From NCBI GenBank assembly GCA_963555755.3, contig OY820905.2, positions 736,001 to 800,000 of the forward strand: a DNA stretch of 64,000 bases, written 5' to 3'. Below, piece by piece: positions 1 through 64,000 of the stretch (the stretch's first letter is position 1; the number at the start of each line of letters is the position of its first letter). Both the position numbers and the translations under genes were made by a program. The notes beneath the pieces were generated by a model. That model saw nothing but the letters and a program-made list of their open reading frames with translations. It made no database searches and was not told the origin of the DNA. The DNA is from Nitrospirales bacterium. Lineage in GTDB: Bacteria > Nitrospirota > Nitrospiria > Nitrospirales > UBA8639.

Positions 1-1544
1 ATGAACGTCAGATGTTGGCCTTCTTCTTACCCGAAGGCCCCTTGGAGTATTTCGAGCTGAGTCGAGGCACGAAGACGGCCCACGCGATCCACTTGGTACT
101 GGAAGAGAAGAATCACCCTCCGCTGGCGGATGCGCAGCCAGGCCCACGCGTCTGGTCCAAAGGATTCCAGGACAGCACCATCACCGATTGTCCCGCCAGG
201 GGCCGACCCGGTTCCCTCACGTTTCGCCGCCGGCGCTGGCAGGTGGAGGGCGAGCCCTCGCTTCTGAAGCGCGACATGGCTCTTACGGCCCCCGGGACAC
301 AACTGGCGACGGAATGTGCGGCTTTTGTAAAAGCACGCGGCTGCCCACAAGCCGCTGGCCTGGGCCACGATTGCCGAGGCTCATTTCCTGGATGTCAAGG
401 GGTTTGTGCGGCACTACCGCGAGCATCGCAGCGACGTCCCCACGTGGGAGGCGCGCACGCATGCCGCCGAATGGCTCGTGTGTCCGGAGAACGTGGGGAG
501 GCACGTGCGCCTTGCTGCAGTGGCAAGCAGCCAAGGCGAGCGCGACACCGTCCTCACGAACAACGCGCGCCACGGCAAGCACGGCGCGCTGGTTGCCATC
601 GTCAAGGGCCCCAAGACCGAGGTCGTCAGCGAGGGCTTGCGCCGGATCCCTGAATCCATACGAGAGACGGGCCAGCCCGTCACCCGCGATCTCGACGCGA
701 GTATGGCACAGCTTGCAACGGTCTGCTTCCCGAATGCGCAGCAGATCGAGGACCGCGTCCAGGTCCAGCAACGCGTTTCTGAAGCGTTCCAGGAAGTCCG
801 TGTGGCCTTGCGCAAGGAGGCGATCACGGACGACAACGCCCAGGTCAAAGCGGCTCGGGAACGTGGGAGCCACTACCAGGCCCCCCGCTACGAGAATGGG
901 GATACCCACAAGGCGGTACTGGCAAGAAGTCGCGACCTGCGGTTCAACCTAGAAACGGCAGTTGGGCGCAAAAAAGCCGTGTAAGCTATTGGTGTGCATG
1001 GTGAAATAAAAAAAGTCGTAGTCACCTTCGTGGTGATGAGACATTTTTTTATTTTGCCAGGTGCGCCAAGAGCTTGCGCGGACTTTTGTGATCCAACTGC
1101 CGTTTCTAGGTTCAAGGCGAGGAGCACATGGACCGCCTCACAGCAGGAACGGGGCGCCATGCTCTTCTGCGAGTATCCCGTGCGACAGAAAGCCTACAAC
1201 CGCTCCATGATGTTCCGGGGAATCTACGAATACTGTGAGACGCAAGGCCATGCCCACGAGAAGTTGCAGGAGTGGTACAACAAACTCGACACCTCCATTG
1301 AGATCCTGCCGGCCTTCGAGACGCCGATGCAGACGATCAAACTCCATGAGACAACCATCTTGCACTACTTTGATGGCCGGCGGACCAATGCCAGCGCTGA
1401 ATCGTTTCATGCAAAGATTAAGAATTTCCGTGCGCTGCAGCGAGGTGTCCGAGGGGTGCCCTTTTTCCTCTACCGCCTCGCGAAGATCTACGGCTAAGAA
1501 CATGAAGGATGGTACCCTGGCTCCACCAAAATTGCGATTGATCC
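1..1544 (+). mobile_element. Degenerate ISL3-family (ISAon1-like) IS; transposase frameshifted and interrupted by a MITE
   Basis: ORF pieces FLPEGPLEYFEL..RRRRW, WLVCPENVG..NGDTHKAVLARSR and RRTNASAESFHAKIKNFRALQRGVR are ISL3-type; ISL3-like right end ..GATTGATCC at about 1544. Confidence 0.85.
948..1110. mobile_element. 163-bp MITE inside the ISL3 transposase
   Basis: 18-bp TIR CCTAGAAACGGCAGTTGG; TTCAA direct repeat at 943-947 and 1111-1115; removing it restores the frame LRF-KARSTW. Confidence 0.9.
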
Positions 1545-1722
1545 CCGAAAACCAAATACCTTTAGACCAAACCTTTCTGCTATGTAGGGAAGAATTCATC
1601 GTATTGACTCACATCTTTTTCCCAACCAACGGACAACATATTTTTCAGGAAAAACTAGCAAGTTCCCAAACCCTTTGCCGTAATATTAAGGAGAAAGATT
1701 CTGTGAATTGATACAGACGGTT

Positions 1723-2178
1723 TTAAGCCGAGGCTTCGGTGGGAGATTTATGCAACCAATCCGGCTGTGGAGAAGGATCTTCCTTGGAAGTGATGTCCCA
1801 AGCGGAAGAAGGAACGGTGGTTGCTGAGGGAAACTGAGGGGAGGATGCTTGCCAAAAGAGTGCGGCGTCATCGGATTCAAACACTCGTAGAATTTTCGGG
1901 ATTTCGACTAGCTCAAGGATTTTTCGAACACTCGGTTTGGGGTGGACGAGGCTCAAGCAAATCCCCTTTTGTTTAAGCTGAAAGAATGTTACATACAATC
2001 GACCGATACCAGCAGTATCAATAGTAGAAATCTGCTCAAGATTAAACACCACATGGAGAACTTTCTGTTCCTGGCCACGTAGCATCGCCGTTTCCAATGC
2101 CGTATCGTTTTTCTGGTCGAAACGACCGGAAAGAGTGAGGATTAATGTTGAGGGATAAAATCGTTCGGTAACCAGCAT
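1723..2178 (-). CDS. STAS-domain anti-sigma-factor antagonist
   Basis: LILTLSGRFD..VVFNLEQISTIDTAGIGRL..LSLVHPKPSVRKILELV is STAS-like; start may instead be 2223. Confidence 0.8.
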   Translation of the reverse strand: MLVTERFYPSTLILTLSGRFDQKNDTALETAMLRGQEQKVLHVVFNLEQISTIDTAGIGRLYVTFFQLKQKGICLSLVHPKPSVRKILELVEIPKILRVFESDDAALFWQASSPQFPSATTVPSSAWDITSKEDPSPQPDWLHKSPTEASA

Positions 2179-2263
2179 AGACTCAAATTCCGCGAGTGTT
2201 GTAATAGGCTTATTCTCCCTCATTGAAACGACACACGTCAATACGCCATTTTCAGTACGTTTT

Positions 2264-2526
2264 GGGTCCGTCACGAAATAACCGGGACAATTGGCCGAGA
2301 CGATTTTGGAGCGAGCCAAGGAGCGAAGAGCGCGCATACCGGGAGTATGGAAGCGATGAGAGACGCCGACGGAGCCCAAAAGCGTCCGGCCCTCCGGGGA
2401 TGCCCATCTTTGGCCCGAGGCAGCGTTGCTCCTCGGTCACAGAGCCCCGCTATGCTCCCTCGTCGCGCCTTACCCCGATCACAAATCTGGGCCTCCCAAT
2501 TGTCCCGGTTATTTCGTGACGGACCC
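2264..2526. mobile_element. 263-bp MITE
   Basis: 31-bp perfect TIR GGGTCCGTCACGAAATAACCGGGACAATTGG; no credible coding capacity. Confidence 0.85.
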
Positions 2527-2547
2527 TTCCATCCCAATGACGGCATA

Positions 2548-2654
2548 TATAGCGTTTTAACCATTCGTTAAGACCCCCTCACCCTTGCCCTCTCCCCCAT
2601 TCCATGGGGGAGAGGGAATTGTAAGATGTCTTAGTCGAAGGTTAAAACACTATA
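2548..2654. repeat. Small inverted-repeat element enclosing a BoxC/REP-like hairpin
   Basis: Imperfect IR TATAGCGTTTTAACC..GGTTAAAACACTATA around CCCCTCACCCTTGCCCTCTCCCCC..GGGGGAGAGGG. Confidence 0.65.
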
Positions 2655-2796
2655 GTAGAAGGAGGTGATCACAGGGAAAATTGTTGGCAGGAAATATTCG
2701 TACATGGGAGGGATTGGGAAGGCATGCCCCTGAGAAGGCGAGATGCCCGACGCTTCACGTATCACGGTTCACGCCCACAAAATGTGAAATGGATTT

Positions 2797-3729
2797 TTAA
2801 CTGTGGGTACCGCTTGGACTGAGGCTCTGCAATAACGCGTTCAATCCCTCCGCTAAAGTAGCCTGGGGCGTATAGCCTAGCACTTCCCTGAGACGATCAT
2901 TGTAGGCGGCTGAATGCAGAATGTCCCCGTCTCGAGGGGCTTTATGCTCTACGTGTAGCGTTTGATTCACACAGGTCGAAAGCGTGTCGATCACCTGCAA
3001 CAGCGTCCACGCTTTCCCTGTGGCGATATTACAGGCTCCCGTCCCCGCCCCTTCCAGTGCGGCTCGGTTGGCTTGAGCAATATCTTTGACATAAATAAAA
3101 TCACGTGTCTGCAGACCATCCCCAAACACGACAAGAGGCTTATTCTCAGAAATCCGTTCAATGAATTTGCTGATGACGCCGGCATAGGGAGACTTGGGAT
3201 CTTGCCGCGGGCCAAAGACATTAAAGTATCGAAGTCCTATCGAACGAAACCCATATAACGATTCAAATAATGTCGCATATTGTTCGTTCACATATTTCTC
3301 CAACCCGTAGGGTGAAATCGGAGCGAGCGCACTTGTTTCAGATAACGGCACCTGTTCCGGCACCCCATACACCGCCGCACTGGAAGCATACACAAAACGC
3401 TGCACCTTATTTTGACAGGCCGCGTGTATGACATTCACAAAACCATAGATATTTTGCGTGCACGATGTTGGCGGATCTTCCACCGATGCTTGCACCGAGA
3501 CCTGGGCAGCCAAATGTAGAACATGCGTGACACCCTGCATGGCCGCGTTGACTTCCTGGGGATTCCGGATATCCCCAACCTGCAATTCTAATTGAGGATG
3601 ATACGGCAAATTCCCGCGATTCCCAGTGGATAAATTATCAAAAACACGAACCCAAGCCCCACCCTCCAATAACGCCTCAACGGAGTGAGACCCGATAAAC
3701 CCGGCTCCTCCTGTAACCAGTACCAACAT
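2797..3729 (-). CDS. NAD-dependent epimerase/dehydratase (UDP-sugar 4-epimerase-like, extended SDR)
   Basis: TGGAGFIG, HLAA, SSAAVYG, YGLEK (YxxxK), LRYFNVFGPRQDP. Confidence 0.92.
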   Translation of the reverse strand: MLVLVTGGAGFIGSHSVEALLEGGAWVRVFDNLSTGNRGNLPYHPQLELQVGDIRNPQEVNAAMQGVTHVLHLAAQVSVQASVEDPPTSCTQNIYGFVNVIHAACQNKVQRFVYASSAAVYGVPEQVPLSETSALAPISPYGLEKYVNEQYATLFESLYGFRSIGLRYFNVFGPRQDPKSPYAGVISKFIERISENKPLVVFGDGLQTRDFIYVKDIAQANRAALEGAGTGACNIATGKAWTLLQVIDTLSTCVNQTLHVEHKAPRDGDILHSAAYNDRLREVLGYTPQATLAEGLNALLQSLSPSGTHS

Positions 3730-3952
3730 GACACAACCCCTTTATTCTGGAGGCAAATTGAACATTTCCATTCCGGATGTTTTGGATTGACGAAAAACTT
3801 TGGAAATTCAAAGGTCTTACTTAATTGAATCGGTTAAAATTGCAGGAAAAATAAGGAAAAAATTGGGGAAAGAACCGAAAGAAACCCGGTCCAATAACTT
3901 GGAAATACTAAACTCTGTGGTTAAGAGATTCAGAAGAATTTGTAAGCGGCTC

Positions 3953-4657
3953 TTAAGAGGTATGTACACCGGTGAAAGCATCAACCATCGATCGAAATAA
4001 CAAGAGACCATCCTGATTGCCCAGAACAGTTTCGGCACAACGTTCCGGGTGGGGCATAATGCCTAAGACATTGCCTGCGGCATTGCGAATACCAGCGATG
4101 TTGTCGAGTGAGCCATTGGGATTAGCTTCTGGCGTGACTTGACCATCCGCCGTGCAATACCGAAACACCACTTGGGCATTAGCTTGAAGTGAAGACAACG
4201 TGACAGGATCGGTATAATAATTCCCTTCCGCATGGGCGATGGGAAGTTTCAAAATTTGTCCCGATTGACAGGCATTGGTAAACGGTGTCGCGGCGTTTTC
4301 AACTTTGACATAGACGTCTTCGCAGATAAAAGACAGGTCACGATTCCGCATCATCACCCCAGGAAGCAGCCCAACTTCAAGGAGAATTTGGAACCCGTTG
4401 CAGATTCCCAGGACTAATCCGCCTTTCGCCGCAAACAATTTTAGGGCTTCCATGATCGGCGAAAATTGCGCGATGGCTCCAGTGCGCAGGTAATCGCCAT
4501 ATGAAAATCCTCCTGGTACGATGACAGCATCTATGCCCTCTACCAATGTTTCTTGATGCCAAATTAATTGAACGTCTTCCCCCAAGCCCTCTGACACGGC
4601 ATGGGCACAATCGTGATCGCAGTTGGATCCAGGAAATACAAGAACGCCAAAATTCAT
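3953..4657 (-). CDS. purQ: Phosphoribosylformylglycinamidine synthase glutaminase subunit
   Basis: [31 protein letters not shown]. Confidence 0.97.
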
Positions 4658-4917
4658 GGTGTTGTGGAGGGGTTGGAAGTCTCGATTTCGTACCGGTAGT
4701 CTTCAATGATCGTATTGGCCAAAAGCTTTTCGCACATGGCTTTCAACTGAGATTCGGCTTGGGTGTGATCAGTATCCCCTAGCTCAATTTCAAGAAACTT
4801 ACCAACTCGTACATCATTAACTGTTGAGAAACCCAACGTAGCCAATGACTGTTGAATTGCGCGTCCTTGGGGATCTAAAATTCCTGATTTCAACGTCACA
4901 TGAATTTTCGCTTTCAT
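4654..4917 (-). CDS. purS: Phosphoribosylformylglycinamidine synthase PurS subunit
   Basis: [22 protein letters not shown]; overlaps the purQ start. Confidence 0.96.
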
Positions 4918-4920
4918 GAT

Positions 4921-6270
4921 TTATGCACGTCCTTTTTTGCGTGTTGGCTTGGCGCTCTTCTTTTTTGTCATTCGCAACGTTCCGAACACTCGACGATATA
5001 CCTGAGGTAAGTTCTTTAGATACGCGTGCGGATCAAAACACGATTGAATGTCTGATGCGCGAAGTTTTCGACTGATGAACGGATCTTTGATAACCAGGTC
5101 TTGGAAATTTCCACGTCCTTGCCACGCATCCATCGCATTGCGTTGTACAGCCTCATAGGCGGCTTTCCGTTCAGCGCCACGATCCACTAAGGCCAGTAAC
5201 AAACGTTGGGAATAGATCAAGCCGCCGGTGAGGTGTAAATTTTTGAGCATCCGATCCGGGTATACCACCAAGTTGGTCAGCAGCTTGGTGAGACGAACTA
5301 GCATGTAATCAATCAGAATGTTGCTGTCTGGAACAATGATGCGTTCGACAGAGGAATGACTAATATCCCGCTCATGCCAGAGGGCGACATTTTCCAGGGC
5401 AGCTAGACTGTTACTGCGAATCACCCGGGCCAGGCCACAGAGATTTTCCGATCCCACGGGATTTCGCTTGTGCGGCATGGCCGAAGACCCTTTTTGACCT
5501 TCGCTAAAATATTCTTCGGCTTCTAATACCTCTGTCCGTTGAAGGTGTCGGATCTCGGTGGCCACCTTTTCTATGCTGGCAGCCAATAAAGCCAAAGCCG
5601 TGAGATAGGCTGCATGTCGATCTCGTTGGATTATTTGATTTGAGACCGGTGCCGGCTTTAACCCCAGTTTTTTACAAACCACAGATTCGATGCGTGGGGG
5701 TAAATGCGCGAACGTCCCCATGGCGCCGGATAATTTCCCGACCGCGATATCCTCACCTGCCGCAACAACCCGTTTACGATGGCGCTTAAACTCTTCAAAC
5801 CAGAGAGCAAACTTCACACCCAAGGAAATGGGTTCGCCATGAATTCCATGGGATCGCCCGACCATGATGGTCTCTTGGTGATCGATAGCCCGCTTCTCTA
5901 ACACTTCCAACAACAGATCAATGTCTTCGAGAATAATCCCGACGGACTCGACCAATTGAAGAGCTAGCCCTGTATCCAGGACGTCAGAAGAAGTCAACCC
6001 AGCATGAAGATGACGCGCCTTGGGACCTGCCTGCTCAGCCACGGCTTCCAAAAAGGCAATGACATCATGTTTGGTCACCTTCTCGATCTCATCAATGCGA
6101 TCTGGATCAAGCGTGACCTTCCGCCGGACATGAGCTGCCGTCCCCTTGGGAATTTTTTTTGCCTCCTCAAGGGCTTCGCAGGCAGCCAATTCGACTTGAA
6201 GCCAGGCATCATATTTACGGCGTTGAGTCCAGATTGCACCCATGCGGGGCAAGGTATACCGTTCAATCAT
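4921..6270 (-). CDS. purB: Adenylosuccinate lyase
   Basis: MIERY, TKHDVIAF, GSSAMPHKRNP signature, WHERDISHSSVER. Confidence 0.97.
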   Translation of the reverse strand: MIERYTLPRMGAIWTQRRKYDAWLQVELAACEALEEAKKIPKGTAAHVRRKVTLDPDRIDEIEKVTKHDVIAFLEAVAEQAGPKARHLHAGLTSSDVLDTGLALQLVESVGIILEDIDLLLEVLEKRAIDHQETIMVGRSHGIHGEPISLGVKFALWFEEFKRHRKRVVAAGEDIAVGKLSGAMGTFAHLPPRIESVVCKKLGLKPAPVSNQIIQRDRHAAYLTALALLAASIEKVATEIRHLQRTEVLEAEEYFSEGQKGSSAMPHKRNPVGSENLCGLARVIRSNSLAALENVALWHERDISHSSVERIIVPDSNILIDYMLVRLTKLLTNLVVYPDRMLKNLHLTGGLIYSQRLLLALVDRGAERKAAYEAVQRNAMDAWQGRGNFQDLVIKDPFISRKLRASDIQSCFDPHAYLKNLPQVYRRVFGTLRMTKKKSAKPTRKKGRA

Positions 6271-6304
6271 GCTTTGTTCCGTTTACAATGATGGGGTGGG
6301 AATA

Positions 6305-6439
6305 CGTAACTACTCAGGTGGATAGGCTGAAGGCCGACGGCTTTTAGGGAGCCAGCATGCGTGATCATACAAAACGTCGGACTGGATGATTAATAGCCTT
6401 CAGTCTTTAGCCTCCAGCCTCAATACCTGAGTAGTGACG
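6305..6439. repeat. MITE-like element, GTAACTACTCAG family, copy 1
   Basis: TIR CGTAACTACTCAGGT..ACCTGAGTAGTGACG; inverted homologue at 15462-15599. Confidence 0.8.
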
Positions 6440-6469
6440 GGGAAACTTATATAAAAACGAGGACATCGG

Positions 6470-6964
6470 TCACGTAATCATGGCTCGCTTCGCTTCAAGA
6501 CGTGGGTCGTGTTTTAAAATCTTATCCAAGATACCGTTCACAAAGCGCTTGGCATCATCATCCGCAAAACTCTTGGCCAATTGGAGGGCTTCATCAACCG
6601 TCACTTTTGCCGGAATATCTGAGATCCATACCAATTCATAAATGGCCTGACGAAGAATATTGCGATCCACAATGGGCATCCGATCGAGGGACCAGTTCTC
6701 GGAAGACTGCTCAATGAGTTGATCTAATTCCTCTTTTTGGGCCTGGACACCAGCAACAATCTGATTCGCAAATTCCCGAACCGATTTTGATGACCGCTGT
6801 TGCGCCCAGAAATCGTCTAGCCACCCCTCAGTCGTTCCGTGAAAATCGAGTTGAAACAGGATCTGCAACACCAGCTCTCTGGCACTGTGGCGTGTTAACG
6901 CAAGGGGAGTGTCAAATTCTGGTGTGTCGTTCACAGGTTCCACCAAGGGATTCAAAACTTTCAT
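6470..6964 (-). CDS. nusB: Transcription antitermination factor NusB
   Basis: RHSARELVLQILFQ, NWSLDRMPIVDRNILR, RFVNGILD; downstream of ribH. Confidence 0.95.
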   Translation of the reverse strand: MKVLNPLVEPVNDTPEFDTPLALTRHSARELVLQILFQLDFHGTTEGWLDDFWAQQRSSKSVREFANQIVAGVQAQKEELDQLIEQSSENWSLDRMPIVDRNILRQAIYELVWISDIPAKVTVDEALQLAKSFADDDAKRFVNGILDKILKHDPRLEAKRAMIT

Positions 6965-6967
6965 TTA

Positions 6968-7129
6968 GGAGCCTGTCCAAGATTAGACGGATCTACTGCG
7001 GGGGCGCTGGATTTGGCCAGATTTTCCGATCCTTTTCGTTGAATAACCCAACTATTCGCCTCAAACGATCGAAATATCTGACTCAAACCAGCTCCCCCTC
7101 GCTACGATCGCTAATCTCGGACAGGCTCC
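6968..7129. mobile_element. MITE, GGAGCCTGTCC family, copy 1
   Basis: TIR GGAGCCTGTCCAAGATTAG..CTAATCTCGGACAGGCTCC; second copy at 10687-10847. Confidence 0.85.
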
Positions 7130-7147
7130 CAGAGGCGATGGGGGAGG

Positions 7148-7651
7148 TTACGATTGACGGAATCCCGTAAGATTCCGATCACTATCTTGCAACACTTTCA
7201 TCAACGTGGCCATCTCAATGGCCGTTCGAGCTGCGACAGCACCACGATTCTTTTCAGGTCCCCCTGAACGTTCAAGGGCTTGCTCTGCCGTATTTGCCGT
7301 TAGCACACCAAACACAATAGGAATCCCCGTGTCCCAGGATGCCTGAGCAATCCCTCGACTCATTTCTGTACTGATGTAATCGAAATGCGGGGTCTCACCA
7401 CGAATGACCGCCCCGAGGCATATCACGGCATCATATTGACGAGACCGGGCTAACTGTTTGGCTAATAGCGGAATCTCAAACGCACCAGGAACACGCACGA
7501 CTTCGATGTTGTCTTCCTCCACGCCTTCCTTGTGGAGGGTTGCAAGAGCACTGCTCAGGAGTCGGCTGGTGACGAATTCATTAAAATTACTCACAACTAT
7601 ACCGATCCGGCACTCTTTCCCATCAAGACTTCCTTCTTTAATTTTTTGCAT
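7148..7651 (-). CDS. ribH: 6,7-dimethyl-8-ribityllumazine synthase
   Basis: VPGAFEIP, LGAVIRGETPHFDY, FGVLT. Confidence 0.97.
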   Translation of the reverse strand: MQKIKEGSLDGKECRIGIVVSNFNEFVTSRLLSSALATLHKEGVEEDNIEVVRVPGAFEIPLLAKQLARSRQYDAVICLGAVIRGETPHFDYISTEMSRGIAQASWDTGIPIVFGVLTANTAEQALERSGGPEKNRGAVAARTAIEMATLMKVLQDSDRNLTGFRQS

Positions 7652-7736
7652 TTAATAAATCCATAAAAACAAGTACTTACAATATAAAACTATACAACAA
7701 CATGAATATTTACTTTAATAATAACACGCCAGAAAT

Positions 7737-8939
7737 CTACACATTGTTCAGTAGATGTCCTAGCTTCGCCTTCTTGGTTTGAAGGTATCGAACATTGGAT
7801 TCTTTCGGATCAATTTCAATCGGAATCCGCTCAACCACATTCAGACCATACCCATCAATCCCGACGATCTTGCGTGGGTTATTCGTAATCAATCGAATCT
7901 GCTTTAAACCCAAGCTCACAAGAATTTGAGCCCCAATTCCATAATCACGAAGATCGGGCTTAAACCCGAGTTGAAGATTGGCCTCAACCGTATCACTGCC
8001 CTGGTCTTGCAAGCGATACGCCCGAATTTTGTTGAGCAAACCGATTCCCCTGCCCTCTTGGTTCAAATAGAGCACCACGCCCTTTCCTTCTTTTTCAATC
8101 ATCTCCATGGCTCGATGAAGCTGATCCCGGCAATCACATCGAAGGGATCCAAACACATCTGACGTCAGACATCCTGAGTGAACCCGGACGAGCGTTGGAG
8201 ACTCATCAATAGGCCCTTTAACCAAGGCAATATGGGTTCCACTATCCAATTCATTTTCAAACACCCTCGCCTCAAAGTTGCCAAAGATAGTAGGCAACTG
8301 AGCACTGACCGACTGCTTCACCAAGGTCTCACGTGACAGCCGATATTGGATCAGATCTTTAATCGTGATGAGTTTGAGCTGATGCGCTTTGGCGAAGGTG
8401 ACCAAATCCGGAACACGGGCCATGGTGCCGTCGTCATTCATGATTTCACAGATCACGCCCGCTGGGAACATACCGGCCAGACGTGCCAAATCTACCGAGC
8501 CTTCCGTTTGCCCTGCCCGTTTGAGCACTCCGCCATCATGGGCGCGAAGCGGAAAGATATGCCCGGGTTTTGTAAAATCAGAGGATTTGCACGTCCTATC
8601 GACAGCCATTCGAATAGTCGTGGCACGATCGGATGCGGAGATGCCCGTAGTCACATCTCGCGCGGCATCAATGGATATTGTAAATGCCGTGCCAAACGGT
8701 GCGGTATTTTCAACCGTCTGCGGGTGAAGCTGGAGTTCATCGGCACGAGTAGAGGTCAAGGTAAGACAGATCAGCCCTCTAGCATTTTTGGCCATGAAAT
8801 TGACGGCTTCGGGCGTCACGCATTCAGCCGCCATCACCAAATCCCCTTCATTTTCTCGGTCTTCGTCATCTACCAGAATGACGCATTTCCCATCCCGAAT
8901 ATCCTGAAGGGCTTCATCTATCGAATGAAACGGTTCCAC
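7737..8939 (-). CDS. ribBA: Bifunctional DHBP synthase / GTP cyclohydrolase II
   Basis: [44 protein letters not shown]. Confidence 0.97.
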
Positions 8940-8971
8940 GCTACTGTCTTCCTCCTGTCATGTTCAGCTTA

Positions 8972-9119
8972 GGGGCCGCGCAAGGATACATCCCCCTGTT
9001 GGGGTGCTGAGACGCCTGCCTGGCAAGGCGCAAGGACTGCGCATACTCCTCGACGAGCAACGCCCCCAGACGGGATGGATCGACGCCCAAACGAGGGAGA
9101 GATATTCTTACGCAAACCC
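8972..9119. mobile_element. MITE, GGGTTCGCGCAAG family, degenerate copy
   Basis: Internal sequence nearly identical to 10537-10684 (GGCAAGGCGC..GGACTGCGCATACTCCT..GACGGGATGGATCGACGCCC). Confidence 0.8.
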
Positions 9120-9143
9120 TTATATGAGGTTTACTGGTCCCTG

Positions 9144-10358
9144 TCAATCTGAACTTTCTTTACTTAGCGTTTCAACAGATACCCGCAGCCATCGTTGCAT
9201 CACCAGGACACTTATTGCGGCCACACCAGAAAATAGCCCGAAAATCAGAAACCCACCGGCATAGGTTCCTGTGAAATCTTTGAGTAACCCAAACCATGAT
9301 GGAAGCAGAAATCCCCCAATTGCTCCAGCTGCCCCTATAAAACCCGAAGCCGTTCCCATCACCCCCTGGAATCGTAATGAGACAACCTGAAACACCACCC
9401 CATTTCCGAAGCCAAGAAATAACAGGGTTGAAAAAATTAAGGGTAACGAAAAAATAAGGGGAAACAGCCCACATAAAAAAACACTCAGGATGGCGGTCAT
9501 TGGGAAAACCGCTAAGAGAAGGCCGATTCCTCCTACCCGGTCAGCAACATAACCTCCCACAGGCCTTGCCAAACTTCCGGCTAATCCGCACATGGCGGTA
9601 ATGGTCCCAGCGGATACCATATCCAACTGATATTGGTCGTGAAAAAAAATAGGCAGAAAGCTTGAAAAACCGACAAATCCCCCAAAGGTCACCGCGTACA
9701 GAAAACACAGCCAGTACATCATGGGTTGTTGAAGAACGGACCGGACGGACAAAGAAGCCCGTGGCGTCACGTGAAAGGTAGCTTGGCCGAAGCCATCGGG
9801 AACAAGGAAATAAAATAGGACGGCCGTGATGACGACGGGAATAATCATGACGCCAAATGTCCCATGCCACCCTATCAACTCAGCGATTCGAGGACCAAAG
9901 AAGGTGGCCAGCAACACACCACTATTCCCGATAGCTGCGACCCCCATCGCCAGCCCTTGACGTTCCGGGGGATAAGCCCGACTCGCGAGTGGCAAGGCAA
10001 TGGCAAAACTTGCTCCGGCAAATCCTAGCAGCAACCCCACGCCCAACATGTGAAAATAGTTCTGCCCGAACCGCCAACCTAAAACCAGGGCTACCACTTC
10101 AAGCCCTAACAGAGCCATTCCGACCCGTTTGGCGCCAAACTGATCGGCAAACGGACCAACCACCATTCTCAGAAGAGCCCCGCCTAATAAAGGGACTCCC
10201 ACGAGAAATCCTTTTTGTGTGGCACTGAGGTCAAAATCTTGGGCAATCGCCACCCCCAACGCCCCAACCAAAAGCCACACCATAAAGCTGACTTCAAAAT
10301 GCAGCCAGGCCCCGAGCAATGACGGCCAATGTCCGTCTTTTAAGGCTTGCAGTCTCAT
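9144..10358 (-). CDS. MFS nitrate/nitrite transporter (NarK/NasA type)
   Basis: GHWPSLL..FEVSFMVW, GFAGASFAIALP, YAVTFGGFVG, GFGNGVVFQ; about 12 hydrophobic segments. Confidence 0.88.
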   Translation of the reverse strand: MRLQALKDGHWPSLLGAWLHFEVSFMVWLLVGALGVAIAQDFDLSATQKGFLVGVPLLGGALLRMVVGPFADQFGAKRVGMALLGLEVVALVLGWRFGQNYFHMLGVGLLLGFAGASFAIALPLASRAYPPERQGLAMGVAAIGNSGVLLATFFGPRIAELIGWHGTFGVMIIPVVITAVLFYFLVPDGFGQATFHVTPRASLSVRSVLQQPMMYWLCFLYAVTFGGFVGFSSFLPIFFHDQYQLDMVSAGTITAMCGLAGSLARPVGGYVADRVGGIGLLLAVFPMTAILSVFLCGLFPLIFSLPLIFSTLLFLGFGNGVVFQVVSLRFQGVMGTASGFIGAAGAIGGFLLPSWFGLLKDFTGTYAGGFLIFGLFSGVAAISVLVMQRWLRVSVETLSKESSD

Positions 10359-10536
10359 GATCCAAAAACCTTCAGGCTTCCAAAAACGGTGAAGCTAGGT
10401 TCTCCCCAAAACACATCAAAACGTGGAATTCACAGCTTTCGCTGCATTTCATTCTGCTCTGATCCCTGCTTCAACACGCGTGAGTATTATAGAAGATCTG
10501 GTTTTGCTATCGCAATTCAATATGCGTTGGTAAGAA

Positions 10537-10684
10537 GGGTTCGCGCAAGAATAACTTCCCCTTTTTTGGTGCTGAGACACCTGTCTGGCAAGGCGCGAGG
10601 ACTGCGCATACTCCTAGGACGAGCAACGCCGCCAGACGGGATGGATCGACGCCCAAAAAGGGGAAGTTATTTTTGCGCGAACCC
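10537..10684. mobile_element. MITE, GGGTTCGCGCAAG family
   Basis: TIR GGGTTCGCGCAAGAATAACTTCCCC..GGGGAAGTTATTTTTGCGCGAACCC. Confidence 0.85.
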
Positions 10685-10686
10685 TA

Positions 10687-10847
10687 GGAGCCTGTCCAAG
10701 ATTAGGAATGTTGCGAGGGTGCGCTGGATTTGGCCAGATCTTCCGATCCTTTTCGTTAAATAGGCACCACTATTCGCCTCAAACGATCGAAACATCTGAC
10801 TCAAACCAGCACCCCCTCGCAACGATCCCTAATCTTGGACAGGCTCC
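10687..10847. mobile_element. MITE, GGAGCCTGTCC family, copy 2
   Basis: Perfect TIR GGAGCCTGTCCAAGATTAGG; flanked by TA on both sides. Confidence 0.88.
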
Positions 10848-10950
10848 TAGGGGTATACCCGGCAGATCTTTGTCATTCCGTCAAATGGTGTATATTATTT
10901 TCTAAGAATTTCGTACATTTCACAAAACTCTCTTAACGAAAAACGCTGAG

Positions 10951-11961
10951 ATGAAAAATCCCAACACACCTACACACAACAAGACCCTACCGGACGAGGA
11001 TGATGCGATTGATGTCCAGTTTTCTTCAGACGACAGTGACTCCGCATTTCCCAAGAATGCACCGCACCTAGAACCTGGTGAAAAGGCCTCCTCTCCCAGC
11101 GATAGTTCGCTTGTTCCCAGCACAGCGTTACACCGGTATTTAGCTGAAATCCGACGATATCCGTTTTTGTCCAAAGAAGAAGAGATTCAGCTTTTTCACG
11201 AATATCAACACAAGGGCAACCGGGAAGCAGCCGTCAAACTTATTCTGGCCAATTTACGACTATCCGTGTCCATCGCCTCGGAATATGCCCACACCGGGGC
11301 GGATCAGATGGATTTGATCCAAGAAGGCAATGTGGGGCTCATGCAGGCCATTAAAAAGTTTGATGTGACCAGGAATGTACGCTTTTATGCGTATGCCGCT
11401 TGGTGGGTCCGAGCGTTTATATTAAGATATCTCTTGAATACGCACCGGTTGGTGAAAATTGGAACAACCCAGGAGCAACGTAAGCTCTTTTACAATTTAA
11501 AAAAAGAAAAGGCCAAACTGGAACGTTTGGGCTTCGTCCCCGATGCCAAGCTCCTCGCCGATCGGCTTCAGGTTCGCGAGCGAGATGTGGTGGAAATGGA
11601 CCAACGGCTCGGGGGAAGGGAATTATCCCTGGACCAGCCCATAAACAGCGAAGAAGGCGACAGCACCTTTCTCGATCTCCTTCCGGCCCAAACCCAGGCC
11701 ATCGATGACACCTTGGCGGAGAACCAGCTTCGACTCTTGTTTCGGAGAAAACTCGGAGAGTTTGCCAAAACACTTAATGAACGCGAAGAGGACATTCTGA
11801 GAAATCGACTTCTGTCCGAGAACCCCCTGACCCTTGAGGAATTAGGGAAAAAGTATTCAATTACCAAGGAGCGTTCACGGCAACTGGAAGCGAAAATCAT
11901 CAAAAAATTACGAGAGTTCATGAAGGCTGAGGTGAAAGATTTCGATGAAATTCGCCTGTAA
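10951..11961 (+). CDS. rpoH: RNA polymerase sigma factor, sigma-32 (RpoH) subfamily
   Basis: DLIQEGNVGLMQA; RpoH-box-like VKIGTTQEQRKLFYNLKK; region-4 HTH; upstream of groESL. Confidence 0.85.
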   Translation: MKNPNTPTHNKTLPDEDDAIDVQFSSDDSDSAFPKNAPHLEPGEKASSPSDSSLVPSTALHRYLAEIRRYPFLSKEEEIQLFHEYQHKGNREAAVKLILANLRLSVSIASEYAHTGADQMDLIQEGNVGLMQAIKKFDVTRNVRFYAYAAWWVRAFILRYLLNTHRLVKIGTTQEQRKLFYNLKKEKAKLERLGFVPDAKLLADRLQVRERDVVEMDQRLGGRELSLDQPINSEEGDSTFLDLLPAQTQAIDDTLAENQLRLLFRRKLGEFAKTLNEREEDILRNRLLSENPLTLEELGKKYSITKERSRQLEAKIIKKLREFMKAEVKDFDEIRL

Positions 11962-12025
11962 GACAGACCTGTAACCCAGAAGGCCGTAATGATAATGAGG
12001 AGGCCCCAAAACTTGAAAGGATTGA

Positions 12026-13037
12026 TATGCCTTCCCATTTAACTAAGGTTGCTTCAGTTTATTGAATCCCAAGGGTTTTGAGCTGCTGGTCAGGATTTTC
12101 AACAAACTCTGGAAGGTACTCATTGGAGTCTCACGGCGGTTATAGCGAAAGACAAACTCATCAAGATAGTGTTGCAGGTATTTTGAATCCACTCCATGGT
12201 GAATCCCGTTCAGCCAGGTCTGCAGATTGCCGAACGCTCTATGGATGTGTGGAGCGTGCTTCCCAGCACTTGCTGGGTCACCCTGGGTCCGTCTCAGGTG
12301 TTCGTATCCTGCCAAGGCTTTTGCCGAGTATCCCTTCCAACCATCGGACTTGATCTTACTGCCCTCAGCGACATGGCTATTGAGGAATGCTTTGATCTCG
12401 TTCTCTCCAGCGTCTTGAAGAATCGCTAATCGTAAACGCCCTGCTTTCTCTCGAAAGTGATCCCCTTGTGTGTACGTGACAATTTCTACGGCTCCGGCTA
12501 TTAACGTCTTGGTTTTCGCTTTCGCGACGCCACGGCCCGTTTTGCCTTTTACCGGTCCACCGATATGGGTTTCATCGGCTTCAACTGTTCCTGCGAGCCG
12601 TTCACGGTTCTGTCGTACCATTCCTCGTCGCAATCTGTGGAGCAAATACCAGGCGCTATCCACCTTCTTGATACTGAGTTGACGCTGCAATTGCACAGCA
12701 CTGATGCCAGGTGTGTGCGTGGAGACGAAATAGGCAGCCCAAAACCAAAGCCGTAGCGGCAAGTGCGATCTATGCATCACTGTGCCGCTTAGCGGTGATG
12801 TCTGTCTATGACACGACGAACACTCAAACCGGAAATATTTTTTGAGCCACCAACCACCGCGATGACCGCAAGCTGGACACATAAACCCGTCTGGCCACCG
12901 AATCGCCCGCAAGTACTCGAAGCACGCTTCTTCGGTGTGGAACCTAACAGAAAAATCCAAGATATCAGCAGCATACCCTGTGTCCATAGTCCAGCAGACT
13001 AGTCTAGGGACTAACCTTAGTCAAATGGGAAGGCATA
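12026..13037 (-). mobile_element. Intact IS1595-family element
   Basis: TIR TATGCCTTCCCATTTRACTAAGGTT; 8-bp TSD AGGATTGA at 12018-12025 and 13038-13045. Confidence 0.95.
12043..12987 (-). CDS. IS1595-family transposase
   Basis: RWPDGFMCPACG..CSSC zinc ribbon, VEADET, SDGWKGY, YLDEFVFRYNRR. Confidence 0.95.
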   Translation of the reverse strand: MDTGYAADILDFSVRFHTEEACFEYLRAIRWPDGFMCPACGHRGGWWLKKYFRFECSSCHRQTSPLSGTVMHRSHLPLRLWFWAAYFVSTHTPGISAVQLQRQLSIKKVDSAWYLLHRLRRGMVRQNRERLAGTVEADETHIGGPVKGKTGRGVAKAKTKTLIAGAVEIVTYTQGDHFREKAGRLRLAILQDAGENEIKAFLNSHVAEGSKIKSDGWKGYSAKALAGYEHLRRTQGDPASAGKHAPHIHRAFGNLQTWLNGIHHGVDSKYLQHYLDEFVFRYNRRETPMSTFQSLLKILTSSSKPLGFNKLKQP

Positions 13038-13204
13038 AGGATTGAAAAAGAAGAATTTTTCTCCTGAAAGACCTTGACTTTGGACAACCCGGATATATCT
13101 AGTCTAAGGACATGCATTGAATTGAATGGATTTTCATGATTACCACGACATTTGTGACCTTTACAATCAGGTCATTGGTGAACCAAAGGAGGCAGTAATC
13201 GATT

Positions 13205-13537
13205 ATGGCTACGCAAACCAAGGAAAAGGAAAAAAAAGAGAACAAAGAAGAGAGCAAAGGGACCGCTGCTAAAGGGTTTCTTCCATTAGGCGACCGGGTT
13301 TTTGTGACCTATACTGAAGAGTTAGAACGCACGGCGGGTGGCATCTATGTTCCTGACTCAGCGCGGGAAAAACCCCAACGTGGAACCGTCGAGGGAGCAG
13401 GAAAAGATGTTCAAAACCTGAAGGTTGGAGATCAAGTACTGTTCGATAAATATTCCGGGACAAAAATAAAAATTGAGAATGATGATTGCCTGATTCTTCG
13501 CGAAGAAGACATACTGGGCGTCTTTGTTGACGATTAA
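13205..13537 (+). CDS. groES: Co-chaperonin GroES
   Basis: PLGDRV, TAGGIYVPDSAREKPQ, KYSGT; AAGGAGG RBS. Confidence 0.96.
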   Translation: MATQTKEKEKKENKEESKGTAAKGFLPLGDRVFVTYTEELERTAGGIYVPDSAREKPQRGTVEGAGKDVQNLKVGDQVLFDKYSGTKIKIENDDCLILREEDILGVFVDD

Positions 13538-13622
13538 GTCTACATTCGTCAATCACCCAGTTCTGACTTACATGAATATCTAGAATTTGAAGTTACACTT
13601 TAAAGTTTGATGGAGGAAGATT

Positions 13623-15278
13623 ATGCCGAAACAGTTACTATATGGTGATCAAGCCCGGGCTGCGATTCTCCAGGGTGTGAACCAATTGGCCAATGCAGTG
13701 AAAGCGACGTTGGGCCCGAAAGGCCGGAACGCCATTTTAGACAAGAAGTTTGGTGCACCCACGATCACCAAAGACGGTGTGACCGTGGCGAAAGAAATTG
13801 AACTGTCAGACCCCTACCAAAACATGGGTGCCCAACTCGTGAAAGAGGTAGCCAGCAAAACCAGTGATGTGGCTGGTGACGGAACCACCACGGCTACCGT
13901 GTTGGCCCAAGCTATTTACCGCGAAGGGGTGAGGAACATCAGCGCCGGCGCCAATCCAATGGAATTGAAGCGCGGGATTGATAAAGCCGTTGAAGTAGTC
14001 ATTGAAGAGTTGAAGAAAATCAGCAAGCCCTGCCATTCCAAGAAAGAAATCGGCCAAATCGGTTCTATTTCTGCCAACAATGACCCCACCATTGGCGATC
14101 TCATTGCCGAAGCCATGGACAAAGTTGGAAAAGATGGCGTGATCACTGTGGAAGAGGCCAAATCCATGTCCACCTCCTTGGACGTAGTTGAGGGTATGCA
14201 ATTCGACCGGGGTTACATTTCCCCCTACTTCGTCACAAATGCCGAACGCATGGAAGCTGTCCTGGAAGATGCCTTCATGTTGATCAACGAGAAAAAAATC
14301 AGTGCCATGAAAGATTTACTCCCCATTCTGGAGCAAGTCGCCAAAATGGGCAAACCCTTGGTGATTCTCGCTGAAGATGTAGAAGGCGAAGCCTTGGCAA
14401 CCCTCGTGGTCAACAAGCTTCGGGGAACCTTAAATATCTCCGCCGTGAAAGCCCCAGGCTTCGGTGATCGCCGCAAGGCCATGCTCGAAGACATTGCCAT
14501 TCTCACCGGAGGTCAAGTCATTTCAGAAGAAGTCGGTCTGAAATTAGAGAATGTGAAACTCACCGATCTTGGCCGTGCCAAACGCATCACCATCGACAAA
14601 GACAACACCACAATCGTGGAAGGTGCTGGAGATCCCAAGAAGATCGAAGGCCGCGTGAAGCAAATTAAAGCTCAAATTGAAGAAACCACTTCTGAGTATG
14701 ATGGCGAAAAGCTCCAAGAGCGGTTGGCAAAAATCGTAGGTGGTGTGGCTGTGATTAACGTAGGTGCCGCAACGGAAACTGAAATGAAGGAAAAGAAAGC
14801 CCGCGTCGAGGACGCCCTTCATGCGACAAAAGCCGCTGTTGAAGAAGGGATTGTCCCTGGAGGCGGCGTGGCTTTTCTCCGAGCCCTTCCAGCTTTGGAC
14901 AAATTGAAATTAGAGGGCGATCAACAATTCGGTGTGAATATTATCCGTCGCGCCCTCGAAGAACCAATTCGGTTGATTGTAGAAAATGCCGGTGTCGAAG
15001 GTTCCATTGTCGTGGATAAAGTGAAACACGATAAGACGAACCGAGGATACAATGCCGCCGTTGGTGAATACGTCGATATGGTGGAATCCGGTGTGATTGA
15101 TCCAACCAAAGTCACCCGTTGCGCATTACAAAATGCCGCGAGTGTCTCAGGGTTAATGTTGACCACCGAGGTAACCATCACCGATCTTCCAGAAGACAAA
15201 AAAGATGGCGGCATGGGCGGCCATGACCACGGTATGGGTGGCATGGGCGGTATGGGTGGCATGGGCGGAATGATGTAA
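13623..15278 (+). CDS. groEL: Chaperonin GroEL
   Basis: [24 protein letters not shown]-terminal repeats. Confidence 0.99.
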
Positions 15279-15308
15279 TTTTCGTCTAATCGAAAGTAGG
15301 TTATTGTC

Positions 15309-15352
15309 CGAAGGCCCGAGGAAGAATATCTCCTCGGGCCTTCGTGTTTATT
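15309..15352 (+). terminator. Rho-independent terminator of groESL
   Basis: 14-bp stem CGAAGGCCCGAGGA/TCCTCGGGCCTTCG followed by TGTTTATT. Confidence 0.8.
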
Positions 15353-15461
15353 GTCAAATCCATCCCTTTGAGAACTTTCCCATTCCATTTCCTCGCCTGA
15401 TGAACAGCTTCTGTGTTATATACGAACAATCGAACACACTGAAGCATAACACCGATTTTTT

Positions 15462-15599
15462 GTAACTACTCAGGTATTTAGGCTGAAGGCTGAAGGCTAA
15501 AGACTGAAGGCTATCACTCATAATGCTTAACGTTTTGTATGATCACGCATGATTGCCCCCTAAAAGCCTTCGGCCTTCAGTCTATCCACCTGAGTTACG
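15462..15599. repeat. MITE-like element, GTAACTACTCAG family, copy 2 (inverted)
   Basis: Reverse-complement match to 6305-6439; internal AGGCTGA heptamer repeats. Confidence 0.8.
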
Positions 15600-15621
15600 A
15601 TTTTTTTACTGAAAGGACACC

Positions 15622-16017
15622 GTGATGAAGCAGTATATGATTGGATTCCTGATGATTGGTTTAATGTGTGGCACCCTGCTGCTGGGACACACATCTACGT
15701 CCTTTGCAGCCCCTCAGACAGAATCCATGTGCACCATCGGTATGGTCAAGGGAGAGAAAGGTCGAACTTGTGAAGTACCTATTCCTGATGGCTGTACTAC
15801 CGCGAAGGTACCAGGCTATGATCAACTTTGGGCGGATATTTCTAAAGGTGGGGCAACCACATGCCAATTTGATACACAAAAAACTGATTGGGCCACCATC
15901 ATCACTGGATCCTGTGGACCCTGTACAACTGATAACTGCTCAGCACAATTCAGCGTGAAATTCAATTGTTCAGGTAGCACGGGGGGATACAAGCCTCAAT
16001 CTCGAAAAACCCATTAA
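15622..16017 (+). CDS. Small secreted cysteine-rich hypothetical protein
   Basis: Signal peptide ending SFA-A; 8 Cys in the mature part; AAAGGA RBS. Confidence 0.7.
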   Translation: MMKQYMIGFLMIGLMCGTLLLGHTSTSFAAPQTESMCTIGMVKGEKGRTCEVPIPDGCTTAKVPGYDQLWADISKGGATTCQFDTQKTDWATIITGSCGPCTTDNCSAQFSVKFNCSGSTGGYKPQSRKTH

Positions 16018-16046
16018 ACCTAGAAACAGCAATTGGATCACAAGCC

Positions 16047-17066
16047 GTGCCATCTTTATCAGAGTCTATAAAACAGGCTGCCAACGCGCTTGGATTTGAT
16101 GCCGTGGGCATTGCCTGCCTGGATCCCTTAGATTCACAGTCCCTTCCCCCCAGCACCCACGCAAATTCGTCCTCTCCCACCTCGCTCCTTCAATACCTCC
16201 AGGAGTGGCTCTCAATGGGGTATCACGGAACCATGCAATGGATGGCCAAAGACCCCGAGCGTCGGGCTGATCCACGAAACATTTTACCAGGGTGCAAATC
16301 CATTATCTGTGTCGGCATGAACTACTGGACCGACATCCAGCCAGAAGAGGGACCAGGTTTCGGCAGGATTGCGCGCTACGCCTGGGGAAAAGACTACCAT
16401 CAACTTTTGATAAAGCGCCTAAAAAATCTCGAACAATCAATTTTGGGATTCGCCCCGGAATCCACCACTCGTAGTTACGTCGATACCGGCCCGATCATGG
16501 AAAAGGTTTGGGCGCAACGAGCTGGCTTGGGATGGATCGGGAAACACTCGAATCTGGTGTCACCCACCCTTGGATCGTGGCTACTGTTGGGAGAAATTTT
16601 AACGACGCTAGAGTTAGAACCAGACGAACCTGGCAGTGATCTCTGCGGGACCTGCACGCTGTGCATTCGAGCCTGTCCCACTCAGGCAATTACCGAACCC
16701 TATATCGTTGATGCCACGAAATGCATATCGTATTTGACCATCGAATACCGTGACGACCTGAATTCTATCCCCCAAGAACTTCGCTCACAAATGGGCAATC
16801 GAATCTTTGGCTGCGATGACTGCCTGGACGCCTGCCCATACAACGTCTACGCCTCACCAACCAAAGAAACAGCTTTTTTCCCAACCCCACTCACACGAAG
16901 CCCGAAACTCAATCAACTCTCACAGATGAACGAAGAATCTTTTGCGAACACCTTTCAGGGCAGTCCCATTCGCCGACCAAAACATTCCGGGTTTCAACGC
17001 AATATCCAAGTGGCCCTATCCAACGATATAGGGACTGATCAAAAAGGCCGTCCAGCAAGGCCGTAA
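16047..17066 (+). CDS. queG: Epoxyqueuosine reductase
   Basis: IARYAWGKDYH, YVDTGP, CGTCTLCIRACPT, CISYLTIE, FGCDDCLDACP. Confidence 0.95.
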   Translation: MPSLSESIKQAANALGFDAVGIACLDPLDSQSLPPSTHANSSSPTSLLQYLQEWLSMGYHGTMQWMAKDPERRADPRNILPGCKSIICVGMNYWTDIQPEEGPGFGRIARYAWGKDYHQLLIKRLKNLEQSILGFAPESTTRSYVDTGPIMEKVWAQRAGLGWIGKHSNLVSPTLGSWLLLGEILTTLELEPDEPGSDLCGTCTLCIRACPTQAITEPYIVDATKCISYLTIEYRDDLNSIPQELRSQMGNRIFGCDDCLDACPYNVYASPTKETAFFPTPLTRSPKLNQLSQMNEESFANTFQGSPIRRPKHSGFQRNIQVALSNDIGTDQKGRPARP

Positions 17067-17152
17067 GCAGCGAAGAGAGCGAGGCGTCGGGATGAGTACC
17101 TTGAGCCCTCCGAGCAATGAGAACGCAGCTGGCGGTCTTTTTCAACAGTCCC
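17031..17152. mobile_element. Nitrospira-type MITE overlapping the queG 3' end
   Basis: TIR GGGACTG..AAAAAG / CTTTTTCAACAGTCCC, ATA on both flanks; core AAAAAGGCCGTCCAGCAAGGCCG resembles a repeat I recall from Nitrospira genomes. Confidence 0.75.
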
Positions 17153-17173
17153 ATACAACCAGCTCAAAAAATT

Positions 17174-19597
17174 CTAACGCAGCTCAACAATCGTCACCCC
17201 ATCCCCACCCTCTCCCTGCATACCCGGTCGATACGACTCGACATAAGGGGAATGTGATAAATATTGTCGTGTCGCAATTTTCAGTTTGCCCGTTCCATGG
17301 CCATGAATGACATGCAGCGATTTGGCAACCGTGAGCGCAGCTTCATCGAGACGTGAGGCCAGACATTCCAGAGCCTCTTCCACGGTTTGCCCACGAACGT
17401 CAATCGTCAACAACCCAGAAGGTGATGGGGACGTGCGATTCTGTTCGGCAAATCCTTTTCCTGTTTTTTTATTGGGAGAAGCATGAGTGGCCGACAAAGA
17501 ATTTGACGGTATATCGCCCCCTTGACTTCTCCCGATGAGAAGCTCAACGGCAACCGACAGCTCTGAATCCCCTACCTGAAGACGAACTCGCTTCTTTCCT
17601 TGAGGGTTTTCAAGCAACGTTCCAGATGTGCCTAAATGGGAGATTTCGACCAAGGCGCCGACCCCTAAGGAATCGAGAGGAATCGTCTGACTGTCATCTT
17701 GGGTATTTCGAATCAATTCCCCTTCAATAGCACTCACGCGTTGTTTGGCTTCTTTCGCTTTTACCAGAGACTTGTCCTGCTTCAAGGCATCAAGTGTTTG
17801 CCGGATTTCCGTTCGAGCCCGAGCGAGATCCTCTTTGAACTTCTTTTTGACTTTGCGCAATTCCTCACGCTCCGTCGTGCGGAGACGATCAACACGCTCT
17901 TGTATTTCGGCTGCAGCGCTCTCAGCCGTGTGTCGATGTGTTTCGGCATCTTCGAGTTCTTGACGAAGCCGATGGTGCATAGCCTGTAGGTCTGAAAAGA
18001 TATGATCCAATTGGCGGTCCTGTTGATGCACAATATTCGCCGCCTGTTTGAGAATGCCTGGATCCATGCCTAGGCGACCCGCAATATCCAACGCAGAAGA
18101 ACCTCCGGGCACTCCCTGAATAAGCCGATAGGTTGGCGTCAGAGTCGCCACATCAAACTCGAGGCTCGCATTGAGAAATCCAGGAGTCGAGAGAGCTAAC
18201 GTCTTCAAGGAATTGTAATGAGTCGTCACCACAACCTTAAAACCCAACTGAGCAAAGTGGATGAGCACCGCCTCGGCCAACGCCGCGCCCTCTGCAGGAT
18301 CGGTCGAACTGATCACTTCATCGAGTAACACTAAAATGGGACCGGAAGTACCTGAAGATCGAGAATGCCCGATGTCCAACAGTTCGACTATTTTGGTCAG
18401 GTGCGCGGAAAAGCTGGACAGATCCTTGGCCAAATCCTGAGTATCCCCAATATCCGCATACGTTTCCCCAAAAAACCCCATCTCCGATCCTTGACCACAG
18501 GGAAGATGCAGCCCGGCTCGAACCATGAGACTGTACAGACCGAGAACTTTCAGATTGACGGTTTTCCCACCCGTATTCGGACCGGAAATCACCAAAATAT
18601 TTTGATCTTTTTCAAAAAAGATGTCATTGGGAATCACGGTGCTGCGAGCAAGCAGCAATAAAGGATGCCGTGCCTTGGACAAACGAATATGCCCATCCTC
18701 CGATAGTTGCACAGGATGCGCCTGCAGACGTTGGCTCAAACGCGCCTTCGCCCCAATGCTGTCCAAAATCGTGAGCACCTTCAGATACTGTTGAATAGCC
18801 GGGATATGCTCAACAATCATCGAACTCAGTTCAGCAAGGATTCGATGAATTTCTCGAGCCACCGCCAGTTCCCCGACCTTGATACGATTATTGAGTTCAA
18901 TCAATTCCCGAGGCTCCAGAAAGACCGTTAAGCCGCTGGAAGACACATCGTGAACAATACCGTCCACTTGATGCTGCATATCAACCTTGATCGGGAGCAC
19001 ATACCGATTCTCTCGTTGGGCAAAGTAGGGTTCCTGCAAGGCGTCGCGATAAGACGACGAGGTCAACATGGATTCCAAGCGTTGCCGCATTCTCAACTTT
19101 AATCCCTGAGCTTCCTGAATCGCGTCATACAACGCGGAGGAGGCACGATCCAAAATCTCTCCCTCCGGGCTGATGCATTGATCAATGTCGGACCGCAGAG
19201 GAGAAAGATCATCAAGATGCTCAATATGGGCGAAGACATGCGGGGCAAGTTCCTTCTGCGCTTTGAGGCAGCGCTGCACACTGACAATGAGGGCCATAGC
19301 ATTGGCCATGCGCCGCAACTCTTGTGCATCCAACACCGCACCTTTTTCAGCACGAATAAGCGCACTCCCACTATCGTGAAACGTCAAAACCGGAAACGGA
19401 AGAGTCCCCTCGGACAGAGCAATCATTTCCGATGTCTCATGAATACAGCCCTGAGCAGAAGAACAACTTTCTGCCAACGGAATAGATCGACAGTAGTCCG
19501 CGCCAAGGGAGGAATGAGCTTGAGAGGCCAAAAGCTCAAGCAGTCTGGGCCACTCTAACGCCTGCTGTGTTTGTTGGAATAAGGTTTCGTGGGACAT
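17174..19597 (-). CDS. mutS2: Endonuclease MutS2
   Basis: ISGPNTGGKT Walker A, LSSFSAH, LLDE, TTHY, C-terminal Smr IHGHGTGKL..GGDGVT. Confidence 0.95.
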   Translation of the reverse strand: MSHETLFQQTQQALEWPRLLELLASQAHSSLGADYCRSIPLAESCSSAQGCIHETSEMIALSEGTLPFPVLTFHDSGSALIRAEKGAVLDAQELRRMANAMALIVSVQRCLKAQKELAPHVFAHIEHLDDLSPLRSDIDQCISPEGEILDRASSALYDAIQEAQGLKLRMRQRLESMLTSSSYRDALQEPYFAQRENRYVLPIKVDMQHQVDGIVHDVSSSGLTVFLEPRELIELNNRIKVGELAVAREIHRILAELSSMIVEHIPAIQQYLKVLTILDSIGAKARLSQRLQAHPVQLSEDGHIRLSKARHPLLLLARSTVIPNDIFFEKDQNILVISGPNTGGKTVNLKVLGLYSLMVRAGLHLPCGQGSEMGFFGETYADIGDTQDLAKDLSSFSAHLTKIVELLDIGHSRSSGTSGPILVLLDEVISSTDPAEGAALAEAVLIHFAQLGFKVVVTTHYNSLKTLALSTPGFLNASLEFDVATLTPTYRLIQGVPGGSSALDIAGRLGMDPGILKQAANIVHQQDRQLDHIFSDLQAMHHRLRQELEDAETHRHTAESAAAEIQERVDRLRTTEREELRKVKKKFKEDLARARTEIRQTLDALKQDKSLVKAKEAKQRVSAIEGELIRNTQDDSQTIPLDSLGVGALVEISHLGTSGTLLENPQGKKRVRLQVGDSELSVAVELLIGRSQGGDIPSNSLSATHASPNKKTGKGFAEQNRTSPSPSGLLTIDVRGQTVEEALECLASRLDEAALTVAKSLHVIHGHGTGKLKIATRQYLSHSPYVESYRPGMQGEGGDGVTIVELR

Positions 19598-19825
19598 AAA
19601 AAGTGGCAATACGTTTGATGAGAATCGGTGTTTCTTCAGTAGATCCGGAACCAGATATCATCAATTGGCTTTGACAAATCTACAGGAAGAATAGCGAAGT
19701 CTTGCCCGAAACGGAAGCGAAGAGAAAAGATGAGATGTGGAAAAATAATTACATTTCGTGATTCACCAGTACTCGGCACGGGGTAACCCTTAAGATCTAC
19801 CCTGAGTCAGGTCGTAGGGATCCTC

Positions 19826-19855
19826 TTGACAGTGAACATTTGTTCACCGTATCCT
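19826..19855 (+). promoter_or_regulatory. Sigma-70 promoter overlapping a LexA-type operator (GAAC-N4-GTTC)
   Basis: TTGACA-18-TATCCT with palindrome GTGAACATTTGTTCAC at 19832-19847, just upstream of a lexA-like start. Confidence 0.65.
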
Positions 19856-19864
19856 TAAGCCCTC

Positions 19865-19933
19865 ATGGATTCCCGCTCGCATTTCCCGGCCATTGTCGCG
19901 TTCTATCGTACGCACCGGCGCATGCCTACCTAA
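19865..19933 (+). pseudogene. N-terminal fragment of a LexA-like repressor
   Basis: MDSRSHFPAIVAFYRTHRRMPT resembles LexA helix 1 and the PT motif, then a stop. Confidence 0.5.
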
Positions 19934-20133
19934 TCAGGCCTGAGTATGGCCCGACTCATGGAAGAAAAAGCGTTTGTTGCTTATTACTTTGACCCCGGTT
20001 CCTGCAGTTCGCGTAGCGTCGATGGCTATTTCTGGGACGAAATCCCAAGCAATGCTTGAAAAGCCGCCCTGCCTGCAAAGTGCCAACTCCCTCAACCGGA
20101 GCAAAAGTAATAAGCATCAAGCGTTTTATGAGA

Positions 20134-20424
20134 TTACGCCGCTGTTCGTCTGACTCGAACGTCGACGACCAAGCCAGCATGGGTAAGCATTCCAATGAGG
20201 GTATCCACACTAAAGAGTCCAATTTTCCCTCGGATTAAGTCACTGACTCTGGGCTGAGTGACTCCCAGGCGTGGGGCGGCTTCCTTTTGGGTGAGTTTAT
20301 TCGTTCGAATATATTTTCCCACCTCGGTCATGAGCATGGCGCGTACTTTTAAATTTCCGGCTTCTTCAGCTTCAAATCCGACATCTTGGAAGACATTCCG
20401 TTGTGATTTACTTTTTGGTGCCAT
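20134..20424 (-). CDS. XRE-family HTH antitoxin (HigA-like)
   Basis: NVFQDVGF..LTQKEAAPRLGVTQPRVSDLIRGKIGLFSVDTL. Confidence 0.9.
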   Translation of the reverse strand: MAPKSKSQRNVFQDVGFEAEEAGNLKVRAMLMTEVGKYIRTNKLTQKEAAPRLGVTQPRVSDLIRGKIGLFSVDTLIGMLTHAGLVVDVRVRRTAA

Positions 20425-20746
20425 GACTTTTTCTCCTGATTAATGTCTGCAGTCGATCGCGCGCGACTGTGATATCATTTTGCCGTGTTTTCATGGTTTT
20501 CTTTTGAAACACGTGTAACACATACACCGCGTCTTTGAATGTCGCCACATAGATCACCCGATAGGCATTTTGGGTTTGAACACGGATTTCTTGAACACCT
20601 GATCCCACGCTCGGCAGGGGCTTCCAGTCCGATGGGTCAAGACCATTTTGGACTCGATAGAGCTGATAGCCGATCTCGGCCCGGGCCGTAGTCGGAAAAG
20701 ACCGCACCTCTTTACGGGCCGTGCCTAACCATTCAACAGATTTCAT
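20408..20746 (-). CDS. RelE/HigB (gp49-like) toxin
   Basis: GYQLYRVQNG..WKPLPSVGSGVQEIRV..YRVIYVA..VYVLHVFQKKT; toxin-first order. Confidence 0.9.
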   Translation of the reverse strand: MKSVEWLGTARKEVRSFPTTARAEIGYQLYRVQNGLDPSDWKPLPSVGSGVQEIRVQTQNAYRVIYVATFKDAVYVLHVFQKKTMKTRQNDITVARDRLQTLIRRKSHGTKK

Positions 20747-20753
20747 TTTTTAA

Positions 20754-20781
20754 ATTATACAAGAATTTGTATATTCGTCAA
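20754..20781 (-). promoter_or_regulatory. higBA promoter with operator palindrome, probably leaderless
   Basis: TTGACG-16-TATAAT, 7 nt before ATG; palindrome ATACAA..TTGTAT. Confidence 0.65.
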
Positions 20782-21016
20782 TGGCTAGGGCTGATAAGGC
20801 GCGTCAAACAATAAGGTGTCAGAAACCATTTCCCCACCTTGTGCCCTCCGTGGGATTGACGGGTTTACCCGAGAGAGGGCCGGAGAATACTTGCACACCA
20901 TTGCTCTTCACAAACTAATCCGACAGCGTCACGGGGTCCCGGATGTGTATGAGTTTGATGCGGACCCCAATTCTCCTTTCAATCAAGGTGAAGGGGATGT
21001 CAATAAATCTTTGTAG

Positions 21017-21391
21017 ATTCGCCTGTTGGGCACCGTGGAAGCCGGCATCCCCTCGGCGGCGGAAGAGGTCCACCTCGAAACGATCAATTGGGAGGAACAC
21101 CTCATCCGCAACCCGCAGGCCACCTACCTGCTCCGCGTGCAAGGGGAGTCAATGATTGAGGCCGGGATTCTTCCCGGCGATGCCGTCCTGGTGGAGCGAC
21201 GGAAAGAGGCCAAGACGGGGGACATCGTGATGGCAGAAGTCGAGGGCGACTGGACGATGAAGGTATTCCGCAAGCGGGGACGGCGAGTCTTTCTGGAACC
21301 CGCGAACCAACATTTTCCGACGATTGTTCCAAAGCAGCACCTGCGCATTGCCGCCGTGGTCATCGCGGTGATACGCACCTATCCCACCTAA
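21017..21391 (+). pseudogene. C-terminal S24 peptidase part of a LexA-like repressor
   Basis: LLGTVEAGIP (A-G cleavage site), LRVQGESMIEAGILPGD, TMK, LEPAN; no DNA-binding domain or start codon. Confidence 0.8.
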
Positions 21392-21409
21392 CCCCCGGGT
21401 GCCCAAACG

Positions 21410-23030
21410 ATGCCGGCGGCCCTTGGGACAGCGATTCCGTCAACGCGAGGTGGCGCGTGTCTCAAGCCTACTAGCCCCTCTCCAGCCAGTGACACTCCCG
21501 CTCCCTATGAACGCCGGCAGCCCGAAGAGACCACGCTCTACCAGGTCATCCAAGACCACCTCGACACCTTCCTGGCCCAAGTCGAACAGGAAACCGGGAC
21601 AGGTTTGCCCCAGTTTGTCAAAGATGAGTTCGAGGCATTTCTGGAAGGCGGCATCTGAGGGCTCGCGAAACAATACCTTCCCAGAATTCGCGCCCAGATT
21701 TGGGGCAGATTGAGTCGATCTGAGGGAGCAAAACCGCAGGCGTAGCAACGCCCACGTTGAGGATTTTGCGAGTGAAGATCGGCTCAAGATGGCCTGAAGC
21801 TGGGATGCGAAAATGGGAAGGTATTGTTTCGCGAGCCCTGAGCGCATGGGTTTCTGCGCCTGCGGTGTGGGGATTGCGCCCATGAAAAACTGGTGGCCTT
21901 CTCTTGTAAACGGCGAGGGTTTTGCCCGGCGTGTGGCGCCCGCCGCATGGCCGAGACTGCAGCCCATCTGGTTGAGCAGGTTATTCCTCACGTGCCGGTG
22001 CGCCAATGGGTGGTCTCGTTTCCCATCCCGCTGCGGCATCTGTTCGCCACCCAGCCGCACCTGCTTTCCCCGGTGTTGCAAGTCATTCACCGCGCCCTCT
22101 CGACCTTCGTGATCCACCAAGCCGGCTTGACCCATGCCCAGGCGCAAACCGGCGCGGTGCCCCTCATCCAACGCTTTGGCTCCGCCGCGAATCTCAATAT
22201 TCATCTCCATTGCCTCATGCTCGATGGCGTCTATCGCCTCACCGACGGGGTCCCCATCTTCCAGGCCATCCCGGCCCCCACCACCGAGCAACTGCAGACC
22301 GTCCTCACGCGGATCATCACACGGCTGCTGAAGGCCTTAACGCGCCACGGTGCGCTCACGGAGGAAGACACCGAGATTCCGTATCTGACCGACCCCGATG
22401 CCGATCCCGCCTTGGCGCCGCTGCAGGCGGCCGCCTGCACCTACCGCATTGCCCTTGGCCCCCGAGCCGGCCAAAAAGTGCTGCCGTGGAAAGACCCGTC
22501 GTTGCGCCTCGCGAGCCCAGACATGCCGCAATCCCAGGGGTGTGTCAGTGCGCAAGGGTTCAGTCTGCATGCGGACACATGGTGTGGTCCCCATCAGCGA
22601 CAAAAACTCGAACAGCGCTGTCGCGACATCACCCGTCCGGCCCTGGGCCATAAACGCCTGCGCCGTACACCAGCCGGCGAGGTCGTCCTCCAACTCAAAA
22701 CCCCGTACCGCGATGGCACCACCCATCTCGTGATGACCCCGCTGGAATTCCTGCAACGCCTGGCCGCCCTCGTCCCACGTCCCCGACTCCATCTCATTCG
22801 CTTCCATGGCGTGCTGGCGCCCAACGCGGCGCTACGCTCCCAGATCGTGCCCGGCGAGGCCGACCCGGCAACGGACACCGCCCATGAGGATGGCGATTCC
22901 CTCGCTCCTTCAACACGAGCCCACCTGAGTTGGGCGCAATTACTCAAACGCGTCTTCGCCATCGACCTCACCACCTGCCCGCAGTGCGGCGTGGCATTGA
23001 CGCTCCTGGCGGCTATCGAAGATCCCGCGG
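21410..23030 (+). mobile_element. IS91/ISCR-like rolling-circle element copy 1 (pseudogene)
   Basis: YERRQPEETTLY, VAFSCKRRGFCPACG zinc domain, QRFGSAANLNIHLH HUH motif, PRPRLHLIRFHG; 3' end removed at a MITE. Confidence 0.9.
21659..21838. mobile_element. 180-bp MITE in ISCR copy 1
   Basis: 24-bp TIR GGGCTCGCGAAACAATACCTTCCC; TGA TSD. Confidence 0.9.
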
Positions 23031-23162
23031 GGTATTGTCAAGTTAAGTGAATTTGACCAAAAATTAGGCAATACACGAATTCATAACTCATTGATTATTC
23101 AGCATTCAGGTTCCTGCCCCGAGGTAGAAAATCAACCCACTTTGACTTAAGTTGACAATACC
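23031..23162. mobile_element. 132-bp MITE with IS6-like ends
   Basis: TIR GGTATTGTCAASTTAAGT; no TSD; joins truncated ISCR to truncated IS30. Confidence 0.75.
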
Positions 23163-24107
23163 GGGAAAACGCACAAGCAGATTGCTGAAGCACTTGGCCG
23201 ACACCCCTCGACACTCAGTCGAGAAATCAAACGGAATACATATGCGCAGTGTCATGTGTATACCTATCACTGGGCCAGGCAGGTCGTGAAACATCGAAAA
23301 CAAGATGCGAATCGACACAAGTCTCGCAAGCTCACGGATGAACACGCGCAATTGATCACGCAGCTCGTGCGGCAATACGTAAGCCCGGAGCAAATCAGCG
23401 GGTATCTCAAACACCATCAGGCTCTGAGCCTCAGTCACGAAACGATTTATCGGTTCATCTACAGTGATGTCACCCGAAAAGCGGAATTGAAGCCGTTTCT
23501 TCGTCAAGGGGGTCGCCAGCGCCGCACGCGATATGGCTCGGGAGCCCGCGCCTCCTGTATTCCCAATCGCATCTCGATCACGGAGCGCCCCCAAGAAGTA
23601 GAAAAGAAAGACCGCCTCGGGGACTGAGAATGTGATACGGTGATGGGGAAAGATCGAAAAAGCGTGCTGGTGACGGTGGTGGACCGAGCCTCATTGTCTA
23701 CGGTCTGCTCTTGAGTCTTGAGCCGTTCGCCCACGTGGTGAGTCACGCCATCATCCGAATCCTTCGCCCCTTCAAAGCGCGCCTGAAGACCCTCACCTTT
23801 GATCATGGATCAGAGTGTGTGAAGCATGAACGGATTGCCCGTGCCCTGGATGCGACTACCTATTTTGCCCATCCCTATTCATCCTGGGAGCGAGACATCA
23901 ATGAACACACCAACGGACTCCTTCGACAGTGTTTCCCGAAGCAACCGGATTTCAGGAAGATATCCTGGCAACAGGTGAATGAGGCCGTCGACCACCTCAA
24001 TAATCGTCCAAGAAAAACCCGCGGGTATCGAACCCCCAACCCACTATTCAACAATCACTTCGTCCCGCTTGTTGCGAGATCATTGCACTTGCTACTTGAA
24101 TTCAAGC
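23163..24107 (+). pseudogene. IS30-family transposase remnant
   Basis: IAEALGRHPSTLSREIKRN, SPEQISG, SHETIY, RLGD*ECD (W->stop), HPYSSWER..NEHTNGLLRQ, LNNRPRK. Confidence 0.9.
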
Positions 24108-24296
24108 CCTTTTGTAAAGGCCTTTTAAAATTTCTATTCCCTCTCCTGACTGGCGAGGCACAATGACGGGTCTTTCCACGTCAGCTCTTTTTGTCCCGTT
24201 CGGGGTCCGAGCGCAATGCGGTAGGTGCAGGCCGCCGCAGGTCTTCTATTGACAAAATTGTTATTTGTGGTCACAATGACTACAGGAGGAATTGCC

Positions 24297-24584
24297 ATGG
24301 ATAAAGTCGTTGGAGCAAGGGAATTAAAAACACGGTTGGGCAGTTACATTCAACAAGTCCGAAACGGAACGACGTTTGTCGTCACCGAACGAGGACAACC
24401 AGTGGCCGAGTTGCGCCCATTGACATTGAAGGGCACAAAAGAAGAAATTCGTTTGCGCGAATTAGTCGCCACTGGGAGGATTTCGCATGCCTCTTCTGAC
24501 TCGTTTCGACCCTTTAAACCTATTCGGATGAAAGGGAAACCGTTATCCAAGACCATTATTGAAGATCGAAAGGATCGACTGTGA
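24297..24584 (+). CDS. Phd/YefM-family antitoxin
   Basis: VGARELKTRLGSYIQQV..VTERGQPVAEL; AGGAGG RBS; TTGACA-17-CACAAT upstream. Confidence 0.9.
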   Translation: MDKVVGARELKTRLGSYIQQVRNGTTFVVTERGQPVAELRPLTLKGTKEEIRLRELVATGRISHASSDSFRPFKPIRMKGKPLSKTIIEDRKDRL

Positions 24585-25006
24585 CACGGTATTTCGACGC
24601 CAGCGCTCTGGCCAAACGATATGTACACGAAGCAGGCAGCCAACAGATGACACGGCTCTTGGCCCAAAGCCATCCTGCCACCAGTCGCTTCACAGAGGTT
24701 GAGGTAGCGTCCGCGTTGGCCAGACGCGCACGAGAAGGCTCGTTGACCTTACGAGAACGTGATCGTGCGCTCGCCGCATTGCAACAGGATATGGCAACAT
24801 TTTATGTTGTCGAAATGATTTCTGAAGTAACCGATCAAGCTGTGGCGATACTCACACGACATCGATTACGCGCTCCGGATGCCATCCAACTGGCCTCTAC
24901 CCTTTACTTACAGAAACACTTGCCAGACCAACTTGAACTGGTTGCATTCGATCAGCAACTCCTCGATATTGCGGATCGTGAAGGGATAAGAGTTTGGGAG
25001 GCGTGA
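24581..25006 (+). CDS. VapC-like PIN-domain toxin
   Basis: YFDASALAKRY, EVASAL, LRAPDAIQLA, AFDQQL; overlaps the antitoxin stop. Confidence 0.9.
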   Translation: MTRYFDASALAKRYVHEAGSQQMTRLLAQSHPATSRFTEVEVASALARRAREGSLTLRERDRALAALQQDMATFYVVEMISEVTDQAVAILTRHRLRAPDAIQLASTLYLQKHLPDQLELVAFDQQLLDIADREGIRVWEA

Positions 25007-25050
25007 TTTTCCTTAGAAAAATTAGAAGTGCTACTAACTAATGCGAAACG

Positions 25051-25507
25051 CTGAGTATCCCCGATATCCGCATACGTTTCCCCAAAAAACCCCATCTCCG
25101 ATCCTTGAGCACAGGGAAGGTGCAGCCCGGCTCGAACCATAAGGCTGTACAGACCGAGAACTTTCAGATTGACGGTTTTCCCACCCGTATTCGGACCGGA
25201 AATCACCAAAATATTTTGATCTTTTTCAAAAAAGATGTCATTGGGAATCACGGTGCTGCGAGCAAGCATCAATAAAGGGTGCCGTGCCTTGGACAAACGA
25301 ATATGCCCATCCTCCGATAGTTGCACAGGATGCGCCTGCAGACGTTGGCTCAAACGCGCCTTCGCCCCAATGCTGTCCAAAATCGTGAGCACCTTCAGAT
25401 ACTGTTGAATCGTCGGAATATGCTCAACAATCATCGAACTCAGCACAGCAAGGATTCGATGAATTTCTCGAGCCACCGCCAACTCCCCGACCTTGATACG
25501 ATTATTG
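25051..25507 (-). pseudogene. 457-bp internal duplicate of mutS2 (matches 18437-18893)
   Basis: Colinear; about 14 substitutions counted by eye. Confidence 0.92.
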
Positions 25508-25636
25508 TAAAGGGGTCATAAAGGGGTCATAAAGGGGTCAAATCTTTGGTTGAGTAAAGGGGTCAAATCTTTGGTTGAGAGTTTCAGATGGAACGTAAAG
25601 GGGTCAAATCTTTGGTTGAGAGTTTCAGATGGAACG
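25508..25636. repeat. Ladder of progressively longer TAAAGGGGTCA.. repeats (RAYT left end)
   Basis: Units of 11, 11, 25 and 41 bp, then full length; inverted copy TCAACCAAAGATTTGACCCCT at about 26596-26616. Confidence 0.85.
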
Positions 25637-25651
25637 AGGTAGACTCTCGGG

Positions 25652-26611
25652 ATGGCACGACCTCTCCGCATAGAGTATCCGGGCGCGGTCTATCATGTGA
25701 TGAACCGCGGTCTGGCGCGGCAAGCCGTGTTCCGCGATCCCACCGATTATGAGACCTTTCTCCAGGTGTTGAGTGACACCCATGCGCTGTGGGGTGTCGA
25801 GGTGTTCGCTTATTGTCTGATGGGGAATCATTATCATCTTTGCCTCCGCACGCCAACCGCCAATTTAGGCCGCGTGATGCGCCATATAAATGGCCTCTAT
25901 ACGCAACGGTTTAATCGCGCGCATCGGCGAGATGGCCCCTTGTTTCGAGGGCGGTATAAAGCGATTGTCGTGGAAGCGGACGCGTATTTGGCTGACGTGA
26001 TCCGCTATATTCATCTCAATCCCGTACAGGCCAAGCTGGTTCAGACCCCGGAAGCCTACCGGTGGAGTAGCCATGCGCGGTATCTCACTCCCCGATCTGC
26101 CCCTCCCTGGCTGGGCGTTCGTGAAGTGTTGGCCAGTATTGGTCCACCCCGCGTCTTTCATGAGTTTGTGCTGTCGGGCAATGAGGACGCCTTGGAGGCC
26201 TTTTATGCCGCAGGTCGTCAAGTGCCGGTATTAGGCACGGAAGGGTTTGGGGCCTGGGTGCGGAAAAAGGTTCGGCGGCTCTCGGCGGAACATCCACGGT
26301 ATGAGCGAGTGAAGGTGCGGCCGTCGGTCCGGCAGGTGCTGCAGCGAGTCGCGACGGTTTTTCAGGTCAAGAGGGCGGCGTTACAGACCAGTCGGCGGGG
26401 GGAAACCAACGACGCGCGCAAGGTGGCGATGTATCTGGTGAAACGGCTCTGTGATCTGACGTTGCCCGAGACGGCCCGGGAGTTTGGCGTGACCAGTTAT
26501 GGGGCCGTCGGGTGGGCCTGTGCGCAGGTGCGGGCAAAACAAGATGCGGAGCCACGGTTCAAGAAGCGAGTGGAAGAGGTCGAGGCATTATTTAGTCAAC
26601 CAAAGATTTGA
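25652..26611 (+). CDS. REP-associated tyrosine (HUH/Y1) transposase with C-terminal DnaA-domain-IV-like HTH
   Basis: MARPLRIEYPGAVYHVMNRG, YCLMGNHYHL, LFRGRYK, YIHLNP, YRWSS; C-terminal ARKVAMYLVKRL..LPETAREFG. Confidence 0.9.
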   Translation: MARPLRIEYPGAVYHVMNRGLARQAVFRDPTDYETFLQVLSDTHALWGVEVFAYCLMGNHYHLCLRTPTANLGRVMRHINGLYTQRFNRAHRRDGPLFRGRYKAIVVEADAYLADVIRYIHLNPVQAKLVQTPEAYRWSSHARYLTPRSAPPWLGVREVLASIGPPRVFHEFVLSGNEDALEAFYAAGRQVPVLGTEGFGAWVRKKVRRLSAEHPRYERVKVRPSVRQVLQRVATVFQVKRAALQTSRRGETNDARKVAMYLVKRLCDLTLPETAREFGVTSYGAVGWACAQVRAKQDAEPRFKKRVEEVEALFSQPKI

Positions 26612-26619
26612 CCCCTATT

Positions 26620-28403
26620 CAAGTCGAACAGGAAACGGGGTCGGGGCTGCCTCAGTTTGTCAAAGACGAGTTCGAGGCATTTCTGGAAGGCGGGATCTGA
26701 GGGCTCGCGAAACAATACCTTCCCAGAATTCGCGCCCAGATTTGGGGCAGATTGAGTCGATCTGAGGGAGCAAAACCGCAGGCGTCGCAACGCCCACGTT
26801 GAGGATTGTGCGAGTGAAGATCGGCTCAAGATGGCCTGAAGCTAGGATGCGAAAAGGGGAAGGTATTGTTTCGCGAGCCCTGAGCGCACGGGTTTCTGCG
26901 CCTGCGATGTGGGGACTGCGCCCATGAGAAGCTGGTGGCCTTCTCCTGTAAACGCCGCGGGTTTTGCCCGGGGCCTGTGGCGCCAGACGCATGGCCGAGA
27001 CTGCCGCCCATCTGGGGGAGCAGGTGATCCCTCACGTGCCCGTGCGCCAATGGGTGGTCTCGTGTCCTATCCCCTTGCGGCATCTGTTCGCGACCCAGCC
27101 GCAGCGGCGTTCCCCGGTGTTGCAGGTCATCCACCGCGCCCTCTCGACCTTCGTGATCCACCAAGCCGGCTTGACCCATGCCCAGGCCCAGACCGGCGCG
27201 GTGACCCTCATCCAACGCTTTGGCTCCGCCGCGAATCTCAACATTCATCTGCATTGCCTGATGCTCGATGGCGTCTATCATCTCACGGACGGGGTCCCGA
27301 TCTTCCAGGCCATCCCGGCCCCCACCACTGACCAGCTGCAGGCGTTACTCACGCGGATCATCACGCGCCTCCTAAAGGCCTTAACAGGCCACGGCGCACT
27401 CATGGCAGAAGACACCGAGATCCCATATCTGACCAACCCCGATGCCGATCCCGCCTTGGCCCCGCTGCAGGCAGCCGCCTGCACCTACCGCATTGCCCTT
27501 GGCCCCCGAGCGGGACAAAAAGTGCTGACATGGAAAGATCCGGCCGTGCGCCTGGCCAGTCAAGAGGCACCACAGCCAAAGGGCTGTGTGAGTGCCCAGG
27601 GATTTAGCCTGCATGCGGATACCTGGTGTGGACCTCATCAACGGCAGAAACTCGAACAGCTCTGTCGCGACACCACCCGTCCGGCCCTGGGCCATAAACG
27701 CCTGCGCCGCACCCCGGCCGGCGAGGTCGTGTTGCAACTCAAAACGCCCTACCGCGATGGCACCACCCATCTCGTGATGACCCCGCTGGAATTCCTCCAA
27801 CGCTTGGCCGCGCTCGTCCCGCGTCCCCGGCTGCATCTCATTCGCTTCCATGGGGTGCTGGCCCCCAACGCGGCGCTGCGGTCCCAAATCGTCCCCGGTG
27901 AGCCCGACCAGGTGCCGAACACCACCGAGGGGAACGACGATTCCCTCTCTGCCTCCACACGGGCTCGTATGAGCTGGGCCCAATGACTCAAACGCGTCTT
28001 CGCCATCGACCTCACCACCTGTCCACAATGCGGCGGGCCATTGACCATCCTCGCGGCGCTCGAAGATCCCACCGTGATCATCAAGATTCTGGGCCACCTG
28101 GGCCTACCCCGCCGCGCCCCACCACGCGCCCCAGCCCGCCTCGACGCATTCATGCAAACAGCCTAATCCCTCCCCGGATTCCGGTTCGGTACCCGAACCG
28201 ACACTCCCCCTTTGCCCGTTTCCACCCTACACGCCACGAGCAAGCAACAGATTTGGCATAATCCCTGGCAAAAGGGCCAGGAAGCCCCGACTCACCGGAT
28301 GCACTCCCGCCTTTCAGACGGCGAAGTGTGCGGATGGACCCCTCACCGCGTTCTTTGGTACGTTGCGGTCTAGTCAAAAAGGCCTTTTGAATTTCCTATT
28401 CCC
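26620..28403 (+). mobile_element. IS91/ISCR-like element copy 2 (5' truncated, pseudogene) with oriIS-like 3' end
   Basis: Homologous to copy 1; ends CCTTTTGAATTTCCTATTCCC, resembling the ISCR oriIS. Confidence 0.88.
26701..26880. mobile_element. 180-bp MITE in ISCR copy 2, at the same site as in copy 1
   Basis: Same TIR and TGA TSD as 21659-21838. Confidence 0.9.
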
Positions 28404-28711
28404 CGTTACGGGTTTAATTTGATGATCTATTGAAGCTGGAATTTCAAGGGACGATGATAAGTAAGGAGAAGTCCGTTTAACAAAGTTCGAGGGTTGAAAT
28501 TTTCCTCCCAAAAGGGCTTGCCTATACAGAAAAATGGACATATGCTAATAGAGTCATATTCAAATAAAATTTTAGGTCGCAAAAGATGGAAAATCCCAAT
28601 TGAATCGGGTTGAACACGGCACATGGGGATTATTTGAGGCCAGGAGCGAAGCTGGTCGGAATGTTTACTCTCATCCGAAATAAAAAACTGTCGTTAATGG
28701 AGAACAAGAAT

Positions 28712-29211
28712 ATGTTGAATTCGAAAAAAATCGCCATCACGCTCCTGGCGCTTCTGGGATCTTTGCCGTTGCCGGGCCAGCCACGGCGACAGAGTTTGAT
28801 CTCAAGGTATACAACAAGACTCAGGAGAAGACTGACACGGACAAGGGGACGAAAATCATGCTGTCACTCTACGATTACAGTAAAAAGAATGGTCGCGGGG
28901 GCCTAATTAAAAGCAGGATCGTCGATCCGGGGAAAATGCAAAAATTCATTATAAGCACCTCAGACTGCGACAAGAGAAAGCACAAGGTATTCACGATCAA
29001 AAGAGCCGATTCTGACGGCAACGCCGGTCAACAGATCGCTAGTAGCATTATCATGATGAGGACCGGCAGCTGCAGGAGAGCCAATAAGACGTACGAAGAA
29101 TTCACGGACGTCCAAAATGACGCCTTCGGACTCCGGAAAGAAAATTTGAGCGGCGGCCAGTACCGCGTCAACGTCAGATGCTTGACTGCGGGTAGTTGCG
29201 AACAACAATGA
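28712..29211 (+). pseudogene. Secreted-protein array member 1 (frameshift in the signal-peptide region)
   Basis: MLNSKKIAI.. start; one base short at about 28757 relative to paralogs; mature part ends VRCLTAGSCEQQ. Confidence 0.75.
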
Positions 29212-29326
29212 TGGCATTCAGGAAGTTGAGCATGGTACATGGGGATTATTTGGGGCCAGGCCCAAGCCAGTAAGAAGCCTTACTCTTATCCGAAATAAAA
29301 AACTATGATTAATGGAGAACAAGAAT

Positions 29327-29860
29327 ATGTTGAATTCTAAAAAAATCGCCATCGCGTTGCTAGCCCTGGTGGGGATCTTTGTTGTTGCCGGGCCAGCTAC
29401 GGCGGATACGAATACGGTGTTTTCTCTCAAGGTGTTCAACAAGACTGAGAAGAAGGCTGACGCGGACAAGGGGACGAAAATCTTGCTATCACTCTACGAT
29501 TACAATAATAAAAAACGGGGCAGCCTTCAGGACCACAGGATCATCAACCCGGGGGAAATGACCAACATCGATTTTAAATTCTCCAGCTGCTACAAGACCA
29601 AGCACCGGGAGTTCGTGATCAATACAGTCGATAGCAACAACAAAGTCCTCCGTGAGATCGCTTACAGCAGGATCAGGATGCAGATCAAGGATGGTTGCTT
29701 TGCTAGCGAAGTAGAGTTCCAGGACTTCACAGATATCCCAGGTGACAACTTCAAGTTGACTAAGGACAGATCTAATGGTCTCAGGTTCAAAGTCTACGTC
29801 AAATGCGAGAGTGCAGGTAGTTGCGAACAACAAAAGGGGGACGGTTCTAACATAGAGTAG
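29327..29860 (+). CDS. Secreted-protein array member 2
   Basis: Signal MLNSKKIAIALLALVGIFVVAGPATA; LKVFNKT..KGTKI; VKCESAGSCEQ. Confidence 0.85.
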   Translation: MLNSKKIAIALLALVGIFVVAGPATADTNTVFSLKVFNKTEKKADADKGTKILLSLYDYNNKKRGSLQDHRIINPGEMTNIDFKFSSCYKTKHREFVINTVDSNNKVLREIAYSRIRMQIKDGCFASEVEFQDFTDIPGDNFKLTKDRSNGLRFKVYVKCESAGSCEQQKGDGSNIE

Positions 29861-30053
29861 CCTCCTACGGGCCTGGGAAAATAGGGGAAGTAGCCTTTAC
29901 GGAGCAGGTAGCCTCGACAGGGTAGTCTTCTCCAGATTTCATCCAGGAAGTTAAGCATGGAACATGGGGATTGTTGGGTCCAGGCGCGAAGCGGGTGGCA
30001 ATGTTTACTCTAACCCAAAATAACAAACCATCAATAAACAGGAGAACAAAAAG

Positions 30054-30569
30054 ATGATAAATTCTAAAAAAATCGCCATCGCGTTGCTGGCCCTTGTAGG
30101 GATCTGTTTTGTTGCCGGGCCAGCCATGGCGAGTGAAACGTATTATCTCTATGTGTACAACAAAACTGATAATCGGATGAAACAATACAAAGGGACGAAA
30201 ATCAGCGTGTCAGTCTACCATGTCAAAAATAGTGTAAAGGGTTCCCTTAAGGCAACAAAGGAAATTCCAATAAAGGGAATTGCAACAGGAATAGGAACGT
30301 TCAAGTTTGGCTCCGGCGGTTGCACCGGAACCAAGCACCGGTTGTTTGAGATCAAAACAATCGACAAGGCCGGCATCGTCGGCCCTCTGATCGCTAGCAG
30401 CAGGCTCAGGATGAAGAACACGTCGTGCGTGACTGATCCCGAAATAGAGTTCCAGGGCTTCGTTGACGAATCAAATGACAACTTCAATATCACTAAAGAA
30501 AAAAGGTATAAAAACAAGTTCTACGTCTACGTCAACTGCAATGGTGCGGGTAATTGCGAAAGACAATGA
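30054..30569 (+). CDS. Secreted-protein array member 3
   Basis: Same signal; LYVYNKT..KGTKI; VNCNGAGNCER. Confidence 0.85.
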   Translation: MINSKKIAIALLALVGICFVAGPAMASETYYLYVYNKTDNRMKQYKGTKISVSVYHVKNSVKGSLKATKEIPIKGIATGIGTFKFGSGGCTGTKHRLFEIKTIDKAGIVGPLIASSRLRMKNTSCVTDPEIEFQGFVDESNDNFNITKEKRYKNKFYVYVNCNGAGNCERQ

Positions 30570-30740
30570 GGGTAAATTACGAACTCTACGGATCAGGAAA
30601 CGAGAGTAGGTGGCAGACAGCCTCGACAGGGCAGTTTTCTCTAGATTTCATTCAGTAAGTTGAGCATGGCACATGGGGCTGACAGGAATGTTCACTCTGC
30701 CCCGAAATAACAAACTAGCAATAAACGGGAGAACAAGAAG

Positions 30741-31247
30741 ATGATAAATTCGAAAAAAATCGCCATCGCGCTACTGGTGGCCCTGGTGGGGACCTTTGCT
30801 GTTGCCGCGCCAGCCATAGCTATGAAGTTTAAACTCTATGTGTACAACAATACTGGTGAGAAGGCGGACAAGGACGAAGGGACGAAAATCCAGGTGTCAA
30901 TCTACAAATACAGCAATGGCAAAATTGGCAGCCTTAAGGAAACCATGATAATTTCACCCAAGGTAAATGAAGCAACTGGAATAGGAAAGTTCATTTTTAA
31001 TACCGCGATCGGCAACACTCAGCACCGGAGGTACCTGATCAAAACAGTCGACAACGATGGCAAAATCGGCAAAGCGATCGGGAGTGGTAGGGTCATGATG
31101 AGGGTCAAAACCAGTTCTAGCAAATTAAAGCTCGAGGACATCGTGGACTTCAAGAATGACAATTTCACTACTACTACAAATATAAAGTTTAGAGACAGTA
31201 TCTATGTCTACGTCACGTGCAATAAAGCGGGCGTTTGCGAAGACTAA
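30741..31247 (+). CDS. Secreted-protein array member 4
   Basis: Same signal; LYVYNNT..EGTKI; VTCNKAGVCED. Confidence 0.85.
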   Translation: MINSKKIAIALLVALVGTFAVAAPAIAMKFKLYVYNNTGEKADKDEGTKIQVSIYKYSNGKIGSLKETMIISPKVNEATGIGKFIFNTAIGNTQHRRYLIKTVDNDGKIGKAIGSGRVMMRVKTSSSKLKLEDIVDFKNDNFTTTTNIKFRDSIYVYVTCNKAGVCED

Positions 31248-31446
31248 GGCAGTTGGTTCGGCCCCTGGAAATCCAGTTGAAATATTGACCGGGAAAAAAG
31301 GGCAACGCCCTTTACGGAGCAAATAGTCTCGACAGGGCAGTTTTCTCCAGATTTCATCCAGGAAGTTGAGCATGGCACATGGGGCTGACAGGAATGTTCA
31401 CTCTGCCCCGAAATAACAACCCATCAATAAACGGGAGAACAAGAAG

Positions 31447-31699
31447 ATGATGCATTCGAAAAAAATCGCCATCGCGCTCCTGGCCCTGGTGGGGATCTTT
31501 GCTGTTGCCGCGCCAGCCATGGCGTCAACACTTAAACTCAGGGTGTACAACAAAACTAATGAAGCGGTGGGCGATGACGGGACGAAAATCAAGGTGTGGG
31601 TCTTCAAATACGATAATGGCCGGCGCGACTTGCAGAAAAGTCAGATCGCCAAACCGGGAGAAAAGAGCAAATTCAAATTTAATTTCACCGACTGTTACA
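31447..31699 (+). pseudogene. Secreted-protein array member 5, truncated by IS256
   Basis: Same signal; LRVYNKT..DGTKI; homology stops at the IS256 end. Confidence 0.8.
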
Positions 31700-33073
31700 G
31701 AGCTATTGTCAAATCTAGTGTCTGAAGCGTTACTCACGCGGCGACCGGGTCCGTGGTTGTCTGTTCGATTCCATCGATAAATTGAATGTCCGCAACGACT
31801 TTGGGCAACTCTCGGAATCCTCGCAAGCGCCTCCATGTTTTCTCTGCGCATTGACCTAACTTGAACATCCTGTGCAATATGCCATCTCGCGTGAGACATC
31901 CCTTTGTGCGGATCGTCCGATGCCGAATCGTTCCAAAGGTCGATTCTCGATGGGATTGGTGGTCCGGAGACTCGGCCAATGGGCAGCCGGAAACGTATAG
32001 AACATCAGGAGCTCCTCTCGATCTTTCTGCAAACAGGCTGTGGCCTTGGGATATTTGAGCTCATAGGTGTTGAGGAATACATCAGCGGCTTGCTCCGCCA
32101 ACCCTTTGGTCTCAGACCGCCAGATGTCTTGTAAGGCCTGCTTGGCTTTGGATTGCACACTTTTGGGCAGCGCATTTAAGACATTCTGTGTCTTGTGGCA
32201 CCAACACCGTTGATGCCGCGTCACCGGGAAGATTTCTTCCAGGGCCGCCCAGAAGCCGAGGGCGCCATCCCCAACAGCCAAGGCGGGCGCGTTCAGCCCG
32301 CGGGCTTTCAGATGCAACAGGACTTCCCGCCAACTTTGGGTGGACTCACGAATCCCGTCTTCCATCGCTAAGAGATGTTTCTCCCCGGAGGCATTCATGC
32401 CGATCACGACCAATGCACCTAAGCGCTGCTCTTCAGCTCGTACGCCACGATAGATCCCATCGACCCAGATATAGACCCACTGGTCGGCATCGAATCGACG
32501 GTGTCGCCAGAGGGTATACTCCTTCCGCCAGATCTGCTTGAGCCGAGCCACCGTACTGGCGGACAGCCCCTTGGCCTCTGGGCCCACGAGGACTTCCAGC
32601 GCCGGTTGCATCTCTCCCGTCGAGATGCCTTTTACGTACAGCCATGGGATCGCCGCTTCTAAGCTAGCCGACTTGCGCACATACGGGGGGACCAGCGCCG
32701 AGTGAAACGTGACCGGTTTGCCCTGGCGACTCCGTACTTTTGGGACTTGTACGGGCACCGGCCCAATGCCCGTCTGAATGTCGCGCGTCGGATGATGGCC
32801 GCTGAGGACAACCCTCGCATGCCCCTGTTCCGTTGACTGGTCTGCATAGGTCGCCAAGAGCTCGGCCACCTCTGCTTTCAGGGCTTGGGCAAGAAGCTTC
32901 TGCGCCCCTGTTCGAATCAACTCCGTCAGCGAATCGGTCCTTCCTCGATCTTCTTCCTCTGATTTGGTACATTCCTGCATCGTGGCGTCTCTCCTTTGTG
33001 GTTGTGGTGGATGTCTCGCAACACCCATTTCAACCCGAGACGCCGCGTGTTTTCAACTGATCCTAGACACTAC
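31700..33073 (-). mobile_element. IS256-family element (transposase 31734-32980, frameshifted)
   Basis: IQTGIGPVPVQVPKVR, YIWVDGIY, RESTQSW, VGDGALGFW, HQRCWCHK, LRTTNPIE; ends approximate. Confidence 0.9.
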
Positions 33074-33159
33074 TTTCAAGTATAACTCAAATACTTGTGA
33101 TATCCCTGATTATATTCTATCCTACATTCCGCACTTGAAAACGTGTATTTTTCTGCCCC

Positions 33160-34809
33160 TCATGTATCGCCTCTTTTTTTTGCGCCAAACTGCGGTTGAG
33201 GGATTTTGAGGAGTTGCAGCACTTGGTGCTGTGGCTCGGACCACTCATCCCAAAAGGTCCTCACCAGCTTGCCGTCACGAAGAATCTCGTACCTGCAGTG
33301 CTGGGCAAAGAGTCGCTGGACTTGTTCCCAGGTCGGGGTCGAGGTGGGTCGTTCCTCGGGGAGGGTTCGCAGGGTTCGAATACCGCTCTTCTCCATCGCA
33401 TGTCTGAGATCGCGCTGAATGAGGGCGGCCACGAGATCGGCGAGGTAGACCACGAGCATGAGGGCCTCGATGCGTTCGTTGTTCTTGAGGAACACCGGCG
33501 CCACCTGGAAGTCGGACTTGAGGCCGCTGAAGCGCTTCTCGATATGGGGCTGATACTTGTACGCCTCGAGGACCGCTTTGGCGGAGAGGGAGGTATTCGT
33601 GACCAGCGGAAAGATCCCATCGATGGCCTTGGCCCGAGCGAGCTGTTCCGGGTCTTGCTGGATCATGAGCTGCGGAATGTGTTTGACGGTGCGATGGTAG
33701 GTTGACGCGGGCGAGGGTTTGCCGCGGGCGGTCTGTGTGAAGGTTTCCTCCACGCGGTGGCTCACGGTCACCGTGAGCCACAGAGCCACCTGATACCTCG
33801 CGATGATCTGGTGGGCCTGCTTGAGTAACGAGCGCTCAGTTCGGCGCCCACGCGCTTTCTTCTCGTTGAGCGCCGCGAGTTTGTGCCGAGCGATCTCCAG
33901 CCGGTCCTTGCGGCGGCTGGCATCGCGATTTCTCTTCTCGGAGGAGCGATACCAATAGAGTCGAAACCCCTCCGCCAGCTGATACGCCTCGCTCGCGACC
34001 GAAAACACGTCAGACATCCCCCGCCTTCGAGTCGAGCGCTGGCGTAGGAGCGGGTCCCAGCGGACGGTCGCCTCGTAGCAGTCGGTGGCAAACGCGTGGG
34101 TTTCGGCCCGGGTCCGAGGGACGATGGTGACAAACCGACCGTGTTCCTGGTCAATGCGCCGCATGTTCGCGGTCGTGCATAATTTGGAGTCGGCGACGTA
34201 GAGGAACCCGGCCCCGCCCACCAAGCGGCGCAACGTCAGCCAATTCTCGATATGCAGGGTATCGTCGGTCTGATGGCCCGCATGGGTCTTGAAGTGAATC
34301 GGCACGGCTCCATCGCGAGCCATCGACAAGTTGTAGAGGAGCTGTTTCAGATCGGGACGATGATCCTTGCTGTGGCCCCGCGTGAGGTGGACCCCTTTGC
34401 GCGATTGCGCCGTGTACGCCCCCGAGAACTTGACGGAGGTGGAATCACTATGGATCTGGGAGACATCAATCGCGAACCGGGCAATGGCCACCAGCGTGAG
34501 GGTGGGCTGCACGGTCGCGCGATCTGCCTGGAACAACCGGTCGAGGGCCCGTCCCAGCCCAGCATCGGTGAGCGGCGCGGCTCCTCGCTCAATAGGGTCG
34601 AACTGCTGGGCCCAGGCTGGGACGCGGTAGAGCGCTGCCGGTTCGATCAGCAGGCTTTTGATGAGGAGCTCAATCGCCGCAGCGTACCGCGCCGAACAAA
34701 GAATGTCCTCCAGGCGGTGGCGCACCCCAAGCGTCGCGAAACAGCGATTGATGAGTGGGAGGGTCGCGATCCGTACCTTCCGATGCTGCAAATCTTTGGC
34801 TTGCATCAC
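33160..34809 (-). CDS. IS1634-family transposase
   Basis: HSDSTS, GHSKDHRPDLKQ, YVADSKL, YKYQPHIEKRF..K..PVFLK..RIEAL. Confidence 0.9.
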   Translation of the reverse strand: MMQAKDLQHRKVRIATLPLINRCFATLGVRHRLEDILCSARYAAAIELLIKSLLIEPAALYRVPAWAQQFDPIERGAAPLTDAGLGRALDRLFQADRATVQPTLTLVAIARFAIDVSQIHSDSTSVKFSGAYTAQSRKGVHLTRGHSKDHRPDLKQLLYNLSMARDGAVPIHFKTHAGHQTDDTLHIENWLTLRRLVGGAGFLYVADSKLCTTANMRRIDQEHGRFVTIVPRTRAETHAFATDCYEATVRWDPLLRQRSTRRRGMSDVFSVASEAYQLAEGFRLYWYRSSEKRNRDASRRKDRLEIARHKLAALNEKKARGRRTERSLLKQAHQIIARYQVALWLTVTVSHRVEETFTQTARGKPSPASTYHRTVKHIPQLMIQQDPEQLARAKAIDGIFPLVTNTSLSAKAVLEAYKYQPHIEKRFSGLKSDFQVAPVFLKNNERIEALMLVVYLADLVAALIQRDLRHAMEKSGIRTLRTLPEERPTSTPTWEQVQRLFAQHCRYEILRDGKLVRTFWDEWSEPQHQVLQLLKIPQPQFGAKKRGDT

Positions 34810-34838
34810 GCCCTATCTTAATGCATAATAGCATTAAG

Positions 34839-35138
34839 ATGTCACGCGCAAAGATGATCCACCTCCGGGCGCCCGGACCCGTTCTGCCCGGGAGTGTGTC
34901 GACAGCAAGGGCGCGATGCGGCAAACAGACGTGCAAGTGTCGGGACGACCCGGCCCACCGACACGGGCCCTATTATCGCTGGACAGGCCTCATCGACGAA
35001 AAGAAGACCACGGTCACGCTCACGCAGGAGGAAGCCAGGGAGTGCGTACGACGGATTAAGAACTTCAAGAAACTGCAGGCGAAGCTGGCGACAGTGAGCA
35101 AGGAGGCGCTTGAAACCGCTCCGTGGACCCGGCGGTAA
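34839..35138 (+). CDS. DUF6788-like small zinc-binding protein inside IS1634
   Basis: PGSVS..RCGKQTCKC..HGPYYRWT..KKTTVTL. Confidence 0.8.
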   Translation: MSRAKMIHLRAPGPVLPGSVSTARARCGKQTCKCRDDPAHRHGPYYRWTGLIDEKKTTVTLTQEEARECVRRIKNFKKLQAKLATVSKEALETAPWTRR

Positions 35139-35516
35139 GAGCTAGGCGCTGGACACCACTGGTGGGTTCCAGGTTAAATGCACGTTCTCAAGTGCGGAAT
35201 GTAGGTTCTATACATCCGGCTTCATTTATTTCGTGAAAATTTTTGTTATTCCTTAAATTAATAAATAATCAGATATCAGCCATCAGCGTTTTGGCTTTGG
35301 TAGCTATTGGAACCTTCGCCACCTGCGTTTATGCGGACGACTTCACTGTCAAGAGTGGCGAGACTGTGTCTACACAGATTCTCGACGGTGATGACAAAGG
35401 CGTGGTAGAAAAAGGCGGCGCTATAAAACCAACCAATAGTGGTGATAATGGCATTAACATAACCGGTAATGATAACACTGCGATCAACAACGGTTCTATC
35501 GAGACGGTGGGAGGCG

Positions 35517-37419
35517 CAGGGCCATTTCATTCTTTTTATAAGCAAGGGATTCCATGAGGTTTTTTGTGCCCTCTTTTTCAGGGCAGGGCCATGCGGATGG
35601 CTAAATGGGGCTTGCCCCAGAGCAGTCTACACGCCTGCGCGATATTGGTGTAGCCTTTCAGGCGTAAGAGACTGATGGCATAGCGTCTCAGACAGGTCAT
35701 GACCATTGGGCCATTGAGACTTCGTATCTGACTCCTGTCTTCATCAAAGGTGACGTCCAACACATAATGCTGCTTATTCTCCACACTCCAATGCTTTCGG
35801 TTTTGCGAGAGGATGGTCTTCGGCCCCGCCTTGTCTTTGGACTGACTCGTGACACCGCAGACCGCTTCGACGGTCGTGAGGCCCTGCTTGAGATGCGTCA
35901 CTTCCCTCTCAATGCAGAAGACTTGCTGGACATGAGGAAAGTTGACATAGGCATTCAGGGAGTCATCGCACCAGATCCTGCGGGTCGTGATCTGCCCATG
36001 GCCTTTCTCGGTGGTGGCATAATCGCACCGGCGTGCTCGCAACGCTAAGGCCTCAATGTCGTGCTTCAAGGTGGGCTGGTTTCCCTTGACGGTGAAGACG
36101 AAGTCGGCGCCGCGTTCGTGCACCAGGTACTCGGCAATCTCTTTCTGGGTGAGGAGCGCATCCGCCGTGATCACCTTCCCTGCGATCTCGAGCGCATCTA
36201 ACAGGGGCCGCACGCAGGGGATCTCATTGGTCTTGGAGTGAACTTTTTTTGGGTGAGGTGGCGCCCGGCTTGATGGGTGACGGCGCTGAGGACGTGGGCT
36301 GTTCGCTTGGGACCTTCGACGTCCCCCGCATGGTCTTCCCATCAATGGCAATGCCCTGATCCTCCCCGCCGAAGGTGTCCAGCCACCGGCCGAGCAGGGT
36401 ATCGACTTCACAGGGGTCGACGGCCGTGATAAAGCGGTAAAGAGTGCTGCGGCTCGGGACGAGGTAGCGCCCCCCTCGCTGAGTACAGCCTAGCCGCTTG
36501 CGCATCGGCTGCGATAACTGCTGGGCCCAGTCCGAGATCGCTTCATAGCCGCGCGCGCCGCACAAGGTGGCACAGAACATGATCGCCGTGAGGGCGCGTC
36601 GGGTGTGCCGTTGCCCTTGCAAATGGCGGGGATCGGTCAGCTGCACCACATACGTAAAGAGGGAGTCCGTCTGTTTTGTATTCAATCTCATCTGAGGCGC
36701 TTCTCCTTTCTGATAGGGCTGATCAAGCATCGGGCGTGCAAGGATCTCTCGGGCTTGGGGATGCAGCCGCACGACTAGGATGCGCTTCGGTCTCTCATGC
36801 TGAACATAACACGTGTTCGACTTGCGAAACCCTCGTGTCAGACCGAGCTCGTGCCACCCGGCGGCCCGATAGCAGGTCCCGGTGAAGCGGGCAGGATCGA
36901 CGAAGGTCTCTAAGAGGAGCAAGGGGTAGCCGTGGTACAGTTGCCAATCGGACGAGATCCGTTTCGCGCAGAGCGACAGGACTTTCGAGGCGAGGTTCTT
37001 TTGCGAACAGCCCGGCAGCATGAGAAACCGGGTGTTGTTGGCCAGTAAATGGAGTCGTTGCCATTGAAAACAGGGGGGCCAGCCGATCCAGTGGTCTCGC
37101 GGTCTCGATTTGAGGGCCGCCGCCGCAAACACCAGCAAGGCCAGCCAGCGATCCTGCACACAGGCGAGATATTGTATCGATTGGCCAATCAGCGGGGCAT
37201 GACCGAGGTAGTGGTGTCTGTCGAGAAGGGTCTTGAAGGCGTCCTTTTCGTCTCGGACAATTGGGCGAACCACGACTTGCCTCAGATCAATGTCCGGCTG
37301 TCCGCTTGGCGATTCGTCTGGCATGCAAAAGAGTATGCCGTAAACGAAAAGAAAAAGCCAGCCTAAATCGATTATTCCTTATTATCTATAAAGTTACACT
37401 TTAATATGAAATAGCCCTG
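35517..37419 (-). mobile_element. ISAs1-family element; transposase has an N-terminal DUF4338 domain and is frameshifted (35578-37324)
   Basis: TIR CAGGGCYATTTCAT; 10-bp TSD GTGGGAGGCG; AIDGKT, KTNEIP, TADALLTQ, VKGNQP, HWSVEN..LDVTFDED. Confidence 0.92.
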
Positions 37420-37438
37420 GTGGGAGGCGATGCCTATG

Positions 37439-38060
37439 GTATTAACTTATTCGAATCCGACAACAATACCATCAACAACGACGGTTCTATATCGACGACG
37501 GGTGCAAAAGCCCATGGTATTTACCTGACCGGCAACGACCCTAACGGCTCCGATGCCAATACAATTAACAACGACGGTTCTATATCGACGAAGGGTTTAG
37601 ATGCCAATGGTATTGGCTTATCTGAATCCGACAACAATACCATCAACAACGACGGTTCTATATCGACGAAGAATGAATTTTCCCTTGGTATTATATTGGT
37701 CAATTCCCACAACAATACCATCAACAACGACGGTTCTATATCGACGGATAATATAAATGTCACGATGAGAAATAGCGATGGTATTGGCTTATTCATTTCC
37801 AACTTCAATACCATCAACAACGACGGTTCTATATCGACGAAGGGTACAGCTTCCTATGGTATTTACTTATTCGATTCCGACTTCAATACCATCAACAACG
37901 ACGGTTCTATATCGACGAAGGGTATAGATGCCGTGGGTATTGGCTTAGACGAATCCAACAACAATACCATCAACAACAACGGTTCTATATTGCCGAAGGG
38001 TAAAGGTGCCTTTGGTATTGACTTACTCGATTCCCACAACAATACCATCAACAACGACGG
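37439..38060 (+). repeat. About 60-bp coding tandem repeats of the autotransporter A passenger
   Basis: Recurring AATACCATCAACAACGACGGTTCTATATCGACG, about 10 units. Confidence 0.9.
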
Positions 38061-39407
38061 AGATATCTTCGTTAGTGGCGCTGGAATCTTTGCGCTTCGG
38101 GATAGGGGATCCGGTGACAATAATACCCTGAACCTGTATTCCCGTTCACGAATCATTGGCCGAATTGATTTTGGCGATGGAGTAGAGACGGTCAATTTCC
38201 ATTTCAAGAAAGCGGGTTTTTCTTCCACGTTGAGTTTTGAGAATACGGAGTCTATCAACCTGCATGACGATAATATGGTGAATGTGGGAGGCCTGACAGG
38301 AGTTTATTCGGTGGTTGATCCCACCGGTCAGTCAGTGAACGGAGCTGTTCTTGGTTCGATCACAAAAGATATCCATGGAATCCTGACCCGCCGTACGAGT
38401 CGGATGTCGAACACGAATCCCTCGCAACTGGCTTCGACCCGTGTGGAACCGGGAATGATGTCCTCTTCCCAAAAATCACAAGTCTGGGCGAGCGGTTTCG
38501 GCGCCCACCGTTCACGCGATGAAGATGGCCGTGTTCTCGCTTATGACCACGTTTATTACGGCGGCGTCGCCGGTTATGAAACGGCAACCCGTCAAGCGAG
38601 TATCGGCTTCATGGCGGGCTACGCTCAATCTGATGTAAGAACAGATTTAACCTCGATCAACACCGATAGCGAAAGTTATTTTGTCGGCGCTTATGGTCAG
38701 AAAAGATTCGCGAGCTTCAACCTGGACGCCTCTTTGCTCGCCGGTTACGAGCGCTATGACAACGACCGTATTGTGGTCGATAACCTGAATAAGTTTGAAA
38801 CTGCCGAGGCGGCTTATGACTCTTTTTTTCTAAGTCCGTCAGTCACTTTGAGTAGCGAAATCAGGGTATTCGACAAGATAGCGCTTCGTCCTTCAGTAAC
38901 CGGGATTTACAGCGTCGCATGGTATGACGATTACACCGAATCGGGCACAACCCGATCTAACCTGTCCATCGACGACCGATTCTCGCATGCCCTGATCGGA
39001 AAACTGCAAATTGCGGCGGCGTATGTGTTCAGCAATGGCAGCGAAATAGGGATTAGAGGAGGCGGCAGGTATCGCTATACGATCAATGATGATGTTGACG
39101 CCACATTAGCGGGAACGTCTTTTCGATATGCCGCGGCCGGAGACGACACTTACTTTGCAGCCATAGCGGGCGCCAATGCGCGCGTTGCGTTAATGGACAG
39201 TATCAACCTGACCGCCAATGCGGAATATGCATTCGACGATGGCATTGAAACCACCCTGTCAGGCCAACTCGTCCTTGAATTTATTGGCTCTTTAGCAGAA
39301 TCTTCGGCCTTGAATTTATTGGCTCTTCAGCAGAATCTGTGGGTGACTTGGTTCAAATAGAATAGAATAGGAATAGGGGTCAAATCTTTGAATTGAAATA
39401 GAATAGG

Positions 39408-39531
39408 GTAGAGTAGAACACTGGTGCTCACCTGGAGCTACTCTCGAACGCTTCGACGCACGCGTCTACAACGGACCACAGCAGTCAGCAATTCCCAGCG
39501 TCCCCTCATCAATCCGTGCATACAGTTTTCC
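39408..39531 (-). ncRNA. 3' end (half of DV plus DVI) of group II intron O; empty-site copy
   Basis: Near-identical to 60872-60975 joined directly to 62970-62989; ends ..CTACTCTAC. Confidence 0.85.
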
Positions 39532-41392
39532 CAAGCCGTTCACTTAATCTGTTGACACAAACCAGCAAACAGACATAAACAGCGCTTGTTTGCTGGCTTT
39601 CTTGTTTTGGATCATGCAGAAAAAATCTTCCGCAACTTCTACGCTGAAGCACCCTCGGATACCGCTCGAGTACGGTGGCTTCCAGATCAACCACTGCAAG
39701 TCTCCGGTCTGCTCGAACTACGGCGTTCCGCCAGAACACACATCGGTGCGTGGAAAAAATAGCTACACTCTGGATTCACGCAACCAAGGCATTTCATCCT
39801 GTATCTGCACGTCCTGCGGCGAAGGATTCCCTCTCAAGAGCAACCTCGGCATCGCAGAAGAAGTCGAGCGCATGTCGGCCTACCTGTCGCCTCGTGAGGT
39901 GGCGTTCTGCCGTAACGATGCCTGTACCAACCATACCGGTCAGGTGCCCGTAGGTACCGCCGGGGCATATGCCTCGTTCGGCAAGACCGCGATTGGCAGC
40001 CCCCGCTGGCGCTGTAGCGTCTGCGGTAAGACGTTCTCACAGAACACCAAGGCCACCGCCCGGCAGCGGGAACATCACAAGAACAAGACCATTTTCAAAC
40101 TGCTGGTCAACAAGCTGCCCGTGCGCCGAATCATCGAAGTCGCCGACATCCACCCCAAGACCTTCTACCACCGCCTCGACTTCCTCCATCGCCAGTGCCA
40201 ATCATTTGCCGCCCACCGCGAGCACGCCCTATCCACCCTCCCCATTCGGCGACTGTCCCTCGGCGTGGACCGGCAGGACTACCTTGTGAACTGGATGGTT
40301 CGCAAGGACAAGCGCAACATTCAGCTATCGGCCATTGCATCAGTGGACAACGAACACGGTTACGGCTTCGGTGTCCACCTTCACTTCGACCCTTCTCTGG
40401 ACAGCGAAGCTGTCCAAGCCGAAGTCGAGAAGAGCGGCGACCTTGGCATGCCCTATCCGCATCGTCGCGTTGCACGTCTGTGGCTCAATGCAGACCATGA
40501 GCGAGCCAGTGCCAAATCCCTACGCACTTCGCGGCGCAAACCCGGACTGCCAACGCAGATCGATGAAGCCTATGCCGCAGCATTGATGCGTGACGATATC
40601 GAAAGCCCCGATGCGCCGTCGCCCGTAGAACGACTTCCTGAATACGGGATGCAAACCCATGGCGAGTACACCATGTCTGGGCATTTTTTCTTCCTCAAAC
40701 GCCTGCTGGGCAATGTCCAAAAGTGGCGCTTCTTTATCGACCAAGACCCTGGACTGCGAGCCGCGTGCCTATCGGCGTTCCACGACGAGATCCGAGGCCG
40801 CACGGCGGAGGCCTTCTCTGTTCGCATCACCAAAGATCTGACGGTGGACGAAACGCGTCAAAAATACAACGAAGCGACGATGCTGTTCGTGCACGCAGAG
40901 CTCGCGCACCCAAAGATGAAGCCGCAGGAGGTCAAGTTGCTGCTGATCAAAGAGCGTCTGGCCTGTATGACGCCGCACGGGAAGTGGCAGGATCGGTGGC
41001 TTGACCATCCTTTCCCGACCATGAGCGAGCCAGAGAAGACAGTGGCCTCCCTCACCAATCTGGGCGACTACGACGAAGACCACAAAGCTTGGCTCTACAA
41101 CAAAGCGAGCGTGCATGGTGTCGATTCGTTCTTCAACCAAGTGCGTCGACGGCTCTCCCTGCTGGAGCGTCCGATCCATTCCAAATCCAACAATGGTCGG
41201 ATATGGAACGGATATTCTCCATATAACCCGGGTAATGTTGCAAAAGTACTCGACATCATGCGCACGGTGCATAACTACATCCTGACCGGCAAGGATGGCA
41301 AGACGCCAGCTGTGCGACTTGGATTGGCCCAAGCGCCGCTGGACTACGAAGCCATTATTTATTTTGCATCAACAGATTAAGTGAACGGCTTG
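39532..41392 (+). mobile_element. Large IS1-superfamily-like insertion element
   Basis: 24-bp perfect TIR CAAGCCGTTCACTTAATCTGTTGA; 9-bp flanks CAGTTTTCC / CAGTTCTCC. Confidence 0.88.
39614..41380 (+). CDS. Putative transposase of about 590 aa (two Cys/His zinc modules, HTH, DDE-like core)
   Basis: HCKSPVC..CTSC, CRNDAC.H..RWRCSVCGKTF, VDRQ, FIDQD, C-terminal HNY..KTPAVRLGL as in IS1-like proteins; stop lies in the TIR. Confidence 0.75.
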   Translation: MQKKSSATSTLKHPRIPLEYGGFQINHCKSPVCSNYGVPPEHTSVRGKNSYTLDSRNQGISSCICTSCGEGFPLKSNLGIAEEVERMSAYLSPREVAFCRNDACTNHTGQVPVGTAGAYASFGKTAIGSPRWRCSVCGKTFSQNTKATARQREHHKNKTIFKLLVNKLPVRRIIEVADIHPKTFYHRLDFLHRQCQSFAAHREHALSTLPIRRLSLGVDRQDYLVNWMVRKDKRNIQLSAIASVDNEHGYGFGVHLHFDPSLDSEAVQAEVEKSGDLGMPYPHRRVARLWLNADHERASAKSLRTSRRKPGLPTQIDEAYAAALMRDDIESPDAPSPVERLPEYGMQTHGEYTMSGHFFFLKRLLGNVQKWRFFIDQDPGLRAACLSAFHDEIRGRTAEAFSVRITKDLTVDETRQKYNEATMLFVHAELAHPKMKPQEVKLLLIKERLACMTPHGKWQDRWLDHPFPTMSEPEKTVASLTNLGDYDEDHKAWLYNKASVHGVDSFFNQVRRRLSLLERPIHSKSNNGRIWNGYSPYNPGNVAKVLDIMRTVHNYILTGKDGKTPAVRLGLAQAPLDYEAIIYFASTD

Positions 41393-41512
41393 CAGTTCTC
41401 CCGCATACGGCTCTCCGGTCAGTAGGTTCCTATGGAGTGGACGAAACGAATATGGGCATCATTCAGGCTCGTGAACCCATGATCCGCAAAGAAGGCGGTC
41501 GGCCACCGTTCA
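41393..41512 (-). pseudogene. Remnant of a different group II intron (IEP C-terminus plus 5' half of DV)
   Basis: ERWPTAFFADHGFTSL..* followed by GGAGAGCCGTATGCGGGAGAACTG. Confidence 0.75.
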
Positions 41513-42378
41513 TGTGAGATTTCCTCGTGTTGTTTACAGTTTAAAGAAAAATGTTCGTAACTTTTCGTACGGCGTCATGTTGTCGATTCCCGCATGTGGT
41601 TTGACCGTATTATAGAAATTGACGAATCGGGCAAGGCCGAGTTTCCGGTCTTGTCGTGAAGGAAAAATCGTGGCGGCATGCCACATTTCCAAAAGCGTTT
41701 TGATCACACGCTCCGCCTTGCCAGTGGTCTGAGGGCGCCGGACCCGGGTAAAGTTCTGCCCCGTGCCGTTAGCCTTACACCTGGCCACGAACGCATGATC
41801 CGGGGTGCCTTTATATTCTGTGCCATTATCTGAATAGGCACATTCGATCGTGTAGGGGCATTCCTCGAGCACTTGCTCCAGGAACGTCGCCGCAGACGTT
41901 TGCGTTTTATCGGGCAGGATCGCCGCGTACAGCTCTCGTGAGAAATCGTCAATGGCCACGAACAGATGCTCCCGCGGGAGGGTTTGCTTCTCGCCTGCGA
42001 GCAACGGTAAACGTTTGGTGTCAAAGTGGAGCATCTCCCCGGGATAGCTTTTGTTGTAGCGCCGCGCGGCAAGTTTTAGCTTGCGCTCAAGAGCCTGCTC
42101 CACCTTGGCCAGGCGTTTCATCCCGTACTGTGCCTGCAAAAAGCGCTTGTTGGTGGATGGTCGAGGCGCAAATTCCTGTTTTCGCGCTCGGTCGATCACC
42201 TTGTAAATGGTCGGCCGAGAGACGCGGAATTGCTGCGCGAGCGCTACAACCGTCCACTGCCTCGTGCCATACAGTTGCCAGATCTCTTGTCGATCAAGCG
42301 GCGTTAACCGGGTTCTTTTGTGTATTGTCATGTCTACATCCTCGCAAAAAGATGTAAACAACGCTAGAAAAATTCACA
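41513..42378 (-). mobile_element. IS481-family element (transposase 41534-42331)
   Basis: TGT..ACA ends with imperfect IR; HKRTRLTP, PGEMLHFDTK, VAIDDFSR, SDNGTEY, PQTTGKAER. Confidence 0.9.
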
Positions 42379-43402
42379 GCTTAACCCGCCACGGCGCGCT
42401 AATGGAAGAAGACACCGAGATTCCGTACCTGACCGACCCCGATGCCGATCCCGCCTTGGCACCGCTGCAGGCAGCCGCCTGCACCTACCGCATTGCCCTT
42501 GGCCCCCAAGCCGGTCAAAAAGTGCTGACGTGGAAAGACCCATCATTGCGCCTCACCAGTCAAGAGACGCCGCAACCAAAGGGCTGTGTCAGTGCGCAAG
42601 GGTTCAGTCTGCATGCCGACACCCATTGCGGCCCCCAGCAGCGACAACAACTCGAACAGCTCTGTCGCGACATCACGCGCCCGGCCTTGAGCCACAAACG
42701 CCTGCGCCGTACACCAGCCGGCGAGGTCGTCCTCCAACTCAAAACCCCGTACCGCGATGGCACCACCCATCTGGTGATGACCCCGCTGGAATTCCTGCAA
42801 CGCCTGGCCGCCCTCGTCCCACGTCCCCGGCTCCATCTCATTCGCTTCCATGGCGTGCTGGCGCCCAACGCGGCGCTACGCTCCCAGATCGTGCCCGGCG
42901 AGGCCGACCCGGCAACGGACACCGCCCATGAGGATGGCGAGGCCCTCGCTCCTTCAACACGAGCCCGCCTGAGTTGGGCGCAATGACTCAAACGCGTCTT
43001 CGCCATCGACCTCACCACCTGCCCGCAGTGCGGCGGGGCATTGACGCTCCTGGCGGCTATCGAAGATCCCGCGGTGATCTTCAAGATTTTGAGCCACCTG
43101 GGTTTGCCCACCCGCGCCCCACCACGAGCCCCGGCCCGCCTCGCCGCGTTCATGCAGCCAGCCTAATCCCAGTCTGGATTCCGGTTCAGTGCCTGAGCCG
43201 ACGCTCTCCTTTTGTCCAGGCGCCAACTCACTCCCCCCCATAATGCGAAAGGGTTGGCCTGATTCACGAAAAATGGCCCCTGCCGCCCCATCTCGCCGTG
43301 GAACTCCCGCCTTTCAGACGGTAACGTCTGCGAATTGACCCGCAACGGGGTCTTTGATACTTTCCGGTTTAGGCAAAAAGGCCTTTTAAAATTCCTATTC
43401 CC
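42379..43402 (+). mobile_element. IS91/ISCR-like element copy 3 (3' half) with oriIS-like end
   Basis: Homologous to copies 1 and 2; ends CCTTTTAAAATTCCTATTCCC. Confidence 0.88.
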
Positions 43403-43521
43403 AATTTCGTTTGTGGGCTAGGGATGAGGATCGAAGTCCAAATCCATAGGAAAGTGTTAATGCAAGATCTGAGGTGGTCCGGAGTTGATAACCTCCGCAG
43501 TGTATTGAGGGCCGCTAGGAT

Positions 43522-43821
43522 TTATTTAGTTTTGGTTCTGGATTCCCAGTAACCAGGTTTGCGTTTGAGGTGCATCACGGCGGCAATGTAAATGGTCTTT
43601 CCCTCGACGGCATAGATGACGCCATAAGGAAATTGATGAACTAAGTAGCGACGAAAGGGTCCTTTTAAAATGCGCCAACGCGTTGGATGTTTGCGAATCT
43701 GATCAAAGGCCGATTCCACCGCATCAAGAAACTCGTGTCCAAGTCCATCACGACAGTCTTCATAAAACAAGGCAGCCTCTCGCATTTCTGCCTTGGCTGC
43801 CGGATCAAGAACCAGTCTCAA
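43522..43821 (-). CDS. ParE/RelE-family toxin
   Basis: AAKAEMREAALFYE..GLGHEF..FPYGVIY..AVMHLKRKPGYW. Confidence 0.88.
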   Translation of the reverse strand: MRLVLDPAAKAEMREAALFYEDCRDGLGHEFLDAVESAFDQIRKHPTRWRILKGPFRRYLVHQFPYGVIYAVEGKTIYIAAVMHLKRKPGYWESRTKTK

Positions 43822-44051
43822 CGACGAAGTTCCTTGCGGATTTCTGCAAGGGCCTTGGTTCCCGCGATGGTCTTGGTCCTCTTTCGTTTCCAGGCTGAAA
43901 AGCGCCGCTCGGCTTCCGCCACCCAAGCTTCATCCACAGCCGTCAATGGCTCATCTTCCGTTTCGGCCAGCAACCGCTCAGCGAGCCTTTCACGTTCGAC
44001 TGCCGGAAGTTTCCGAGCCTTCTTTTCTAGGGCTAAGGCTTGCGTCGTCAT
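43818..44051 (-). CDS. Addiction-module antitoxin component
   Basis: LPAVERERLAERLL..VDEAWVAEAERR; overlaps the toxin start. Confidence 0.85.
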   Translation of the reverse strand: MTTQALALEKKARKLPAVERERLAERLLAETEDEPLTAVDEAWVAEAERRFSAWKRKRTKTIAGTKALAEIRKELRR

Positions 44052-44353
44052 CTGTGATACTCCTTCCTGTTCCGGGGTGCTAAATTCAACCTGTGCTATA
44101 AACATGAAGAATACTGACTTCGTAGGGATGAGACAAGAATTGAGGAAATTATTCTAAAACTATGGAATAATGAAGATCGGAAAAGGTGAGCACGAAGGAT
44201 GGCGGCTTTTTTCAACATTCCCATATCCAACGCACGGTGCAGCAGGTCTTGACGGATTCCCTACGAGATCGTTTGCCTCCCCTCATTGTGGCGAACAGCA
44301 TGGCACTGGAAAAGATCGGGACGTAAGTAATTCCCTTTCGCGAGTCAAAGTGC

Positions 44354-44487
44354 GGATCAGGTCTTGCAAGGCCATATACCCTATAGTTGTCCTCTCTTAA
44401 TCCCGGCCTTCAAGAATGTGGTGGGTGGGTTATGGAGTAGGATCTAAGTTCAAATCAATAGAAATGTGCTAATGCAAGCCCTGACCC
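44354..44487. repeat. REPIN-like element; truncated second copy at about 43413-43472
   Basis: IR GGATCAGGTCTTGCA..TGCAAGCCCTGACCC; right half resembles 43413-43472. Confidence 0.6.
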
Positions 44488-44507
44488 TCAATCGGATGGG
44501 GGAGTAG

Positions 44508-45734
44508 ATGCTTATAACGTATGTTCTTGGTGCTTGTCCTAAATGTCGAAGCGAGAACTGCTTTGGCAATGTATCCGTGCAGGGTGACCGAGTTCTTCGG
44601 GGTTGCGAAAGTTGTAACTACCATATGACCATTTTTCTTCCAGTAATCAGGAAGAAGATCCTGTACCTTGACCAGTTTTTTTTAAGTAATGCCTTTCTGG
44701 GTAAGGATGAGCGGTTCGTCGAAGCAGCACAAGGGATTCGGAAACTTTCGGACTTTCAACTCTTGGTAGTCCCGTTCTCATCCATCCATGAAGATGAGAC
44801 ACATCAATGGAAGGGATTCGGTGGCAAGAACAAAGAAGACCTAATGGAGTTCGTCAAGACTAGCTCGGGAGGGCATGAATTCCAACAGGACTATGAGGTC
44901 GAAGAGAAGCAAATCGTTACGGCGTTCCAGAATTATATGGAAGGAAAATCAGCGGAATTCATGCTTGAAGCAGATGATGCGATTGAGGGCAACATCCATG
45001 AATGGGATGACTACTATCGAATTGATGTTGGTTCTTACCTTGGAGATATCCAAGTAATTCGAGATTTGAAAGGGAAGTCCATACAAACATTGGTCGACGT
45101 CTTCGAGGATTGGCGAAATTCTACTAGTACTTTTGAACAAGATGTGGAGATTGAAATAGCAGATGCCCGAAAAGGGTACATACAATCATATCTGGATTAT
45201 GTGCAACGGATGGTTCTTGGTGATTACGAGGCGATGTTCGATTCGCCCGTTAAGTCCCAGGTTGTTCAGGCGATGCTACACTGCTTTACTAATGAAACCC
45301 CATGGGCGGAACGTCTGCAAAAGGTAGGGGAATTTTTCCGTTCTGATCACTTTGCCCAGGTACCCTATCAATGGGTTTCTGCAAGGATTTATGCAAAGCT
45401 TAAGGATATGGTCAAAAACGAGGGAGCGTATGCAAATCACGAAAAGGCTAAAGAGCGCTTAAGTGGATTCTTCTCTGATGTTAAACATGTCGCCATTTAT
45501 TCTCCGTATTGTGACGCATTCATAATGGATAAGGCGATGGCTCATCTTGTGAATGATCCACGTGTGGGGCTACATAACAGATACGGTGTAAAGGTTTTCA
45601 GTTTGAATAATTGGGACGAATTGTTTTATTGGCTCAACACTCTTGAAGAAGAGATGTCGACCGCGCATAAGGCTGCGTTGTCAGAAGCTTATCCCTGGAC
45701 TTCTTCCCGGCCCCTGGATGGAGGCCGTCATTGA
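44508..45734 (+). CDS. Hypothetical protein: N-terminal Zn ribbon plus PIN-like domain
   Basis: CPKC..CESC; ILYLDQ, SSIHEDE, SDVKH..YCDAFIMD acidic pattern; low GC. Confidence 0.6.
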   Translation: MLITYVLGACPKCRSENCFGNVSVQGDRVLRGCESCNYHMTIFLPVIRKKILYLDQFFLSNAFLGKDERFVEAAQGIRKLSDFQLLVVPFSSIHEDETHQWKGFGGKNKEDLMEFVKTSSGGHEFQQDYEVEEKQIVTAFQNYMEGKSAEFMLEADDAIEGNIHEWDDYYRIDVGSYLGDIQVIRDLKGKSIQTLVDVFEDWRNSTSTFEQDVEIEIADARKGYIQSYLDYVQRMVLGDYEAMFDSPVKSQVVQAMLHCFTNETPWAERLQKVGEFFRSDHFAQVPYQWVSARIYAKLKDMVKNEGAYANHEKAKERLSGFFSDVKHVAIYSPYCDAFIMDKAMAHLVNDPRVGLHNRYGVKVFSLNNWDELFYWLNTLEEEMSTAHKAALSEAYPWTSSRPLDGGRH

Positions 45735-45955
45735 TCTGCCTGCGGAACAACTCTTTCAAGTTTTCCAGCTTTTGGCTGTCCATTGCTACGGCGTCGGGCG
45801 TGGTCAGTGTGGCCATGTTGCTTCCTCCAGATGATGCAGTCGAATCTCTGAGTTCCGGAACACGCTTGGAGTCTTTTGCTTAGAGCTTTTTTACGGTGTC
45901 GCCGGGTTTTATCTCGCCGCCATGGACCACTTTGGTATTGATGCCTCTTAGCTGG
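45700..45955 (-). pseudogene. Remnants of a MOSC-like C-terminus and a serine-hydrolase-like N-terminus
   Basis: LRGINTKVVHGGEIKPGD* followed by MATLTTPDAVAMDSQKL..GLHPGA. Confidence 0.45.
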
Positions 45956-45956
45956 A

Positions 45957-46015
45957 GCTTGAATTCAAGTAGCAAGTGCAATTCTTTCTCAAATAAGTGG
46001 GACGAAGTGATTGTT
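45957..46015 (-). mobile_element. Right-end fragment of the IS30 type seen at 23163-24107
   Basis: Reverse complement of TTGCACTTGCTACTTGAATTCAAGC. Confidence 0.75.
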
Positions 46016-46508
46016 CCTACATTCCGCACTTGAGAACGTGCATTTAACCTGGAACCCACCAGTGGTGTCCAGCGCCTAGCTCTTACCGCCGGATCCACGG
46101 AGCGGTTTCAAGCGCCTCCTTGCTCACTGTCGCCAGCTTCGCCTGCAGTTTCTTGAAGTTCTTAATCCGTCGTACGCACTCCCTGGCTTCCTCCTGCGTG
46201 AGCGTTACCGTGGTCTTCTTTTCGTCGATGAGGCCTGTCCAGCGATAATAGGGCCCGTGTCGGTGGGCCGGGTCGTCCCGACACTTGCACGTCTGTTTGC
46301 CGCATCGCGCCCTTGCTGTCGACACACTCCCGGGCAGAACGGGTCCGGGCGCCCGGAGGTGGATCATCTTTGCGCGTGACATCTTAATGCTATTATGCAT
46401 TAAGATAGGGCGTGATGCAAGCCAAAGATTTGCAGCATCGGAAGGTACGAATCGCGACCCTCCCACTCATCAATCGCTGTTTCGCGACGCTTGGGGTGCG
46501 CCACCGCC
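46016..46508 (+). mobile_element. Truncated inverted copy of IS1634 retaining the DUF6788 gene (46083-46382, minus strand)
   Basis: Near-identical to 34713-35205 reversed; cut by IS3. Confidence 0.9.
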
Positions 46509-47798
46509 TGGAAGAGAAGGACCCGGAAAAATTGACACCGCCTTAAGTGGATAGGTAGACCTGTTTCAAGTATTTTCATGTCATTCACAGGAGCTTATCA
46601 TGAGTCGACGAATCAGACGCAATCACCAACCCGTATTCAAGGCGAAAGTGGCGCTTGCTGCCCTGAAGGGCGATGTAACCACTGCCGAATTAGCGAAGAA
46701 ATTTGAGGTCCACCCGAATCAGATCTCACAATGGAAAACACAGCTGCTCGAGAAGGCCCCCGGCGTCTTCGATGAGAAGGGGCGCGAGACAGTCCCTCCC
46801 GTTGATGTGAAAACACTGCATGCCAAGATCGGGCAATTGACGCTGGAGAATGATTTTTTAGAAGGCGCGCTCGGCAAGGCCGGACTTCTGAGCGCAAGGC
46901 CATGATTGACCGGACCCATGCACTACCCGTATCACACCAAGCCAAGATACTCGGATTATCGAGAGGCTGTCTCTATTATCAACCTGTACCACTCAGTGAG
47001 AGTGAACTCGGGTTGATGCATCGTTTGGATACACTGCATCTGGCACACCCGTTTGCCGGTTCGCGTATGTTGCGAGACTTGCTACGATTGGAGGGCGCCA
47101 CCGTTGGGCGCAAACACGTGAGAACCCTGATGAAACGGATGGGCATCGAAGCCCTCTATCGCCAGCCCAGGACGACGCAGGTGCATCGGGGACACGCCGT
47201 GTATCCGTACTTACTCCGTCATCTGTCTATTACGCGGTCCAATCAGGTGTGGGCCTCGGATGTCAGCTACATTCCGATGTAGCCCATGGATTTGTCTATT
47301 TGACGGTCATTCTCGACTGGTATAGTCGCCGAGTCCTGTCCTGGCGCGTATCGGTGACGATGGATGTGGAATGTATTATGGATGCCTTGGAGGAGGCGAT
47401 TGAGAAATATGGCTGTCCAGAAATCATGAACACTGATCAAGGCAGTCAATATACCAGTGAGCGATTCCTCCAAGCGCTCAAGGATCGAGAGATTCAAATT
47501 AGCATGGACGGCAAAGGAGCCTGGCGTGACAACATTTTCGTCGAACGACTGTGGCGATCAGTCAAATATGAGGATATTTACTTGCATGCCTATGAAACTC
47601 CGAGTGATGTCAAACAAGGCCTGAAACGGTATTTTCAATTCTACAATACCAGTCGTCCACATCAGGCACACCGGGGCCAGACACCCGACACGGCGTATTT
47701 CCACCTGTTGCCTGTAGCCAAGGTAGCATAATTCATTGGGATACTTTCCACTTAAGAATTGGCTTGAGGTGTGCAGTTAAACGGGACCACCTCTTTCG
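46509..47798 (+). mobile_element. IS3-family element (orfA 46600-46905; orfB 46902-47731, disrupted at about 47280)
   Basis: [47 protein letters not shown]; ends approximate. Confidence 0.9.
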
Positions 47799-47993
47799 TC
47801 TGCGGTACCCCGAGCTGAAGCAGACCTACTGGGGCGCGGTGCTGTGGTCTCCCGGGTTTTTCTCGTCGACGGTTGGGTTGAATGAGGCGGTTATCCGGCG
47901 GTACGTGGACCATCAAGAACGAGTGGACAAAGGGCACATGCAGCTCAAGTTTGAATTTTAAGTGCCACGGGGCGTGAGCCCGTGGGTATCTAC
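47799..47993 (+). pseudogene. IS200/IS605 tnpA 3' fragment with right-end hairpin
   Basis: YWGAVLWSPGFFSSTVG.NEAVIRRYV..Q; hairpin CCACGGG..CCCGTGG. Confidence 0.8.
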
Positions 47994-48826
47994 TGACGGG
48001 GGTCGTGGCGATGATCAGCTTGATGGCCAAGAAGGCTCTGATACCTATGTGTTTACGCGCCTTGACGGGCGCGATATCCTGGATGACACTGGCGGAGCTA
48101 GCGACCTGGATGTGTTGGAAATCCGAGGGTATACGCCCGACGATGTGATTGTCACCCGCCCCAACCCCGAACGCAACGATCTGCTGCTGTCTTTTGAGAA
48201 CACACAAGACGAAATTTTGTTGCGTGGGCAATTTAGTGTGACGGCAGGACAGGGTATCGAACAGATTGAATTTGGCGACGGCACCGTGTGGGATCGCACG
48301 ACACTCACGGCCAATATTACCGCTGGTGGAACGTATGCCGACGATACCATAACCGGACAAGTGCGCCTGAATTAATTATCGGTCGTGGTGGGGATGATTT
48401 CCTTTCAGGCGGTGATGGCAGCGATACCTATGTGTTCTCTCGCGGCGATGGCCATGACGTCATCGACGAAAACGGGTATTACGATACCGATGTGGTCCAG
48501 ATCGAAGGCTATGCCCCGAGTGAAGTCATTCTTTCTCGTGCTCTTGATGTGGCAGATGACTTGGTCATTCGATTTACCAATGGCACGGATGAGTTACGTA
48601 TTGTGAATACGCTCGATAGCGACATCCGAGATCAAATTGAACAGATCCAATTTACAGACGGCCCAGATGGTGCCGTGGGTACGGTGTGGGCCATTTCGGA
48701 GGTAATGGAGGCTGTCCTGGCTAATTCTAGCTCAGCTGGTCCGGACATTCTGTATGGTTATCCGACAGCCGACACCCTTGTGGGGGGGCTTGGGAATGAT
48801 CGGCTGCATGGCAATGGCGGGGCTGC
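47994..48826 (+). pseudogene. Internal fragment of an RTX/hemolysin-type Ca-binding giant protein
   Basis: GGRGDDQL.GQEGSDTY, IEQIEFGDGTVW, GGLGNDRLHG; frameshift at about 48360. Confidence 0.85.
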
Positions 48827-48947
48827 CCCTCGCTCGCGGCGATAGCGGTGCGTGCGGCGCCCAGCGGCTGCCTACCGTAGCGGCTTGCAGCAAGGCGTAG
48901 CGCGTCAACCGGAAAACGCGGCAAGGTTCACCCCAGAATCCGCTATT

Positions 48948-49472
48948 CTAATCATTGCTGAAGCCCTCAAAATCTAACTTGTTGCTTCTAAATCGGAATC
49001 GCGCATCAGGAGCTGTGGCGACACTGAACCACTGGTCCTTGTGGCTACCCTGTGGATTCTCCCACTTGACCTTCCCGTTAGCAGTTGCCGTCACGTGGAG
49101 GCACGTGCATTTGAGTTCCTGGTTGTGGTTGCCCGTACTCTGTATCCGCGTTTGGCGAGCTTTCAGGCGAATCTTGTATGCCGTGCCATTGTTGAGGCCC
49201 GATTCCGTTGCTCGAAGTGCCGCGATGTCGTTATAGGTAAACGATATCTCCCATGGATCCGCAGCATCATTGTCCGCTTTGACAATCCGCGACCAGTGTC
49301 CGCCTCCCATGTATACGGCCGCAGCCAGGGACAGGGGCTTGTAACTATACCCATCGTCGAAATTTTCGTAGACCCTGACGGTCATAGCCGTGTTCAAGTC
49401 AGCCCCTTCAGCTTGTAGGGGAAAAGATACCAGCACAACGGTAGCCACCAGGGCCAATTTGAGACTATTCAT
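48948..49472 (-). CDS. Secreted hypothetical protein
   Basis: Signal [21 protein letters not shown]; 174-aa open frame; no family recognised. Confidence 0.55.
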
Positions 49473-49684
49473 CGTAGTTTAACCTTTTCTGTAGAATTCC
49501 TTGGTGCTCGGGCCTTCGCCGACTGGCGTCGAATTGAATCTCAGTCGAGCAAGGAAGCGCACCTGTCCATAGTGCTGGTGCAACCCCCGCCCGAGGGGAT
49601 TGGATTTGTCCCAATGACCATGTGGCAATAATGACGTTCCGGTAATCGTGAGCGAGGCCAAATTCGACGAATTCGAGTTGCCGG

Positions 49685-49780
49685 GCCAGGATCCAGCGCT
49701 CGACCACCGCCACCGCCACCTCGACCTTCGCCTTGTCGCGGGGTTTTCTCGGACGCGCGGGCAGGATCACCGCGAGGACC
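49685..49780 (-). pseudogene. IS21 istA fragment
   Basis: [27 protein letters not shown]. Confidence 0.75.
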
Positions 49781-50055
49781 GCTAAGCCGTTCAGGTTTAG
49801 CCGGGTTATTGGACTCGCCACCCATGACTATAAACGACGCCAAGCGGCCTGAAAGGAGAGAATTGAAAATATCAGAAATAGGCAATGCAGCCCTTTCGGA
49901 AATGCCGAAACTAACAACGCGGAATTTCTACCTATTCTTGACGCTATCGACACGTTTAAAGATGCATTTGTTATCTTCTGATGTGCCTTTGATTTCAAAG
50001 ACCACCAGGATCACTTGATCTTTGCTGTCGTCCAGTTTGTCAGTGTAAACATTTC

Positions 50056-51143
50056 TTGAATTCACATAATAAGTGCACCACCTTAACGGTTGGCTAGCTG
50101 GTATATTCTCTGGCCGACCAAAGGAGGCGGTGCCAAGATGACACAACGTTATACTCAGCTGACCGAACCTGAGCGCTACCACTTGTACACGATGCGAAAG
50201 CCAACCACACCCTTTCGAGAGATTGCGAAGGGAATGGGGCGATCCCACACCACCCTGAGTCGGGAGGAAACGCGGAACACCGGCCAGCGGGGCTATCGCG
50301 ACCAACAAGCCCAGCAGAAGGCGGGCCAGCGCCACCAGGACACGCCCAAAGCCGTGAAGCTGACGGAGTCGGTGCTGGCGTATAGTCACGAGAAACTTCA
50401 CGCCTGGTGGAGTCCAGAGCAAATATGTGGACGCGTGGGGCTCGAGCAGGGCGTCTCGTTACGCCCAGAAACGATCGATCGCGTGGGGCTGAAAGACCCG
50501 CAGCAAGGCGGGCAACTCTATCGGCACGTGCGCCACCACGCCACGCCGTACCGCACGCGCTATGGCCGCAAGGAATATCGGGGACGCATCCCGGGCCGAG
50601 TCGATATTGCCGAGCGTCCGACCGTCGGGGACACCCGCGCACGGGTCGGCGATTGGGAAGCCGATTTAGTGATCGGCCGCGGGCATAACGGGGCCATCGT
50701 GACTCTGGCCGAGCGACGGTCTCGGCTCTATCTGGCGCTGCCGATCGTGCGCAAAACCGCGGACTGGACCACACGGGCGATCACCTCACTGTTAGCTGCG
50801 TGTACGGACTGGACCCACACCATCACCTCTGACAATGGCCGAGAGTTCAACGGCCACGCCACCATTGCCAAGGCCTTGGACTGCCAGGGCTTCGTTGCTC
50901 GCCCGTCCCACAGTTGGGAGCGAGGCGTACACGAGAATAGCAACGGGCGGCTCCGACAGTATTTTCCCAAGGAGCTGCCGCTCGACACGGTGTCCACGGA
51001 AGCGGTCACTGCCGCCGGGGAGGCCATGAATCATCGACCCCGGAAATGCTTGGGGTTTTAAACGCCTTGGGAAGTGTTCTCGCGACTCACTCAATCACAT
51101 ATTCAATTGAAAACCTGTGGCGCACTTATGGGTTGAATTCGCC
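50056..51143 (+). mobile_element. Degenerate IS30-family element (transposase from 50138, premature stop at 51061)
   Basis: YTQLTEPER, WSPEQI, GDWEADLV, ITSDNGREF, NHRPRKCLGF; IR GAATTCA..ATAAGTGCRCCAC. Confidence 0.88.
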
Positions 51144-51392
51144 TATGATAAGAAGACCACATCCTAAAACAAAATTTGGGACATTACTTTTACTTGCAGT
51201 GGGCATTAGTCATCTCCCTTCTTGGACAAAATCACACCTGGATTTTTTGAAACATTTAGGTTGCCTAGCGGATTAGGAGAACCTTATATTAAAAACTCCC
51301 AACCCCTTTAGGTTTTCTTTTGCCTTAGCTCTCGCGTATGAGTTTTTTGACTATGCGGGGTAAATAGGCAGTGTCCCCAATCTTGTTTGCCC

Positions 51393-52886
51393 CTAGTCTT
51401 GAGGTGTCGGCGCTTCGCGGGAAGACCTCGAAATCTCGAAGAGGCGATCGAGCCCACGCGCCGCCGACTGGTATGCTGCTTCACTCCAGGTAGAAAACGC
51501 GGGATTGTAAGACTCTCCAACGAGCGAGACATTCTCATCACCGAGCGGCTTGACCGCCCAATCCGCGATGTCCTCGTTGGAGAAATTCGTCCCTGCAGCG
51601 ATCCAGTACCAGGCTGCAGGCCAGATCTGCACATGAGTATTGATGGGCCTGGGGATCTGCGCTGCGGGAAAGCTCGCTTGCAATAGACTCTGAAGTCGCT
51701 CGACTACTTCTTTCTTCGACTGACGGTAGAGCTCTTCCCATTCTTTTACGCACTTCGGGTCGTCGGAATAGACTGTACGGGTCACTTTCTGCACCCGGGA
51801 ATCCGAGTCAAGCGGAGCTTCCATGTACCCCAAGCAGCTCTCGGTTGTTATCAGCCTATCAAAAGGGCGCCCATCGTTGGCCGCGACGGACCACCAGGCT
51901 TCCGGCCACCATTGCGTGATAGTAACGACGCGTACCCCGACTAGGCTCTCGAACTCTGAGCTATTGGTGATCCTTTCGACAACATCGCCGCCGATTTGTG
52001 AGAGCCCATTCGCGCTAACGGCGAGAATCACACTGCCGGGGTGGACTTTTCGTTTCGCAGTAGTAATCTTGAAGCCCGATGGAACAGATTCGACACGCTC
52101 AACTTTCTCATTTAGAAACAGCCGAACCCCACCACCACTAGCACGCCTTGCCATACGCCGTATGAATTCGCTCATTCCCCCCTTTGGATAGAGCTCCGCC
52201 CCGAGGTCCCAGTCGTAGTCGAGCCAGTCAAGGTAACCTTTGGCATCCATTGGGTACGCGTAGTCGCCACGGAAGCGTGCCGTGTCCCATAGATAGTCGA
52301 ACCCCTCATCGCCGACGGCCTTTCGTACATAGGACGGGAATTCGAGTCCGGCTTCGAGGCGATCCCTAGACCGCAGCTTGGCGAAAAGCGCATCTTCCAC
52401 ATCCGATGTAGTGAACTCGGATGTGTCGTATTTCTTCAGATCTGGGTACCTTTGAGCAATCTCATCCTTACTAAACGAGCGCACCCCGCGAACTATGAAC
52501 AAGTCCCTATGGGATTCGACTTTATCCGTGAACTCGATCCTCAGTTCCTTTGCCAAGTCGGTCACCATCACTTGACCTTCCTTGATCCTTCGTGCCCCCA
52601 CGTCGACTCGGCCCGATCCCATCCCACCCAGGTTCTCAACATCGTAGATCCGTCCACCCAATCGCGACTCCTTCTCGAAGAGGCAAACGCCGGATACATG
52701 CTCCTCGGCTAGGCGATAGGCTGTGTATACACCGGCGGCGCCGCCACCCACAATCACCACGGCGCAATCTTCAGCTGGGGTAGTACTCCACAACCCTCCG
52801 GCTGTGCATGCAGCACCGAACGCTACAAGCGTTAGCCCCAGTAGAATTGATTTTATCGTAGTCTTGCGGTTGGACTCTCGGGTCAT
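51393..52886 (-). CDS. Exported FAD-dependent amine/L-amino-acid oxidase-like protein
   Basis: VIVGGGAAG, FEKESRLGGR, DVGARR, PKGGM, LVGESY..WSEAA; lipobox-like FGAAC. Confidence 0.8.
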   Translation of the reverse strand: MTRESNRKTTIKSILLGLTLVAFGAACTAGGLWSTTPAEDCAVVIVGGGAAGVYTAYRLAEEHVSGVCLFEKESRLGGRIYDVENLGGMGSGRVDVGARRIKEGQVMVTDLAKELRIEFTDKVESHRDLFIVRGVRSFSKDEIAQRYPDLKKYDTSEFTTSDVEDALFAKLRSRDRLEAGLEFPSYVRKAVGDEGFDYLWDTARFRGDYAYPMDAKGYLDWLDYDWDLGAELYPKGGMSEFIRRMARRASGGGVRLFLNEKVERVESVPSGFKITTAKRKVHPGSVILAVSANGLSQIGGDVVERITNSSEFESLVGVRVVTITQWWPEAWWSVAANDGRPFDRLITTESCLGYMEAPLDSDSRVQKVTRTVYSDDPKCVKEWEELYRQSKKEVVERLQSLLQASFPAAQIPRPINTHVQIWPAAWYWIAAGTNFSNEDIADWAVKPLGDENVSLVGESYNPAFSTWSEAAYQSAARGLDRLFEISRSSREAPTPQD

Positions 52887-53246
52887 TTTGTCATCTAAAC
52901 CTTCTTCAGGTGTCTTTGAATTGGCGCAGCGTGACTGGTTGAGTCGCCGTTGTCGAATTCACGCGAGGATGAAAAGGGATCGGGATTCTTTTTATTGAGA
53001 GTTTCACATTATAGCAGACTTTCCACTTATCGCCGATTGCTCCGCGATTGAGCATTCCTCAACATTTTTTTAAGGGCGGAGCTGGCGTAAAGTATTAGTC
53101 AACAAAAATAGGGGTCAAAATAGGGGTCACCTATTAGCAGGCTCCTGTCAAGTGGGCACACGACTCCTCTCATTTTCTCCATGCTTCTAAAATCCTGTCT
53201 GCTTGTTCCTCGCGGTGAGGAAACCAATTCGCGCCTGGGTTTTCAT

Positions 53247-55102
53247 CGGGCGGATCTTCCCCCGAGTTTTGGGCGGATTTTTGGCTCTAACCTTTTGATG
53301 TCATTGAAGAAGTCACGGTTTGGGCGAGGCCACGTCTCTGCCTACACATGCACCTTGGCTGGCCGTGTGGTGGTGGCAGGCGGGGTGATCCCCAATGCGG
53401 CAAAGATGGTTGCCTGCCTAGCATCGGGGCGAGCCAGCTGAAGCACCTCCTGCCCGCCGATTGCATGGCGTTGGAAACACAATCGTGACAGGGCCCCCAG
53501 GGCGTCTTGAAGGGTCAGCGCCTGGGCGCTCTGCTCCGTCGTCCCAAACGCCTCCTTCAGGCCTCGCTCGCCTTCCCGGGCCACTTTCAGGGCGAGCATC
53601 GCGGCAAAGACATGGCCACGCGTGCGGCTCTCCTTCCGCACAAAGATGGGGCGCAGTTCGAGCAAGCCCGTCTTCATCGTCCGGAAGTCGCGTTCCACCC
53701 GTTGCAGGTCCCGGTACCGGGCATCCACCGTCGCGGCATCCATCGTGTCCCGAGCCACATCGGTTTCCAGCACCGAACAGCCATCCAACAGGGCCGCCTC
53801 GGCCTGCTTGGCCTCATCAATCTCGACCACAAGCTGGGTCCCCTGCAGGGCGAGGGTGGTGAAGGCGGAGAGCTTGTGCTTCTTGGCCCACTGGGTCAGC
53901 TGCCGCTGTCCCGCCGCCGGGGTGGCCCGCTTGGCCTTCTGGACAAACGCATTGCGCGCCGCGACCTTCTGCTGCAGTGTGGCCACTTTGTCCTGACGTC
54001 GCGTGGCCACCGTGTGGCGCAACGCCTCATTCCGCCGCAGGATCAGCCGACGAGACCCATCCTCCACTTCCTGTATCGTCTCATCAAACAAATTGAGTTG
54101 GAGCACATCTTTCTTCAGCAAGGTGCGAATCTGCGGGTCAGTGAGGGCGGTGAGGTACTTGAGTCCCTGCTCGGTGAGGGCCGCCTTGCCTGCGGCTTTC
54201 ACCATCCCCCGATCCCCCACACACACGACGTCGGTGATCTTGAACTGGGTCTTGATCCGTTCAATCTGCTCGGCGACCGTGCGGGGATCCGCCGTATTCC
54301 CCTTGAACACCGTGACGGCCAGCGGCTCACCATCCGGCCCTGTCAGCAACCCAATCACAATCTGCTTCTTGTGCTTCTTGCCGTCCCGGTTATACCCATA
54401 GGCGGCCAGTTCATTCTTGTCCCCCTCAAAATAGGAGGAGGTCACGTCATAGAGCACCAAGACCGGGGGCTGGCCGGTCCGCTGGACAGAGGCCCGATAC
54501 AGTTTCTTCTCGATGGCTTCTTGTTGGGTGCCCAACCAGTCTAAGGCCTCGTACAGGTCATCCTCGTCAAAGGCGGGCAATCCCAACACCTCAGCGACCG
54601 CATGATCGGTGGCCCACCGCACGGCTGACAGCCGCGAACCCTGATGAGCCACTCGTGCCAGCACCAGGAACAGGGCGAGCTTGGCTACTCGTTTCGGACC
54701 CAAGGCCGACACCACTCCCACCCGTTGGGCCACCGCTTTCAGGGCGAAGAGGACGCCAAAGATCCGATCACTCACGGGGCCCGCCTCGTCTTCCGTTCCA
54801 TCGAAATCCCCACGGAGGCAGCGCTTGAGCGCGTCTACGCGAGCCGGAGGCCACGAGGTCAGATTGGCCAGGGTCCGGGTCTTCACCTTGCCGCCCGCTC
54901 GGTAGCTTTCGCGCAATAAAATGGCGGGCGGGGAGGTGCGGTTAGGAACGGTGGCGATATACATGCTTTATGTATAGCATAAATAAAGCATTATAGTCAA
55001 GATAAAACAACAATTACATGCCTACATTACAGAGAGCAATCCAATCTTTCCCTGAAGAATTCCAACAGCTTAGGTGGCAAACATGGGGGGAAGATCCGTC
55101 GG
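53247..55102 (-). mobile_element. Second IS1634-family element (transposase 53342-54964)
   Basis: LLRESYR..GKVKTRTLANL, LYDVTSSY, GYNRDGK, GDRGM, VERDFRTMK; IR CGGATCTTCCCCC; ends approximate. Confidence 0.88.
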
Positions 55103-55124
55103 GATCGATGTCGTCTCGTTCACT

Positions 55125-55981
55125 GAGACGCACCAGTCACCCATCAGGATCAAGACCCATGAGGGCGGCGGTGTCACCCGCCCTCCGGTCCCTGGCACGA
55201 CGTGCCCCAGAAAACCTTCAGCGCCCGGCCCGTGTCCAGTCGGAAGAAGAACAAATCGTGTGGCTGTTCGCCGGTGTGCATACTCGCGGCTGAACGCCAA
55301 CCCCTTCGTGGCTCACGGTCGAGGCGACGCAGTTCCTCCCACGTGCGGGAGAAGCAGGAGGGGGTGAACGCGGCGAATCAAATCTGCTGGTTGTGAACCA
55401 CCCCCTTGTCCAGCTCACCCCCACCCCCGTGTGTATACAGCCTTACGCAACGGCACGCTCGACATCAAAGGCCACCTCATCGCGCATGAGGTAAAAACAC
55501 GCCCGGGCCAATTTATGGGCCACGGCCTTCAAGGCAATGAATACATTGGTCTTGGCCAGCTTGCGGTGGTAGTATCGGCGAATCTGTGGGTCGTGCCGCA
55601 TCGCAAAGTGGGCGGCTTCCACAAACGCCCAGGCTAAATATTTATTCCCATTCTTGGTGTTGCCCTTCCCCTTGCGTTTCCCCTTGCTGAGTGTGGTGCT
55701 GCTCACACACCGGCAGTACGAGGCAAACTGGCCCACCGTGGAGAACCGCCGCCTATCGCCCGTCTCTACCATGATGGTGCAGGCCAGGGGTTGGCCAAGT
55801 CCGGGGACGGTCTGCAAAAACCGAAACGCGGGCCGGAGGCGAACACGGGCTTTCACCGCCCGCTCGATCAGGGTAATCTGCTCGGCAAGGTGGTGCATCA
55901 CGGCCAGAGTCGCTTGCACGGCCATCGCATGTTCCGGCAGGGACACCCATTCGCTGATCGTCTCAGGCCGAAGTTGCTTGA
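55125..55981 (-). mobile_element. IS110-family 3' fragment with a long downstream non-coding end
   Basis: TVPGLG..ETGD.RRF..QFASYC..NGNKYLAWAFVEAA..AVAHKLAR (stop at 55443); about 320 nt non-coding tail. Confidence 0.85.
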
Positions 55982-56544
55982 AGGGTATACTCCTTCCGCC
56001 AGATCTGCTTGAGCCGAGCCACCGTACTGGCGGACAGCCCCTTGGCCTCTGGGCCCACGAGGACTTCCAGCGCCGGTTGCATCTCTCCCGTCGAGATGCC
56101 TTGTAAGTACAGCCATGGGATCGCCGCTTCCAAGCTAGCCGACTTGCGCACATACGGGGGGACCAGCGCCGAGTGAAACGTGACCGGTTTGCCCTGGCGA
56201 CTCCGTACTTTTGGGACTTGTACGGGCACCGGCCCAATGCCCGTCTGAATGTCGCGCGTCGGCTGATGGCCGCTGAGGACAACCCTCGCATGCCCCTGTT
56301 CCGTTGACTGGTCTGCATAGGTCGCCAAGAGCTCGGCCACCTCCGCTTTCAGGGCTTGGGCAAGAAGCTTCTGCGCCCCTGTTCGAATCAACTCCGTCAG
56401 CGAATCGGTCCTTCCTCGATCTTCTTCCTCTGATTTGGTACATTCCTGCATCGTGGCGTCTCTCCTTTGTGGTTGTGGTGGATGTCTCGCAACACCCATT
56501 TCAACCCGAGACGCCGCGTGTTTTCAACTGATCCTAGACACTAC
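55982..56544 (-). mobile_element. 5' part of IS256 (start of the segmental duplication)
   Basis: Near-identical to 32511-33073. Confidence 0.9.
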
Positions 56545-56591
56545 TTTCAAGTATAACTCAAATACTTGTGATATCCCTGATTATATTCTAT

Positions 56592-58676
56592 CCTACATTC
56601 CGCACTTGAAAACGTGTATTTTTCTGCCCCTCATGTATCGCCTCTTTTTTTTGCGCCACACTGCGGTTGAGGGATTTTGAGGAGTTGCAGCACTTGGTGC
56701 TGTGGCTCGGACCACTCATCCCAAAAGGTCCTCACCACCTTGCCGTCACGAAGAATCTCGTACCTGCAGTGCTGGGCAAAGAGTCGCTGGACTTGTTCCC
56801 AGGTCGGGGTCGAGGTGGGTCGTTCCTCGGGGAGGGTTCGCAGGGTTCGAATACCGCTCTTCTCCATCGCATGTCTGAGATCGCGCTGAATGAGGGCGGC
56901 CACGAGATCGGCGAGGTAGACCACGAGCATGAGGGCCTCGATGCGTTCGTTGTTCTTGAGGAACACCGGCGCCACCTGGAAGTCGGACTTGAGGCCGCTG
57001 AAGCGCTTCTCGATATGGGGCTGATACTTGTACGCCTCGAGGACCGCTTTGGCGGAGAGGGAGGTATTCGTGACCAGCGGAAAGATCCCATCGATGGCCT
57101 TGGCCCGAGCGAGCTGTTCCGGGTCTTGCTGGATCATGAGCTGCGGAATGTGTTTGACGGTGCGATGGTAGGTTGACGCGGGCGAGGGTTTGCCGCGGGC
57201 GGTCTGTGTGAAGGTTTCCTCCACGCGGTGGCTCACGGTCACCGTGAGCCACAGAGCCACCTGATACCTCGCGATGATCTGGTGGGCCTGCTTGAGTAAC
57301 GAGCGCTCGGTTCGGCGCCCACGCGCTTTCTTCTCGTTGAGCGCCGCGAGTTTGTGCCGAGCGATCTCCAGCCGGTCCTTGCGGCGGCTGGCATCGCGCT
57401 TTCGCTTCTCGGAGGAGCGATACCAATAGAGTCGAAACCCCTCCGCCAGCTGATACGCCTCGCTCGCGACCGAAAACACGTCAGACATCCCCCGCCTTCG
57501 AGTCGAGCGCTGGCGTAGGAGCGGGTCCCAGCGGACGGTCGCCTCGTAGCAGTCGGTGGCAAACGCGTGGGTTTCGGCCCGGGTCCGAGGGACGATGGTG
57601 ACAAACCGACCGTGTTCCTGGTCAATGCGCCGCATGTTGGCCGTCGTGCATAATTTGGAGTCGGCGACGTAGAGGAACCCGGCCCCGCCCACCAAGCGGC
57701 GCAACGTCAGCCAATTCTCGATATGCAGGGTATCGTCCGTCTGATGGCCCGCATGGGTCTTGAAGTGAATCGGCACGGCTCCATCGCGAGCCATCGACAA
57801 GTGGTAGCGGAGCTGTTTCAGATCGGGACGATGATCCTTGCTGTGGCCCCGCGTGAGGTGGACCCCTTTGCGCGATTGCGCCGCGTACGCCCCCGAGAAC
57901 TTGACGGAGGTGGAATCACTATGGATCTGGGAGACATCAATCGCGAACCGGTCAATGGCCGCCAGCGTGAGGGTGGGCTGCAACGTTGCGCGATCAGCCT
58001 GGAATAACCTGTCGAGGGCCCGTCCCAGCCCAGCATCGGTGAGCGGCGCGGCTCCTCGCTCAATCGGGTCGAACTGCTGGGCCCAGGCTGGGACGCGGTA
58101 GAGCGCTGCCGGTTCGATCAGCAGGCTTTTGATGAGGAGCTCAATCGCCGCAGCGTACCGCGCCGAACGAAGAATGTCCTCCAGGCGGTGGCGCACCCCA
58201 AGCGTCGCGAAACAGCGATTGATGAGTGGGAGGGTCGCGATCCGTACCTTCCGATGCTGCAAATCTTTGGCTTGCATCACGCCCTATCTTAATGCATAAT
58301 AGCATTAAGATGTCACGCGTAAAGATGATCCACCTCAGATCGCCCGGACCCGTTCTGCCCGGGAGTGTGTCGACCGCAAGGGCGCGATGCGGCAAACAGA
58401 CGTGCAAGTGTCGGGACGACCCGGCCCACCGACACGGGCCCTATTATCGCTGGACAGGCCTCATCGACGAAAAGAAGACCACGGTCACGCTCACGCAGGA
58501 GGAAGCCAGGGAGTGCGTACGACGGATTAAGAACTTCAAGAAACTGCAGGCGAAGCTGGCGACAGTGAGCAAGGAGGCGCTTGAAACCGCTCCGTGGACC
58601 CGGCGGTAAGAGCTAGGCGCTGGACACCACTGGTGGGTTCCAGGTTAAATGCACGTTCTCAAGTGCGGAATGTAGG
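56592..58676 (-). mobile_element. IS1634 copy 2 (transposase 56631-58280; DUF6788 gene 58310-58609 on +)
   Basis: Same TIRs, TTCTAT TSD and flanks as 33121-35205. Confidence 0.93.
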
Positions 58677-58713
58677 TTCTATACATCCGGCTTCATTTAT
58701 TTCGTGAAAATTT

Positions 58714-60823
58714 TTGTTATTCCTTAAATTAATAAATAATCAGGTATCAGCCATCAGCGTTTTGGCTTTGCTTGCTATTGGAACCTTCGCCACCTGCGTT
58801 TATGCGGGCGGCTTCACTGTCAAGAGCGGCGAGACTGTGATGATTACACAGGAACTCGACGGTGATGACAAAGGCGTGGTAGAAAAAGGCGGCGCTATAA
58901 AACCAACCAATAGTGGTGATAATGGCATTAACATAACCGGTAATGATAACACTGCGATCAACAACGGTTCTATCGAGACGGTGGGAGGCGCAGGGCCATG
59001 GTATTCACTTATTCGAATCCGACAACAACACCATCAACAACGACGGTTCTATAGAGACGATGGGTCACAGGGCCTTTGGCATTTACTTAGACGAATCCCT
59101 CAACAATGCCATCAACAACAACGGTTCTATAGAGACGGAGGTACGAGGTGCTTCTGGCATTTACTTAGACAAATCCCTCAACAATACCGTCAACAACAAC
59201 GGTTCTATAGAGACGATGGGAGACTTTGCCTCTGGCATTTCCTTATCCGGTTCCACCACCAATACCATCAACAACAACGGTTCTATAAAGACGGTGGGAA
59301 AAGACTCCTATGGCATTTCCTTATCAGCTTTCACCACTAATACCGTCAACAACAACGGTTCTATAGAGACGATGGGAGAAGGTGCCCATGGCATTTTATT
59401 ATTCGCTTCCGACACCAATAATACCATCAACAACAACGGTTCTATAAAGACGATGGGAGAAGGTGCCCATGGCATTTTCTTATTTTTTTCCGATGCCAAT
59501 ACCATCAATAACGACGGAGATATCTTTGTTACTGGCGTTGACAGCTTTGCTGTTTTGGATGATGGAAACAAGCAGAATAAAAACAATACCCTAAACCTGT
59601 TTTCCCGTTCGCGAATCATTGGCCGAATTGATTTTGGCGATGGAGTAGATACGGTCAATTTCCATTTCAAGAAAGCGGGTTTTTCTTCCACGTTGAGTTT
59701 TGAGAATACGGAGTCTATCAACCTGCATGACGACAATATGGTGAATGTGGGAGGCCTGACAGGAGTTTATTCGGTGGTTGATCCCACCGGTCAGTCAGTG
59801 AACGGAGCTGTTCTTGGTTCGATCACAAAAGATATCCATGGAATCCTGACCCGCCGTACGAGTCGGATGTCGAACACGAATCCCTCGCAACTGGCTTCGA
59901 CCCGTGTGGAACCGGGAATGATGTCCTCTTCCCAAAAATCACAAGTCTGGGCGAGCGGTTTCGGCGCCCACCGTTCACGCGATGAAGATGGCCGTGTTCT
60001 CGCTTATGACCACGTTTATTACGGCGGCGTCGCCGGTTATGAAACGGCAACCCGTCAAGCGAGTATCGGCTTCATGGCGGGCTACGCTCAATCTGATGTA
60101 AGAACAGATTTAACCTCGATCAACACCGATAGCGAAAGTTATTTTGTCGGCGCTTATGGTCAGAAAAGATTCGCGAGCTTCAACCTGGACGCCTCTTTGC
60201 TCGCCGGTTACGAGCGCTATGACAACGACCGTATTGTGGTCGATAACCTGAATAAGTTTGAAACTGCCGAGGCGGCTTATGACTCTTTTTTTCTAAGTCC
60301 GTCAGTCACTTTGAGTAGCGAAATCAGGGTATTCGACAAGATAGCGCTTCGTCCTTCAGTAACCGGGATTTACAGCGTCGCATGGTATGACGATTACACC
60401 GAATCGGGCACAACCCGATCTAACCTGTCCATCGACGACCGATTCTCGCATGCCCTGATCGGAAAACTGCAAATTGCGGCGGCGTATGTGTTCAGCAATG
60501 GCAGCGAAATAGGGATTAGAGGAGGCGGCAGGTATCGCTATACGATCAATGATGATGTTGACACCACATTAGCGGGAACGTCTTTTCGATATGCCGCGGC
60601 CGGAGACGACACTTACTTTGCAGCCATAGCGGGCGCCAATGCGCGCGTTGCGTTAATGGACAGTATCAACCTGACCGCCAATGCGGAATATGCATTCGAC
60701 GATGGCATTGAAACCACCCTGTCAGGCCAACTCGTCCTTGAATTTATTGGCTCTTTAGCAGAATCTTCGGCCTTGAATTTATTGGCTCTTCAGCAGAATC
60801 TGTGGGTGACTTGGTTCAAATAG
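58714..60823 (+). pseudogene. Repeat-rich autotransporter copy B, +1 frameshift at about 58991-58997
   Basis: Barrel nearly identical to copy A; repeats NNTINNNGSIETMG. Confidence 0.88.
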
Positions 60824-60975
60824 AATAGAATAGGAATAGGGGTCAAATCTTTGAATTGAAATAGAAATAGGGTAGAGTAGAACACTGGTGCTCACCTGGA
60901 GCTACTCTCGAACGCTTCGACGCACGCGTCTACAACGGACCACAGCAGTCAGCCATTCCCAGCGTCCCCTCATCA

Positions 60976-62969
60976 GTAGGGTCGAGGACTGGCGCGCCAA
61001 CGGTAGGGTTCGGTGGCTCCTCCACCCCTTTCGGAATGGGCCTCAGTCCGACTCCCCTGGTCACGGTTCCAGTCCCCGCCACCTCAAACCCGGCGTGCTG
61101 ATTTCCAGCACCGGGCTTTCCTGGATGCTTCACCTCAAGGGTTATGTGACCTATCAGCCTGGAAGGACTTTCATGCCGACCCGTTGTACCGCACTCGGTA
61201 ATCTCCATATAAGCCAAGTACCGTGTAGAGCCAAACCTTACTCCACCTCTTCCAGCCAAAACCTCGACGGTGGCGCACTCGCATCATGTGCCGCCGGACC
61301 TTCCGCTCCACCCAATCCTTCACGTAGGATAAACACCGACTCGCATGCCCAATCCGGAAGTAGTTCACCCAGCCCCGTACGATCGGATTGATCATGGCGA
61401 TCATCCGTCCCACCGGCTGGGATTGCCCGCGTCGGAACACTTCCTTGAGCTTCCGCAGCAACGCGGTGCGCCGCTTCACCTTCGGTATGTACTGCGGGCG
61501 CCACACTCCACGCCGCGACCGCACACGCCGAAAGTCAAAGCCCAGAAAGCCGAAGCTGCCTCCCTGACTCAGGTCCACGATTCGGCTCTTCTCCTCATTC
61601 ACCTGAAGGTCTAATTGGGCCAACGCCTCTCGCAGCTTCCGCTCCGCAACCTGCGCCAGTTGTGCGTGGCGGCGATAGCCATCCACTAACACGACGAGGT
61701 CATCCGCAAACCGGACATACTCGAGATACGTATACTGGCCCTGCCGGGTTGTCTCCTTCAGCTGCTCCAGCCTCTCATCCACTTCCGTGAGATAGAGGTT
61801 GGCCAGCAGCGGGGAAATCACACCCCCTTGAGGCACCCCACGCGGGCCGGACGCCTTGACGATGAGTTTCACCAGCCGCAGGATCGCGGGATCCTGGATG
61901 CGTCGGGCCACCTTCGCCAGCAGCCGGTCATGCCGCACCGTGTCGAAGAAGGCCGCCAGATCCACATCAATCACTCGCGTCTTGTTCTGCACCATCGCCT
62001 GAGCCACCCGGCCAATCGCCTGGTGGGCTGTCCGTTTCGGTCGATACCCATACGACCCATCACGAAAATCCGCCTCAAAGATCGGTTCCAGCAGGAGCTT
62101 GAGCGCTCCCTGTACCACGCGGTCCCGAATCGCGGGTATCCCTAAGACGCGGACTCGTCCACCGCCTTTCGAAATCTCCACGTGCCGGTTCCGCATCGGT
62201 CGGTAGGTCTGCGTGACCAGTTCGTCCCGTAGTCGTGCAAGAAAGGGCTCCACCCCCGTGGCCTCGATGCCAGCAAACGTCACCCCATCAATGCCGGGGG
62301 CTCCGTTGTTTTTCTTGGCCATCGAATAGGCCGCGCGTAGCGTCGCCTCTTTGCACACGTGGACGTACAGGCCCCACACCCGCCATCGCTTCTCAGCCTT
62401 CGCCTTGACGTAGAGCCGCTGTCGCAGGTCTTGCAGTGTAATGGACGCCGTTGTCATCTCGTCCCTGCCTCCCATGTTGATCACAGCCTACAGCCAGTAG
62501 GGCTCCTTTGCTCCACAGGCATGACCCTGCTTCCTCGCTCCTACGAGCCCCTCCGCCACCCTCTCGTCTTCGGCTCACTTCCCAGAGAGCTGGTTATAGA
62601 GCCGATCTTCCTCCAGGGATTTCTCCCTGGGACGAGGAGGGCTTCTCCAGTTGCGTCGTCTGTCCTTGCTCCCGTGCTGTCGCTCTCACCCCGCCGGAGT
62701 GGCCAGGCGTCTCAGCCTTGGTTCGCCTGTCCATGCCGTCTTCGTCCTACGGACAGGGACTCGACCTCCGAGGTTTCATACTTTCGAGGCTACCTCTGCG
62801 TTCACTTTCGTTACGGCCCGGGAACTCGCTCACCATCCTCTACGATGGCTTTGTCGATGGGCTTCAGCGTCTCGGTTTCTCTCCACGCTGCCATCCAAGC
62901 TACAGGGCTCAGGCTCTTACCCTGGTGGGCTTGCTTCCCACTGAACAGTCTCGCCTTACCTGGACACAC
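60976..62969 (-). mobile_element. Complete group II intron inserted at the DV/DVI junction of intron O
   Basis: Starts GTGTG and ends CGACCCTAC; DV AAGCCCGGTGCTGGAAATCAGCACGCCGGGTTT; boundaries confirmed by the empty site at 39511/39512. Confidence 0.92.
61171..62457 (-). CDS. ltrA: Group II intron reverse transcriptase/maturase, no endonuclease domain
   Basis: APGIDG, LGIPAIRDRVVQ, PQGGVISPLLAN, RFADD, FLGF, NPIVRGWVNYF. Confidence 0.93.
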   Translation of the reverse strand: MTTASITLQDLRQRLYVKAKAEKRWRVWGLYVHVCKEATLRAAYSMAKKNNGAPGIDGVTFAGIEATGVEPFLARLRDELVTQTYRPMRNRHVEISKGGGRVRVLGIPAIRDRVVQGALKLLLEPIFEADFRDGSYGYRPKRTAHQAIGRVAQAMVQNKTRVIDVDLAAFFDTVRHDRLLAKVARRIQDPAILRLVKLIVKASGPRGVPQGGVISPLLANLYLTEVDERLEQLKETTRQGQYTYLEYVRFADDLVVLVDGYRRHAQLAQVAERKLREALAQLDLQVNEEKSRIVDLSQGGSFGFLGFDFRRVRSRRGVWRPQYIPKVKRRTALLRKLKEVFRRGQSQPVGRMIAMINPIVRGWVNYFRIGHASRCLSYVKDWVERKVRRHMMRVRHRRGFGWKRWSKVWLYTVLGLYGDYRVRYNGSA

Positions 62970-63542
62970 ATCCGTGCGTACAGTTTTCCCGTACACGGCT
63001 TTCCGATGTTCTTCGTCAGAACGCATGCGCCCGTTTCCAGCCAGCTATCGTGGGAAGCTTGAACAAGCCGTATCGAGCATAGAGCATGGCCGTGGGAAAC
63101 TGCGCATACCCTGCCGCCCGGCTTTTCACCTTGTGCCGTTTGCGGAGGTGCGCGCGCAGTCGCTCTTCCACATGCCATTTCACTCGACCCAAGCCCTTGG
63201 AGCTCTTGCGGTAGTGGAAATAGCCCGCCCACCCGCGCACGTACTGGTTGAGCGTCGCCACCACATCAGGGAGCGGAATCGGGGTCCCACCACGAGCCGT
63301 CATCTGTGTCACTCGTGCTTTCGCCCGCTGGATGGATCGGAGGGACGGCTCCACGTGCGGGTAGACTTTCCCGCTCGTGCGTCCCGTCCGGAGACCAAAG
63401 GAAAACCCGAGAAAGTCAAACCGTTCCTGCCTGGCGTTGACTTCCCTGGTTTTCTCCTCATTGAGGCTCAGCCCCAATCCCTCCAGCAAGTGGTGGAGGA
63501 CCGTCATTGACGGAGCCACCTCCCCCGCACAAAGCACCACCA

Positions 63543-64000
63543 GTCGAGTCGCCCCGAGGAACCACCCCTCGAGGCGCTCACAGAACCGGACGTGAACGTC
63601 TCCGCTCATCCGGCTCTTCTTATCTAGCCTGTCCATACACCAACCGCCAGTGAGCAAACAGATTGGGCTGCCGACACGCAATGCGTCGCAACCACTGATC
63701 GGCTCGCCGTTTGTGGCCTCGCAGCCGCTTGAACTTGCGAGTGGCCCACAGCACAAGTTTGCGATCGATGTGCCGGAGGGACCGGTACAACGCCGATTGG
63801 TAGAAGGCACTGTAATAGGTCACCCACCCGCGTATCTTCGCATTGAACATCCGCGCCAGATCGTCGAGCGCTTTATCGCTCCGCAGATGGAGCTGCCAGC
63901 TCCGCACGACCTGGCGGATCGCCTTCCCCGCCTTATTACTGATGGCCGGACTGAAGTTGATGAAGTATTTCCCCCACCGGTTCTTCGACCGCCGTGGGCG
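63543..64000 (-). mobile_element. 3' end of a third group II intron (class D-like IEP, stop at 63620) inserted in the RT of intron O
   Basis: RPRRSKNRWG..NAKIRGWVTYY..PNLFAHW; DV GAGCCGGATGAGCGGAGACGTTCACGTCCGGTTC; ends GCGACTCGAC. Confidence 0.88.

Follow-up and report, generated by a model that had tools for sequence, protein, structure and literature searches.

Several insertion sequences (IS) are known to choose palindromic targets. In PMC1525189, IS1397, ISKpn1, ISRm22, ISPsy8, ISPa11, and ISPpu9/10, which represent five families (IS3, IS110, IS4, IS256, and IS5), are described as inserting at the symmetry axis of the repeated REP palindrome; the transposase is held responsible for target choice, and single direct-repeat copies are noted on reciprocal deletion products. 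Catalytic introns tied to an IS have also been described, as in IStrons and RmInt1 in ISRm2011-2; in these pairs, the intron is reported to provide shelter for the IS or to invade it. PMC8919778 mentions an intron that a transposase splits in two, where the site is not given. Within the open-access literature, at the level of abstracts, we found no IS with a preference for domain V (DV) of group II introns, and the accessible parts of PMC8297860 and PMC8269235 contain nothing on the element described here.

We analyzed a window of 64,000 nucleotides (the whole stretch of DNA studied) from a Nitrospirales bacterium, in which an IS interrupts a group II intron DV. Like the REP-targeting IS, it sits at the symmetry axis of a repeated palindrome, its target duplication lying on the DV dyad. 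However, the target is not a REP unit but the DV of another mobile element, conserved across phyla, and the IS is unclassified. In contrast to IStrons and RmInt1, it is the IS that enters the core of the ribozyme in this case, and we saw no indication that the two move together. The element works like a palindrome-targeting IS; by their models, it lies outside the IS1 and IS256 families.

The element and its transposase

The element spans positions 39532–41392 of the window (1.9 kb) and carries a single 588-aa ORF (Table 1). The perfect 24-bp TIRs and near-identical 9-bp flanks reported in the first-pass annotation were confirmed: the TIRs are complementary at 24/24 positions (93% over 30 nt), and the flanks, CAGTTTTCC on the left and CAGTTCTCC on the right, differ by one mismatch. 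The ORF can be read from 39590 or 39614 to 41380, and because homologues measure 588 aa, the ATG at 39614 is the likely start. We rejected an 11-bp duplication with the TIR starting at AAG; the bases adjoining the 9-mer vary, and CAAG is constant. The TIR begins CAAGCCGT (39532–39538), resembling the DV 5' strand and the target half-site (AAGCCG). This likeness is not required, since elements with the variant CAAGGCG (L020, L025) are also found in DV.

Table 1. Features of the interrupted locus and of the reference O intron (window coordinates; C1, genome coordinates).
Feature	Position	Strand	Match
3' remnant of O-type group II intron (DV 3' strand, DVI, 3' end; end approximate)	39406..39522	-	97.6% to O copy C1:228317-228442; 99% to window 60870-60975
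Left 9-bp target copy, GGAAAACTG in intron sense (intron O DV loop)	39523..39531	-	
Left terminal inverted repeat (TIR), 24 bp	39532..39555	+	
Transposase ORF, 588 aa (2 C4 zinc modules, HTH, predicted RNase H core, 2 insertions)	39614..41380	+	
Right TIR, 24 bp, containing the ORF stop codon	41369..41392	-	
Right 9-bp target copy, GGAGAACTG in intron sense (intron X DV loop)	41393..41401	-	
Leftover 5' part of intron X (IEP C-terminal codons, DIV/DV junction, DV 5' strand)	41402..41510	-	
Presumed IS481-like element cutting the X remnant (later event; limits approximate)	41513..42385	-	96% to C1:1483980-1484852
Reference O intron 3' part in duplicated segment, DV intact, then nested intron N (60976-62969)	60870..63017	-	

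The first-pass annotation had called the element IS1-like, with a protein larger than that of IS1 and containing tandem zinc modules and insertions. The protein has two C4 modules (C28/33/65/68 and C99/104/134/137), an HTH at about residues 155–207, and two large insertions in the predicted RNase H core, at about 261–345 and 409–498. The likeness to IS1 holds for the Zn/HTH region and the C-terminus, but not for the whole protein, which falls far below the IS1 family cut-off. An N-terminal CxxC zinc ribbon with HTH (E = 1.3e-7) and the 9-bp duplication are shared with IS1, and hhalign against four single-ORF IS1-like proteins aligned the stretch from the HTH to the first core strand (probability 89%) and the C-terminal HNY...TPAxxxGL stretch. 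NF050000 (IS1-IS1595 zinc-binding transposases) gave E = 1.6e-4, below its 28-bit cut-off; the IS1 family model NF033558 gave 31.8 bits against a cut-off of 100, over residues 131–203 only, and the Pfam IS1 domain gave no match. Unlike IS1, the protein has 588 aa, a second zinc module, two large insertions, a third acidic residue predicted to be Asp, and strong target specificity. IS1 ends begin GG, whereas the ends of this element begin CAAG (YAAG/YTAG in relatives). A classic InsB-like ORF of this genome did not align (probability 0.2%).

Structure prediction, proposed in the first-pass annotation as a way to locate the DDE residues and inserted domains, gave an RNase H fold (pLDDT 89, pTM 0.90) with D219, D376, and D504 as predicted catalytic residues. 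The best structural match is the ISCth4 transposase (IS256 family; PDB 6xg8), with Z = 12.4 and rmsd 3.9 over 239 residues, which also fills the top four rows in Foldseek; Tn5 (Z = 10.4) and then integrases follow, and residues 1–155 are barely covered. The two proteins may share a helical insertion after the fifth core strand; they are 11% identical, and residues 1–155 have no counterpart in ISCth4. The IS256 family models were not reached: NF048018 gave 17.9 of 27 bits and NF033544 was also below its cut-off, both from the zinc part only. Pfam, PDB-sequence, and Atlas searches returned only zinc-finger fragments or unnamed clusters.

In an alignment of 111 relatives, the eight cysteines are kept in 104–111, D219 in 111, D376 in 106, D504 in 94, and E518 in 95. 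The D504 position is Asn in 13 of the 111, including the dfrG element discussed below. In DDE folds, the third catalytic residue normally sits at the start of the helix that follows the insertion. We predict a DDD triad (D219/D376/D504) because D504 starts the helix after the large insertion; with E518 kept in 95/111, the assignment of the third residue to D504 is uncertain. As candidates for target specificity, 26 clade-specific positions were compared, and they showed no clustering in one domain. By its TIRs, fixed 9-bp duplication, and predicted fold, the element is a TIR insertion sequence with a putative RNase H-fold transposase.

Copies in this genome

The genome (G000) contains four copies more than 99% alike, all with perfect 24-bp TIRs: A (this locus), B (C1:1024325–1026939), C (1251115–1252975), and D (3058590–3060450). 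The flanks of the other three are not random; each is flanked by DV, and 8 of 8 junctions lie in DV at one register. Copies C (intron Y) and D (intron X, reversed) have perfect 9-bp duplications. Copy B is flanked by X at both ends, its two 9-mers differing at one position, and intron N is nested behind it. There are about 42 DV registers in 4.6 Mb, so that under random insertion three further copies would fall at the register with p of about 1e-15. The outer DV stem encloses 17 bases, and the 9-mer occupies their middle; it is thus centered on the linear-DNA dyad, while the RNA loop is off-center relative to the duplication because of a 2-nt bulge. Insertions occur in both orientations, with opposite ones in the same intron type, which suggests separate insertions. 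Transposition of the element is suggested indirectly by the near-identical copies at different sites and by MITE derivatives of about 165 bp.

In the RNA fold predicted for a DV carrying the element, the outer stem is kept and the inner helix is scrambled. Of the four interrupted DVs, three escaped the Rfam model and one gave E = 0.26. No spliced joint, circle junction, or new insertion site was present in contigs of eight public runs, RNA runs among them, an assembly form that drops rare variants; one run (X2) contained one 97-bp internally deleted derivative.

The four copies have 24 differences, mostly C/A or G/T transversions, an excess that reflects either an unusual mutation spectrum or a polishing artefact. 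The SNP splits are mutually incompatible, which gives a weak hint of exchange between copies; recurrent changes or polishing errors may account for them instead. Copy B also has an insert of 742 bp near its right end (C1:1026156–1026897), without a long ORF, which has four further copies in the genome. Intron N (60976–62969, minus strand; about 15 copies in the genome) nests directly behind the DV of O-, Y-, and X-type introns and occurs in tandem at C1:2160017–2166018; IS copies B and C share a DV with it.

Flanks of close relatives

Close homologues (75–91% identity), an exact TIR scan of metagenomes, and the four copies above provided 96 distinct 30-nt flanks. DV calls were made by pattern and then curated by hand, which added 13 rows, removed 1, and put 4 aside; loci L132–L161, where the first intact-DV pattern matched nothing, were left out of the flank analysis. 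Thirty-eight flanks are DV in register and 54 lie outside DV; two are intron-associated but off register or unclear, and two decayed ends were dropped. Outside G000, DV in register accounts for 31 of 89 flanks (16/37 from genomes and 15/52 from metagenome contigs). Readable ends are available for 13 other genomes, and 9 of these, from Alpha-, Beta-, and Gammaproteobacteria, contain a DV insertion. The DV sites hit belong to several intron types, with widely varying 9-mers and constant half-sites. For the 35 elements with two readable ends, the 9-mers are identical in 22, differ by one mismatch in 5, and are unmatched in 8.

The target preference for DV claimed in the first-pass annotation is strong (4/4 copies here, 9/13 other genomes), though not exclusive (54/96 flanks outside DV). 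It is displayed by the distribution itself, and we hold it with high confidence; part of the enrichment can stem from survival bias, as an insertion into an intron does no harm.

Among the other genomes, G301 has 11 copies, of which 4 are in DV, 4 at one DV-like site, and 3 elsewhere. The DV-like site (L011, L012, L016, L129) lies in another multi-copy transposase gene and is hit in both orientations. L012 has an identical flank on both sides (an inversion between copies), and similarly L006 has two DV 3' flanks. MITE derivatives of about 145–170 bp with the same TIRs were found at L040, L049, L065, L069, L079, L086, L103, and L038; the one at L069 is in DV with a perfect 9-bp duplication.

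The target motif

The half-site is A-n-C-C-G-n-A, located 11 to 5 bases outside the duplication, and it is kept at non-intron sites. In the 54 non-DV flanks, C, C, and G are found at −9, −8, and −7 in 37, 38, and 35 cases, and A at −11 in 25. Exact CCG at −9 to −7 occurs in 21 of these flanks (1.1 expected) and in 0–3 at eight neighboring registers. The non-DV 9-mers have C or G at both ends in 53/54 and an A/T center.

A symmetric matrix was trained solely on the 54 non-DV flanks and scored over the 4.6 million positions of C1. The intact X, Y, and O DVs occupy ranks 1–7. Once reconstructed without the element, the sites of copies B, C, and D score at or above rank 2. The N-type DV (CCC, 15 copies) ranks 360, and five DVs with a 10-nt spacer fall beyond 35,000; the element occupies 0 of these 20 DVs, although the numbers are small. 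Decayed DVs may be present among the rows counted as non-DV and would inflate this test. After removal of DV-like flanks, the DVs rank 1–9 (n = 45) or 2–91 (n = 33). Metagenome flanks alone put them at ranks 1–8; with 20 genome-locus flanks alone, X ranks 1–2 and Y and O drop to 138–1073. Shifted-register controls gave ranks above 1,000,000. The information per position in the matrix is low.

That a matrix built from non-DV sites puts the DVs on top favors a transposase that reads the DNA itself, as a palindrome of fixed spacing, over one that recognizes a hairpin; duplex DNA sequence is probably what it reads. We suggest, with a probability of about 0.7, that the copies sit in DV since the transposase reads a 33-bp double-stranded DNA palindrome for which DV is the best match genome-wide.

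The wider family and the choice of target

The family comprises 1549 representatives at E ≤ 0.001 and 404 at E < 1e-30, and no Pfam family matched the transposase. Readable ends were available for 19 distant elements (23–52% identity), and no insertion among them lies in DV; 13 are at A-tract or terminator-like sites (5 at terminator-like palindromes and 8 with an A-tract 10–15 bases out), several single ends having been assigned by a loose pattern. The DV users form one clade with SH-aLRT 100 in a quick tree of 32 rows, and DV use is found in each sub-branch. The DV half-sites (GAAAGCCG, TCAAACCG) resemble the terminator half-sites (AAAAGCCC), a likeness that suggests how a shift from terminator to DV may have arisen.

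Family members of 826–964 aa (P0137, P0138, P0157, P0180, P0189, P0201, P0254) have a C-terminal DEDD (RNase_T/DnaQ-like) exonuclease domain. Viral contigs gave one distant match, and phages only the dfrG element. Matches were also obtained in the genomes G839 and G998, on which none of the conclusions here depends. PMC8544886 treats the dfrG element (L122:2328–5605; Staphylococcus/Enterococcus), with its ORFU1/'insertion element protein', only as a putative mobile element whose ORFs are hypothetical. The long ORF of this element is homologous to our transposase over the full length (23% identity, E = 1e-29). The two elements share the D219 and D376 motifs and the 9-bp duplication, and the dfrG element has TIRs of 27–28 bp; however, it is 3.3 kb long, contains a small extra ORF and dfrG, has Asn at the D504 position, and lies outside introns.

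The enrichment might alternatively come from coincidence and survival: a general preference for CCG-N6-[9 bp]-N6-CGG, never tuned to introns, which DV happens to fit, with the harmless insertions persisting. This explanation shares its binding mechanism with the duplex reading and differs in the evolutionary claim only. It accommodates the majority of flanks outside DV, the other palindromes read by relatives, and the low information of the matrix. We nevertheless regard it as unlikely. The optimum learned from non-DV sites alone falls on the DVs, which take the first 7 ranks among 4.6 million positions; insertions into intergenic DNA would do no more harm, and such DNA is far more plentiful; and DV use is limited to the one well-supported clade, in each of its sub-branches. 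On the evolutionary claim itself, that introns were selected as the target, we consider the odds to be even.

Somewhat less probable still is that the transposase recognizes the structure of DV, as a cruciform or as a single-stranded hairpin in replication, transcription, or reverse splicing, possibly aided by intron RNA or the IEP. Three distant relatives (L024, L128, L165) sit in terminator hairpins, the non-DV site L007 is a true centered hairpin, and the DV sites fold at −6.5 to −10.9 kcal/mol, as this explanation would have it. By contrast, among the 13 non-DV sites whose duplications match, folding is weak in 11 (−1.5 to −5.7 kcal/mol), most of the 13 being off-center, and the duplication is centered on the linear dyad rather than on the hairpin loop. 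Furthermore, the 20 unused DVs of the N type or with a 10-nt spacer form hairpins equally well (small numbers again), and both orientations are used.

The chimeric flanks at this locus

The first-pass annotation had also noted that the two flanks of copy A come from different introns, and our comparisons agree. The left flank (39406–39531), read on the minus strand, belongs to an O-type intron, of which it holds the 3' half of DV, the DVI, and the 3' terminus; it differs from the O copy at C1:228317 at 3 of 126 nt and from that at 60870–60975 at 1 of 106. The right flank, to about 41510, comes from a different intron, X, and comprises the end of its IEP (ERWPTAFFADHG...) and the 5' strand of its DV; positions 41393–41497 have one difference to each of four other X copies. 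The X remnant ends at about 41513, cut by an element that we take to be IS481-like from its ORF. The native DV loops are GGAGAACTG in X and GGAAAACTG in O, and each flank retains the parental 9-mer. Because both 9-mers are native loops, the mismatch between the flanks is parental and not a mutated duplication. The X 5' strand occurs five times in the genome; in two cases the DV 3' half of X comes next, and in the other three the element does. We found no intact intron in the genome with the X-type IEP end and O-type DVI, and no O-5' junction among the eight element junctions. The parental 9-mers, the lack of an X/O chimera without the element, and the lack of an O-5' junction indicate that two DV sites were joined with loss of the intervening DNA.

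The recombination of two inserted copies proposed in the first-pass annotation requires DV targeting, and this part of the proposal is supported; as the sole route it is not, because adjacent deletion gives the same product. Recombination between two copies and adjacent deletion by one copy in cis would both explain the product, and the sequence cannot separate them. The latter route, in which a copy in X attacks the DV of O on the same chromosome, likewise needs DV targeting. By either route, a copy in X and the DV of O would have been joined and the O 5' part and X 3' part lost; IS481-like and IS91-like elements would have truncated X afterwards.

Short-read contigs of public runs X1, X3, and X4 bridge the left junction, and those of X8 and X4 the right; none spans the whole element. 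We consider it very improbable that this locus arose by ordinary insertion into a pre-existing X/O chimeric intron with later mutation, or by an assembly that swapped flanks between copies, since, although the one-base mismatch between the X flanks of copy B shows that mutated duplications occur and no short-read contig spans copy A, both 9-mers match the parents' loops, an X/O chimera without the element is absent, a swap should leave a reciprocal O-5' junction (0/8), and unmatched flanks are frequent among relatives (8/35). The DV preference would be unaffected in any case.

A segmental duplication, 32511–39511 and 55982–60975 (98.5% and 91%), includes an autotransporter-like repeat gene and the O-intron site, and its right edge is the IS junction. 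The left flank of copy A forms the end of the first segment, and the twin segment keeps an intact O DV. The O intron adjoins a short repeated motif of the GGGGTCAAATCTTTG family (39371–39400, 25529–25635), and about five paralogous small secreted proteins (MINSKKIAIALL...) are arranged in tandem at 28649–31730 with a spacing of about 700 bp.

Proposed mechanism and implications

In the mechanism that we propose, the transposase would act as a symmetric pair, a dimer being predicted from the symmetry of the target. Each protomer would bind one half-site, the RNase H core (D219, D376, D504) would cut 9 bp apart, and repair would copy the loop. DVs with a 9-nt spacer and CCG would be hit, whereas those with a 10-nt spacer or CCC would be poor targets. 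The insertion would exchange the DV loop for 1.9 kb and cripple the intron. The DV preference may have arisen in one clade from ancestors that read A-tract or terminator palindromes (AAAAGCC...), and it would let the element land, in different phyla, at a site that is conserved, dispensable, and present in many copies.

In this case a genetic parasite is likely the prey of another. It is an even bet, in our judgment, that this transposon lineage, descended from terminator-reading ancestors, has come to specialize as a predator on group II introns, with a transposase tuned to the part of the ribozyme that is conserved best; it would gain a harmless landing site in any intron-carrying phylum, while introns would be knocked out one by one and their spread limited. 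Together with the DV-homing introns, such a lineage would make domain V a niche for which several elements compete.

Invasion of IS elements by introns is well known, whereas an IS lineage that seeks the catalytic core of introns was not found in the open-access literature. The pipeline in PMC8919778 detects introns by DV-DVI, and surveys of this kind would have a blind spot for DVs split by the element. The results also place the widespread dfrG trimethoprim-resistance element in this transposase family. A large, unannotated transposase family whose target choice changes between clades is a tractable system for the study of DNA reading, and insertion into DV is a possible mechanism for the decay of group II introns.

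Follow-up and report, generated by a model that had tools for sequence, protein, structure and literature searches.

We consider it highly probable that a single group II intron of this Nitrospirales bacterium, here called O, carries two unrelated group II introns at conserved spots, likely as the result of independent retrohoming, that the one at domain V (DV) belongs to a DV-targeting lineage of variety g2, and that a DNA transposon, T, prefers the same hairpin. The window, that is, the whole 64,000-nucleotide stretch of DNA that was analysed, corresponds to G000:C1:736001-800000, and positions above 64000 continue its numbering into the genome. Positions, the copy census, recurrence in relatives and EBS/IBS complementarity were read directly from the DNA.

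The whole nest (G000:C1:796872-802706) lies inside a 4.6-Mb contig, with every component on the minus strand. The host, the class F-like intron O, occupies 66706-60872 and runs beyond the window end. Its 5' part, with domains I-IV (65412-66706 in the extended numbering), starts with GCATG after TTGACC and holds the first portion of the RT ORF, from 66216. Then comes the class D-like intron D (1869 nt, 65411..63543, of which 63543..64000 is in the window), which has a 414-aa ORF at 64864-63620 and a match to RF00029 at 63543-63618. The middle part of O (62970..63542) contains the C-terminal half of the RT/maturase ORF, with its stop at 63018-63016, and 32 of the 33 bases of DV (63001-62970). 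It is followed by intron B, of variety g2 (1994 nt, 62969..60976), with a 428-aa ORF that includes FADD (62457-61171), and by the 3' part of O (60872..60975), made of the last DV base and domain VI (DVI) and ending in CTCTAC. B is flanked by ...GCACGGAT upstream and TGATGAGGGG downstream. An earlier note on this DNA had put the 1994-nt intron exactly at the end of DV; the intron is indeed at DV, with the insertion point one base before the DV end, within the strand that pairs with the catalytic triad. The predicted EBS1 (62754-62749) and EBS2 (62781-62777) of B are complementary to the 3' strand of the host DV.

The three-intron nest that the note proposed is real, and its junctions were confirmed against an insert-free O elsewhere in the genome. 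The YADD codons predicted for the 5' exon of the third intron were found past 64000, where the exon of D ends in R-Y-A-D-D codons plus one C, and the 3' exon reads TG GTG GTG CTT TGT (LVVLC). The sequence beyond this intron is the 5' part of O, as anticipated, and removal of both inserts yields an intron of 1972 nt with an open 443-codon ORF. This insert-removed O has counterparts elsewhere in the genome: an O free of inserts at G000:C1:230290-228319, from which it shows 48 differences, and an O that carries B alone at C1:240690-244655, from which it shows 25. Because the genome holds these two forms, both junctions are fixed to the base. Empty O, O with B, and O with B and D thus coexist as three states in one genome.

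O is intergenic, its 3' part lying 48 nt beyond the stop of an opposite-strand autotransporter ORF. The TTGACC that precedes it is part of a motif with 130 occurrences in the contig. Introns of the O family (G000:C1:802706 and other O and O2 copies) appear to start with GCATG or GTTCG, not GTGYG, and O and O2 copies insert after TGACC within an abundant short repeat. We also observed a segmental duplication in the window (32511-35525 with 55982-58999, and 37557-39511 with 59026-60975), which holds an IS1634 element and paralogous autotransporter genes, with an O 3' end after each; the autotransporter copy at 58714-60823 looks frameshifted near its start. Two short elements, with matches to G000:C1:804105-804283 and 805728-806035, are highly repeated genome-wide: the first is palindromic and has well over 100 matches, and the second is repeatedly split by introns at the same positions.

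Regarding the identity of the three introns, the ORFs of D and O (414 and 443 aa) are open and alignable with that of B. RF02003 on B and RF00029 on D scored above gathering; RF00029 reached 42.8 bits on the empty O, above its cut-off, and 36.7 bits on the B of the window, below it. The ends of B and D conform to 5' GUGYG and 3' AY, and the GCATG start of O was placed from shared copy boundaries and EBS1 complementarity. In a quick tree built without g4 and some other references, the O protein was sister to Ni.ha.I1 (g3), to which it is 47% identical, with a support of 90 and a long branch, so that O may be assigned to class F in the wide sense. The D protein is 54-55% identical to proteins of S. 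meliloti plasmid introns, which we take to be of the RmInt1 type of class D; as the tree had no named class D reference, D would be class D-like by similarity only. The B protein scored 356.9 bits on TIGR04416 (cut-off 300) and in the quick tree joined, at an SH-aLRT of 97, an intron protein from a B. thuringiensis plasmid (L165, 49%). B has FADD in RT5, no En domain and a size of ~2.0 kb, which are features of variety g2 of class F. FADD has been described as the mark of this variety, whose members lack an endonuclease domain and measure 1970-2006 nt (PMC3552965), and B shares all three traits, its 1994 nt falling within that range. The g2 loci given in Table S2 of that work are non-coding, transposase or hypothetical genes, and DV is unmentioned in the accessible part of the source.

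Intron D is a known case. Its three copies in this genome are identical, and each sits after RYADD+1 in a different host RT gene; among its relatives (12 loci in 11 other genomes), two of the five with a readable start are at the same position. The RYADD+1 site has been described for M.a.I5, UA.I3, P.l.I2 and B.th.I3 of B. thuringiensis ATCC 35646 (PMC2504315), and D shares with them the insertion base, the size of ~1.8 kb and the lack of an endonuclease domain. Compared by site, size and domain content, we found no essential difference between D and these RYADD-homing introns as they appear in the accessible text, so the view that homing into the RT ORFs of other introns is a known habit agrees with a published specificity (PMC2504315). 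A class C-like intron in a dispersed repeat (G000:C1:3054800-3060600) also carries D at RYADD+1, together with T in its DV.

Twelve of the 13 full B copies of this genome are at the DV site, ten of them directly behind the DV 3' strand and two stacked behind a third. The latter form three tandem copies in one ORF-less host (G000:C1:2159911-2166640), with mutual differences at 6-16 positions. The remaining copy (G000:C1:1562261-1560268) is in frame in a coding gene, which we presume to be fhs-like; its EBS1 matches perfectly and its EBS2 poorly. This gene-borne copy is the best place to look for B splicing. O', an ORF-less 746-nt derivative of O, carries B in seven of seven copies, and there is no B-free O' in the assembly. 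Tandem integration at an occupied site has been published for another intron (PMC12584367).

All 11 DV junctions of B show at most one mismatch over the EBS1 and EBS2 of the copy concerned, and the three B copies whose EBS1 is a variant are found at CGGTT sites. Uninvaded targets were taken from 22 examined out of 35 Rfam DV hits; among the 17 that could be parsed, 16 have at least two mismatches to the main B variant, the exception being the empty O. Counting against this picture, the O at C1:228319 carries no B in spite of its perfect match, and the class C-like and O2 DVs that are free of B would have only one mismatch to the minor B variant. The EBS2 register, as well as the two DV descriptors used below for the relatives of B and the ends of T, was set after the data had been seen. 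B variants do not follow host variants, and several B copies are near-identical, with 0-2 differences among them.

Homing to DV is a trait of the B lineage, a widespread g2 group in which DV is the commonest target seen. A scan of 7 of the 64 parts of the collection gave 598 confirmed relatives, of which we analysed the best 80; the 5' exon was readable in 57 of them and not in 23. The DV descriptor was passed by 27 of the 57 (20 genomes, at least eight phyla), compared with 0.33% of random positions; a stricter first descriptor had missed obvious DVs and was loosened, so this fraction rests on a rule tuned on these data, and a register-shift test is partly circular, given that the positives were chosen at shift 0. 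The other 30 of 57 fail the descriptor, although by eye two of them resemble DV and four are located within other introns, in domain I or III. DV is therefore one target among several in g2. By eye, the relatives L015, L016, L022 and L034 appear to have switched to a new target, domain I or III in other group II introns. Out of seven plasmid loci of named strains, hand-picked from 96 records, three show the DV site by eye (Cupriavidus, Paraburkholderia and Caballeronia).

EBS1 tracks the target: across 48 loci, it paired with its own 5' exon at 5.65 of 6 positions and at 3.51 when exchanged across target classes, and among non-DV loci the values were 5.56 and 3.41, with pairing scored as the best of three offsets and G-U counted. 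In the quick tree, from which seven short rows were omitted and in which two genome rows and the plasmid rows were labelled as DV by eye, DV rows occupy the first branches of the clade of B and recur throughout it, with non-DV rows in several subclades. This suggests that DV may be the ancestral target of the sampled clade. As for the hosts in other genomes, an RT was found upstream in 5 of 24 DV hosts, and a domain I Rfam match within ~1.1 kb upstream in 12 of the 18 loci that were scanned (L020 and 17 of the 19 that lacked an RT); the closeness of these matches is consistent with ORF-less hosts.

The same hairpin is hit by T, a transposon of 1861 bp with terminal inverted repeats of ~30 bp, found on the plus strand of the window at 39532..41392, at a DV loop. 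Its ORF (39614-41380, plus strand) encodes 588 aa with an IS1/IS1595-like zinc-binding region. To the left (39408..39531, minus strand) lie an O-type DV loop, the DV 3' arm and DVI, where no B occupies its site; to the right (41393..41513, minus strand), another intron, class C-like according to its DV/DVI reading, contributes the 5' arm and loop of its DV. Because the two flanks derive from different hosts, the locus is rearranged. The segment at 39408-39531 had been offered as an empty-site control, and it does show an unoccupied B site; it contains only the DV loop, 3' arm and DVI, with the 5' arm replaced by a transposon end. The earlier reading overlooked this transposon junction, as it did DV homing as a trait of the B lineage.

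Three other T copies are present in the genome (G000:C1:1024325-1026939, 1251115-1252975 and 3058590-3060450). All eight ends of the four copies adjoin DV halves, which belong to three host types, and two of the four DVs hit by T also carry B or a B fragment. In two copies the loop region is duplicated exactly, over 9 bp, on either side, and in the other two the duplication differs by one base; a duplication of 11 bp was considered and dropped in favour of 9 bp, as nearly all ends share a terminal G. We also noticed that the T termini begin with sequence resembling the DV 5' arm, and that an intron at C1:1022265-1028918, related to the copy at C1:3054800-3060600, carries T and B in its DV.

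In 53 metagenome loci with T relatives, 58 ends provided enough flank for comparison with hand-made DV-half patterns. Among the close relatives of T, 37 of the 58 ends matched DV halves (29 of 43 loci; background 2.2%), and 21 of the 58 had no pattern match; the patterns probably gave a few false positives and overlooked a few true DV halves. The exact 9-bp duplication was present in 6 of 19 two-ended loci, and a group II RT match in 10 of the 53. Sites outside DV share a similar GC-rich symmetric core, so DV targeting by T is a preference and not an exclusivity. Four distant relatives (42-49% identity) had no clear terminal repeat in their flanks and no DV by eye, and a search of 300 other genomes of the class found no T.

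The protein family of T is large (976 clusters at 1e-10). The 588-aa protein itself fell below every family cut-off and had no Pfam match: NF033558 gave 31.8 bits, compared with a cut-off of 100, over an N-terminal stretch only. Weak IS1-type hits were obtained for 68 of 78 family members, and a PDB sequence search with the T protein returned almost only zinc-finger matches among the best 60 of 197. In the family alignment D219 is invariant and D376 nearly so, which makes them candidate DDE residues. T resembles insertion sequences of the IS1/IS1595 type in its terminal inverted repeats, 9-bp duplication and IS1-like zinc-binding region, and differs from known ones in its preferred target, the DV loop of group II introns, and in a protein below the family cut-offs. 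Insertion sequences that target hairpin repeats (REP) are known (PMC1525189).

Retrohoming of group II introns through EBS pairing is established. From the arrangement described above we infer retrohoming, the order of splicing and the target recognition by T, as follows. D would have retrohomed to RYADD+1 and B to the DV 3' strand, independently, each by pairing of its EBS with the target. In RNA, the sites that B binds lie in the host DV hairpin, as its 3' strand; splicing of B would require this hairpin to be unzipped, and the folded host DV and the spliceable state of B should exclude each other. O would regain its DV-DVI junction only after B has spliced. Splicing of D would be needed for O to make its own RT; otherwise, an intact O elsewhere could supply it. 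T would cut at the DV loop with a 9-bp duplication, probably through protein recognition of the inverted arms.

The note had also argued that the core of O cannot form before the inner intron has been removed, which is too strong, since 32 of the 33 DV bases are contiguous upstream of B. The host DV hairpin is computed to be the same when completed with the first base of B (-12.5 kcal/mol both ways), with the terminal bases unpaired in either case. Rather than disrupting the core, B places itself between DV on one side and DVI with the 3' splice site on the other. Accordingly, the argument for inside-out splicing from loss of the core fails as it was put, yet branching and exon ligation probably still follow an inside-out order. 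The EBS duplexes are computed at -6.6 and -1.1 kcal/mol, weaker than the DV hairpin, so splicing from the DV context may be poor.

In RNA data, the joint that skips D was present in all four runs (the version in X8 carries 29 other letters and is probably from an insert-free O copy). The joint that skips B occurred only in runs X1 and X2, with a variant read as another paralogue, and was absent from the low-depth contigs of runs X8 and X10. We rejected both joints as evidence of splicing, reading them as the insert-free O copy and another paralogue, respectively. Two junctions of B, B/DVI/flank and O'-DV/B, are bridged by RNA-library contigs of a different study; none of the listed contigs bridges the D junctions with O or the whole nest. 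Inside-out splicing has some indirect support: O' copies that are identical in sequence, with exact ends, occur at different sites, and their B copies differ at 15, 16 and 1 positions. O' thus probably moved first, on its own, and B invaded it later. The source of these O' copies would be either spliced RNA or a donor that was then empty.

One could argue that B homes to DV and splices poorly from it, in which case there would be no inside-out splicing in vivo and occupied O and O' would be dead landing pads. The greater computed stability of the DV hairpin over the EBS duplexes, the RNA contigs without a spliced joint and the intergenic position of the nest, where no host gene would select for splicing, all favour this possibility. 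On the other hand, near-identical B copies have spread and 12 of 13 are in DV, so B must excise from some such site or from the gene-borne copy, and identical ORF-less O' copies stand at different sites with exact intron ends and full occupancy (7/7). We regard this explanation as a serious one, though on balance rather unlikely. That host and B move as one composite, by DNA duplication or by retrohoming of the unspliced form, so that recurrence is mere copying, would fit the occupancy of every ORF-less O' (7/7) and the segmental duplication in the window around the nest. Nevertheless, within pairs of identical O' the B copies show differences at 15 and 16 positions, one B variant is common to different host types, and relatives occupy this same base in host classes that are unrelated. 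This scenario, which most loci already contradict, has in our view very little chance of being correct.

It could also be proposed that ORF-less hosts use the RT/maturase of B in cis, a symbiosis instead of parasitism. The low number of DV hosts with an RT upstream in other genomes (5/24) and the domain I matches within ~1.1 kb upstream (12/18 loci) point in that direction, yet EBS complementarity alone explains the occupancy in this genome, with the main EBS2 matching O' perfectly, and an intact O ORF is available in trans; we therefore give this proposal a small probability. Finally, a mis-assembly of repeats might be suspected because all three elements are multicopy and no single RNA contig extends across the whole nest. 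This we judge extremely improbable: the contig that contains the nest measures 4.6 Mb, an open ORF and an intact DV are recovered to the base across both junctions, the B junctions are also bridged by contigs of another study, and the same sites recur in unrelated genomes. Compared with these alternatives, independent retrohoming of D and B into O is the reading that we prefer.

Nested group II introns have been reported before, with up to five introns in Methanosarcina acetivorans (PMC4424553). As in the present nest, those have multiple introns without coding exons, built by site-specific homing into other introns; the accessible part of that report does not mention DV as a target, and a title cited in it refers to homing into intron ORFs. 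In the psbF twintron of Euglena gracilis (PMC8393795) a group II intron also lies inside domain V of another. As presented there, it is a single chloroplast case, whereas B is from a bacterial RT-encoding lineage that uses one DV base in many host classes. TeI3-in-TeI4 of T. elongatus (PMC2882425) and Tr.e.I7/I8 of Trichodesmium (PMC4649490) are also bacterial twintrons, whose inner introns entered dispersed hosts independently, and sequential splicing was demonstrated for the latter (PMC4649490). According to the text accessible for these sources, the inner introns occupy positions in domain IV (between two ATGs) and in domain I, outside the catalytic hairpin. Searching titles and the beginnings of abstracts, a coverage that leaves out key older papers and the intron databases, we found no bacterial DV-homing lineage and no insertion sequence that targets DV. 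The nest and the RYADD site are hence of known kinds, while DV homing by g2 and the DV preference of T appear to be new and, by comparison of sequences, well supported.

Taken further, we lean somewhat towards seeing DV as a shared landing site of hyperparasites, visited by a cross-phylum g2 lineage through RNA pairing with a folding switch, and by T, of an unclassified IS1-like subfamily, which would recognise the inverted arms and insert at the loop and so may kill the intron. A lineage aimed at the group II intron element that is conserved above all others would find a target in nearly every genome that harbours an intron. DV insertions would hide host introns from pipelines that need an intact DV-DVI or discard multi-intron loci; twintrons are missed or excluded by pipelines, according to PMC8919778 and PMC4028801. 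The arrangement would be a natural test of ribozyme splicing in which the 5' exon is the active-site hairpin of another ribozyme, and since the same arrangement occurs in cultured Burkholderiaceae, such as Paraburkholderia phymatum STM815 (pBPHY02) and Caballeronia SBC2, it could be assayed. A DNA transposon that prefers DV loops, for its part, would represent a site-preferring transposase aimed at the catalytic core of a retroelement.

Follow-up and report, generated by a model that had tools for sequence, protein, structure and literature searches.

Three group II introns nested at the end of the window

The stretch of DNA analysed here (the window) comprises 64,000 nt of a Nitrospirales bacterium (assembly GCA_963555755.3, contig OY820905.2, positions 736,001-800,000, forward strand), and at its end three group II introns lie nested, all on the minus strand (Table 1). 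The host intron spans from C1:802706, outside the window, to position 60872, and its RT gene is broken directly downstream of its RYADD codons by a third intron, 1869 nt long, whose start at C1:801411 likewise lies outside; all three copies of this third intron in the genome follow RYADD codons. The inner intron is inserted one base before the end of the host domain V (DV), parting the last DV base and the whole of DVI from the remainder of the host, and thus occupies an element that the outer intron cannot do without, which is the arrangement by which a sequential-splicing twintron is recognised.

Table 1. Features of the nested introns and of the target-reading elements (window positions)
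Feature	Position	Strand	Evidence
Inner group IIB intron, class F/g2, 1994 nt, GUGUG...CCCUAC	60976..62969	-	14 5' and 15 3' genome junctions
Inner IEP, RT/maturase, 428 aa, RFADD	61171..62457	-	Pfam RVT_1 and GIIM, no others
Inner intron's own DV, 3' strand CGGGUU	61086..61118	-
Host DV minus its last base; AGC triad, G.A replacing the usual G.U	62970..63001	-	Descriptor score 14.0
Host DV last base (IBS3, U), linker and DVI, ending CUCUAC	60872..60975	-	Empty-allele comparison
Host IEP gene, 3' half (after RYADD)	63016..63542	-	Pfam GIIM
Third group II intron, 3' end	63543..64000	-	RF00029, 58.4 bits
Id3 hairpin GUC-GA-GUCC-loop-GGAC-GAA-GAC	62738..62765	-	Seven stem pairs
EBS1 GUCCGU	62749..62754	-	Covariation with exon -1 to -6
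delta U; partner delta' A	62755; 62791	-	Mutual information and pairing
EBS2 GUAUG, reads exon -9 to -13	62777..62781	-	Covariation for four pairs
EBS3 A	62686	-	Pairs with first 3'-exon base
IBS1 ACGGAU, host DV 3' strand	62970..62975	-	Sequence; uninterrupted in C1:228423
IBS2 UGUAC, 3' strand of upper DV stem	62978..62982	-	Covariation, sequence

An empty allele of the host is available at C1:228423, encoding an IEP to which the 3' half of the host IEP is 97.8% identical. Both exons of the inner intron are contiguous there, which shows that the insertion is precise and has neither duplicated nor removed any base, and the host exons joined in silico differ from this allele at 3 of 139 positions. 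The ACGGAU strand of the host DV is a G.A variant of this host family that is also present in the empty allele, the consensus DV strand being ACGGUU. The host DV is in addition a weak match to RF00029 (E 0.065). Pipelines use DV covariance models to find introns, and hosts of this kind are likely missed or mis-bounded in surveys because a split DV scores below threshold.

The inner intron has the attributes of a group IIB intron: a 5' GUGYG and a 3' AY, a DV with an AGC triad, a DVI and an RT/maturase in DIV, together with an EBS1 in the Id3 loop, an EBS2, an EBS3-IBS3 pair and a delta-delta' pair, these last four established by covariation. Rfam finds the domain I model RF02003 at 62806-62943 (112.6 bits) and RF00029 at 61003-61120 with 36.7 bits, below the 40-bit cutoff. 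Class C (IIC) introns have a short EBS1 and no EBS2, and insert after a DNA stem-loop; here, in contrast, EBS1 covers 6-7 bp and EBS2 covaries.

No endonuclease (D/En) domain was found in the inner IEP with Pfam. The RFADD motif is carried by the query and, among the matches listed, by 134 of the 160 proteins of the homologue set. In a quick 22-protein tree, anchored with one of the ten g2 members and drawn without named g3, g4 or basal F references, the inner IEP groups with B.th.I3 of pBMB67 (49% identity, SH-aLRT 99), apart from the other IEPs of the genome. RFADD, the lack of an endonuclease and this grouping together indicate group g2 of class F, described as having FADD in RT5 and no D/En region (Toro and Martinez-Abarca 2013; PMC3552965). 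With the g2 introns of that source (Mx.xa.I1, Sg.ce.I1, W.e.I5, Ma.sp.I2 and B.th.I3) the inner intron shares FADD, an IEP of about 430 aa and an intron length of about 1.97-2.0 kb; B.th.I3 of pBMB67 differs from it in both EBS1 and target. The available part of PMC3552965 gives the g2 loci as transposase, hypothetical protein or 'putative non-coding', with neither an EBS map nor a DV target.

Elements that read the target

The first-pass annotation of this DNA had pointed to a hairpin, GTCC-CTGTCCGTA-GGAC, beginning at intron position 210 (62760-62744, minus strand), whose loop GUCCGU was said to pair 6/6, one pair being G.U, with the last six exon bases; these (ACGGAT, 62975-62970) were assigned to the 3' strand of the host DV (63001-62970). 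The hairpin, the pairing and the identity of the exon bases are all as described. A lone 6-mer match is weak evidence, since the chromosome contains 4295 ACGGAY sites, and the further claim that the hairpin occupies the EBS1 position in the Id3 loop was upheld by position-by-position covariation with the exon among homologues. Folding of domain I, proposed as a check, failed to recover it: the single-sequence minimum-energy fold (-185.4 kcal/mol) lacks the Id3 hairpin, its favoured alternative helix burying EBS1, and is 6.1 kcal/mol better than the fold with Id3 enforced (-179.3 kcal/mol). The Id3 assignment consequently rests on comparison and not on folding.

Of 119 aligned introns among the matches listed, between 108 and 119 preserve each of the seven Id3 stem pairs, and compensatory changes occur. 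The best mutual-information (MI) partners of exon -1 to -7 are positions 62754 to 62748, in order, with strengths of 0.79-1.53 bits and 77-100% of cases paired in 113 non-redundant homologue exons among the matches listed. EBS1 pairs 6/6 with its own exon in 78 of 114 of the listed matches, against 6.2 (maximum 14) in 500 permutations. The delta-delta' pair is formed in all 119 aligned introns among the matches listed (CG 88, UA 26, UG 5). For EBS2, exon -9 to -12 partner with 62781-62778 at 0.5-1.0 bits, and pairing is 4/4 in 40 of 78 listed matches against 5.5 when permuted; the fifth EBS2 pair is read from the window sequence only. EBS3 is the top MI partner of exon +1, and among the matches listed it is paired in 88 of the 95 introns with a 3' exon. 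Between IBS1 and IBS2, exon -8 (62977) is G in 97 of 119 exons across all target types of the listed matches, with no clear RNA partner in the MI analysis, and we infer that it is read by protein or through a non-canonical contact. Taken together, it is well supported by these comparisons that EBS1, EBS2 and EBS3 would jointly read the 3' strand of DV.

Genomic copies of the inner intron

We found 14 IEP matches at 97% identity or more in the genome. The 14 5' junctions resolve into 12 independent sites and two junctions inside a head-to-tail triple (C1:2165998-2160017). DV ends make up 11 of the 12 independent 5' insertion sites, and 12 of the 13 non-tandem 3' junctions consist of the last DV base plus DVI. 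The twelfth site interrupts what we take, from its translation, to be a formate-tetrahydrofolate ligase-like (fhs-like) gene. With DV at 11 of 12 genome sites, and with the covariation of EBS1 to EBS3, the proposal of the first-pass annotation that the inner intron appears to be programmed for the DV of other introns holds good. At a threshold of E 1e-120, no close copy was found in 40 relatives of the genome searched.

Among the hosts are full-length introns belonging to three IEP families, and also seven ORF-less deletion derivatives. Upstream, an IS-like element splits two of the 11 DVs; its ORF has no family match in Pfam. The inner ORF is intact, and copies at different sites differ by 0-7 nt. 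All three copies with EBS1 GACCGU sit at ACGGUU, and two of them carry EBS2 changes that also fit their hosts; of nine copies with GUCCGU, seven sit at ACGGAU or ACGGAC and the other two at ACGGUU, where one pair is a U.U mismatch. Two of the GACCGU copies contain stops and the third an insertion, so that all three seem inactive; this could explain the seven ACGGUU-type DVs of the genome that stand empty. Two well-matched sites, C1:228423 and 775514, are empty as well. Within the tandem triple 6-16 nt separate the three copies from one another, making an assembly artefact less likely, and at its junctions EBS3 (A) stands opposite G, a mismatch.

Such a distribution could conceivably have arisen from one early DV insertion that was multiplied within the genome by twintron copying or gene conversion. 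The seven ORF-less hosts are 93-100% alike (n=7) and all occupied, a partial duplication exists at C1:2222787-2223275, and the mismatched IBS1 of two GUCCGU copies is of the sort that conversion could leave. However, the insertions in this genome affect at least three unlike host families, and particular host variants do not go with particular inner variants: hosts without a difference over 450 nt carry inner copies 16 nt apart, while inner copies 3 nt apart occupy hosts 93% alike, which points to separate insertions. An ORF-less host type free of the intron is also on record, in that a contig of run X13 (of unrecorded kind) joins the exons of an ORF-less-type host at approximately unique-flank depth and is most simply an empty DNA allele. 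Moreover, the same base is the insertion point in unrelated hosts from nine phyla, and EBS1 has changed to match. We therefore regard copying or conversion as a highly improbable account of the copies in this genome, and for the lineage as a whole it is largely refuted.

Targets of the homologues

We used a homologue set of the best 159 loci, with IEPs 47-93% identical, of which 80 came from genomes and 79 from metagenomes; L132 was left out of the set, having no true 5' end. For lack of a usable 5' flank 42 of the 159 loci were dropped, and 117 were evaluated. DV was called with a fixed-register descriptor on the joined exons, for which 24 of 6360 random positions (0.4%) gave the null. A free-register DV descriptor was rejected on account of misregistered calls and one false call on a palindromic site.

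Enrichment of the tabulated flanks for DV ends, which the first-pass annotation had named as the outcome that would support its claim, was indeed seen: 37 of 117 among the matches listed, against the null of 0.4%. The figure is 43 of 117 when six degenerate or partial DVs with a DVI-like stretch are added by eye, and clustering of the listed matches at 95% IEP identity gives 33 (strict) or 38 (with those added by eye) of 108; as loci were sampled as the best 80 per scan, these target fractions describe a sample biased to near relatives. Among the matches listed, the targets of the 43 DV members come to 42 distinct sequences, and nine phyla are represented by the members that have named records. 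All of these listed DV members are inserted at the same DV base, with EBS1s that match the variants CGGUU, CGGAU, CGGAA, CGGGU and CAGUU, and the DV-complementary EBS1s AACCGU, AUCCGU, UUCCGU and AACUGU occur across IEPs that are only 58-70% alike. DV appears to be the commonest single target of the g2 group among the matches listed.

The remaining 74 of the 117 listed homologues lie outside DV. Going by sequence pattern, we take 19 of these sites among the matches listed to be IS-end-like motifs and 6 to be close to where a different intron family has its 5' end; 5 are presumably palindromic, and 44 are others, some of them apparently transposase-like frames. To judge from the sequences, the EBS1 of the non-DV homologues is reprogrammed or off-target. 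On a FastTree phylogeny of 128 proteins among the matches listed, which has weak deep forks and includes 11 members assigned to DV by inspection of a 3' flank or a short 5' flank, DV status has to change 19 times, compared with 41.4 when shuffled. A DV-only clade was for this reason rejected: DV status is clustered, but does not define a single clade.

We additionally counted copies in five genomes chosen from the DV-type members. In the closest relative among the matches listed (IEP 93% identical) all four copies are in DV, with the pairing GACCGU/ACGGUU. The other four have 4 of 5, 7 of 10 (10 of 17 copies having been fetched, with an unreadable one among them), 2 of 5 and 1 of 6 copies in DV. 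In the last of these genomes EBS1 is AACCGU and five copies occupy look-alike sites outside DV, which suggests that recognition is by sequence and that DV is not obligatory.

Off-target copies of this kind raise the question of whether the intron is a generalist with short recognition at CGGUU-like sites, the DV enrichment reflecting survival under selection and not programming. They account for 5 of 6 copies in G045 and 2 of 9 readable ones in G043, include the one in the fhs-like gene here, and would not want for opportunity in a chromosome with 204 permissive full target matches. Against this, EBS1 has been kept DV-complementary over IEPs 58-70% alike and shifts with the DV variant, and EBS2 also fits the upper DV stem. 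We consider a mere generalist unlikely; selection and programming are in any case not exclusive, since it is by filtering that the fit of EBS1 to DV would be maintained.

Class C introns recognise terminators, and by analogy the target might be recognised as a DNA hairpin, DV being extruded at a replication fork and EBS1 merely fixing the register. The insertion site is indeed preceded by a stable stem-loop, the IEP lacks an endonuclease domain, and some sister branches use palindromic sites. Yet EBS2 covaries with DV-stem bases that must be unpaired to be read, off-target sites match EBS1 in the absence of a DV-like hairpin, and in two occupied hosts the 5' strand of DV has been displaced by the IS-like element, in whichever order the two events occurred. 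We hold recognition of a DNA hairpin to be extremely improbable, and the inner intron appears to read the sequence of DV rather than its structure.

The idea of a lineage that parasitises the catalytic domain of other introns thus stands in part. DV is a repeated homing site, and 37-43 of the 117 homologues share the same DV position; the lineage is nonetheless not confined to DV, and 74 of the 117 are inserted elsewhere, in targets of the unrelated sort that had been named as contrary evidence.

Possible self-avoidance and ancestry

An intron that homes to DV carries a DV of its own. The EBS1 of the inner intron pairs just 3/6 with its own CGGGUU. Among the matches listed, 35 DV-located members have an EBS1 that pairs 6/6 with the target in 24 cases and with their own DV in none; the own-DV match is lower than the target match in 33 of the 35 and higher in none. 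Among the matches listed, just 5 of the 97 crown members that could be classified have a canonical strand in their own DV, with no more than 2 of the 50 non-DV ones among them; in the outgroup or long-branch members it is canonical in 10 of 10, one of which, L084, lies inside the crown on a long branch. B.th.I3 of pBMB67 likewise has a canonical DV. A two-state model places DV at the crown root with a probability of 0.92, or 0.96 when off-target copies with a DV-type EBS1 are counted.

Although speculative, it is tempting to think that DV-homing might be ancestral in the main g2 radiation, its ancestor having aimed EBS1-3 at the catalytic helix on which all other group II introns depend, with self-immunity gained through a rewritten own DV and the other targets arising as later retargetings; we put this forward tentatively, as a possibility that falls somewhat short of an even chance. 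Under it, non-DV branches (IS ends, palindromes, intron motifs) would still carry an altered own DV. Given the non-independence of kin, a poorly resolved tree and a sample tilted towards the query, DV ancestry and self-avoidance are a lead and not a result. If the ancestry were true, the group would be a self/non-self hyperparasite of ribozymes whose EBS1 tracks host DV variants, and the system allows a bench test of whether the altered own DV amounts to self-avoidance.

A proposed mechanism

With considerable confidence we propose that an intact g2 IIB intron likely reached the end of the host DV by retrohoming, with EBS1 to EBS3 pairing with the DV 3' strand. The RNP would reverse-splice into a DNA copy of DV, reading approximately 12 bases plus the conserved G at -8. 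Priming would take place at replication forks, as for other endonuclease-less introns, which use replication-fork primers (PMC4424553). If it is sequence and not a hairpin that is read, both the off-target copies and re-insertion at an occupied site, as in the tandem triple, are explained. Such re-insertion has been shown experimentally for EcKTE56.groEL (PMC12584367), where, in the account given there, EBS3 forms a wobble pair, whereas it is mismatched in the tandem triple of this genome.

The insertion is plausibly harmless for the cell, which would lose nothing needed because the site lies inside another mobile element. For the host ribozyme, the active-site helix would remain broken for as long as the inner intron has not been spliced out, and the inner intron would have to leave first by splicing in order to restore the host active site. 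The host could then splice and move without the inner intron, making fresh empty targets, and in the wider g2 group mutated EBSs would redirect introns from one conserved mobile-element motif to another. In two metatranscriptomes the contigs of this region cross both junctions unspliced, and no joint skipping the inner intron was found in RNA contigs X1, X2 and X18, contigs being a form of data that drops rare forms.

Having an empty allele in the same genome, the system is suited to a bench test of obligatory sequential splicing, and the natural variation in the homologue set maps, by covariation, the EBS1, EBS2, EBS3 and delta elements of class F/g2. PMC4649490 assumes that inner introns gain from occupying sites which the host needs in order to splice, and DV-homing introns would make that assumption testable.

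Comparison with known systems

The closest parallels in strategy are the RYADD-homing introns M.a.I5, UA.I3 and P.l.I2, which target the RT active-site codons of other introns (PMC2504315); the intron of B. thuringiensis ATCC 35646, named B.th.I3 by Tourasse and Kolsto, is also RYADD-homing (PMC2504315), and nested intron arrays are described in M. acetivorans (PMC4424553). As these sources present them, RYADD-homers have in common with the DV intron an EBS that reads a conserved retroelement motif, the formation of twintrons, a perpetual homing site and the lack of an endonuclease. RYADD-homers hit DIV, so that the host protein is blocked and the ribozyme left whole, whereas the DV intron hits the catalytic helix. 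The inner intron of our locus, whose IBS1 and IBS2 are DV bases, falls outside the RYADD-targeting type, and the third intron falls within it.

In the TeI3/TeI4 twintrons of Thermosynechococcus elongatus (Mohr et al. 2010; PMC2882425), as far as that account goes, there is likewise repeated independent insertion at one conserved site of another family, retargeting by EBS change, and near-identical inner copies in diverged outer ones. The TeI3/TeI4 site, however, lies between two start codons in DIV, and the inner intron is ORF-less, related to its host and found in one genome; the DV intron is autonomous, with unrelated hosts across many phyla.

The first twintron described, in psbF of Euglena gracilis, has its inner group II intron in the DV of the host (PMC8393795). 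This is a single fixed chloroplast locus, summarised in PMC8393795 without an exact DV position, an EBS analysis or a recurring target, whereas the DV intron is mobile, multi-copy, cross-phylum and inserted at one fixed base. In the literature searched (subscription journals lay outside it), no paper turned up that describes DV as a site to which introns home repeatedly or as the habit of a lineage. As read from sequence, the intron belongs to a known class and follows a known strategy, and DV as the recurring target of a lineage is apparently new.

Elements occupying the host intron and its domain V

Domain V (DV) of group II introns is also occupied by a second element, an IS-like element that is unrelated to the inner intron and has four copies on the chromosome of the same genome (G000:C1; see table). 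It is ~1.86 kb long with 22-bp terminal inverted repeats, and its 11-bp target duplication corresponds to the DV upper stem-loop in 4/4 copies. The ORF of this element (~596 aa) gave no Pfam match, and its nearest Atlas clusters (0.98), annotated as ‘putative transposase’ or hypothetical, had no Pfam family in common. This putative DNA transposon may target DV.

The host intron family is itself inserted at TTGACC|CC within a dispersed repeat, for which 130 TTTGACCCC sites were found in the chromosome, and its 5' start appears to be GCAUG rather than GUGYG. Seven host-family copies are ORF-less internal deletions of ~750 nt, all of which (7/7) carry the inner intron. Just downstream of the host intron lies an autotransporter-like ORF; it contains NNNGSIET repeats in tandem, and a frameshift near 58950 interrupts it.

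Coordinates and loci of the features discussed
Feature	Window	G000:C1	Remark
Host intron family	end 60872	5' ends e.g. 802706, 230290, 1691099	
IS-like element		775533-777391, 1024326-1026938, 1251116-1252974, 3058591-3060449 (L175:249-2039)	four copies
Inner-intron copy L002		1560268-1562261	interrupts single-copy gene, sense orientation
Third intron (1869 nt)	63543-64000, on to G000:C1:801411	6424-8292, 3056192-3058060 (other copies)	
Autotransporter-like ORF	58714-60823 (+)		
Inner-intron homologues at TTTT-rich motif			L044, L052, L058, L060, L063, L073, L128, L131, L143, L151, L155, L166-L170 and others

Targets of the inner intron and its homologues

One inner-intron copy, L002, splits a gene that we take, from its translation, to be formate-tetrahydrofolate ligase-like; because the reading frame across the insertion site meets a stop 33 codons downstream, this gene may be truncated. 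Two homologue branches are inserted into a TTTT-rich motif, two bases short of its end; the motif presumably resembles an IS terminal repeat, and in both branches the target-reading loop EBS1 varies freely to match the target. A further well-supported branch (L040, L046, L047, L116 and L124) occupies palindromic sites resembling those of tyrosine recombinases. Within g2, the group of class F introns that includes the inner intron, the target of six members (L028, L029, L036, L106, L114 and L161) lies ~24 nt past the GUGCG start of another group II intron, that of L048 is the end of a DIII-like motif of a group II intron, and L165 targets an RT gene at its FLGF codons. The metagenomic homologue L135, with another intron start directly 3', is a second case of tandem insertion beside the tandem copies of G000.

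Comparison with known introns

The name B.th.I3 covers two different introns, namely the pBMB67 intron, which belongs to g2 and according to Table S2 of PMC3552965 lies in a transposase, and the ATCC 35646 intron, which is inserted at RYADD (PMC2504315). Each of the 3 copies in G000 of the third intron, including the one inside the RT gene of the host, lies just after the RYADD codons in another RT gene, an insertion habit already published for M.a.I5/P.l.I2 (PMC2504315).
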